DNA of 64,000 bases from Botryllus schlosseri (Eukaryota). The position numbers and the translations under genes are program-made. The number at the start of each line of letters is the position of its first letter. Position 1 is the first letter of the stretch. Where the stretch lies: NCBI GenBank assembly GCA_051294905.1, contig CM119372.1, positions 8,000,001 through 8,064,000 of the forward strand, in the 5' to 3' direction. This document shows, piece by piece, positions 1-64,000 of this stretch. A model generated the notes under the pieces. The model was not told the origin of the DNA. It ran no database searches and was given only the letters and a program-made list of their open reading frames with translations.

Positions 1-1230
1 TGCCAAAAATAACACGGCCTGCCAAATAGTGTATTTCGTTCATGGTGTTATGTTAACAGGACCGCGTTACAAGCGAGAAGAGCGTTTTTGAAAGGCAGGT
101 TTCTTAATCTGGGTCAAGCCCACAGCGAGATTGAACGACTGACTGCATTTGGTTTTACGTCATACTTTCCATTTGTCCAAAGGCAATTATAAGACCATTT
201 TTGACCGGCTTGTCGAGCGCTAAATTTGATAAAACGGGTATCAATGAGAAGCTGCCGCAGTACTGATTATTAAAATATAAATTATATTCTGCTCATAGCA
301 CTGGAAACCCCCAAATCAACCACGATTTTTGCATTGTGATCGAGTTGAACATTGTGACGCAACAAACTGTCTGGCTATTTCTGAACTTCATAGTCTCGTT
401 TTGCCAGACAGTCTTGTTGCGTCAATGTTCTTAAACAAGCTAACCTTCCCATGACTTTTCCATGCGAGTTGGTACTATTAAAGCCACCTGAAGTGACAAA
501 AGTCCTCCGAAAATACATCGGTAGACTGAAGGAGAAATGATAGTCGGGTTACTAAATAGAATGTGTTGAGAGACAACACTGGAAACTGCTGGAAAAGGTT
601 CGGGAAGAAAATTATTTCCGCGATGAGATCGATGGCACTGGCGAAGTGATTTCTTTTCATGATGCATGGAAGCCGGTTCGGCCCTCCAAAGATTTTGAAG
701 CTCTGAAAACCTTTTGTGGATGACTGGCAATATTATTTCCCTCAACGGCTACTGTTGAAGCCCATATTTCCAGATTCGCTGGGCGAGAAATGAATTTAGG
801 AGAAAGTTAGCTGACCTGAGTTTGGAAGCACTATGTTACAGTGCAAACGATTTAAGTCTATTCAGCAGCTGTAACAATCAGCTGTTGAGCGTGTTTGTTA
901 GGCTTTTCTTTCTTTTTTTTGCTTATTGGCACCGATGGATACTGCACATTTTGTGGTTCATTTGATATTATTAACCTATGAAATCGTTAGGTTATTTCTT
1001 CTTCTTATTGTTTGTTGGCACTGATTATACGTGGATGCTGCACATTTTGTGGTGTCTTTTGACAAACTAGCCCAAATAGAGCGTTTTTGTGACTAATTCG
1101 AGGCTGAAACTATCTATTTAGAGGACGATGCCAAAACTGCCGAAAATAAAAATCGAAAATTGCCAAAAATAAGTTATTTTTGGCAGTTTTGGCATATACC
1201 AAAAATAACACGGCCTGGTATAGGTTATAT

Positions 1231-1515
1231 AGGACGTTTGTGTTTGGCCCGTGATGTTTTTGCAGCATATACAGTATACACATACAGCGACTCATGATAC
1301 ACATGCACATCACGATCTGTGCAATTGTGCATATGCAATTCATATCATGTGTGTCTAATATAGATATGCCACTGGACGAGGAAGGTGCAGAAATAGCCTT
1401 GTAGGGCTTTCTAAGTCTTACATCACCCGTCCATCTATATCCCGGAAATGCTGAGCCCCAAGCGGAGAAGCGAATAACAGATTTACCGATCTAGTATTCG
1501 GTCTAACCCGAATGG
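1231..1515 (-). mobile_element. SINE family B copy
   Basis: Aligns by eye to 60621-60860 (GGAAGGTGCAGA..TAGCCTTG..GGGCTTTCTAAGT..GCTGAGC.CCAAGC). Confidence 0.65.
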
Positions 1516-2029
1516 TCACTATCTTGAAGATTAATGCGGTTAGTTACCATGCAATCATTCTACGCAGTGTAGCTGACTCTGTCACCTTGAATTGGACTTT
1601 ATAGTATTATTAGGAATATTATATGTGACCAACATACATTGTATCGTATATCTGTAACTACTCAAAACCAGAATCGTTTTTGTGTGTTGAGCAAGTTCCA
1701 CAATACCTTTTTCGTGTCGCGACTATTTCGCGATCCGTATTTCTATTGGCTAAACTTCACAACCTCTGTTACGTAAAACCAGAGTTCTAAAGATATCTCT
1801 GCCTTTTTCAAATCGCGACTATTTTCGCACTCCTTATTCCTAATGGCTAACGCTTCGCAAATCCATTTTTTCGTCCTGTGACTTTTCACAATTCGTCTCC
1901 CCCCATTGGATAAACTTTATAGCCATTCTTTCGTTCTCCTCTTATAGTGTAAAATCGATGGTTTTCTCTCATAATGGGAGACTACAAGAAGAACGTCTTT
2001 TCACGCAAAATATATTTATGTCGGAGTAA

Positions 2030-3272
2030 CTCGCCCTTCCAAAAAAAACTTGGTCGTGGGCCCCCCACAGTGTGATAAACCAAACTAATGAGGGGCGTGG
2101 ACCTCCAGACTGCATCAGGATAGCGTACTCACCGCTACTTGTGAGCGAGATTTTTTTAAACTCATTGGTCATTATACTGAATCAGTTTATATCGCCTAAT
2201 CGCGCGAAACATGGAAATTTTCTATAATTCATAATTGAATCGGTCAACAATATCGGGAATTGCAGATATATTGCTATAATTTTTTCTACTCTCTGCCCAC
2301 GTAATCAGAATTACCGGTACAGCTGAGTGAATTGTTGTCTTGGAAAATGTAGGGCCCGTAAATAATAATTAAACGTATTCGGGCGGGCCCGCTGGTTTGT
2401 TCGTTTGATTTATTGACACAATTGGGCGCTTTTAACAACTTGGGTCATTTGCACCCGTACAGTAATTTTCATAAGGTCTTTCCGCTTTTCTTGCGTCCTT
2501 CTTCTGGTCTTTAGCTGCCATCTTTCTAAAGCTCGACTCTCTCTTACTCTGGGCTTTTCAAGGCGCTGTATTTACAGCGGGGTCGGAAATGAGGAACCCA
2601 AATAAAACTCCGACACAGCAGAGCCGAGACTCGAACCAGCAACCATCGGTGTCGTGACTGCAATGTTTAACCAACCGCGCCACTCGCTTCCCTAAGGGGC
2701 CCGTTGGTATAGTGACTTCGTTACATGCGGTGTTATATTTCGTGAGCTCCTGTCTGCCATGTGAAAAGATAATAAAATCGGCCAAATGCACTAAACTAAA
2801 TGATCCACACGATTTCAAATTTGTCTTTTTTTCACCGGCAAATAATGTTTCTCTGTGAGATGGCATATGCCATCTTGTGAGGTTCAGGCTGTCAAGACAG
2901 GAACATTCGGCGACAGCCATTTAGGCGGATATGAACAATTAAACATATGCATATATATCGAAGTTTTCGGTCAGCATTACGCCAGTCCTTTTCGTTCTGG
3001 TACACTTCTCGGAGTCGCGCGTATGGCCTAAAACTATACACGTGTCTTGGTGCGTCGTGGTGCGGTAATAGGCGACGCCGAAATGCCCATTTCTATAAAT
3101 CATGCGTATTTTTTCTTGAGGGAAGGGTATACCCAATAATTAAGATGTTTATCAACAGGAAATCGCGAGCAGCGCGAAAAGAAATATGAATAAATATGAA
3201 TGAATTTCAAAAAAAAAATTATGTTCATTCGCGAAATAATTTTGGGCCCCCTTCGAGCTCGCCCCCAAAATT
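2030..3272 (-). mobile_element. Inverted, partial copy of the 4837-6132 element family
   Basis: For example, 3240-3272 is the reverse complement of 4869-4900, and 2700-2990 matches 5140-5430 in reverse. It is interrupted by a SINE. Confidence 0.7.
2395..2692 (-). mobile_element. tRNA-derived SINE (family A)
   Basis: Minus-strand head GGGAAGCGAGTGGCGCGGTTGG (A box)...GGTTCGAGTCT (B box), a unique body, then AATAAA and a short (CAAA)-like tail. Confidence 0.7.
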
Positions 3273-4443
3273 GACTGACTACAACTATATCAAAGTTATA
3301 TTTGCGCACCGTCATATGATGCTATTCATGTGGGTTGACCCACACTACATAATTCCCAAAAAATTCTCGACCTCAGAGCGTTTCTATTTCAACCCTAACA
3401 AAGGCGATTGAATCATGTAGCCTACATTATGCCTACAACACCTATCATGGCCTACTACAATCATTTACGTACTCCTGTCACGCCAATATAATGCATTGAT
3501 ATCGGATCTAGTAAGAAATTGTAATATTTTGCACGCATAAATCGTTTCTGAATATACGGGCTTACCGTGATCCGAGGATATATAAAATCACAAAGCAAAT
3601 GAAATAATAAGAATACAAAATACAGTACTATTATCTGATTATAGCAACACCTTGTACATTCCATAGATTGGTAGCATAAGTACATACAAATGATACAATA
3701 CAATTTAACACATAAAGCACCATATCGCACGTTGAAACACTGAAACCATTTTCACAACCCACAAAATTTTCCGAAGACGGTTCAGTCATATAGAGGAGTG
3801 ATGCGTAGAAAATGATAAAAATGTAGCCATAAGGCCAACACCAAACATTTGGCAGTTTCATTACGCATGTTAATTAGCCCAAGGATATACTGAACAATCA
3901 GTCCGGATCTTATTAAAGTTATATACATTCACCATTGTCGTCAGGCTAGATGTGAAGGTTCGTACTAGATATTGCAAATTATAGAAATAATCTTAAATAT
4001 GTCAGAACTCCCGTCTGCTCGATTGCATTCGCACAGCCTCCTGCGTTCGTTTAATATGTGCAGAGATGTCAGCACTGTTCAGTCCAGGCACCTAAATATA
4101 GGTCAATCGATTTGGCATATTATTTTCCAAATCGGTCGTCATTTTGCCAATATCATGTGGCCAAACATATTTCATACACTGCGATCCACACGCACAGGTC
4201 AAGTGCTCACGATCGGTCGAGTCGGATCGAAAAGTCAGCCAATTGAAATAGCAAGCAATGGTTATTTTATATGGCCTTTGTAATTACAAAAACACCAATA
4301 ACGATATATGACAAAATTGCTACCTTGATGCGTTTTATATACACTGTGTATACAAAATACATATATACCCCTACACCTTGAACTATTGTGAACTGTGGAA
4401 CAATTTCCTCAGACGTCAGGAGATTTGCTACTGCTTATACTCG

Positions 4444-12741
<8,298 letters not shown>

Positions 12742-14719
12742 TTTCTCCCGTCGCCCAACTAACGCTCATGGAATAACTTGGTTAAGCTGTGAAATATTTC
12801 ACTCTGTCAATTCGACAAAATATAATTAGGTTTATACCACTCCATCTGCCTCAAATCATATGCGAGAACCTGCAATATTTGTACTTTTGGTCAAATGCGG
12901 CCTGCAAATTATCAGAGAAAAGAACCTTCACTAAAGTAACTCGTACACTACAGTTTCTCCACAATGTAAAATTGTCGACTAAAAACCGGACAAACATACT
13001 TTGCTGCTCGTATAAACTCCTCCTCACATAGACTTTCTGTGGTTTGGAATAGCGAAAGTATATTTCTTACAACGTATACACGCACGCCAGTGTGTTTCCG
13101 TGAACCGAGCAAAATGAAAAAGTTCGAAAGCCTTTTCATATCTGGACAACCATTAATCGAATGCGTTCATATAACGCCTGGCAGCCATCTGCGTCAACAT
13201 ATAATATAAGATACGTAATACTAATACTACAGTTCCATCACTCCGTATTCAACCTTCATGTAAATTTCGAAAAGGAATCATCTCAATCTCTCTTATTAAA
13301 AAAAGTTTCTCTTCGTAAGATATTTATCATTACCGAACACAGAAAAGAAGCAAAGGTCACCTCGTGTGCTCCCACCGACTCTGCGCATGCACTCGCCTTT
13401 CTAAAGTTTAATTTGCCACGTAGTCCAAGGGATTTAGGAGCAATAATTTGCCACGGCGCTCTGAAAATGTCTCATTCTTGCATACGTGTAAAATTACTCT
13501 ATGGCGCATTAATTTAAAGATGTTATATTCCTATCGCTAAATCCGCAAGACACATAATCAAAGCTCACGCCATCTCGAGTCGTCGAACCTGAAAATGTCG
13601 TATCTCTTCATAAACCTGTGGTGCTGGTCTGGATTGGTTTTTGATGTGAACAGTCATGTCAACAGCGTTAGTGATCTGGTTGTCCGTGTCCTTCATTAAA
13701 TTCTAAAATAGGATTATTTCCTGGACGCTAGCATTCGGATTGTCATGGCGGCGTTGTAAGACGAAACGATGAAGCCTTCTTTCATCAATCGCCAAGTTCC
13801 TTTGCATTCAGCATAAGAAACTTTTAGGAAGCCGCTGCAGCTATAATGGATTACGTAAAAGGCAGCAATTTCCTGTCTCTTACGCTACTGATGAGCTACG
13901 TTAGTAAGATAAATATCTGGATTGTATTTCCTAACGAAATCGATTGCTTGCTATCTTTGCGTTTTGGAGCATGCGACATGCAATACAAGAAATAAGAAGC
14001 GACGTGATTCCAACCGTATAAATCTGTATGGAGTACAGAACAAAACACCATGCAGAAGTCATCGTAACTTTTTAATTTTGCATTCCAACACAATCTGATG
14101 TATATTTTCATATTGGAAGCAAGCAGTACTATATATACATATGCACTGGTCGGTCAAGCAATTGTAGGCCTACAAGGCGACATGTACGCATGTACGTTAT
14201 GTCAAATAGGAATAAATTTCGTTGGAGTTCGTGATGAATACGTAGGAAACCGGGTTTCAGATTCACAACAAGGAGGAGGCCAAGTCACTGTCTTCAGGTT
14301 TTGTATTTCTTACAGCTTGTAGCATAACGCTACCACCCTTGCATTGCGATTTCGGTTCCAAGAGATTCCAAATGACACCAGTTTGCATAAAAGTAACGCA
14401 ACAATTCTTGGCACATTTTTCGATATTTTGTAAACTCTATTTCGTTATTTTTGACGTAAAATAGATTCCAACTACGTGTAATATATTTAAAAGACAGCTT
14501 TACGAATTCCTTAGCGGGTATGTTTGGACATAGGTCCTTTTTTCGCTTAGTTCATCCCTCTACATCTTGCAATATATATAATAATAATAATGCGACTCTA
14601 GAAGATGAGACACATTTATATTCTATTTCCATTTTCCTGTTCCTGACAGATACTGTCATTTTGATCGTTATTGTGATGATAGACCTTATAAATTCAATAT
14701 ACGGGGAGTAATGACGGGA

Positions 14720-15260
14720 ACCGGATTAGCATGGAAACAAAAATGATTCACGTCTTAAGATGCAATACAGCTAGGCATGGATGACCAAAATCGGATATGA
14801 CCAACAAGGGTGATGACAATTGATCTACCGCCATACTGCAGGGATGTGTTGCTGAAACACTGCTGGTTTTAGTCTTAATCCGGGACGATGTATGTTTTGA
14901 TATAGGCCATCTCCTGATATCAATAGCTGATGAATCGCTTCTCAGATTCAACAAAAACTGACTATTGCATCGCAGTACATGTCAATATATGCTTCTATAT
15001 ATCCCATTTTGGAATTGATGTACTCTCTATCTTGGTTGAATCTCAACTTGTCCTCAGCATCTTTAGTATCTCCCCTATGTATTGAGAGCAACTCACATTA
15101 TCCCCCTGCATAAGTATATTCCTAAATATAACGTATTAATTTGTGGAAGGTTTGTCCAAAGTTCTGACCAAATGACCTGAATCAGAACTTTTGTATACAA
15201 GTTATATTAGGCCAAGAGCAACCACATATCATGGTTTCGAGTTGCTCGCCTATATCAACC
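14720..15260 (-). mobile_element. Possible highly decayed RTE-like LINE fragment
   Basis: Only faint traces (IKTKT..VSAT, a YLG-like segment) with many stops. Confidence 0.25.
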
Positions 15261-16452
15261 CTAGGTCTTGTCACGGATCCGTACGCTGCTGAAACCCGGT
15301 ACTTGCACGATAGTGGAGGTAATAGGAGTTAGGTTAAGTTTCGAATGAATCCAAAATCCAGGTTAAACCGCTTTCGCAATCTCACACCTAATACCAAACC
15401 TGGTCGAGCGCTCGTGCAAATGTAGCATCATTCTACGAATGGAAATACTGTCGTGCGTTGAGAGTACACTGTAAAAAATAAAGGTGGATTTTAGGGTGGA
15501 ATTAGGGAGGAAATATTGTTTCCACTCATGATCAAGGGAGGGTGACTATAATACACCTCGTGAAAGGTGATATCCTCCTTTCCACCCCTGTTTGACAGTG
15601 GATGATGAATCCGCCTATACGCGTGAGGTGCGCATACGGGGTTGTTGTCGCGAAATTTAATGCGTGCGCCCAAGGTGGCTGGTTAAACACACATATGAAG
15701 GCCGGAAGGACATTGGTATGTAATATGTGACCCTCATATCGGTACACAGAGACAGCGAGATAATAGTTATAAGCCAACCGCGCAACCGTGCACATAATCA
15801 TTGAATGAAAATCTCTATCTTCATTGCGGGGAGCAGATATTTGTTCAATGTTCAGTTTGAAAGTGTTGGAATCAACAATTATTCAATCGTCCGTTGGTCG
15901 TCCGCTGTACTAGTAGTTCGTCCGTTACTACATAGGTTACTACGTATGTTAGTTATATGCCGTTACCGTATATAGTTAGAAGTTTGTTGTTGCCATTGTT
16001 ACGGTGCGAGTTACTAGGTCTGTGATTTTTACTGTGACGTCAGAATGATACAGACGGTGAATGAAATCGTCAGACTGATGCCTGCTTCTGATTGGTTGTT
16101 GTATCACTAAAAAGTTCGGGTGGTAAAAAGATGGCGCCGACAACACAGTTGTCTTCGACAAATTTTGTAGTAAGAGAAGCGAGTTTTTGTGAGTCCATGG
16201 AGTATACGAGAGGGAGATAGTTGGCTTTGGATTATGGATTGGCGTTGTGATGCTTGTATTAGAAATGCGTTATCGTGTTGGACATACTTGCCCAGCCTGT
16301 CAAGTCTTCGGCTGTGAAATTGGATCGTGCAATCACATTGCCACGGCATGCAACAGCTACAGATGCCATTTAGATTCTCATCACATGACGGTGCAGGCCA
16401 GATACCAGCTATTCATGAGCATTTGCTAATCAATCTGTCTGTTTAGGTAGCC

Positions 16453-19278
16453 ATGAAATTGTTAGTTAAGCTATCAAATTATTGTCCGCTGATTACTGTC
16501 GACGACGCTTCTGAGATAAGAAGAGAGGTTTCGGAAATACACAAAGGTGAACTCCATGATCGTGACTTCAAAATCCAGTGTTATGACAGAAGATTAGGCC
16601 AGTATCTAGATCTGGAGTATGCGGATGTCGGAGATGATGACGTCTTCAAAGAGGACATTGCAATATGTCAAGTAATTGTAAGTAAGCACACACTGAATTC
16701 AAATCATTTACTTGCTGCTAGCTGAACATTTTTTAGTAGTCCAATTCAAGTGCGATAGTCGTTACATTTCTATTGTCGAATTTATCCAGCGTATAATCCA
16801 CTGGTAGCCGTGGCCCGTCGGTATATATTTGAGCTCTGAGCGAAAAGGTGATTTTTTTTTTTTTTTAGTCATCCACCTGGAAATGTGGAGAGAAAAACGG
16901 TATTTTGAGAATTCTACTCCGGTTTTGCAAGTTTTAAATTTCTGAAAAAGTGTCCTCTTTTTAGATTTCCAAAATATGTTAAGCCTACCATATACCTGCT
17001 TTTGATTGCGTTTGCGTAATATTGATAGTATATTGACTCTTGCTGGTGCGAGACAACATTGTTGTGTTTAAGAACTACGATAGGTTGTGTGTCGCACGTC
17101 CAACAGCTTTCAAAAATGCTTCATGAAGACTAAGTTTCGGTGTCACTGTACTGAATGTCCTATCAAGTTAATTTGAATTATTCCACGCCCGCAAAAGTAA
17201 AGTATATGCATATTGCATATTGTATATCCACACAAGTGCATGCCATCTCACAGTTTGAAAAGCAATGCTGCAAAGCCAATTTTGGTTCCGTCAGTATTCC
17301 TTGCTCCCATAAGTACACATCTCTTTACCCAGGTAAATATTGCATTGCCGAGAAAATGAGTGATCCATTGGATGTGCTGTCGGAAATCGCCCTCAATTCG
17401 ACGCCAGGTACTCATGACGGAAACGACAGTTCTGGTGAGTTATACTAAATTTTGAACTGAGCTGTTGGTTTTAACAGAACTTACGATCTCGTCAATTATG
17501 CAATCAAGTAATTAATTGTGATCCATTATTTGCCATATGTGCTCATTAGTCATGTTCAATTGTACAGCAATCAACATCCGGACTTGCCATGAGTTTTTGT
17601 GCCGTTTTTGATCTATGCCAGGGGGATCAACCTGTAGCCTTAGAAGCCGATATGAATAAATAGGTGAGCTCGGAGTATAAAATAAATGGACATAATCGAC
17701 AATTTAATGCGGATATTTGGCTTCAAGTTGGTGCATTACGACTGTGCGCTGGAATGCGGCCGCATGCTGTTTTAATATTAGGAAATCAGGCCGTGAATAG
17801 CAAAAAGGTTGGTCAACCCTGATCTACACCAATGCCTCCATAGCAAACAACACACTTATGCTCTGTAAGTTAGTTGTATTTTGTATTACAGAATCTGACG
17901 ATCTGGACTGGATGGTTACATTGGTTAGTCTACCTGCCATTTTCCTCAAAAATAAACTTCTTCCTGTCTGATCAGGTACGAATATTTATCGATATTATCA
18001 AGCAGTTGTTTGATTTGAAGTATACATAATTCGGGACTGTCAGAACGATTCGACAGTCCTAGTCGAACTTTGCATTTTATAGCAACTATGTAATTGTAGT
18101 TTAAACACATTTTTTCAACGGTATACATCCCATTGCTATTAAATCGTTTTTAGTCTGGCAGCCTTTCATAACTAATCATTTGGCTGGGAATTCGACAGCA
18201 GAGCAGTCATATTTTTTATAGCTGCAACCGATGAAATAAGATCAGATAAGGGCATTTGAATATTTACTCCTTCTCAAACGCCCTGCTGTTGACAAGCCCG
18301 CGCACCCTTTTCATCGCAGTCGCAGTGAAGCAGTGGTGTACAAATGGCGTTTCGCAAAGCAATTTCTGGGTGTCCACACACTCAATTGGCAACATGAATG
18401 ATAACCTAATTTTTAGGCCCAGATTCAGATCATCACGCCGTATATTTAGGCGATTACAAGTATATAAGTGGTGATCTGCAAGCTATGTTAGTGTTATATA
18501 CTTCAAGTGGACATCTTGAGTAGTACAGCTTTTTCAAAAAGTAGAACTAAACGCATAATTTTAGCTGTATTTCGAAGGTGGCCACTTTTCAACTCGATAG
18601 ATGCATATTCGCAACTTACTCAATATGAGTAATAACATGACAGTTGCAGTAAAACAGAGTTACAAATTTAAAAACTTTTGAGGGTGTCCAGCCCGCAGGA
18701 CTGGACGGTCAAAAAGAGGTCGGCATGGTGACGATGAAAAGTTGGTGTCAGCGTGAGCTGCTGACTAGCACCTGGTTGTCAAGTCCATCTAATGTTCATA
18801 TACCCGAGCCAGAGGCGTTAAACGCAGTTAACAAGGCTATACTGAAGTAGAAGTAGGAAGACATAATTTTACTCGGTACGAGTTATGTTGTAAACCAGCT
18901 ACAAGTAGAAGTAGTTTGACAGTCTTTTGATACTACTCAAGTGAGCATGTATTTTTGAATAGTTATAATACACTGCCAATATGTATGTTTGACCTGTTTC
19001 ACAATACCAAACCTTTCTTCAGATGCCCAGATCAGCCTACCTTACAATTTGTTCTGCTGTGGAAAAGAAGAAGTGGGCCATCTACTTTGATGGGGAGACA
19101 GTCCGAGATATCAACAGCTTCCATGAGGAATTTGCAGTGATGCTTTCAGTCTACTGGATATTCGACATACAGTTTTCGACAAACATCAGAAATTCCCTCA
19201 CTTTCATGTCAGTTCTAGCACACTGTTGAAAGAGATGAGTTCTGCTGTTCGCACCAAACTTGGTAAAATCTGGGACTA
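16453..19278 (+). pseudogene. Decayed spliced accessory gene of the CMC-like element (SAMD3-like C-terminal motif)
   Basis: ORF 16453 (FKIQCYDRRLGQYLDL) and an exon starting at cag|ATG 19023 (WAIYFDGETV...SFHEEFAVMLSVYWIFDIQF...NSLTFM). These resemble, from memory, the 'F..YY.FN..YP....L.F.Q' domain of SAMD3-like transposon proteins. A stop/frameshift occurs near 19229. Confidence 0.5.
17619..17821. mobile_element. hAT-type MITE nested in the CMC-like element
   Basis: CAGGGGGATCAACC...GGTTGGTCAACCCTG ends; imperfect 8-bp TSD ATCTATGC/ATCTACAC. Confidence 0.6.
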
Positions 19279-20897
19279 ATTTGAAAATAAAGTTTTGGAA
19301 TAAAGGCGATGTTGTGATTTATGTCAACGTGGATTATGAAGATTTAATTTAGATGTTGTGCGCATCGAAGTCGTTTGACGAAGATATCCGGATAGGATGA
19401 GGTGGTATCTGGATAGGCTGATGAGGTGGTTTACCGATAGCATAGGGGAGGAAAATTTTCCACCTAAAATAGGTGGGGGAGCCCACCACCCTTTACGGGT
19501 GGAGAAAATACCACCTCCTTTGGGTGATTTTTGAAACACCTCTGTAAGGTGGCCACAGTTTTTACAGTGTAGAAGTCACCTTGTTATAATGTAACGATTG
19601 GTAATAACACGATAAAGACAAAACAGCAATATGTTGATATGAATAGTATGGCTATGTAATTCATAATATCTAATAGAGGTATAGCTTTCATTTTCCCACA
19701 CAACGCGAAAGCAGAGGGTCGTATCGCATAGCGCCCAGGTTGCCCTTTAGGGTCACCATTGTGCCTAAACGATAAACACATTTCGAAGATATTACGTTAA
19801 ACACGAGAGAGACTCATCGTGAATTCGAGGGAACCAACACGGGCTCTTGTAACCTTATCCGGGACATACCCTCCGACTCGTCTCCCTCGTAGAAAGTGCG
19901 TAAACTCGACGAACAAAACGAGACACAACTCTGAGAAGGTTCCCACGACATCAAAGCAGCCAAAACACAATATGAATGACGCGATCGCAATAAACTATTT
20001 GGGTCTGATATATTACCCAGTACGGAGCAACGCGAGTATTCGTCGTGTCGTTTCTATATACATACAATTCCTCAATCCTCGGCGATATTTCGGTCCATCG
20101 ATGAATTGATTTTCGACCAGTTTTACACTAAAGTTACCCGATTATAACAGATTATGACACCTTATTACATTATTCTTTGTCTTATTTATCGTTGGTTTTA
20201 TGGCGTCTTTAAAAAGAAAAGAAATCACATAATTTTTACTTATCGATGCCACCGGAGTTGATAAAACATTATTGCACACTTCGTCACTACTCCGAGATTT
20301 GTGGAACATGTAACAATATACATCTGTACATGAATATTTGTGTATTTGGCAACAATAGCAGGTATCAGGAGTAGAAAACTGCCGAAACATATATGTGGTT
20401 CTTTAACCATGCATTCATATTACACTCACATACTATATATGACGAGGCTTGCATATTTTACAACAAACACGTTTAAAACATGTTTTTAGCGTTTTATTTT
20501 TCTCTCTGGCGTCACGAATGTTCAATGGTTTTGGCGTCACAATGGATTGACATTGTTGTATGGCTCATTAAGAATTGCAATTGAAAATATAGGGTCAATA
20601 TGGCTCCTTTGACGAAAACGGTTTCCCATTCCTGTCATGAAACGGACCAAAAATTTATTTGATCAGGACTACATCGTCATGCAGCAATTTTACGGTCGGC
20701 AGATATCGTCAGAACATATTCCGTCCCGGTGATATATAACTTACGTCCTATGGCTATAACTGTTGCGGCGACGATTTCGAGGGCATCTACCATTCCATAT
20801 CGTATACGTCTACTCTATCTAGTGTATGTCGTCCAAAAGCTCATACTACATATTTTATCGAAAATATTTACACAATAATGACGTATAGGACCAATTC

Positions 20898-21349
20898 AGG
20901 GTTACCATATTTTGAGATCTATCCCGACTCTATACTCCCGAATTACCCGTCGCGCCCTATTTTTCGTTGATTGTCCTGCCAACTCTGACGTTCCATGCGT
21001 CGCTGCCGAGTTTTGATCGCATTTTAATACTCTTATTAGAAAAATAAGAGGACAAGTTCCCAAAAAGAAAACATTTAGGCGTCCCCCGAGGACACTTTCA
21101 ATTTACTGAAAAAAGGGGACAAATCCTCTAAAAGAGGACTTATGGTAACCAATGTTCCCTCTAATTTCTCACGAGTCTGCGCGCACCAACTCACTGCGCG
21201 GTTCCTTGGACAACAGTGCGCAACGACTACAAAAAGGCATCACTTCGGACTTTTTGTGTGCAGCTTAGATTTTCTGTGTGCGGACACCGTTTCGGCACTT
21301 CGCACTTGCGCATGTGCGAAGCTTAGAGGGAACATTGATGGTAACCCTA
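20898..21349. mobile_element. hAT-like MITE (AGGGTTACCATA ends) with a nested second MITE at 21150-21337
   Basis: The inner element CAATGTTCCCTCTAA...TTAGAGGGAACATTG has a perfect 8-bp TSD ATGGTAAC that splits the outer TIR. Related ends occur at 23058, ~16800-16990, ~29140-29467 and 32588. Confidence 0.8.
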
Positions 21350-21932
21350 CCTAATTATACTACTTAAAAATACTTTAATGACTTTAGTTGAAAACACTGT
21401 TTAAAACATGTTGTAAACAAAGGGTCTGGAAGCGCTTCTAGTTTTAAATGCAACCCTGTCTATGACATTTATAACGGAGAAATACGGCTGTCCAGGAAAG
21501 TAAATTTGACAACCAGGAACGCATATAGTTATTCGTATCCTTTGGAATATTGTCTGAGGCTGCTGAACCAAGCTGGATCCTATTAATGGATAACGTCGCG
21601 TCGTCAGTCGTGTCTATCGATAGCCCTCTATCATAATAGTACCCATATTTTGTTATATCCTCAAATAATTCTGTAAGCCTGATGGATCCATCAAGATATA
21701 TGTTTCATAGGTCAAGGGATATGTCTGAGCAATGGTTTTTGAGCTTGCGAGACCTGTAACAATACGCGGTTTTATTGAAGTTTGTGCAAGACCGCACCCT
21801 CTTGAAAACCACCAACTTCATTTTGATTCTTCGGTTTGTAAAATTGTAATTTGGCGGACTGGCGTCAAAGTTGACTCGGACAGACGGCCGAGAACGACTG
21901 TGCTAGAGGTTAGAATCTAGCACAGTTAGAAT

Positions 21933-23686
21933 CAGTGGTTCTTAACCTTTTTTCCTCCAGCGCCCCCTTTCAAAAATTATCGTGCTCCAGCGCCCCCCAA
22001 CCTCATATTGTAAGGAATATAATAAAGACAATGAGTAAGACGGAGGGCCGTAACAGCACTACTTCAACCACCCTAAAAACGATTGCCTTGCGCACCCATA
22101 GCGTGATAAACCAAACTTCACAGGGGTTCGCCCCCAAGAACCCCGTAGCGTGATTTCGATGGTTAACAAAGTTTGTATGGCCTGGTCGCCCTATGTACCA
22201 AAATTTTCTATAATGCATGAATGAATAGGTGGTAATTAGTAATTACATATATAAGTCGCTATAAACTTTTTATCCTCTCAGCCCACGTAATCAGATTTAC
22301 CAGTGACGCTGAGTGAGCTGTTGTATGGGAAAATAAAGGGCACGTAATTATTAATTGAACATCTTCGGACGTGCCGGTAGGTAGCCTACAATTAATTCGT
22401 TACCAGGGCCGTAACAGCACTTCGTCAGCCCCCCCCCAAAAAAAAATAACGTTGGTCTTGGGCCCCCATCGGGTGATAAACAAAACTTCCGGGGGGCTTC
22501 GCCTCCTGCACTCCCTTTCGGCTATCCGCTATTTGCTGATACTAGTCATCTACATTGGGTGTCCATTTACTGAGGCAGCTGTTCTCGCCTAGACGCGCGA
22601 AGGGCGAAAAATTTCACTAATTAATGATTGAATTGGTCAATATGATCGGGAATCGCATGTATATTGAGATAAATTTTTATCCTCTCTCTGCTCACGTAAA
22701 CAGATTTACCGGTAGAACTGAGTGATGTGTGATTGAAAAGGTAGAACCCCTCAATAATAATTATACATCTTCGGGCGTATACGCGTTGGCAGGAACGAAA
22801 CGGCACTTCGTCAGGCCCTCCGTAAAAACTTGGGTCTTGAGCTCCCATAGGATGATAAACCGACCGCCCCCCATTACGTTGTTCGCTTTGGCCACGGAAT
22901 CAGCTGTACTGTTTAGCGAGCCAGTGCGAAGCGCGAAAACTATCGACAATTCATGATACAATCGGTAAGTAAGATCGGCAATTGCATATATATTGCTATC
23001 AATTTCTTGTCCTCTCTGCTCACGTTACCAGATTTACCGATAGAGCTGAGTGAGGTGCAATGTTCCCTCTAAGCTTCGCACGTGCGCAGTGCTGACACGG
23101 TCTCTGCGCACGGAAAATCTACGTTGCGCACAACAAATCGGAAGTTATGACCTTTTTTTGGTCGTTACGCACTGTTGTCCAAGGGTCAGCGCAGTGAGTT
23201 GTTGAGTGTGCGCAGGCCGCAGACTCATCAAAATCAAAAAATATCGAATCGCCCAACAGGAATATATAGTTTTAGATATCCCTGTCGCCCAATCGTACTA
23301 AACTAAAAGACGCACACGATTTCAAATTGGTATTTTTTCACTGGCGTATAATTTCCCCTGTCAGATGGAATTCGTCTTCTGGGGTTCAGATTGCCAAGAC
23401 AGGAACATTCGGTGCCAGCCATTTAGGCGCCAATAGTCAATTAAACCTATCTATATGTCTTTTGTAGGCTATATATAACGAAGTTTTCGGTGTTAATTTG
23501 CTCTGAATACTCATTAAGGATATGTCCTACCACAACATCATCTACTGCGAAGCCATTTTTCTCCAGCGCCCCCCATACCGCCCTCCTGAGCCCAGCGCCC
23601 CCCATATCGCCCCCTGAGCGTTTCCGCCCCCTTCAAAATCGCCAGCGCCCCTTGGGGGGCGCTAGAGGCAAGGTTAAGAACCACTG
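21933..23686. mobile_element. hAT (Charlie/Buster-like) non-autonomous element with nested fragments
   Basis: CAGTGGTTCTTAACC...GGTTAAGAACCACTG TIRs, CCAGCGCCCC subterminal repeats, approximate TSD GTTAGAAT/GGTTAGAT. Confidence 0.75.
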
Positions 23687-24273
23687 GGTTAGATTAATAA
23701 CGGATACATATCATGAAGCCATTCGGTTGAGCCACCCTATAATATCGGAGATACAATCACTAGTCCTACTCTAATACTCAGTACTGCATACTGTTTATGC
23801 ACTATAGATGTACATGTACAATGTACATGTACAAGTAGCCTACATTGTACACTTGTAGTAGGCCTACAGGCTTTTAGACTATCCCCTAACGCTGAAGCAA
23901 ACTTTGTTGGAAGAAAATTTGAATTTTGCATTTGAGGTAGACAGGACATCATTCACAAATCAATGTAAAGAAACAGTACATAACATGCGTAGCGGTATTT
24001 ATTATTTATTTTGCGAAAATGTTGCAACCACGTAAAATTTTCACGCAGCTCCGTTGCGATTTTGAAAACTGCTCTCGTTTATATATATAGTGACTATGCA
24101 ACACGGTCCCGTATTGTCGTATACAGAAATATTGTAAGTTACGGAGCTGGGATCACGGTGTGCAATGTGCATGGATAACCCTTTGACACAGATGGAGATT
24201 ACTGTTGCATTTAAAACAAATCGTATTTGAACTACGTCTGTTCAACCGACTGAGCGCCGACGTCGATTTATTG

Positions 24274-25415
24274 CAGGGGTGGGCAAACTATTGAGCTCGC
24301 GGGCCGCATTCAACATCTGAATCTATTCGCGGGCCGCACTATATAAAATTGGGATTATAAACCAAAACGCAATATTGGTATTTGATTATATAGTGATGAC
24401 ATGGAGATAATATATATGCTTAATAAAACAAAACAAACATTGTTCGACACGCGTCAGAAACAGTGACGAGATTTCATAGGCTGGTCGACCTATTAATAAT
24501 CAATTTGTCAAAACTATAGAGATGAAAGTCGGTTGTTCCGATTCTTAGAACAGGATTGAAATTTAAATCTGTGAGAAGCGATCTGTTCATAGATTTACTA
24601 ATTCCACTTATTGTCCAGTTCCAGGACACACAATGCTGATAGCACCATAAACATGTTAGCTTTCAAGCACGCTGCTACTATGTGTAGATAAAATATAAAT
24701 ACCCAATTCTACGCATCAGAGAACGAATCTACCTAAGACACGCGCGAATCGTTTTTTATAAGTCCATCACTGAAATGAGTAAAACTGGAGTGGCCAATCT
24801 GAAATCACACTCGTGATCAGAATTATGTCAATCTCGTTTAGGATATCTGTGATGCTTAGCAGTTGAAACCTTTCAAACTGCGTGGGCCTTGAGATCGGGC
24901 TCTCGCGCCAGAAATTAAACATAAAAAATATTATAGGAAGTATTTACCTTAGAACAGTGATTCTCAAACTTCTTAAGATACGCCCCCCCCCCCCTTATGA
25001 TGGTGAACTATTTCGCGTCCCCCTTATCGTCATATCACTAAACGCAGCCAGGATGCTAGCCAACCTAACGAGTAGTTTGATGGCATGGAAGGCTACGACT
25101 GTGGATGAGAGATTTTTAAATACGAAATTCAGACTTAAATACAGAGCATATAATTATGAATGACATGTAAATTGCGCGAAGCGCGAAATATTTTTTCAGT
25201 TGAGTTCAGCTTCTAGCCCCTTCCAGATGCTTTCACGCCTCCAGTTTGAGAATCACTGCCTTAAATCATGGTGAAATATACTACGAAAAAGTTTAATCAA
25301 GTCCCTGCATTAATTCGATGTATAGTACGCGTTTTATCAATATTTTCAATAAGTTTCTTTACACGCTCGCGGGCCGCACAAAATGGTGTTGCGGGCCGTA
25401 GTTTGCCCACCCCTG
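24274..25415. mobile_element. hAT MITE with a nested hAT MITE at 24955-25258
   Basis: CAGGGGTGGGCAAACTA...TAGTTTGCCCACCCCTG with perfect TSD ATTTATTG. The inner element CAGTGATTCTCAAACT...GTTTGAGAATCACTG has TSD CCTTAGAA/CCTTAAAT. Confidence 0.85.
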
Positions 25416-26004
25416 ATTTATTGAATTGATACCACACTATACCGCCCACTGGCGTGGTTTTATACGACTAACGAAACGAGTTGAAAAGCTATGCCTGGGA
25501 TTGCTAAAGTTTGAGTCGCGACGGGGCCAGAGTGATCTTTTATTATGTATGTCGTATTTGTTGAATTTCTTTCAACGAAAAAAATTATTCGCGCCTCGCG
25601 CGATTACTTATGGATACTGGATAGTTTGTACGCGTTTGAGGCCACTGTGTTGGGTAGCCTACTATAGCCAATCGATCTATGTATTAAACAAATTGGTATG
25701 AATTCGTGATAACATCTGGAAAACACCGTCGGATACCGTTGGCCAAACCGTCGGATACCCTTGGCCAAAATGGCCGTCGCTGTTTGGCCAAACCCTTGGA
25801 TATTAATATGGGCGGTCGCCGAAATGGTCGGCACCGGCACTACGGAAATTCACGACGATCCTCTGCAGTTTCGGTATCGTGGTATTTCGCTTGTCCAATT
25901 GTCGGAACTGGCTTAATGTCGATACTTCCAGATGCGAATCAAGTGGGGCCACGTGAAAAGGGGGTAGTGTCGCATTATAGAGGATCCACACAAGCTCGCA
26001 ATCG

Positions 26005-29000
26005 CGTCTTTCATAATGTCAAAGATTGTGAAGAGTTATGGCTGGAAGTTGATCACCCAATTGGAATTCACAAATCTTTTCTTGTGGCCGTATTGTACCG
26101 TCATCCCACGAAAAACATGAACCAATTCGCAAAAGCGTTGGAGCACTCACTGGACAAAGTCAACAGCGACAAAAAGATGTGTTTCATTGCGGGAGATATT
26201 AACATAAACTTTCTAAAACACAAAGGCAACGCATACTCCAACGCCGTCAAATCCGCCGGTCTCTACCAAATGATCACCGAGCCTACACGCATAACCGATA
26301 AGTCAAGGACTTTGATCGACCACATATATACCAACTCGCGCGACATGGAAATCATTCCATTTGTCATTTCGGCAAAAATCAGTGACCACAACCATATTGG
26401 TTTTCTATCACAAGAACAACAAAGGACACCCCCCGAAACATATCACCTCTGCAGACGACGAGAGTTAGTGGACGAAGAAGCGCTCGATGATGCCGCATTC
26501 AATCAATTTAAAACATCAGCCATCCCCCACATCTCGATAAACAACTTTGACGAAAAATTTGTAGAGTTTATGTCTGCTATCAAATCACTGCTGGAACAAT
26601 TTGCACCTCTACAGTGCCTTTCGAGAAGTCAAAGAAAATTGATGCGAAATCCGTGGATGACCACAAAGCTGATTCAACTTATCCGTAAACGTAACCGGTG
26701 GCATAACCGAATAGACACGAAGAACTGCCCAGAACATGAACGAGAAAGATTTCGACGTTTTAGGAATCGCACCGTGCATCTCATTTACAAAGCAAAAGCA
26801 AAGTACAATGAGAGATTTTTCAACAGAAACAAAAAGGACACTCAAAAAACATGGTCAGGACTTAACTCTCTCCTACATCGGAAAAAAGGCCATAAATCTG
26901 TTTCGGAAATTGTGAATTCGGATACCGGAAACAAACTTTCAGACCCGGCGGCCATCGCGAATCACTTCAATGAATATTTTTGTAACGTAGGCCCTAATAT
27001 TGCTTCTTCTATTACAAAACCTGTGTCGGCCAGGTCAGAGGTGAGATCGATATCCCAGTCGATTGGGCTTGAACCTACGACCAAATACGAAGTAGAAGTA
27101 GCCATCCACAAACTGAAATCGCACAAGGCCGTCGGCTATGACCAAATCCCATCATGGTTTTTAAAAATGATAAGCCTGCATATCGGTCAATATATGGCCC
27201 ATTTTTTCAACTTCATGATCGAAGATGGAGTCTACCCAAGCTATCTAAAAAAAAGCCAGAGTAGTCCCGGTACACAAAGCTGGGGATAGAACTAATGTCA
27301 CCAACTACCGTCCGATATCCGTTCTCCCATGCATCGGGGTTGTATTCGAAAAGTTGCTACTCTCCCGCCTGTCCTCATTCCTCACCAAAATGTCTATCAT
27401 TTCCCCTCAACAATTTGGCTTCCGAAACAAACACCAAACCGCACATGCCCTCCTAACAGAGGCCGAGCAGTATTATGATATCTCAGAGAAGCGAAATGTG
27501 GGATGTATCATTTTTCTCGATCTAAAAAAAGCGTTTGACTGCGTGGATCATAAAATTCTCATCTCGAAATTGGCGCGTTACGGACTTCGGGGCCCACAAC
27601 TTGAGCTCATGAAAAGTTTCCTCACTGGACGCCAACAAATGGTTGCGATCTCAAACACCTTGCCCTCTCCTCACCTGGTGACCTGTGGTGTGCCCCAAGG
27701 CTCAGTACTTGGACCGGTCCTCTTCACCTTACATGTCAACGACATTTTTGAAACCTCCTCATTGAACACCACACTGTTCGCTGATGATACTCAGCTCCTC
27801 TCTTCCGCATCTTCTACGGCAGAGCTGGATGCCTTGACTGGTGACCAAATGCCTAAAGTCCATGAGTGGACGGCCCAGAATAACCTTTGCATAAACGCCT
27901 CGATAACCCAATTGCTGACAGTAAATTCAAAAAATAACCTAACCGTTAATATCGCTGGTCAGCCCGTTTCCAACACAGATAATGCCAAATACCTCGGGGT
28001 TTTACTGGACTCGAACATGTCCTGGAAGAGTCATATTCAGTCCCTAGAAACTAAATTATCACCGAAGTGCGGCCTGTTCTACAGCCTTGGGCGCTTCATG
28101 CCAGCATGGGTTCTTCTGATACTCTTTAAATCCTTAATCCAATCGAATGGCATCCTCTGTTGGGGGGCTGCCAGTAAAACTGCACTCAAGCCACTGCAGA
28201 AACTACAGCATAAAGTACTCCAAATCATAGCTAGGGCCCCAAGGGGGCCTGGCTGCCCATCCAATAAGTCGCTGCTGAAGAGATTCGGCGTCCTAAACAT
28301 AGAAGATATGCGGAAACTAGAAATCGCCAAGTTTATGTATCAGTCTCACTGCGGTCGTTGCCCCGAATACTTCAATGACTTCTTTACCTCATCATCATTG
28401 GTTTATTAGCAATTTTATTAGTTCAATACACCACAAAAAATGCGATACAATGAAAAGACAGGAAGATGTCGAAGCGACAAGGAGTAGTCTATGGAATCTG
28501 ACACCCACCTTGGCCTAGGCGATGTAAAGAGGAGGCATGCATACTGAATGAAAGTAAAGAAGATAGTATAGAAAAAGAAGCGACAAGAAATAGGGCGGCA
28601 TGTCATGGGAAGCGAGATCGATAGGTCAGTCGTGGTACCTCTGAATCAAAAGCGCACAGGTACAACACACGCGCATCCACGTCGTCCAAATATCATATGA
28701 TCGACCGAAAAGATCATCGCTCATCAAATATGCCGGACCTGATGTGTGGAACAGTATCCCGCCGGCCATCCGGCTGTCGACGAGCATGTCCACATTCAAG
28801 TCGAAATACAAGCAATTACTACTAAATAAATACATTCCATCCTCAAGATTACCGGACCACGACTGACCTATCGATCTCGCTTCCCATGACATGCCGCCCT
28901 ATTTCTTGTCGCTTCGTTTTTCTATACTATCTTCTTTACTTTCATTCAGTGTGCATGCATGCCTTTACATCGCCTAGGCCAAGGTGGGTGTCCGATTCCA

Positions 29001-29105
29001 TAGACAACTCCTAGTCGCTTCGACATCTTCCTTTCTTTTCATTGTATCGCATTTTTTGTGGTGAATTGAACTGATAAAATTGCTAATAAACCAATGATGA
29101 TGAAT
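26005..29105 (+). mobile_element. 5'-truncated non-LTR retrotransposon (CR1/L2/Crack-like) with a disrupted ORF2
   Basis: APE-endonuclease C-terminal motifs (VLYRHP, IAGDININF, EPTRIT..SRTLIDHIYTN, ISDH) and RT motifs (NYRPISVLP, QFGFR, FLDLKKAFDCVDH, GVPQGSVLGP, LFADDT, KYLGVLLD). There is a +1 frameshift in an A8 run near 27247-27254. The C-terminus HRYNTR...KYAGPDVWNSIP...FKSKYKQLLL follows an insertion, and the 3' UTR ends in AATAAA plus a (TGA)n tail near 29085-29105. The start of the tracked ORF (25706-26000) is unrelated flanking DNA. Confidence 0.92.
28391..28635 (-). mobile_element. Antisense 245-bp copy of the same LINE family's 3' end inserted in the RT C-terminus
   Basis: Reverse complement of ~28857-29101. 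It is flanked by TACCTC direct repeats (28385-28390 and 28636-28641), and removing it restores the frame FFTSESKAHRYNTR. Confidence 0.9.
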
Positions 29106-30993
29106 GTAAACGTTAATGTTACTACGCAATCCCATCGACGCAGGTGCGGAAATTCATAGGTTACGTGAAAAAATGCTGTGCATCCAATTTGGCTCCATTC
29201 AAGACAGTAGAGGTGAATAGATTTGATATTTCAACTCTCCGGCGGGTATTTCGGGAGCTGGGCGGAAAGTTGACCTATTTTTATAGTCAACCACCTGACA
29301 ATGTGGAGGAAAAAACGGTATTTTGGACGCTGTGCGGGAAAATGACCTTTTTTTGCCAACCGACCACAAAGAGGGAAAAATTTACCGTTTTTTGAGAATT
29401 CCTCTCCGGTTTTGCTAGTCTGAAAAAGTGTCCTCTTTTCAGATTTCCAAAATATGGTAATCCTACGGCACTGTAAGCTATGCCTTCTTATGCGATTGGT
29501 GAGTTAATGTAGATGCATATTGCATAAGCATCAAATTTTTCTACTAACGTACTCTCTGCACTGAAATCGGCAACCACGAAGAGGGAATATACTATTAAGC
29601 ATATTATCCGAAGTGGTGGTCAATATCTAATCTGGATGTATCTGCTGTCGCGCTAATGCAGATTTCACGAACTCAGAACGAAGTTCGTGACTGGTTTCTT
29701 AACAATGCCACCTGATATTCGCATTGCAGCACTATTTTCGACTTTCGGTGTCTCACATCATCCTACAGACGTTTGTATATGTAATGAGCTCGGGTCATCC
29801 AACGATAGGATGTTCGTGGAATTTCATGTCATTATTTCGCCGAAAATCAGTGCAGTTATACACACACAAAACCAAAGCACGAGACTTTGCAGCAATGATG
29901 TGTAAGATACATGGTGACGCAGTAGTAAACCAACATGTCGTCACAAAGGTGAAACAGTACGAGTCCATTTGATGCGACAATAATGCTGTTTAACCTTCTC
30001 CGCCTGTGACTCTGGATTCACTTCCTCAGTTCCTTTGATGGTATTCTGAGTCATGGTCATGGTCACATTGGTCACTAGCTCACTTCCGAGTTATCATCAC
30101 AATATATGAGCACCAGCAACTTAACTCATGAAATCAGTACCAGTACAGTACTGTGTAGTCCATTAACGCCTTGCGACCTATATATTTCAAGCTTAGCCAC
30201 AGCCGATCCAATCCCAGAGGTCTGATTCTATGTCATATAAAGACATCAACCCAACTTCTTTAACAACTAGATCTGTAAGCTGCAACATGGCCCCAAGTAC
30301 GATACGACACAGACAACAGTTCAGTAAAGAATTCTAATCGGAAATTTTAATTGGATAAACATCAACTCATAGACAAAACTCGAAGGACTTTTCATCCTGC
30401 GAAGCAAAATATTCGATCACAGTTGAGCAAATAACGCACTATGCAAGATCACATACTTTTGTATTCTCCAATTGGTTTACCATCTTGCCAGTACTTGGTG
30501 ACGACCGATTTCAAGGCACGGGACTGCGCATCTCCTTGAAATTCCGGCTTCAGTGCTTGTCGGACCACTCGAGCACAGATAGAGGAAAATCGAATGTATC
30601 TATTCAAAATATTAAATAGTTGAGCTCAAAATTGTACATGGTACTTCTGTACAATTGTGCTGAAAATATGACAAATCTTCATGAGTATTGATGTCAATAT
30701 GAACACAATTGTGGTGATTACCGTAGTATTCACTATTCAGTAGGGTTGGAGCGAACCCCTGAAAGGTTCAGGTTCGTGTGAACACAAACATATAAATCGT
30801 TCGCTGTGAATACGAACACAATCCTGCGATGACACATTGCAAATAACAAACACTTCATCTCCACATGATATAAATGCAATACTTTTTAGGGACTGAATAA
30901 CCTTCTACTATGCAATAATATCAGCTTCATTGTGTATGAGGAGCTAACAAGAACTCAATCAAATCTAGAGACGATGCTTAACCATGAATTACT

Positions 30994-31776
30994 GGTGACC
31001 AGTGAACTCGACCCATGGCAAATTCGGCCCATTGAAGTCGGCCTTCGGTGAGCTCGGCCCATGGTGAACTCGGCCCATGGTGACTTTGAATATTAGGGTT
31101 GGGGAAGAGGGGTATTAGGGTTGAGGAGTAGGGATATTAGGGTTGGAGGGGGATTAGGGTTGGGTTAGGGTTCGGATAGGGGTTAGAGTATCCCAAGATT
31201 AGGGTTATAGGGTTAGGGGATATATTAGGGTTGGAGGTGTGGGACATTCGGGTTGGGGGAGGGTTAGGATTGGAGGGGGATATTAGGGTTGGGGAAGAGG
31301 GATATTAGGGTTAGAGGTGGGGGATATTAGCGTTAGGAGAGCGGGGGATGTTCGGGTCGAATATTTATTAGGGTTAAGGTTGGGGGATCCCTAATCTTTG
31401 AGATATACCGCTTTCACCAATGAGGTTTTTCCGTTTAGAGTCTGATCCTTGAGGTTCTGCAGTCTGCACTCTTCATCAACATTACACAGCTCCATATGCC
31501 TAATAAAAAGTTTTACATGTTCAACATACGATACCGCCCCCAGTGGGAATAAAATCCATACGACATGTCCACCACCACCAATTCAGTCAATTCACTATTA
31601 ATAATTATTAATTAATAGAATTCCCTACGTTTATAATAATTTTTATCAACAAATTCACCATAGGCCGAGTTCACCGAAGGCCGAGTTCACCATAGGCCGA
31701 GTTTGTCATGGGCCGAGTTCGTCATGGGCCGAGTTCAATGGGCCGAATTCGTCATGGGCCGAGTTCACTGGTAATC
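30994..31776. mobile_element. Foldback-type element with 15-bp tandem-repeat inverted arms and an internal TTAGGG-like tract
   Basis: Left arm (GGTGAACTCGGCCCAT-like)n at 30994-31088 and right arm (ATGGGCCGAGTTCACC-like)n at 31650-31776. Perfect 8-bp TSD GAATTACT (30986-30993 / 31777-31784). Degenerate TTAGGGTT repeats at ~31092-31385. Confidence 0.8.
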
Positions 31777-33037
31777 GAATTACTACTTATATCCGAACAC
31801 GAACTAAAAGAGAACATTCACCCAATCTGTAATCATCATTTTTCATCAATTCAAGATACAGTATCAATTACAGTACAGCTAGTTATCAGAGAGCAATAAA
31901 TTGCGCTAAAAAAGGGTTTCTTGCGTATAATAATTCAGAAATTAAACCAATTCCACTTTGCCACAGCAGCCAAAAGAAAGGAATGACTCGGTGAAGTCAT
32001 TCAATCAAACTGCCACCTTGACCTTCAACTCTAGTAGAAGAGCAAATTTACTTGATAAAAAGGTATATGTACAGTTGTACACTCAATAAGATTACCACAG
32101 AATTATCAAATAAGGGGCACGCTATGAAATGGCATTTTAGAGCACTGATACAGGCGAGGCGATTTCAGTGTTTGTGTCGTCATTAATTTGCATCAAATTC
32201 TGAATCGTGCCCTTGTAACATTACATCAAATATCAAGTTACATCCTATCAATATTTGCAATACAAATACTTACGTCATCCCAGCTTGTCTCCAAGGAGCC
32301 ACCATCTTCAAGTCTTTATCTACCGGACAGTTCAGAGCAAAACAGTCAACGGAGAAGCCACATTCATTCACTCGTCCTACCCTTCGACCTCGATCATGAA
32401 ATCGTTGTAACGATGAGAGCTCAGTGTGTGAGATGCAGAGATCATTGAGCTATATCGTTCAGCGCCAGGAGAAATAATGGAAACGCATATACATTGCGTT
32501 GACAAAGAAGTCGTTCGTATTGAAAAAAAATGAAGAGACAAAACAGCATTTATATCGTAGAAAAGTCTTCTATGGGTATAATGCAGATAGGGTTACCATA
32601 TTTTGAGATCCGAAAAAGAGGACACTTTTTACAAGTTACAAAAGTTCGACAGTCGTCGAGGGGTCGAGCATGTCCACATTCAAATCGAAATACAAGCAAT
32701 TTGTTCTGAATGAATACTAGCTAGGAGATTTTGAAAAAGCTCAAAAAGGAGGACAAATCCTCCTAAAGGAGGAGGAGGACGTTGTTTATTTTTGTCATTG
32801 ATGTTTTTGCGGTATATACAACGACTCATGATATACATACACAGTACACACGATATGTACATATGCATACCATGAGTGCATAATGTGCATATGCCGCTGA
32901 ACAAGGAAGGTGCAGATACAGCCTTGTAGTCCTTCCTAAGTCTTGCACCACCCCTCCATAGTATCCCAGAAATATATGAGCGCCAAGCGGGGATGACATG
33001 GATACCAGTGTTACTAATCAGGTCTATCCACTGAGCT

Positions 33038-33128
<91 letters not shown>
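33038..33128. repeat. (ATCA)n microsatellite, ~22 units; tail of an antisense LINE 3' fragment
   Basis: Directly abuts GGTTTATT (AATAAACC on the minus strand) and sequence homologous to the LINE 3' UTR. Confidence 0.95.
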
Positions 33129-33246
33129 CGGTTTATTCATATTTTCATCGTTTCAAAAACATCACAAGACTGCGAGACAATGAAAAGATATGAAGGTGTC
33201 GAAACAACTTGGAGATCAGACACCCACCTTAGCCTAGGGTCTAGGC

Positions 33247-35070
33247 CAGGGGTTCTTAAAGGGTGGGCCATGGCCCACTGGTGGGCCACAGAGCCTTTTG
33301 AGGTGGGCCACAGAGCTATTTAGAATTTTAGAATTGTTGTAAGTTTAGTTATATTTCTTATGTTATTCGATCGTATTATCTAATTCAGTGGTTCCCAACC
33401 TTTTTCCACCCACGTACCACTTCCAGGTTTTATGCAGTGCTGGCGTACCACCTACAGAAGTTACGCGCCCCGAAAGCGGTCAAAAATGATGTTTTAACCA
33501 TTTATGACGTCACAATCACGTATTTGACTTATGCGCGGTATAATAACAAATTCCATTAAACTAGGCATTATCAGCCAGTGCTGACGGGATGCATGAAATT
33601 GTTTTCTTTTCGCCACCAGTCACAAGAAGAACAATATAATGAAATAACAACAAAAGTAAATTTATTTAATGCGATGGCTGCATTTGTTTATTTTCCACTA
33701 GCTGGTCGACACGTGGCATACGTTTGCTCACAGCGCATCGAAAGTCATGAATGGGCGCAACACGTCGGTTTCGGTTTTTCGTCTTGATAGTCATCAGGGA
33801 TGGAAATCCTTTCTCGCACTCACACGTAGAAGGGAAAATTAGCAGCTGGGGAATAGCGTGAGAAGCTAGCGTCGAGTACGAGGAGGCCATGCTAAGCTAG
33901 AAGTTTATTGGAGAACCATCTTTGTGTTCAATCCCACCTGAGCTAATAACTCCCTTCGGTCGAAAAAAAAACAGAATCTACTCGCGTACCACCTGGAAGA
34001 CCTTCGCGTACCACTAGTGGTACGCGTACCACAGGTTGGGAACCACTGATCTAATTGTACGTAGGCTACATAAAGCTTTTCATCCGACTATGATTAGACG
34101 TAGTGGCGCGTATGAAGTCAACATTTACAAATCCAAAACGTTAGGGAGAAACGTATTCCGGCAGGGTCATATGTCGTATGCCGTTGAAAGGGGTAGGTAT
34201 GCAATGAACTTGCAATGAAGTGCAATTGATCTACAGATTTACTGTAGGCTACTTCGGCAGGCCGTATTATTGTAAGCTAAAAATTGCCATATTTGCAAAT
34301 TATTAGTAACTTCTTGTGAAGGTATACTGCACCACCGCAACGAATCCTAATGGATTGAGGATTTATCGGAACGCATTAATCTTTGAAGTCGGTTTAAAAT
34401 GTCCGGCATGGAAATCATTGTACATAATGAAAGAGTCACAGGAATTGATTGTATCATTGGATTGAATATTCTGACATCGCAACTTCAGATGTTTTGGTAC
34501 AAGACGTACAAAGTATATCATGCATATTGAAAAATCTTTCTTCACTTCCCTGTAGTACCCCATTCACCAATGAATTGTTCGATGCTGGCCCAGAATGATT
34601 ATAATATTCCCCACAATAGTATCACTGAAGTCCCAATCACACAGTGCAGGGATCTGATCATTGTGTTTCGCGACGCGAATGGAGCAGCGGACGAAAATAA
34701 TCTACTTAGGAGTTTTAGCTTATGATATAGCAGGGCCGTAACTGCCGCACCCACACCCCCAATTGGGGGAGCCGAAGGAGCCCAAGATTGTCTCGTTGGT
34801 CGTTTGTTGGAGGATATTTGGTCGTTTGTTGGAGGATATTTATTCAAGTTGAAATTTCTTTTCGCGCTTCGCGCGATTCCATATCCCGGGAGATTGAGAT
34901 TTAAATATCATCAGTTAGAGAAAAATGCGCATATTCTAGAGAAATAGGCATCTGGGCGCTGTCCATGACCACGCAATAAACAGGATTATGACTCTAAGAT
35001 ATCAGGTGGGCCACAGCACATTTTCAATCCGGAAAATGGGCCATGGCCAAGAAAGGGCTGAGAACCCCTG
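33247..35070. mobile_element. hAT MITE interrupting a LINE 3' fragment
   Basis: CAGGGGTTCT...AGAACCCCTG with perfect TSD GTCTAGGC (33239-33246 / 35071-35078). Confidence 0.85.
33386..34048 (-). mobile_element. Buster/Charlie-type hAT deletion derivative retaining the transposase C-terminal dimerization fragment
   Basis: TIR CAGTGGTTCCCAACC...GGTTGGGAACCACTG with perfect TSD ATCTAATT. ORF 33666-33890 reads LLIFPSTCECEKGFPSLMTIKTKNRNR...DFRCAVS..PRVDQLVENKQMQPSH, typical of hATC/ZBED5/FAM200-like ends. Confidence 0.9.
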
Positions 35071-35481
35071 GTCTAGGCGAAGTAAATAAGAGGCATGCAC
35101 ATTGCACACTGAATGAAAAGTAATGCAGAGAATATAATACCATAGCAATTTACAACGTACGCTACGTTGTAAATTGCTATGATAAGACGCAAGCGACAAA
35201 ACGAGGTGGTATGTGGCGGAGGGCGATGTCGATGTTAGGTCGTGGTCCGGTAATCCGGAAGACTGGCTAGTATTCAGGTCTTTGGTCTGACCCGGCCGGG
35301 TATCAAACCCACGACCTACCGATCAGGAAGCCGGAGAAGTATGGCAACTCTACATTGTAGAGATTGTAGTTTCATCATAATCGTTTACAATAGTGTTGGA
35401 AACAATCTCTCACCATGGAAAACTGAATGCTCTCACCATAGTGTCCTGTAGGACACTATGCTCTCACCATAGTGTCCTATA

Positions 35482-37285
35482 TGGTGTCGACACAAGCAAA
35501 TCTCACGGTTCAATGAAATTGTATCACGTCACAATTTCCATTTGGCTACGGGCAATTTAACGGCCATTTTTGACCGGCTTGCCGAGCATTAAATTTGATG
35601 AGTCGGGTATCAATCGAAAGCTGACTCTGCACTGATTACGAAAATATAAATTTTATTCCACTCATGGCCCTGGAACCCCCACAATCAGCCCCAAATTATT
35701 CATTGTTAAGTAGGTTGGCAGTGTGACGCAACAATGCTGTCTGGCGAAACCAAAGACTAGCTCAAGAGCAAGGATGCGGCCGAGCGGCGAGAGTGGGATC
35801 AGCTGACGTCGCGGCAATAGCAATGAGCAATCGCGTCGCAGAGAAACGCTGCGCTGTTGATACTTTTCTATGCGCTTTTTATGCAAACTCTGTTGGGCCG
35901 AATGGACAATGGACATTCAGTTATTCACAGATGCGAAAAAAATAATGCAAATCCGTTTTACGTAAGTTACATTAGGAATATAAATACAGGCTACAGAATG
36001 AATATAATTCAAATATCTGTGATACCACTGTATTACTTTTGACGCAAAAGGTCCCCAGCATTCAAAAAAACTGTTTGGTGATTGAAAAATGATAAACCAA
36101 ATTCCAACGTCAACGTTTATAGTGATATCAGATATATTCCAGTGAAAAACAAAGGTATGGATTTGGTGGTAACATTTTGGAGTCATTTGACAGGTCTGGC
36201 CCGCAAACTTTCCAATAACGGATTGAATCCGGACAGCGATCCCAGTTTAATTCGACACTCCTGCTGTTAAACTTTATTCAACAATTAACATTTTACCTGC
36301 TGCATTCGCGGACCAAGTCCTACCATTACGGATCAAATAAAAGCTTGTAATGTATGCCCATGCTCAATGCTCATTGCTCACACTTAACCATAAAAGCGAC
36401 TATAGAAAGTATCGACACCCGCCATCACCAGCGCCACGCATCTCTGGAGCCCTACGCAACAAGCGGCTAAGGTAATCGATATCATAATAATCTGACATAT
36501 TCAATGTAGACTACTTAAACGTAGCCTACATATCTCCATCAGCTGAAGAAAATTGCGCGAAAATTGGTAGGGACCAAAAACATTGTGTGGACCCAGTTCT
36601 ACCCTTACAAGTCAAGGAAAGGCTGGCATGTGGTCGCTTTTAGCGAAGCGCCTATAGAAAGTATCAACAGCGCCACGCGTCTCTGGAGCCCTACGCAACT
36701 AGCGGGCTAAGGCAATCGATATCATAATAATGTGACATATCCAATGTAGACTATTTTAGACGTAGCCTAAATATCTCTATCAGTTGAAGGATAATGCGCG
36801 AAAATTGGTAGGGCCCTAATACATTCTGTGGACCCAGTTCTACCCTTAAAAGTCAAGGAAAGGCTGATAAGGCGTGCTCGCTTATACCGAAGCCCATAGA
36901 AAAGTATCAACAGCGCAATGTTTCTCTGCGACGCGATTGCTCATTGCTATTGCCGCGACGTCAGCTGATCCCACTCTCGCCGCTCGGCCGCATCCTTGCT
37001 CTTGAGCTAGTCTTTGGTTTCGCCAGACAGCATTGTTGCGTCACACTGCCAACCTACTTAACAATGAAGAATTTGGGGCTGATTGTGGGGGTTCCAGGGC
37101 CATGAGTGGAATAAAATTTATATTTTCGTAATCAGTGCAGAGTCAGCTTTCGATTGATACCCGACTCATCAAATTTAATGCTCGGCAAGCCGGTCAAAAA
37201 TGACCGTTAAATTGCCTGTAGCCAAATGGAAATTGTGACGTGATACAATTTCATTGAACCGTGAGATTTGCTTGTGTCGACACCA
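35482..37285. repeat. Long near-perfect inverted repeat (~390-bp arms) enclosing two ~250-bp tandem units
   Basis: 35482-35872 is the reverse complement of 36895-37285 with only a handful of mismatches. Tandem units lie at 36401-36652 and 36653-36894, and a diverged copy of the arm lies at ~130-375. Confidence 0.9.
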
Positions 37286-37328
37286 AAGTCACTCAACTAT
37301 GACATAGTTGAGTGACTTTGGTCGACAC

Positions 37329-37660
37329 CAGAGATGAGCATGGATTAGGATTAGGTTTTGAAAAAACAGGATTTGTGAAATTTTGTCGGATTAGGATTTG
37401 GATTGGATTGACTTATTTTCTGGGAGATTGAAATGTCGTGTGGCGAATGGCGACGAACTTTATTTAGATCAGTTAATAATGTACTTATGGTTACTAAGTT
37501 ATCTTGAATCAAGTGAATCGTTGGTTGTGTAAGAAAATTTTCGAATCCCTCTGTTGCATAAATTAGTATTTTTTCTGAATTTCCAGTTGGAATCGGATTA
37601 GGATTGGACATGGACTTGAACATGAAAAAGTAATGGATTAGGATTTAGATTTGGTATGCT
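37329..37660. mobile_element. Partial MITE with a CAGAGATG end and GGATTAGGATT subterminal repeats
   Basis: Related element at 61783-62004 (CAGAGATGTGC...GCTCATCTCTG). No TSD confirmed. Confidence 0.5.
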
Positions 37661-37810
37661 TGAGTAATCTGAAGGTTTGGATTATTACCATTCGCATATT
37701 CGCTTCGCTGCGCTGTGTTGTTATTCTGCGACTTCCCGACGTAATGCTGTATCTGGTTGCTGCAAAATTGTATTGGGTGCATTAATTATTATCTGACTGT
37801 GCATATCGGC

Positions 37811-40800
37811 ATGGACAGGTACGGCCGAAAGCTGCAATGGGATATGAAGCGATCGGTTTTCATTGCTAGCGCATTCTACTTCTTCTACTATGGCGGAAAA
37901 GCTTGTTTGTTCCCATTCCTCACATTGTACTTCCGACAGCTGGGTTTGACTGCTTCTCAAACTGGATTAGCTCTCGGGCTAAAGTCGATAGTATGGTTCT
38001 GTGTTTCACCAATATGGATGACTCTTGTTCACAGGTAGGTGGATTCAAGATCTGGAAATAATTATATATTTTTATTGGTCAATACAATACAATTCATTTC
38101 TTGCAGTTGCAAATAGTGAAAATTTATATAGACCCGAGTGACCGAGTCATGTGAAGAGATGTTACGATTGATTTAAGAGGTTTGGCAGACGATGCTCTCT
38201 GCTATTCTGCAAGGATTTGAATGTATTTTTGTGACGAAAAATCTTGTCTTCTGCAATAGCCTAACCAATATTCAGTGATTTTGCTACTACTCTCTGATTT
38301 TGTTGCATGAAGTGTAATGTACTTTTCCGTTACCAACTACCGTCAGCTATCCTTTTTCTGCCCTTTGAATTTTAAAAAGTTAATTTAATCCGAAACATTA
38401 TATTATGAGGACGTTGTGATATAACTGTCTTTTATCACTGCCAATTGTATATGAATTGAATTGAAGTAAGCTATACTTGATTATATAATACAATTATCCG
38501 TTACAGGCTGTGCAACTCCGTTATATAATCATCTTATTATGTTCTAAGTTTGAGAATGGTATATATTCGCGGATATCAACCATTATTCTCATACTGCTTT
38601 TAAAATGGGCAACTTCCCTATTGCAACAGTACTGAAATAGGTAGGCCTACCACAAATTTGCAGCAGTACATATTGAATACATGGACATATCATCAATTGA
38701 TCTCGGGAACCATTTTCACTTGTGTTTACAAGTTAATAACTTTGTTGTAAGGTGATATATCTTGACTTATTGACCATCAATGTGTAATTAGAAAAAGTAG
38801 CCTGAATTAAGTGACATTTTGGTCATTCAATATAGGTTTAGATTCCTCTGCCACAGGTCATCGCTATTATGCTCTCCGCCTCGTCTCTATGAAAAAATAT
38901 AAAGACAAAATTTCCCAATACTAAACATTCCTGTCGGCTGCATGCGGGCCGCGGGGCCATGCCCTTGGCAAATGATAAAAAGGAAATGGATTTATTGTAC
39001 GGCAATAGTTCATGTTAAAGGACACAGCGTCTAATTAGCCCTACAGAAAATATTTCCTATGAATACAATTTTAAAACCAGGAAATGATATCAGATGCTAC
39101 ATTAATGATCGTTTGACTAGGGACCCAGGGTGCAACCTGTGTGCCTATTCAGGGTAATGGGGTTAGAAATGTGAAACATGCTACTGGCATGACATTGCTC
39201 TCAGATTATACCAGGGTTTATTAACTTGAGCTCCGTAAAATTTGACTATTGCAACTATCCCCAGATTTTCATCCATCTATAAGGTAATTACGGTTATTCC
39301 TATTGATCAAGTTGCATTTCAGCCAAACATGGGCATTCATACTTCCAAGAAAAATTGCAAAAACAGATTTTATAATCCAGTAATACACTGTCTTCAGTAC
39401 CAGGGCAAGTCCTATCTTGCAGTATATGTTCTTCCTTTCTGAAAGATTACATGAAGTAGGCAAGGTAAATAAGTAAACAATTTTAGCACAAGCATATCCT
39501 TGAGAGGCATGGTTTGTCCTATGGTTGTTACTACACGACTCATCTCAAAAGCCTTGTTGTCAGCTTTATTTGCTTTCAAAACGACACAGCAAAATAGATT
39601 GCTAACCACACAACACAACTGGTACATTGGTGTTAATATGAATACGATGTTGAGCAGTATAGCTGTGATAAAATGCCTCAAACTTTACAAATGGATCCAT
39701 CGATTTTTCGATAATGTTAAGAGTTTAAGTATCACAGGACTCCACATCTTTTGTTGTTTTGAAAATGCAGTTTAGATTCAATGATGTATCCATAGTTTAG
39801 CACATTCCACTTTTGTAATTGTAGTAGAGTTGATTACTTTCATGTTCTTACCAATCATAGGCTTGCATCGACCATAGACATTAGACATCAATGTTCCGAT
39901 GTCTATATATATTATCTTTCAGAGTAAACAAGACGAGGGCATTCCTCTGCTACAGTATTTTCATCGTGATCGGAAGCAACCTGTCCCTCACATTACTTCC
40001 AGCCGCTGACCCCACACTTCCAGTGAAGTTTTGTATGAATGAATCGCCACCAATTATAGAGCCGAACATCGGAAGTTTTGTACCGACACTTCTGCCAAAC
40101 TTCACGTTACCAATTGACGAAGGTTAGATTCTCTAGATATATTTTCTTCCTATTTCAATTTAGATTTTGCACAATGCACATTTCCAATGTCTGAGAGCTA
40201 ATTAAATCAATTGTTTGGTTCAAGATTGTAGCTCAAAAATGAAATGCCGGTTTTGACGCACTATTGGAGCTATGACATTGATATATTTATCCGATGCATA
40301 AACGCTGCAGCCCTGGCATATGTCTCACTGTAAAAATCAGCAACTCAACAGGACATTGAAATTGCAGTTGGATTGCAATCTCGACTTTTTGGCTTTGTGA
40401 CTCTGTGAATATTTGGTGTCCGCCAATGGCTTGCGGGCTGCCGTGAGAGTTTGCCAAGCTAGTAAAGGTTGATAGTCACTGATCGATTGCGAACCATATT
40501 GTATTGTATCGAGCAGTAATAGTAATGCTTATAAAATATACTTTTACTGTTCGCAGATCTTGCATCTTCTGCCGCAACTGTGACATGGCACGATATTCAA
40601 GATTCCAGTGACAGCGGCATGGCAAATAATGTCTCTTACAAATTGAACAATATTTCCAACCCTAACATATCAGCTACAGCAATACCACTGCCCGTGCCCG
40701 TCGAAAGAGACGAAATACAGTTCTCAACGCCGACGCCCACTCCGGCTGTCCCGACGAGTTCCGCCACTTCTACCACAACAAGCAAAAAAGCCTTGACCCA

Positions 40801-43800
40801 TTATCAGCTGGCTAAGACGATGCTGAGCGCGTTCAAAGACAACGGAATAACCAGCGATCAAACCGATATCATTGAAGGATTTATTGCGGAGTACGAGGTC
40901 ACAAAGAACATGCCCGAATGGAAACAACGCATCATTGTCCGGGATATTATCAAACTGTTGAAAAGTGACGAGAGAACCGGAACTGCCGGGCACAGTGCGA
41001 ACCGGCGTTCCCTGAGGTCGAGGGTCGGCGCACGTCGTTGGTCCCGCACAAGGGTAAAGCGTAGCGTGGATGATGCAGAAGCGACTACTTCTAGTATAGG
41101 ACTATTGGACGCGGTCAAAAACTTTACAAGTGTACTGTCGGAGGTAAGGAGCAGACTCTGACAACTAGAAAATTTTCATCTTTTTCGAATTTGATTAGAA
41201 TTAGAATTGGAATGATAACTAAGCAGTTTCTTCCAAATCATATTAGAATTAGAATTATATATAGCTATGTTGTCCACTGTCCAGCAGTGTTGGGATCAAG
41301 TCACTACCTTCGAGTCACGAGTCATCTCGAGTCATTGCACATTTTGACTCGAGTCAAGTCAAGTCAATCGATTTTCAAAGGTGACTCGAGTCAAGTCAAG
41401 TCACTCGTTTTTTGGATGTGACTCGAGTCAAGTCAAGTCAAGTCAGGACGAGTCACGAGTCAAGTCACAATTCAAGTCAATTTGAATTTTCGAAGTGTCA
41501 GTGACGATTCAAAGTCATTACAATTTGCTAGCTGTGTGTAAGACAGAATAATTTGCCATTTATCTTGCATCAAATAATGAATATAAAGCTTAATATGCAT
41601 GCAAGAAGGCTTCTATCACGCACACGTAGAACCGCAAATATAATAAGCAACTATGTATAGCCACGCTACAGTCTGTTATAATATCAGCCAATAGGTTCGA
41701 ATACGAAGCCTCGAGAAGTTGTAACAAATTGATATGAATTTGAATCTTTCAAGAGGGTTGGTAAAGGTGATCACTATGCAATGTTAGCACTGAGCCGTCC
41801 AAGAAACATAGATATGTTAATTGCTATTGTATTCTTATTCTACTTCCTCTACTACTATACTACTACGACAGCGTAACCTGTGATCATTTCGTCTGTGGTC
41901 AATATATTTGTGATGCAATAATGGAGGATGATTCAAACGTACATTCAGTGAATTCCTGGTTACTCTCACAAGTGACACAAGCGTATCGCGAACAATACGA
42001 ACATATGCACAAAATACACTGATTTGATTGATACCGTCTACTTGATGACTTGAAATTGACTCGTAAATTTTGGTCCGAGTCACGAGTCAATCGGCATTTT
42101 TGAAGCGCCGAGTCAAGTCAAGTCATTTTTACAAAGTGACTCGAGTCAAGTCAAGTCATACGAAAAAGTGACTCGAGTCTGACTCGAGTCAAGTCATGAC
42201 TCGAGTCATCCCAACACTGCTGTCCAGTAATGAACTAATTCTGCTTGTTCCCAAGTGCTTCACTGATTATGTTTTTAGACTACTTGCGCTTCTACTATAC
42301 AATTATATTTATTTCGGAAAAACTATTTACTTTTCACAGTTTGTATTTTAACAAGTAGAATGTGGTTTTGGGACATGATTGGATCACTTTTCCGAGTGAA
42401 ATTTTCATGACAACGGGGGGGGGGGGGGCATATCACGGCATGTGAATATGTTTTCCAAAATTACACCTGGTGTCATTGGTCCTTTTGTGTTAGTCACAAA
42501 GATGCACCCTGTAATTTCTGGGGCTAGAGATTAACTGCTAAAGGTGTGCCACCCATGACCGTATCTACTTTTTGAAACTACTTGCCTGAATAATTTTCCG
42601 GCATACATTTTCTGCTTGGAAGTAATTTTGACATAGTTGATATTGCTACTCGTACTTGTAATTTAGAGGAAAGTTATGGCAGGGCTTCTGCTGCTCTGTC
42701 TATACTTGAGTAGCAACACTGACTACTTTGACCACCTGTGTTATTGGAGTGCATTATTAATCAACTCTGTCATTTTCTTTAATTTGTAGAAAAAGGACGC
42801 CGCTATTGAAAGCTTGACTCCTTTTGTCACGGAGAACTCTTATCTCTTTCTCTGCGTCCTGATCATTCTTGTCGCGGGTAAGTAACTGATGTGATTTATG
42901 TTCGCATTTGTTGTTGCGTAAAGGAAATTTCGCGTCTTAATCACGGATGTGTGATTTATGTATGAGCTAACTTCCTGTGCACACCATGGGATCAGATGAT
43001 CATGACCAACAGACCAAGAGGATTATGCTTAGCCCATAATAGACATAATAAACTATCTGAAATCGCTGTGTGTAGTCTTGATTGCAGGTAAATGTTCATT
43101 AGTACCCCTACAGTAGCAATTGGTAATTGGAGACTAATGATTAGGAAAGCAATAATTAACTGATAAGTGATCACCTGATTAAGAAAGGACTTGGAGATAA
43201 GCTGGCGGGACGATACTCATGTAAAAACATGCCCTTTCGTGTAACAGACAAATGTAAATTGTCAACGCCTGTATCCTGCTACTCGGTAGAAGGAACACTT
43301 GGCATCGTTACTGCATTTCCTGTGTGACTCCGAGACTATTGTGTTAATCGGGGATGCGCTCTTTCCTTACTGTAACTGTTGTGGAAGCTGTGGAAATATA
43401 CTTTTTCTAGGTAGCGCAAGACGGGCGATGACTCTCCTCCATCTAAATAACGTCTGTTAATTTGATAACAGGAATCTGCCTGTTAGTTATTAATATAATA
43501 TGATTTGTGTAATGATATGAGTTGTTTGACGCTATTTATAACTTTCATCCTTTAAGTTTCTTGTTGCTGCAACTCTGGCACTATGCCTATCAAAATACGA
43601 TGCTGTGTTAGTGGTTGTTAGGGCTGGTTACAGTGATTCGAGTGTTAATAATAATGGACTCGAGTCGTGTAATGAGAGACGGTTTTTTCGTGTACTTACA
43701 TTATATGCCCCTTTCCTTCCGGTGAGAGTGATCTTATCAACGAGAATTGTAGTTTCGTTGCTTTGTCGCAGCGTATAAATTTTGAACTGCCAATATTTTC

Positions 43801-46800
43801 TCTGTATTCGCATAAACAGTACACATTTAAAATTTCCCCATAGTCCATACTAGACTAGTTCAACTAGTGTGACGCCATGCTACTTCACTTGTAGCATAAA
43901 ACTCAATTCGGAATCAAAGCACTCGAGAACCTGTAGTCGATTGTTCCCAACCAATGTCCTGTCTAAATCCCTCACATCAATTCAGCCCATTCTAGTTAAG
44001 CGATTTAGCCGGGTCATTCTATCGCAAGACAATCGTACCGTGGAAACAGCTGGATTTTCTACACGCGTGTATGCTGCTGTTCAAATGTACACCTAAAAGA
44101 TACCATGTATTCACAGTTGGGCAATGTATTGTGTGTAGCTTGAACTCTGTAGGATGTACTATCATTACTTATTGTATTCGCTCGATTTGATAATGGCACG
44201 ATATGTACTGTCGCGTTTCAGGCGAATTTCTTTCCGCCCCTGTCGAGATGGTCAGCGACAATGCCTTGTACTGTCTTCTGGACGAATTGGACAATCTCAA
44301 CCAGTACGGGAAGCATCGTAGCTCGGCTCTGGTGGGCGCCGCGCTCAGTGGGATAACTGTTTCAATAATCGTCTACTTTTCGCCGTGTCTCATCAACGGA
44401 AGCATTAACCGGTACGCGCCTACTGCAATACAATTTGGTGTACCTATGAGAATATTCAGCAGGATGTAATTTGAATTGAACAACCACGGCAGACTATAAT
44501 TCCGTGTTATTACAGCTCTCTGGAAGTAGCAATGTCCGTTTTAGATGTATGGTATACTGTAGTGGTGTATGTTACCTTATTCATGGCACTGCTTAATTAC
44601 ATGTAACATACATGTATGATCGTAATAATTGATGGACTTTAAAAACTCGCAAACCATTTATCTTGTCGTTTATGATGTCTCATTTCTTGTGTAACAATGA
44701 ACGGACGACTACCTTGAAATTATGTTCGTTCCACGTGGCCGCCACGAGTTTTGGTTACACCCCAAATCCAAATATTAACACAATAGGCCGGCCACTACAC
44801 TTGATATTTGCTAGTTGAAAAACCAATTGAATTTACTGTGGCTTCTGCCGTGCTACCCGTCATAGAGCGCGCCTATTGTGTAATAAGGAATTTTATTGAG
44901 CCCAATATGGTTTCGCTTGATAATGTAAGATAATTGCGCCAATAAAGGTTCTTTATAACCTTGAATGGCTCGCGTAATTTGTAAATGATGCCGTCTTCCG
45001 TTATTACGAAGCAAATGTCAATGACTTGACGACACGCTGTCTAGACTTGAATAACCCAATCGACCTGTTAGTAAGCTCGATCGCTACCTGTCAGGATATA
45101 TTCGCACCCTTGAACTTTGATCTATACAGTGTAGTGCAGCGTATGTTATTATTGCCGGATTCCGATTAAAAAGCAGTACGTCTTCTGCATTGCGATCGGG
45201 TGTCTGCTGTCCAATCCTGGGTAATTGCTCGTAAAGTTCAAGTGTTTTTCTGGTGCGAATTTTCCATCATTATTGTGTTTTGAGCGCATGCGGCTGGTTC
45301 CTTGCTTTCTCAAATTACTGTAAATGATTATATTGTTGGTCATGGGTGATTTGCAGAAGTTTTTTGGATGGTATTGGAGCGTAGGCCTATGTCTTTTTTC
45401 TTAATCTCGTTCAATACCCACGCTCAGAAGTGAAATATGCTGCACAAAAGCCGTGTCTTAATAATTACAAGACCACAATAACATATTACATTCATTTACG
45501 TGTGAACTGCGGGTTGATTTTAATTTCTGTAAAAAAAACTTTGTGTGTAAGATGTTGAATGCGCGATATATATTGGCCACGAACAAAGAGTCCAAGAAAT
45601 ACTGAATAGGGTACCATTTCTTTGTGTTTTAGCGTCCATTACGGGGAAGTATATGAAAAAGCAATGCATTGTCACTCTATATCAGGCCTGGGCCAAATGC
45701 GGCCCGCGGAGCTATTCTGTGGGCCCGCGAAAGGTTGCTTGAAATTCAAAATATAAAACCTACTTTTCAATATTGCTGCGTGGACTAAAACCATAGGATG
45801 TATAAACTGAACCGGTAATTCGTTTACAATCAAGCCTGTTCATTAACACGCTGCGATTACGCAGCCTATACGTACCTCTCATGCGTAGTCCAGATTCAAA
45901 ATAAAGTCAATGTAGCAAATTATGCCGTTACAATTAAAGTCACAAGAAGTCATTAAACCTTCTTTGTTTTCATTGTCACATTACGCATTACACGGTCTCT
46001 GTTTCAAATTGTTACGTGATGCTATTCCAAATCCCTAATTCGTAAAACAAGTCAATCACTACCCGTGATTTCTATGAGTCATCATCACACATAAAGGATA
46101 TCAAAAAAATAATTCCGAAAGTTGAAGGAGTTCAATTTAAGTCGGTTCTATGACAATAACACGAAGATATACACTCGGTCAAGGAACGGCGAATTTCTGA
46201 AGAACTGCAAGCTTGGCTCAAAACGAGGCCCTTATGAAAAGGACTTCCCTTATGTTGACCGAAAACCAATTGTCCATAGGCAATATTTGGCAATGAAGAA
46301 ATTTCAATTTGGAATAGTGTGCATCTTTTAGTTTAGTACGCTTTGGCGATTTCAATATCTTTTCACATAGCAGACGGGTAAACGGACAGTAAAACTGAGT
46401 ACAATCATGAAAAAATTTCGCGCTTTGCGCGATTAGGGCGTAAAACGTTACTAATTAGTGTATACAAGAAATCTCTCTCAGAAGTAGTGTTAAAAATTTG
46501 CACCCTGATGGGGGTCTGGTCTGGGGGGGAGGCGTCGCCATTGTTTCGAAATATGACGGAAAATAAATTTTTGTTTTTGTTAATTAACCGTCACTCTCTC
46601 ATTTCCCAATATCAACACATCCATTGAGCACCATTTAGTGTAATTCACTGCTTTCAATTTATGAATAAAATCAATACGCTGGAGAATACAGCTAAAATTT
46701 CTGACTCGGCCCGCCAACATATTTTCTGCTTCTCATTTGGCCCGCGGAGAAAAATAATTGCACACCCCTGCTCTATATGTAGCCCACACTAGTGCAGTGT

Positions 46801-49800
46801 TTCACTACGGGCTGTGTCATTCATTGGATTTGCTATAGCTGATTTGAACATTGAAACCTTTGTCTGAATATATCATTTTTTTCTGTCAGATTCCACATCC
46901 ATTTCTACATCTTTGCGTTCCTGCTCGGGATTACATTCATAATAGCGCCGTTTTACCCGTCTTACGATTCCGCGTCGACTTCTACTCGCTCCAGAATCTC
47001 CGGGGCCGCTCTTCAAAAATGTCCGTCGTGCTCGCTGATGATTTGTTCCAGCTGCAGGTGGGTATTACTCCGTCGATTGGTTTCAATTATGTTTTTTTTG
47101 CCTATTGTAATATTTTGTCTATGATAATCGCCCGGCATCGTAAGTATAGCCTAATTTGTGCCCAATTTCTTGCCAGTTATTTGGTTAATCCTACGATTGA
47201 TCCAAGTGAGAGCGTCTCCACTCTCCAGTACTCTGCTGGATTGATTTATGAGGACCACGGCACTGTAGAAGGTCACTTCTCTGGGATATTGTTGAGAAGT
47301 TGTGTGTTCCAAACTATAAGTCGGACTGGAAGTACCAGTCTATAGGTAATATATTTCTGAAAATACTGTCACTAATTTGAATTTTTCAGTTGGAATATGT
47401 CACCAGTTTGATACCGAGAGTACCAGTTCCTTACTCGGCTGGATTTTTATGCTCATTAAATGGAGTTTATACCGAAGTTGGTTTAAAAATACTGTCGCTG
47501 ATTAGTATGTCACCGTTTGAAATCGGCAAATTATATTCTATTGGTATTGGCAATTACATCCCGATTCTCTTTTGCAGGCATTTCCTTCTCCTGATAACTG
47601 TTGTAATCGTCGGCATAACGCAAGCACCGATGCAAAACTTCATGTTCTGGATGGTTCAGGACATGGAGGGTTCCTCTGAACTGGTTTACGGAAGCTTCGT
47701 ATCCGGTACGGTATAACATTCGGAGATATCTTGACCGGCTGTCTTACGATTGTTGATGATTTTGCAGTTAACGCGATCTGCTCCATGGTTTCGAGCCTTG
47801 TAGGGAGAAAGATCATCAAAATAATGAAGCCTTGCAGCGCGGCGATGATGTCGTTGCTGTCAATTGCTGCGCAGCTGGTACTTTACGCTTTCTTGCCCAG
47901 TCCTTGGGTGATTTTGCCGCTGCAGCTTTTAAACATAACAGGTAACGATTCATGGTTTTCCTGTTTTCTTTCCGGAGGCTGTGTGTCGCGCGCACTTGTT
48001 ATCTCGCTTAGGCCTGTCGTGTCTTTGGAACATCGTGACTCACCACACCAGCACCACGATGTCATCGACGTACGAGGGATCGGAGAAGATAAGCAGCGTG
48101 CACGTGTTTGCCCGAGCTTCTCAGCAGAGAAGCCTTCACGCGACTTACGTCAGCGTGTATCAGGTAGAAATTTAGTCCCTTTCGCTAGCGGAGTCTTTAT
48201 CGTGATTATCTGGGGTCTAGCATAATCAGTGTGATTTTATGGTTAGTCGATGCTCATTAACGAGAAATGGAATCGCGTTATCCACACCTCCTCCTGGAAA
48301 ATGCTTGTAAATCTATACTAACGATGCCAACGGCCTGGAAATTACTTGTAATCTCGTTGATTTTGTGGCAGTGATTGATATATATTTCAATATTAATATT
48401 TTATTCAATAGGCCTAGCATATTAAAGTTCTATACCTTCAAGAGTTATGAAATCGGATATCGATTGACACAGAGTCACTCGCCGGGGATGCATTATTCAG
48501 TGCCGACTCACCGAATTTCGTGTTCCTTATAAAATGAACGATACCTCGTGATGTTCTCGGGAATGCTGACTTTTCTCAACTCTTAAGAGTATGATGTATC
48601 CTGTTTCGCCGTCCTATTACGTTAAGCGTGACGTGTCAATTTCGCGGTGTCACGCTTTTGAGGGTTTGTTGTAATTTGATGCGGCGTTTCTGTGAAATAT
48701 GCGGTTATTTCACTGGGTTTTCGTGTCCAATATTAAAAGAAGCCTGTTGTCCTCGTTTCACGCTGTTCTAATATCTATGGCGGACGTCAGAAGCTGTTGA
48801 AACTTCCAAGACGCATGTTCGCTTAATGTACACCTAAAATATTGTGGAAATGGTTTTACTGCGTAATGTTCAAATCCTTCTCGTTAGAGTTGGGAAATCC
48901 AGTACCGGTACCTGAATGATTCGTTTCCAAGTCAAGTATTCAAGTACCGTACCACTGATGATGATGTCATGACAGTATGAAACAAAATAATTTTTGACTT
49001 TGCGACCATGGCAACCATACCCACCATACTGTGTGCTGATCCATGAGCAAAGTAGCCTTACGCTAAATACATTGTATGGTGCGATAAACTAGCCGAAGTT
49101 TCCAGGCTCCCACGGTGAGAAGAAATTGTTGAAACTATGCTTCTCGTCGACGAAAAAACGCGTTAGCGCCAAGATCGTATAAATTTGTTGCTTGATAAAA
49201 ACACCTCTGTTCTCGAATCGTTTTAGGCCTACCTGTCCCTACTAATCGAACAATTCCTTGTACCCTAAATGCCAATTATATTCTATGTTAAACACGGGCT
49301 CTTAACTTGGGGTCCCTTGGTAGTCTGCATTCTAGTTCTAGTGGATGATATTCTGAGCGTGAAAGTGATTGATCGACCTTTGGTTTTTTCTAGTCAACGG
49401 GTAGATTTTCAGTCGACAACTAGACCAGATACGAGTCGCACGGAAGTCGTGTCCCTTTTTTTAGTCGTCAGCTTGCAAAATTTCAGGATCAGTGGGTCAA
49501 CGCAACTGGCAAAAACGGTTTAGGGGTTCTCGCTGGAAAAAATTTAAGAAACACTGCTGTAAAAGACTCGTGTACAAACGTTGGAGCCATATTTTTCGGT
49601 CCATTGAATTCTTTTATTCACTGGAAACACTATAATAACTCCGGCGTCCTGTACATTCCCTGGGACAATTTGAAGTCGCCTTGTATGATTTCGGTATTTC
49701 CAATCCCATGAAACAATGTCCGGCAAAACAGAGTTTACCTTGATCGGAATATTCCAATTCATAATACAACACGCCTTTCCCATCCCAAGGGTCTGGCTTT

Positions 49801-51616
49801 CGGCTTCGGGAGCATGATATCTGGATTTCTCTACGATTATCTGGACGGGAAAATGACCCCCGTGCTGGTCGGAGGCGGGATACTGGTGACGGCGTGGGGC
49901 TGCGTCTTTGTGATGTATCAATGCTGCTGCCTGCCGAGAAGACTGCAACGGAAATATTCCCATCTTCTGTCGGATTCGGACAGCGACGTCGATTTGAACG
50001 AGAGTCGGAAATTCGGCAGTGAGTATTTGTTTGTCGCAACGAGACTTGCGCAAACTAGGACTGCTCACTTTTCAAAACTCCGTAACTAGAAGAACTAGCA
50101 CTGACAAACTTTGAAAATCCGCAACTGATGGGCTGAAACACACCTAGCCAGGGTTTTAATGACTTGAGTCATGACTCGACTCGAGTCTGACTCAAGTCAC
50201 AATTTTCTGATGACTCGACTTGACTTGAGTCATTTTTTCAAGATACGAAATGACTCGACTCGAGTCAATCTGTTTATTGACTCGACTTGGACTCGAGTCA
50301 TTGCGTATGACTCGAACCAAGTCATATGACTCGAGACTCAGACGGCCAGGACAAACATTTCATTGCAACTTCGAAAAAGAGTAAAGTAACCACACTATTG
50401 GGATTTCGTCTATTGGTACTGGTACTTGGAAATGCGAAATTAGTATATTATAAATGCGAACCATTCGATATCACTAAACAAAGTTATTAAAAGTCGGTTT
50501 AACAAGACTTCAACTGGAAACTGATCAATCAGTCGGTGGTGAATTGAATTGAATTGAAAATGTCTCGATTTGACTCGAGTCAAAACTATGAAAGTAAGAT
50601 TGACTTGTGACTCGGAGCCTTGCGACTTGGTCACAACCCTGCAACTAGCTAGATTCAATTCCGAAGCAGCTCATTAATTTTTACTCTATCGTAATCTGGT
50701 CGGCTTTCAACATGAGCATTAGTACAAAATTACTGATGAACGAGACAGAATACCAAAATACAGAGTAAACTTAGTAAGTAGCGATGACTTTGAGCTATCA
50801 ATGGCCGCAAGAACATCACACAACAGAACACCGGTATCACGATTTACACCAGAAGACGACTCTTGGCACTCAATTAACTTCAAATGCGCAACTAGAACAA
50901 CTCACTTTTGAAAATCGGTAACTAGAACTACTCGAAAAACTAGTAGTTAGTTAGTAGAGAATTCAAAAAAACATTGTACATCCACAATCGTATCACAAAA
51001 TATGACATCACAAGCATGAAATGTCGAATACGAGAGCGTTCAATGTACTAATTTTAGATGATACTCAAACTCTTTTTGTTGACACAGCCTTGGCTGGTGT
51101 ATTTTGATAAAAAGTCGACTCCAAGGCACACTAATGAAAGGGCGAACGACCCTTTCCGAGCACGATTGTTGTGATGCGATTGTTGATATACGATGTTCTT
51201 TTGAATTCTCTACTAGTTGCTGACGATTACCCCTGACGAGTGTCAGCCGAAAATATTCGGGTTCATTTCAATATGAATACACTATTCAATTGTATATTGA
51301 AGTTCTGTACCTCCAAGAAGCTGTTTAATACACCACTAGAACTAGAACTACTCAATAACTGACCATCAACTTAGTAGATTGTTAGTTTGTGCAAGCCTGG
51401 CTGCACTATCTCTGACCAGCCAGTCATCCTTGTCCCGTTACAGAGAAATACAAGGAGAGGAACGGGAACTACTCTAGCGTGGACGATCAGGGCAAGACAA
51501 GAAGGGACAAGAAAAAGATACAGAGATTTCAGACCAATATCGACACGGACACTTCGGAATCGGACGAAAACGACTGGTTGAAGTCGAGTATGAAAAAAGA
51601 GTCTAGGATGCTGTAG
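37811..51616 (+). CDS. MFSD6L: Major facilitator superfamily domain-containing protein 6-like (11 coding exons, ~770 aa)
   Basis: Exons 37811-38034, 39923-40122, 40557-41143, 42790-42877, 44222-44411, 46890-47057, 47578-47705, 47768-47941, 48012-48163, 49790-50018, 51444-51616 (2313 nt, GT-AG, phases consistent). The N-terminal WDMKRSVFIASAFYFFYYGGKACLFPFLTLYFRQLGL, the many hydrophobic segments, the KYSHLL motif and the C-terminal ENDWLKSSMKKE resemble MFSD6L-type proteins. Confidence 0.88.
41285..42219. mobile_element. hAT MITE with GACTCGAGTC/AAGTC subterminal repeats
   Basis: CAGTGTTGGGAT...ATCCCAACACTG with perfect TSD CTGTCCAG. Confidence 0.9.
45683..46770. mobile_element. hAT MITE (GGCCCGCGG subterminal motif)
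   Basis: CAGGCCTGGGC...GCACACCCCTG with perfect TSD CTCTATAT. Confidence 0.8.
50040..51400. mobile_element. MITE with AACTAGAACT repeats in the last MFSD6L intron, containing a nested GACTCGAGTC-family MITE (50149-50641)
   Basis: Ends GACTTGCGCAAACTA / TAGTTTGTGCAAGCC. The inner element CAGGGTT...AACCCTG has TSD CACCTAGC/CAACTAGC. A further inverted pair lies at ~50952-51215. Confidence 0.65.
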
Positions 51617-53420
51617 GGGTTTGTGTTTTAGGATTTGCGCTCATTGAAATTTCGTGAGCCCCCGAAATTTTCACCCTTAACCCCTTTTTTATACACACCG
51701 CCTTTATTTTTAGTAATTGCTCGCCGTGTGAGCATTTCCATGGGGAAATTACGGGCTATATATCGAAAAGCTACAGGCATGCGTTCGATTCTGACTTGGC
51801 AATTAAGGTATATAAAGCTTTGGTGAAAGGTGGAAGCAGTGGTCACCCGATGTTTTTTGTTGGTGTATTCTAGTTATTAGAAATGCTACTACTGTTTGAA
51901 AGTATGTGGTGAGGTTTCGTTTACAATATCCTGTAATTTCGACGTCAGTGCTGTATCAAAACTCGTTACTTTTACAATTGCCTTTCGCGATTATGTGGAA
52001 TCTGCGCTGCAGTAGTCTCGTTTTTTTTAGTAGCGTTTATTTAAATTGTGCAGTATCGATCGTTACATCATCAATGCTCTGAAAGTGCCTTGTTGTATGA
52101 GCCAGTTTTTGTAGAAGAGTCTTTGCCGTAATTGCGAGGACTGTTTCAGAACGCATTGAAAACTCTTCGAGATTAATGTTTTACGAACATCTTAAAACTG
52201 TTGATTTGTTAGCCTACATTGTGAGTAGTGACCCAATGATTTTACCCGTCCACATTCTGACCGACTACCTATGCATAATTAAGGAATGGACCTGAACGAC
52301 GCGAGACTTTCCGGCGAGCATATCGTCGCGGTAGTATCGAAGTAGCTTCTGTCCAGTTTTCAAATTTTGAAGGTCCATTTTTAAAACTTCTTGGCCGTGG
52401 TTATGTGTGTCTCATTGTTTCAATGTAAATCGGGGCCAATAGATGGCTGAAAGAAGATGAAAACTTTACTTAAACTTAATTTTCTCAATATGTGCAAAAT
52501 GGACTTAAGCTGCTTTGATACCACTGCGATGCACGTAAATTGGTTAAAAGTATATAAAAGATCGGTAAAAAATCCTTTTGGATTTAATATACACGGAATT
52601 GCGTTCTTTGAAATTTAATCGATAAAACGGCCATTCCAAACTGTAAAATAGTTGTCCGTGTCACGATATATTGACCGATCATTCCGTGCCAAATTCATTC
52701 CTTCGTCAGTCGTTTCCGCCATCACCTTTTCGTCTGAAATTCGGGTTGCTGCAATATCCGCTTCAATATGTTGTGTGGGATCCGTGCAAAATTTGTTACT
52801 CATCCACCGTTATCCATACTGTACGAAACAGGGCCGATGCATCAAATCATTCTTCAAGATATCTTTAATTTTATTTCCAAGTTACTTCAATTGATAGCAA
52901 TATTTAAGCAGATTATGTCGAATTTATGTATTTTGTGTGTAAGATTGTCTTCCGAAACATAGATCCGGTAGATTACTTTCCTTTACGATAAATATACTGT
53001 ATTATATCAATGGTATCAATCTAAGAGAGTGTTTGCACGTAAATAAGTGTTGCCGTGACCAGACTTGAGGTGATCTCGTTACAATTTTGTGTCTTGTGAC
53101 TGTTCCGTTTCAATGAGATTAGATCAAACTACTTCTTTTCTGACAATTCGAGACTGTGTCATCTTTGAACTGATAAATTTTTCGACCACATAGCGTCCCG
53201 TCTATGGAAGTGTTTTTTTCTTCGTTTTTTTCATCCGAGTGCGTGTCTGAATAACTTTGCACATTCCTTTATCGGGTCGGTGATTGACGACCGTGAAGTT
53301 TATGTTTGTATATTAGCGAGTTGTGGTTGTCGGGTGCTTGAAAGATTATGTTGATAGACAACATATGTGATATATTTATAGTGTTATCTGTGCTTGGTCC
53401 ATCGTGTTAGTGTTTATTTG

Positions 53421-53426
53421 AATAAA
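53421..53426 (+). terminator. Candidate polyadenylation signal of MFSD6L
   Basis: AATAAA after a long T/GT-rich, TE-free 3'UTR-like stretch (51617-53430). The convergent kinesin gene has a minus-strand AATAAA near 53986. Confidence 0.4.
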
Positions 53427-54313
53427 TACATGCAGAATTAAGGGCAGTGTGGAAAAGATGTGTATATGTTGTGCAGGCAGGCTCTGTTTGTGGAGTGGAC
53501 AACAATTGTTAATGACCAACGTAGTCTCGCGCAAATTTGTGTCACAGCTGAAATTATAATAAAGTTTCTACTTGTAAATTGCTCTGACAATAATGTAGCT
53601 GAGTTGATTAGGATCCTTCCCTGGATACCCAACAGACACACAAGGATGTTGATTGTGTGTAATTAGTGAGGTTCTGCATTATAGAAGATCCCAGAAGTGG
53701 TTTGACTTGATAAGCCTTCCGGCAGTTTCAAATTTAACCCATCGTTGTAGTTTTATTGGCATCTGAAAATGACAGCAGATGTATCGCCGTCGAATGTGAT
53801 CTCTTATTTACGATATTCCAAACCTGTAGACATTTGTTTGACAATAACTACACTATGGTACGAATGTTCTGTTCATTCATGTTGCTGCTCCAACGAATCG
53901 AATTTGCTAAGTGTGATAACAAAACTCCAATGCCCAAGATCGCAACATTGCGGTAAAGAAATAGGCCTTCCGTTACTCTAAAACATTTATTTGTGTTTTC
54001 AGTAATGAAGGCCTGTAAGAGCACACCACTCGACCTGAGGCGATGAACAGTAATCAATAATTATGGCAAAAATTGAAGGCAATTTTTTCAATAATAGACA
54101 GCATGCTCGTGTTACTTACGGAAAGAAAGTGGTATATGTACTCCAATTGAGACGGGAGATAGTGGCTGACACGCTACGTTTTAGTTTCAAGATTAGAAAC
54201 CATATGTAATACTGATGAAGGACAGTGCAAGTCAAGAAATATGTGAACTAACTAAAAAAATACTATGCATAGAGAACCACGAAAAGGTAAAATTGTACAA
54301 AACACCAGATGCT

Positions 54314-57300
54314 CTACATAATGACGCAAGCCTTGGATGGCTTGTTTTCGCCTATTTTTTCTTCGATCTGCTTGATTTCTGTTGACGGTAGATCCCTCCC
54401 AGTCTGCAAAATACTGGCGAGCCGTTCCCTCTAAAACAGTAAGTAGTACACTTGTGAAACCTAGGAATAGGGGAAAGTAACCTGCATGGCTACTCACCAA
54501 TATAGTTTCTTTCTTCAACCGTTTAGCTTCATTAACCACAGCTGTCACTAGCGCCTAGGACACACAGAAGGATTAAAGTACATGGACTAGATCACAGACG
54601 ACAAGACTTACCATTTTGCTGTTAACCGATTCACCGCCTTGAAAGCCTACGGATGTGCGGGTGGTTGAGGCCTCTTTCTGGAATGCAAAATACATAATTC
54701 AATGACCAATCAAGTGATTTCGCCAGCATTGCTTAGATTCCTAAGAACAAAACAGGTGAAAAATTGAAGCTGTGACTAATACACAACAATAAGAAACTTC
54801 ACACTATATGTTTTGAATTTAAGCAATCTGTAGGTTAAAACCAGGGTCCGACTCAAGTTGCGATTTTTTGATGACTCGAGCCATTTTCTTCAAATACGGA
54901 AAATGAAGCAGCCAAGTCATAAAACTCAATACTCGGATGGCCAAGACAGGCATATCAATGTATAACTTCGAAGAATAGTAAACTTACTACGTTATTCATA
55001 TTTCGTCTATCAGTACTGCTACGGTACTTAAGATTGATGAAATTAATATATTAGGAATGCGAGGCTGCAAAACTTGACCTGAACTCGAAACTGAACAGTG
55101 AATACAATGACTCGGACTCGAGTCTCAACATTATGACTGAGACTCGACCCACTCCTCGATTTGACTCAGTGGTGAATTGAAAATTGTCTTGACTCGAGTC
55201 AAAACAATCAAAGTGAGATTGACTTGTGACTCGGTCAGAATCATGGTTAAACCATAACAATTCATTCGCTTATTATTATTTTCGTCAATTAAAAAATATA
55301 GCACATTCAAGCACAATACTAGTTTGCAATTAAGATTAGTGGACCAGAATGTCAAATCAATCAATCAGGTTTATTAATATTTTCATTGTTTCAAAAACAT
55401 CACAAGACTGCGATACAATGAAAAGATAATATATTTTCGCCTGCACCATCGAGATGCTTTGACGATGGAGATGCAATACGACCCTTAAGCAAAGTCATCT
55501 AGTCTGCCATCACCATTACACTATCTCGCTCGGGCGTGTGTGCCTCTTATATGCTCATTCTGTCATTAATATTAGTAGGCAAAGGTGAGTATTTGACGAA
55601 AAGACTACTTCCCATCTCTTCGTTGTATCGCAATTTTGTGGCGTTTCGAATTGAAGAAATTATTAATAATCTGAACTGAACTGAATGAGATTGTGATACA
55701 ACGAAAAGATGGGAAGGAGTCGGATCGACTTGGTGAAGTCAATCCATCAAACTCACACCTCGGCCTTGGAATACTTCAACAACAAATCACTTACGTCTTT
55801 AGCTGCTCTCAGCCTGTTCACCTCGGCCCGCAAGCTTTGAATTTGAACTTCTTTTTGCCTCAGTGCTTTTTCGGTCTCCGGATTAACGACGGCGGCAGTT
55901 TTCTTCTCCGTCCCTTTCTTTGTTTGCGTATCTGCCTTTCGGCTGCCGGCCGCGCCTTTATCGAAACTGTATCGCAACTTATCTTCGTCCAACCCTGCCA
56001 ATTGTTTGGTGGTCATGTTGGCGAGAGAAGAATCAAGATTCTGTAAAACAACATATCGTTGATCAGGCGTTATTGCAAAAGAGCAGGGATGGGAGAACAA
56101 CAAATTGGATTCACACGAGTGTTAGTTGAAAGGATTCAAGTATCGACAGCTACTACTTTTGTAAGCTTTCAAATACCGAGCCTCCACAAACAGGACTCAT
56201 TTATGGAGTGAGGATCATAATGTCTTGCAGAGACGGTCCAACTAGAAGTATAAGATATAAGGTGGCTACCTTCGAAAATTGCAGGGTGCACATTCGTGAA
56301 TAACGCCAAATGACAATTGATACAGCGAACCGGTGCGATTTTTAAAGGTATATTCAGTTACTGTGAAGCTGTTTCACGCAGTTCTTATGGCAATTTCACT
56401 CAAAAAACTGACGAAAACTTATCCCAAACAGGCTTGATGCATAAATAAAAAGCGTAGGAAGTATGCAACTATCTTATTTCAATGTCAGTTTAATAGAATC
56501 ATCTGAGTTGAACACTATAAAAAAAATTCTTCACATCAACTTACGCCTGGCTTTTGCCTGCCCCACACTTGTATTATCAACGCAGCATCCAGCAAGTCAT
56601 TCAGGAGCTGAAATACAAAATATATATCCATTGACCATAAATCATAAAAGGTGACTAATGGTTACACGTCTCCTAGTAAAATGACAGGACAATGCCGGAA
56701 CAATTTTGTTTGAACCTATTTCCAATGTCATGATACTTTGACAGAAGTGACTGGTAACAGAATATTATGGTATTTAGTCTGTTGGTGCTATGCAGTGTGC
56801 AGCATATGACAGATCCAAAGTGCCCGGTAGAAAGGGCTGTGGTGGAAATAAGCTAATTAAGATATCTGATCATGTCAGCGGTTCTTAACCTAGAGTCCAT
56901 GGAACCCTTGGGGGTCAGCGGACAAGTTTCAAGGGCTCCATGAAAGGTCTATCTCAAAGGTCAAACTACAACTAGAAAGCTACATTATTCTTCATAAGAT
57001 ATGTCCTTATTTTCAACTTATGTCTATATTACGCAAAAGCTACGACTGTTATTTTAGTCACCGGGTAGCTTTTTAGGCTACACAACTGGGCCAGATGGCC
57101 AAATGAGGTCTCGATAACGACTTCGGTGGGTTCTTATGGGTTCCACGCAACGATGCAAAAAAATTTAGGGGTTTGCTCTAGAAAAAAGGTTAAGAAACAG
57201 AGGACTATTCTATCACGTGAGCGTAGTTAACTCTACATTCTAGATTTCTTACTGTTTTCGTAACAGGATTGAGGGGGAAGGTCTTCTCAAAGTCGATCAG

Positions 57301-60300
57301 TGGATTTCCCGACGACAATTCTATCACTTCGCTTGTGTTCCAATCGTTGGACTGATGCATTTTATACCTACACCAAACCTGAATTGAAGGAAGATCATAA
57401 GATTGTAAGTCGTCAGATAAGGAATTTCAGGAGAATAAATCTGAAAATACGTGGATCATAAAAGAATGCAACGGTATTATTTCCCAAAATAAACATACCG
57501 CACCGGTACCCAAATATTGTGAAATTGTCCGGGAAATGAATCGGAATCTGGGCGGTCACCCAACTGGGCAAGTAGTCCTTAACCCAGCGTTGGGATCAAG
57601 CCGCTACCTTTGAGTCACAAGTCCTCTGGAGTCATTGCACATTTTGACTCGAGTCAATTCAAGTCAATTGATTTTCGATGGTGACTCGAGTCAAGTCAAG
57701 TCACGTGTCAAGTCACCAGTCGAGTCAAGTTGAAATTTTAAAGTACGAGGCATGGTCCAAAGTCATTGCATATTGCTGGCTGTTTTAAATGCAGATTGAG
57801 CCCGCATATATTATGAATCGAGGAAAGAATATAGAATTAAATATACACGTAAAAAGGCGTTGTACCGTTCACACACAACGGAGTACTCCTACTTTTTCAG
57901 AGTAATCGAATAGGGGTTTTGCCCATTTGCACTGCTCAAGTGGTTGCGGTTTCAGACTACTTCCAGTCGAGTCATTTTCAATTCACCACCGAGTCGAGTC
58001 CAAGTCAGCTAGCAGAGGGTCGAGTCCGAGTCATAGTGTTTTGACTCGAGTCCGAGTCATTATCACTGTTCAGTTTTCATTTCGATCCAGTTCAACCCAC
58101 TTTTTTCAAGTCTGCTCGAGTGATATAGAATGGCTCGAATCCATAATATAGTAATTTTCCTCAGTCTCGACAGTTTCTAACCCAATTTTCCAAGTATCAG
58201 GACTGATAGATGAAATACCAATAATGTGGTAACTTTACTATTCTGCAAAGTTGCACTGAAATGTCTGTCTTGGCCGTCCTAGTCTCGAGTCAATGACTTG
58301 GTTCGAGTCATGCACAATGACTCGAGTACAAGTCGAGTCGATACAAAAATTGACACAAGTCGAGTCATTTTACGCATTTGAAGAAATGACTCGAGTCAAG
58401 TTGAGTCACCATAAAATCGAGTCATTACAACACTGTGTATCGCTCACACATACTTAGAACCGTAGTTTTGACATGTCATGGAAATCTACTTGAAATTGAG
58501 TGGAAATTTACGGAATTACTTCAACTTCTAACCCTGAACGTGATGTGACACAAAGTTTGGATAAAACGGGCGTGGCGTACGCCAGAATTAAAACAGATCT
58601 CAAAGCAATTACTTACATGAGAAAATTTCCTGTTCAATCCAAGGAGTTGTTCGATGCGAATTTTGAGGCACAACGACCTTCCTAGTAACTCATTTGGGTC
58701 GTCTATAAATTCGTCGTCCGTAAATGGCCCGCCGTTTGCGTGGCACGGCAGGATGTTGATCTGAAAGCGAGCAAGGCTAATCAACTACTGATCACAACCC
58801 ATTTCAAATTTGTTGGGTCTGATGCTGGAATCAAGATGCAAATACGCTTGACAGAGATGCACTGATTAACAAGTCAAATTCCAGATTTTAGAACGCAAAT
58901 CAAAAGTCTGAAAGCGTAGGGTAGAGTGGGGTAAAACGCCCCACCCCTTAAAGTCCAGTAACTATGGATTGCGTAGCCGTTTATGGGTTCATCAATGATG
59001 TCTTCTCGGGGAACGCCATTTCTATCAAAATTGCGATTCAGCTGGAGAATATAGGATGTCCCTCTGACTAAACAAGATACATTTCAAGAACTTCCGACTT
59101 TGTTTATGACTTATCATAATCAGTTGGTGTTTCTGGATGAAATTTGTTTTCAAAAGATCCGGTACGCCATAATGAGGTGGAGAAGCATGTATAGGTCTGT
59201 ATAGGGATTACATAATTATCATTTACCGAGTGGCATGCGGTATTTAGTAGTGTATAACGGGGTAAAAAGCCAATGGAGGCGTTTTGCCCCACCCATGCAG
59301 CAAAACGTCAAATTGATGGACATAGATTAATGATAATTTTACACATGATAATTTATACTTGCACTTTCCAGACGATAGGGGTAGAATGGGGACGATATCT
59401 CGCGCGCGAATTCCGAAATTCAATCTGTTTCGACTAGTTTGGTGGATATTATGACGTTTCCCGCTTAGGGTAGGCGTGTTGCCCCATTCTACCCTATCGT
59501 ACAACTTGGATTCATTCAAAATTCCAAGGACCTTGTAAATGATTACAAATTCCGTTTCCAAAATTAATTTAGCTGAGTCAAATTAGATCTGAATAAGGTC
59601 ATAATCCAAAGTCATGCTCTGGTTATCAGTAGCAAGGTTAATTTTAGTTCGTAGCATCCTCAACTTGTGGTACAGTCAGTGTCATTTTCCTAAGAGCTAG
59701 CCAATCAATCGACGGTGCTAGTATTTTTATGTGCCACACAATGTGCAATGCAATGCAGTGGACAGTTTGGAGGAGTTACGGAACTATCAAGTAAGGCAGT
59801 GGTGGGCAATTATTTTTACCGACGGGCCAAATGTGAAGCAGAAAATACGTTGGTGGGTCGACACAAAACTTTAGACTATGGTCTGCTGTGTCCAGTTTTA
59901 TTTCGCAATTGAAAGCAGTGGATTACATTGGCCCGCAGGCCGCACAATTCCCAGGCCTGAAGTAAGGTCTATCAAGAGCGAGTATGTATTCATACTATTT
60001 TATGATAGCCCCCATATAATGATTTCATTTCTTATTGCTTTCCAATACGAAATAAGAATTCTCACTGTAAACAACATTTTACAACTTACTCAATGAATAC
60101 CAACTACAGCTTGTCGATACCGACAATACAGATACCGGTCCGACCATCATAAGCTTTGTTCGTACCCTATAAAAATATCCACCTGTACATCACTTACACA
60201 AGTCACATCAATCAACATAGATATTATCGCCCGAGAAATGTAGCTGAGCATGACATACCTTCATCTTACATTCTTCTTTCGAAGTAGAACTGGTCACAGG

Positions 60301-63300
60301 TAATATGTCTTCCATTTCAATCTGCCAATTCAAATCTCAATAAAATTACAAGCAACAGGAAAGCATACTAAATAACTTACGCAATACGCCAGACTATTCA
60401 TGTAAACGAACGTGGTGCCGATGATATACCCGGCATCTTCCTGATCTTGAAACGGATCTTTGTCCTGAACAAATTAGCGTGCAAGTGGTAGTGGAAATCA
60501 AGTGATAGTAAAATTGACAGTTTTACACACTTTCGGCCACATTGGACGGACCTTGTGTTGGACCATCTAGTAACTTTCAGGTCATAAGCCGGGGGTGATC
60601 AATAATGAAGGAAAAGGAATAGGACGTGGTATATTATTGTCCTTGATGCCTTTACGGCATATACACTGACTCATATCTGTGCATATACATACCATGAGTG
60701 CATGATGTGCATATGCGGCTGGACAAGGAAGGTGCAGATATAGCCTTACGAGGCTTTCTAAGTTTTTCACCACCCCTCCATGCTACCCCGGTAATGCTGA
60801 GCGCTAAGCATGGGAAGCCATGGATACCAGTGTTACTTGTCAGGCCTTTGGTCTGAACCGCCCGGGGATTGAACCCACGACGCTCCACCATTACGTTATC
60901 TTGTCAGTACTTCTACATTTTGGTATACTCAAGTGGATTTTGCCTACTTCCACTACATGCTCCAATGGTTATATTGTAGACAACTTTCAACTCTACTTGA
61001 TTCTGCTTTTACCGCCCCTAGTGGGGTTGGCACACTCAAAAATAGTATCAAGCCATCGGTTCACCTCGATTACTAAAATTTTCATGCCGGCGACATCATA
61101 TTTGGTGATACGATTATTGACATAGGCCTGCATTGTTCTTCTCAATTCTCTACTAGTTGCTGACAATTACCCTTGACGAGTGTCAGCCAAAAATATTCGA
61201 GTTTATTTAAATATGAATATAGGATTCAATTGTATACTCAAGAATATTTATATATATTATGTACTCACACCATACATCTGCATGAAGACGGATGCATGTG
61301 CCACTCAAATGCTCGTAGGATCATAGGAAGCATCGGATTCCCGAGCTCAAGTACGCCACTTTTGGCATTCGTAACAGTGTGAGATTTGATCATTTGGAGG
61401 ATGCATCATTAAAAAATAACGCTGCTATCAAACTAACTGCATACCTGAGGGCAATCCCAATCCTCTTCTCCTTCTGCGTAGTTCTGATACATTTCCTGCA
61501 TGACATACTTCCTGTCAACAAAGCTGTCGTCCCTCCACAGGCACTCCTTTCCGTTTGTTAGATTTTTTGCTCGTACCAGAACCTGGAACATTTTCGATTT
61601 TAAACGCTTTCGTAAGATTAAAACTACACATGAGGTTAAAAACATCTGAGACACACCATATTAGAAAGAGGGCAAAATTAGCCACTAAACACACTGGAAT
61701 TCACCGACCTAGTCAATTGCTTATGGTAATAATCTAGAAATCAGAAGAATCGTCACGATAAGCATACCAACATCTTATTCAGCAGAGATGTGCACGGATT
61801 CTGACTTTGAAAAAAAAAGTATTTAAAGGTTCTTTTCAGATTTGGATCACACTTGGACTTCTATTTCTTCTTTTAACCTGGATTTAGCGGTAGACTTGGG
61901 CATGAAACACTTTTGACAATAACTCATCCATGAAATTGGGTATGGGCAAACACTTAAATCTCAAATCTTGAACAGAATTTGGATTTGAGAAGACGCTCAT
62001 CTCTGGTGCTTAGTAGCAAAGTATTGATCCTTTTTCGAATTGCTAATTAGAATTTATCCACCTGTTCTACTTATTTACATTTTAGAATGGAATCACACTT
62101 GGCCGCGGCATTTATTAAATTGAATAAAAAGGATAAAAAAACTGTGTCTGCTCACTTGCGTTCTTCCGTCTTTCAAACCACGAGCCTGCGGGCTGAGTAG
62201 TTCGAGCTTGTACAACATTTTTTTGTCCAACGCCGTCGACATAGCGTTCGCCTCACCAACCATTCGGAGAGCGCGAGTTATATCCTCTTGTAGCAGTATT
62301 TCCTCTGCAAACAGAATCGCGATGAAAATACAGAAGGATTGCAGTAGCGGCATATCGCTGCACGCTGTTTATTCGACTTTGTTAAGATTGGTGATTGAAT
62401 GCAGAGTTCAAACATTGTTAGAAACAGTTATCAGGTGCCGAAACCCAAGTATTTATCATATTTCGTAATTCAACAAAATCGTAGCATGGGCGAATTTTGT
62501 TTCCGACCGACAGGCACATCGATGCATATGATAAAATACAAAACAAAGCAAGGATAAAACGTTTATAAGGTATAAGACATGGGTAACTGTTTCCAAGAAC
62601 ACATTGAACTTCTAAAAGTTGATGAAATCAGAACAACCCTAGTGTGCGTCTACCATCAATAGCTATATCATTTCGTTATGATTGAAATGTCATTATGAGC
62701 TATGATTACTTGAAATCTTCCGCTTCATTATTGACTATATAACTATATTGACTCCATAACTTTTGTTACCACCAAAAAACGAAGTCAATCATTTTGTCAC
62801 AAATCGTTGTTTGAGTTGCAGTTTTTCAAACTTACCGGGCGATTTCCCTAGCATGTTCATATCGAAGCCTTTCTTTTCCGCAATTTCCTGTTGAGCGGAA
62901 TCGAAAGTAACCCTCTCGACTGGTTTTCCTTCCTTCTCTTGAATGGCTGCGTCTTGGGGATGGTGGAAGACGTACAAATGCGTGGAGCCAAACATGACTC
63001 TAAAAAATAACTCGCTGAGCAAAGCAGACATTGGCTATTCCGACAAATGCAAACCATGAAGAATCCCCGAGCAGATAGCTGCGAAATGTAGTCCTAATGT
63101 AGTCAAATGTGCATTCTAATGAAGTAAAAAGCTGTCATTGTTATAATATATATCAAGTGCTATAATGATAAAGTGAATTGATAGATTTTGTGGAGCTTGT
63201 CAAAGTAACTGGTGTTCCACGGAGGTTTTGGTTTTGTGTGAAAATTATATTTTAACGGTTTTGTTCTTTTGACACTTTGTTGATGTACAGTTCATTTTGT

Positions 63301-63912
63301 ATTCATCATGTATTAGATGTGTATTATGACAGATTTTTTGTTTTTATGATTTCGTGAAAATTTGGGATTTGGCAAAGGCTTGCAAATTAGCGTGTGTGTT
63401 CTGCAGGTTAGTAGAAGTCAAGAACCACTGATTTAGAATATATTTCATGCAATAGTAAGAAATGATTGTGTTGAGAATCATTCAAGCACATAGCTTAAAA
63501 CGTAGTTGTAGGAAATAGGTATAGGATAACTTTTGCCAATAACAATATCATCTGTTGACTTGTGAAACTTCATATAAACTAACCTGTCATTATGTCTAAG
63601 TTCCGTTTCCTTGTCGATGGTAACGCCATTTACAAGAACGGCGCCTTTCGGGACAATCTTGATCGAGCTGTTATTTCGATTATCGATGGTTGCATGATCT
63701 TTTTCCACACTGCATTTATAAGAGAGAAAGGTAACTGAAAAGTCATAACACACTAACGTAGTAGTCTCTAACCTCAGGCCCTTCAACACGATATCGGCAG
63801 GCTCCGCATTACCGAGAGCGTGGTGGCCAGCAGGTACAAAGTGTACAATCATTCCAGTCAACATCGGATCCTCGTTGAGATTCCAAAAGTGGGGAGTTGT
63901 TTTTCTGGCTTC
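54314..63912 (-). CDS. KIF28: Kinesin-3 family protein, KIF28/KLP-6-like, C-terminal ~560 aa (FHA domain, stalk, tail); the motor domain lies beyond the window end
   Basis: Exons 63912-63773, 63709-63584, 62999-62836, 62304-62156, 61582-61445, 60464-60381, 60321-60259, 58760-58617, 57378-57253, 56607-56545, 56040-55795, 54677-54612, 54554-54498, 54430-54314 (1683 nt, in frame). Kinesin-3 signatures: PHFWNLNEDPMLTG, VLVNG...ELRHNDRVMFGSTHLYVFHHP (FHA), FDSAQQEIA, VGEANAMSTALDK, FVDRKYVMQEMYQ, DKDPF, IDDPNELLG, QVWGRQ. Confidence 0.85.
54842..55240. mobile_element. Decayed GACTCGAGTC-family MITE
   Basis: Similar to 50149-50641 in the same orientation. Confidence 0.6.
57585..58435. mobile_element. 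GACTCGAGTC-family MITE, probably composite
   Basis: The left end matches the element at 41285 and the right half is the reverse complement of the 50149-type copy. No TSD seen. Confidence 0.7.
58919..59494. mobile_element. TA-flanked MITE (Tc1/mariner-pogo-like)
   Basis: GGGTAGAGTGGGGTAAAACGCC...GGCGTGTTGCCCCATTCTACCC, with TA on both sides. Confidence 0.65.
59797..59959. mobile_element. Short hAT MITE
   Basis: CAGTGGTGGGCAAT...ATTCCCAGGCCTG with perfect TSD AAGTAAGG. Confidence 0.8.
60621..60890 (-). mobile_element. tRNA-derived SINE (family B)
   Basis: Minus-strand B-box-like GGGTTCAATCCC, followed by CTGGTATCCATGGCTTCCCATGCTTAGCGCTCAGCA. Homologous copies occur at ~1231-1515 and ~32777-33030 plus 35270-35325. 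Confidence 0.7.
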
Positions 63913-64000
63913 CTAAAATCAATAAAGACCGCCGTGATCCATCAAAACGTACAGCCCATGAGCAAAATCGATATCCTGTTTCTCAGTATCCCAGTCAAAA

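What the first reader, a model, noticed from the sequence alone, without database searches (positions are those of the whole stretch)
35407..35483. Repeat-spacer micro-array: CTCTCAC x3 separated by short CAT...ATG units (stacked transposon scars)
Seen: CTCTCAC (35407-13) CATGGAAAACTGAATG, CTCTCAC (35430-36) CATAGTGTCCTGTAGGACACTATG (an 11+2+11 hairpin), CTCTCAC (35461-67) CATAGTGTCCTATATG, then the long inverted-repeat arm. Established: P-superfamily elements start with CA and end with TG, make 7-8 bp TSDs, and Drosophila P excision leaves roughly 16-17 nt of each end. Inference: one target site was hit repeatedly. Each insertion/excision cycle added a 7-bp repeat and a spacer, producing a CRISPR-looking chronological record of transposon visits.
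Basis: partly seen in the sequence, partly recalled or inferred. Interest (0 to 1): 0.7.

Follow-up and report, generated by a model that had tools for sequence, protein, structure and literature searches.

The report
Transposon scars stacked at one target
At one spot in an animal genome a 7-base word is repeated around two short stubs and the start of an abundant 1.8-kb element, and the number of repeats differs between chromosomes; the stubs are likely scars left by jumping genes, probably of the fruit-fly P type, that reused the same target, a clear natural case of a known mechanism.

Summary
The array is exactly as described and is not chance (0 of 500 shuffles), but it holds two stubs, not three. 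The third 'spacer' (35468-83) is the left tip of a very high-copy, gene-less 1.8-kb foldback element: about 100 contigs per run with unrelated flanks start there. Stub 2 (24 nt) is, with one substitution, that element's two tips joined at a 4-base overlap, as P-element excision scars are, and recurs at three other loci. Three alleles were seen (T = the 7-mer): T-stub1-T; T-stub1-T-T; and the window's T-stub1-T-stub2-T-element. So the 7-mer is a target duplication, the site was reused and stub 1 is oldest. The order of stub 2 and the element cannot be read, so it is not a polarised, CRISPR-like log. P/Galileo-type membership is likely (CAT...ATG tips, 7-bp duplication, AC before the tip), but no transposase could be linked, and stub 1 has no known parent. 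Target restoration, double insertion and such scars are published for Drosophila P; this is a tidy new natural example with an allele series.

The parts
35407..35413 (+). 7-bp target copy T1
   Evidence: covered without a listed difference in X15 record 6 and X1 record 1
35414..35429 (.). Stub 1: 16-nt CAT...ATG unit, not a hairpin; likely an old one-ended excision scar of another family; parent not found
   Evidence: shared by all three alleles; no copy within 2 mismatches elsewhere in the window
35430..35436 (+). 7-bp target copy T2, context ATG-T-CAT; the place where the three alleles part
35437..35460 (.). Stub 2: 24-nt hairpin = both tips of the adjacent element joined at a 4-base TATA overlap, with 1 substitution; likely excision scar
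   Evidence: absent from two alleles, and a like unit at three other loci
35461..35467 (+). 7-bp target copy T3, context ATG-T-CAT; left duplication of the long element
35468..35877 (+).
   Evidence: depth step and heterogeneous loose ends at 35466/35468 in 4 of 4 runs; arms 98% complementary over 396 nt
35878..36889 (.). Element interior, with a 241-bp tandem repeat (36424-36916); no Pfam match
36890..37283 (-). Right arm; ends at an 8-bp word at positions 17-24 from the expected tip; the outer tip and the fourth 7-mer are missing
37284..37320 (.). 37-nt hairpin (18+1+18) between exact 8-bp duplications (37276-83, 37321-28): first unit of a second stack, nested in the right arm
37329..37654 (+). 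Truncated element beginning CAGAG at the same 8-bp site; no inverted right end seen nearby
   Evidence: right boundary inferred from the flank match
37655..37668 (+). Probable resumption of the original right flank
   Evidence: 18-mer from the flank of the empty allele matches 37651-68 with 2 mismatches, the only match in the window; 1 of 100 shuffles gives one

Best explanation
The array is one 7-bp target word that exists in two, three or more copies on different chromosomes and was likely hit several times by cut-and-paste elements, probably of the P/Galileo type, with stubs 1 and 2 as likely excision scars and the third piece as the tip of an element still in place. Shown: the 7-mer is duplicated around stub 2 relative to an empty allele; stub 2 matches the two tips of the neighbouring high-copy family; stub 1 predates the allele split. 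Inferred steps: (1) an element with CAT...ATG tips inserted and left 16 nt (stub 1). (2) The scar's ATG/CAT ends rebuilt the flanks of the target, so the word stayed attractive. (3) An element of the foldback family inserted into T2; on excision its 16-17-nt single-stranded tips annealed at TATA and left stub 2. (4) Another copy of that family inserted at the same word, before or after step 3. (5) On another chromosome an insertion at T2 left both 7-mers and no residue. (6) The right tip of the resident element was then itself hit twice at an 8-bp word and lost in a deletion.
For: Depth rises from 39-99 (35340-35435) to 575,938 (35468-99) in X2 and from 102-204 to 1,662,599 in X15. Loose ends with unrelated letters (agreement 0.36-0.41) sit before 35466/35468: 107/105 contigs in X2, 93/88 in X15, 39 at 35466 in X16, 20 at 35466 in X5. 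Three alleles: X15 record 6 (3967 nt, depth 102) leaves after T2 into flank; X1 record 3 and X2 show one extra 7-mer and then that flank (22 of 24 letters alike, compared by eye); X1 record 2 and X2 record 15 carry the window form. Joining the tips gives stub 2 with 1 mismatch; 24 nt is one of four lengths (14, 16, 24, 26) that a 16-17-nt overhang gives with a 4-base overlap. Three records with unrelated left flanks align over stub 2 and its 7-mers for 35-38 letters with 3 differences each. The 16-nt one-ended product has the form of stub 1; P itself gives a 16-nt one-ended junction through a CAT overlap (3 isolates in Table 1 of PMC2895639). Target restoration, an insertion hotspot at bp 19-26 inside the P tip and excision of one member of a double insertion are described in PMC2577343; double insertion in 10.1101/158386; 7-bp GTANTAC duplications and long repeat-bearing arms for Galileo in PMC4168063.
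Against: No transposase is linked: 0 of 21 ORFs in the element match Pfam, and no genome is held. No allele without stub 1 was seen and no parent for it was found. The element's right tip and right duplication are missing here, so its own 7-bp duplication is not seen in this copy. The 7-mer fits GT-nnn-AC at 3 of 4 positions only. Neighbouring hairpins of 37 and 40-41 nt exceed 17+17, so other families would need deeper cuts or fill-in. The overlap enumeration was made after seeing the stub. Only two samples covered the site (X16 near zero, X20 nothing), all data are assembled contigs, and the right flanks of the three other loci were not visible.
Confidence: 0.72

Rival explanations
1. Stub 2 arises without a staggered transposase cut: the 98%-identical arms fold back during replication and the host deletes the stem between short direct repeats (TATA at positions 11-14 of each tip), leaving a palindromic remnant.
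For: The arms are long and nearly perfect; TATA is self-complementary and so forms a direct repeat across the stem. A like process for bacterial composite transposons is recalled, not checked.
Against: A 10-bp palindrome at positions 17-26 would offer a longer repeat and predict 42-nt remnants, yet the unit seen here and at three other loci is 24 nt (the stretch laid could only catch the 24-nt form, so this is biased). Slippage between 7-mers would remove one copy and cannot give the T-T allele. It still needs repeated insertion at the same word.
Confidence: 0.12
2. Stub 2 is a 24-bp mobile mini-element that inserts as such, so the stack records insertions only.
For: Same-length units at four loci with related 7-mers; a neighbouring 40-nt palindrome is also multi-copy (28 contigs in X2 lack base 35160).
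Against: It equals a predicted overlap join of the neighbouring element's tips, and a dominant junction recurs in P experiments too (14 isolates each for two junctions, PMC2895639 Table 1). P-type elements carry internal transposase-binding sites beyond the tip (PMC7776569 passage), which 12 bp per side would lack.
Confidence: 0.08
3. The stack is real, but the family belongs to another superfamily with CA...TG tips (for example hAT-like) and the stubs are internal-deletion remnants.
For: No transposase link; the nested CAGAG and CAAAG units use 8-bp duplications.
Against: 7-bp duplication, CAT...ATG tips, excess of AC just before the tip, long arms with tandem repeats, and scars that keep element tips all match P/Galileo. 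hAT scars altering the flank rather than keeping tips is recalled knowledge.
Confidence: 0.06
4. The repeats are chance or local slippage duplications unrelated to transposition.
For: The T-T allele alone could be a simple 7-bp tandem duplication.
Against: 0 of 500 shuffles; stub 2 matches the tips of a high-copy family that starts at the third repeat; like units at other loci.
Confidence: 0.02

Closest known systems
Drosophila P-element donor-site junctions after excision (PMC2895639, passages and section 7 with Table 1; PMC7776569 passages)
   Same: Both target copies kept around a remnant of the element's tips, joined at short overlaps; hairpin and one-ended 16-nt products
   Different: 7-bp rather than 8-bp duplication; natural alleles, not an induced assay; cut depth here is inferred; no junction without any residue between two whole target copies appears in that table
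Target-site restoration by P tips and the singed-weak double insertion (PMC2577343, passages and section 12); P tandem dimers by double insertion (bioRxiv 10.1101/158386, passages)
   Same: ATG-target-CAT context rebuilt by the tips; the same word reused; a target-like word just inside the tip that is itself hit (bp 19-26 in P, positions 17-24 here)
   Different: Here the neighbours are scars of at least two families plus one resident element, and the steps are visible as an allele series
Galileo (P superfamily, foldback-like; PMC4168063 passages)
   Same: 7-bp duplication with a GT...AC consensus, long terminal arms, tandem repeats, copies without transposase, other elements nested in the arms
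   Different: No sequence relationship tested; no transposase fragment in this copy; not a fly genome
CRISPR repeat-spacer arrays (recalled knowledge)
   Same: Only the look: one repeat is added with each insertion
   Different: 7-bp repeat, spacers are the elements' own tips, no cas genes or leader, no shown polarity, one allele adds a repeat without a spacer

Membership tests
P superfamily (incl. Galileo) | Tips CA(T)...(A)TG | tested here: met
   Left tip mapped to 35468 by loose ends; the right tip is seen only through stub 2, as the resident copy has lost it
P superfamily (incl. Galileo) | 7- or 8-bp target-site duplication | tested here: met
   Exact 7-mers around stub 2, single 7-mer in the empty allele; 48 = 41+7 skipped at the neighbouring CATAG hairpin
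P superfamily (incl. Galileo) | Palindromic target preference GT...AC | tested here: inconclusive
   Loose ends at 35466 (AC shared before the tip) are as common as or commoner than at 35468 in all four runs, but counts may saturate at 128 and no flank census was possible; this 7-mer fits 3 of 4 positions
P superfamily (incl. Galileo) | THAP-domain P transposase in autonomous copies with the same tips | not testable with these tools
   No genome held; this copy is non-coding, 0 of 21 ORFs match Pfam; viral and metagenome scans found no element
P superfamily (incl. Galileo) | About 17-nt staggered cut at the tips | tested here: inconclusive
   Stub 2 fits a join inside the first 14 nt and stub 1 is 16 nt, but one scar length does not fix the cut, and 37- and 40-41-nt hairpins nearby are longer than 17+17
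P superfamily (incl. Galileo) | Subterminal transposase-binding sites or short internal inverted repeats | not tested
   Not separable from the 410-bp arms without family alignments
Galileo-like foldback elements | Long terminal inverted arms with tandem repeats inside the element | tested here: met
   396 nt at 98%; 241-bp tandem repeat reaching into the arm end
CRISPR array | Long repeats, foreign spacers, cas genes, polarised growth from a leader | tested here: not met
   7-bp repeat; stub 2 is element-derived; no cas family among 40 ORFs scanned; animal-type, intron-rich sequence; order of units 2 and 3 unreadable

The most novel reading that the evidence does not exclude
In this animal, P-like families with CAT...ATG tips write self-extending scar stacks: every scar rebuilds the target, families share targets and also hit a target word just inside each other's tips, and each family carries an ATG-like word at its own cut depth (16 nt in the resident element, 18 nt in the 37-nt hairpin). 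Stacks and their allele series would then be a genome-wide natural record from which cut depth, repair choice and reuse rates of unknown P-type transposases can be read without any experiment.
Probability: 0.3. Interest if true: 0.55.

Novelty: new member of a known kind. Interest (0 to 1): 0.38.

Why it matters
It shows, in natural alleles outside flies, the sequence of events predicted by the P-element target-restoration model: empty target, doubled target, scar plus a fresh insertion of the same family. Because the parent's tip sits beside its scar, the repair join can be read directly. Practically, 16-41-nt stubs between 7-8-bp repeats are a source of small indel polymorphism that annotation misses or takes for micro-elements or CRISPR-like arrays. 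No new enzyme or host function is shown.

Tried and rejected
Whole-genome census: not possible, no genome is held. Viral contigs: 0 matches to the hairpin pattern. Metagenome contigs: 2 loci (L001, L002), rejected as chance, since the only BLAST match to the window was 19 nt of L002. Runs X16 and X5 had next to no depth on the single-copy flank and X20 laid nothing: no evidence either way. Summed contig depth was not turned into a copy number, as overlapping contigs inflate it. The CAGAG-type end at 61995-62005 was considered as the far end of the nested element and rejected: it is not followed by the 8-bp word. Searches of earlier scan notes by place (near) and by sequence gave nothing. Pfam: 21 of 21 element ORFs of 40 aa or more and 19 others out of the window's 148 ORFs of 75 aa or more were scanned; only a LINE endonuclease/RT and an FHA exon matched. 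The flank match is weak at 3 mismatches (15 of 100 shuffles) and holds at 2 (1 of 100). Paper searches for stacked natural scars or tunicate P elements gave no direct report (listings only); the library lacks most subscription papers, and no supplements were read.

Full report
Observation. The six pieces are at the stated coordinates. A pattern of three identical 7-mers with CA...TG spacers of 12-47 nt occurs once in the window and in 0 of 500 dinucleotide shuffles; CAT...ATG units between identical 7-mers number 2 against a mean of 0.11. Short units with inverted 5-nt ends and a 7-8-bp duplication (up to 1 mismatch) number 6 against a mean of 0.61 and a maximum of 3 in 100 shuffles; one of the six is the inner part of another and one lies in an unrelated repeat family. 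The window is intron-rich, animal-type DNA with a LINE and an FHA exon. No whole genome is held, so the evidence comes from contigs of public runs. I call the 7-mer T, 35414-29 stub 1 and 35437-60 stub 2.

The third piece is an element tip. Laying four runs on 34700-35640 gave single-copy depth over 35340-35435 (39-99 in X2, 102-204 in X15) and 575,938 and 1,662,599 over 35468-35499. Contigs leave the stretch into unrelated letters before 35468 and 35466 (agreement 0.36-0.41): 105 and 107 in X2, 88 and 93 in X15; 39 at 35466 in X16; 20 at 35466 in X5, a different organism label. No loose end at 35484 is among the six best per run, but 1611 rows were not shown. So a very abundant family begins at 35468. 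Its arms are 98% complementary over 396 nt, its interior has a 241-bp tandem repeat, and 0 of 21 ORFs match Pfam. The frequency of ends at 35466 means many copies have AC just before the tip, as Galileo (GTANTAC, PMC4168063 passages) and P (ATRGTCCGGACWAT, PMC2577343 passages) prefer; contig counts may saturate, so this is a hint.

Stub 2 comes from that family. The first 10-14 nt of the tip joined to its reverse complement give stub 2 with one mismatch. With 16- or 17-nt overhangs, overlaps of 4 bases give products of 14, 16, 24 and 26 nt; the 24-nt one joins at TATA. This enumeration was made after seeing the stub. P transposase leaves 17-nt 3' overhangs, and the junctions keep both target copies and are mostly joined at short overlaps (PMC2895639, section 7 and Table 1; PMC7776569 passages). 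Three records with unrelated left flanks (X1 records 4 and 5, the latter also seen as a loose end in X2; X15 record 7) align over stub 2 and its 7-mers for 35-38 letters with 3 differences each. Only loci whose 7-mer resembles T could be caught, so the unit is probably common (inference). Their right flanks and the places of the differences were not shown.

Alleles. On 35338-35467, X15 has one record (3967 nt, depth 102; 7 differences in 130 letters) that runs through T-stub1-T and then into other sequence. X1 and X2, one sample and probably the window's source, show two branches after 35437: the window form (X1 record 2, depth 8.8) and a form with one more T and then the same flank as X15 (X1 record 3, depth 6; 22 of 24 letters alike, compared by eye). 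Hence three states: T-stub1-T, T-stub1-T-T and T-stub1-T-stub2-T-element. This shows the 7-bp duplication around stub 2 and dates stub 1 as oldest. The T-T allele is most simply an excision with no residue, but a plain tandem duplication cannot be excluded. X20 laid nothing. An 18-mer of that flank matches only 37651-68 in the window (2 mismatches; 1 of 100 shuffles; 15 of 100 at 3 mismatches), so the flank likely resumes near 37655.

The right end. The right arm stops at an 8-bp word at positions 17-24 from the expected tip. A 37-nt hairpin and a second copy of the 8-mer follow, then an element starting CAGAG with no right end nearby. This is a second two-step stack inside the first. P has a target-like word just inside its tip and a hotspot at bp 19-26 (PMC2577343 section 12). 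A deletion likely removed the nested element's end, the outer tip, the fourth T and a few flank bases.

Mechanism. Shown: duplication, reuse, family match of stub 2, age of stub 1. Inferred: the staggered cut, annealing at TATA, and the reason for reuse. T2 and T3 both sit in ATG-T-CAT, the context that P tips rebuild and that is proposed to keep a used site attractive; double insertions and excision of one partner are described (bioRxiv 10.1101/158386 passages). Stub 2 may have preceded the resident element, or be the remnant of the left member of a tandem pair; the data do not tell. Stub 1 has the form of a one-ended 16-nt junction, which P also yields (3 isolates), but it has no parent in the window and no empty allele.

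Comparison and novelty. It works like P-element target reuse with excision scars. Membership of the P superfamily is likely on tips, duplication length and foldback anatomy, but the transposase test could not be run. It is not CRISPR-like in mechanism. Six paper searches (listings and abstract starts) gave the component mechanisms but no report of natural scar stacks with an allele series; the library is incomplete and no supplements were read. Unchecked notes of this scan report P transposons, similar scars and another 7-bp stack in the same genome, and call it a sea squirt; I use them as leads only. Verdict: real, largely explained by known P biology, new member of a known kind, interest 0.38.

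Noticed in passing
window 35141-35181: 41-nt CATAG...CTATG hairpin with a 7-bp duplication (1 mismatch) inside a multi-copy repeat. Other copies skip 48 = 41+7 letters (joint 35133 to 35182 in all four runs), and 28 contigs in X2 and 20 in X15 cover its centre without base 35160, so a 40-nt perfect palindrome is multi-copy. Longer than 17+17.
   Followed up: partly
window 37276-37340: Second stack at an 8-bp word inside the right arm: 37-nt hairpin, then a CAGAG element. The hairpin's 18-nt half ends in CTATG, as the resident element's first 16 nt end in TATG, which may mark a cut depth.
   Followed up: partly
window 6791-6813 and 23257-23284: 23-nt and 28-nt units CAGG...CCCTG between exact 8-bp duplications; probably scars of one further family.
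   Followed up: no
window 25377-25391: 15-nt CA...TG unit between exact 7-mers, not a hairpin; may be another one-ended scar or chance (about 0.9 such 7-mer units expected per shuffled window).
   Followed up: no
window 157-375: Older, 77%-identical piece of the foldback arm, without the tip.
   Followed up: no
window 35404-35435: In one search X15 depth doubles here (204 against 102), but lays only one X15 record on most of this stretch; unexplained.
   Followed up: no
window 25688-28409 and 28389-29103: LINE with endonuclease and reverse transcriptase in two overlapping frames, followed directly by a small foldback with 96-98% arms.
   Followed up: no
window 30998-31772: Element with inverted arms of 16-nt tandem units around degenerate TTAGGG-type repeats.
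   Followed up: no
window 41285-42208, 50160-50615, 55106-55234, 57585-58428: Dispersed family rich in a palindromic ACTCGAGT-centred word; it accounts for most exact 8-mer-flanked units.
   Followed up: no
window 61794-62005: Short element with CAGAGATG-type inverted ends like the nested element at 37329, without a clear duplication.
   Followed up: partly
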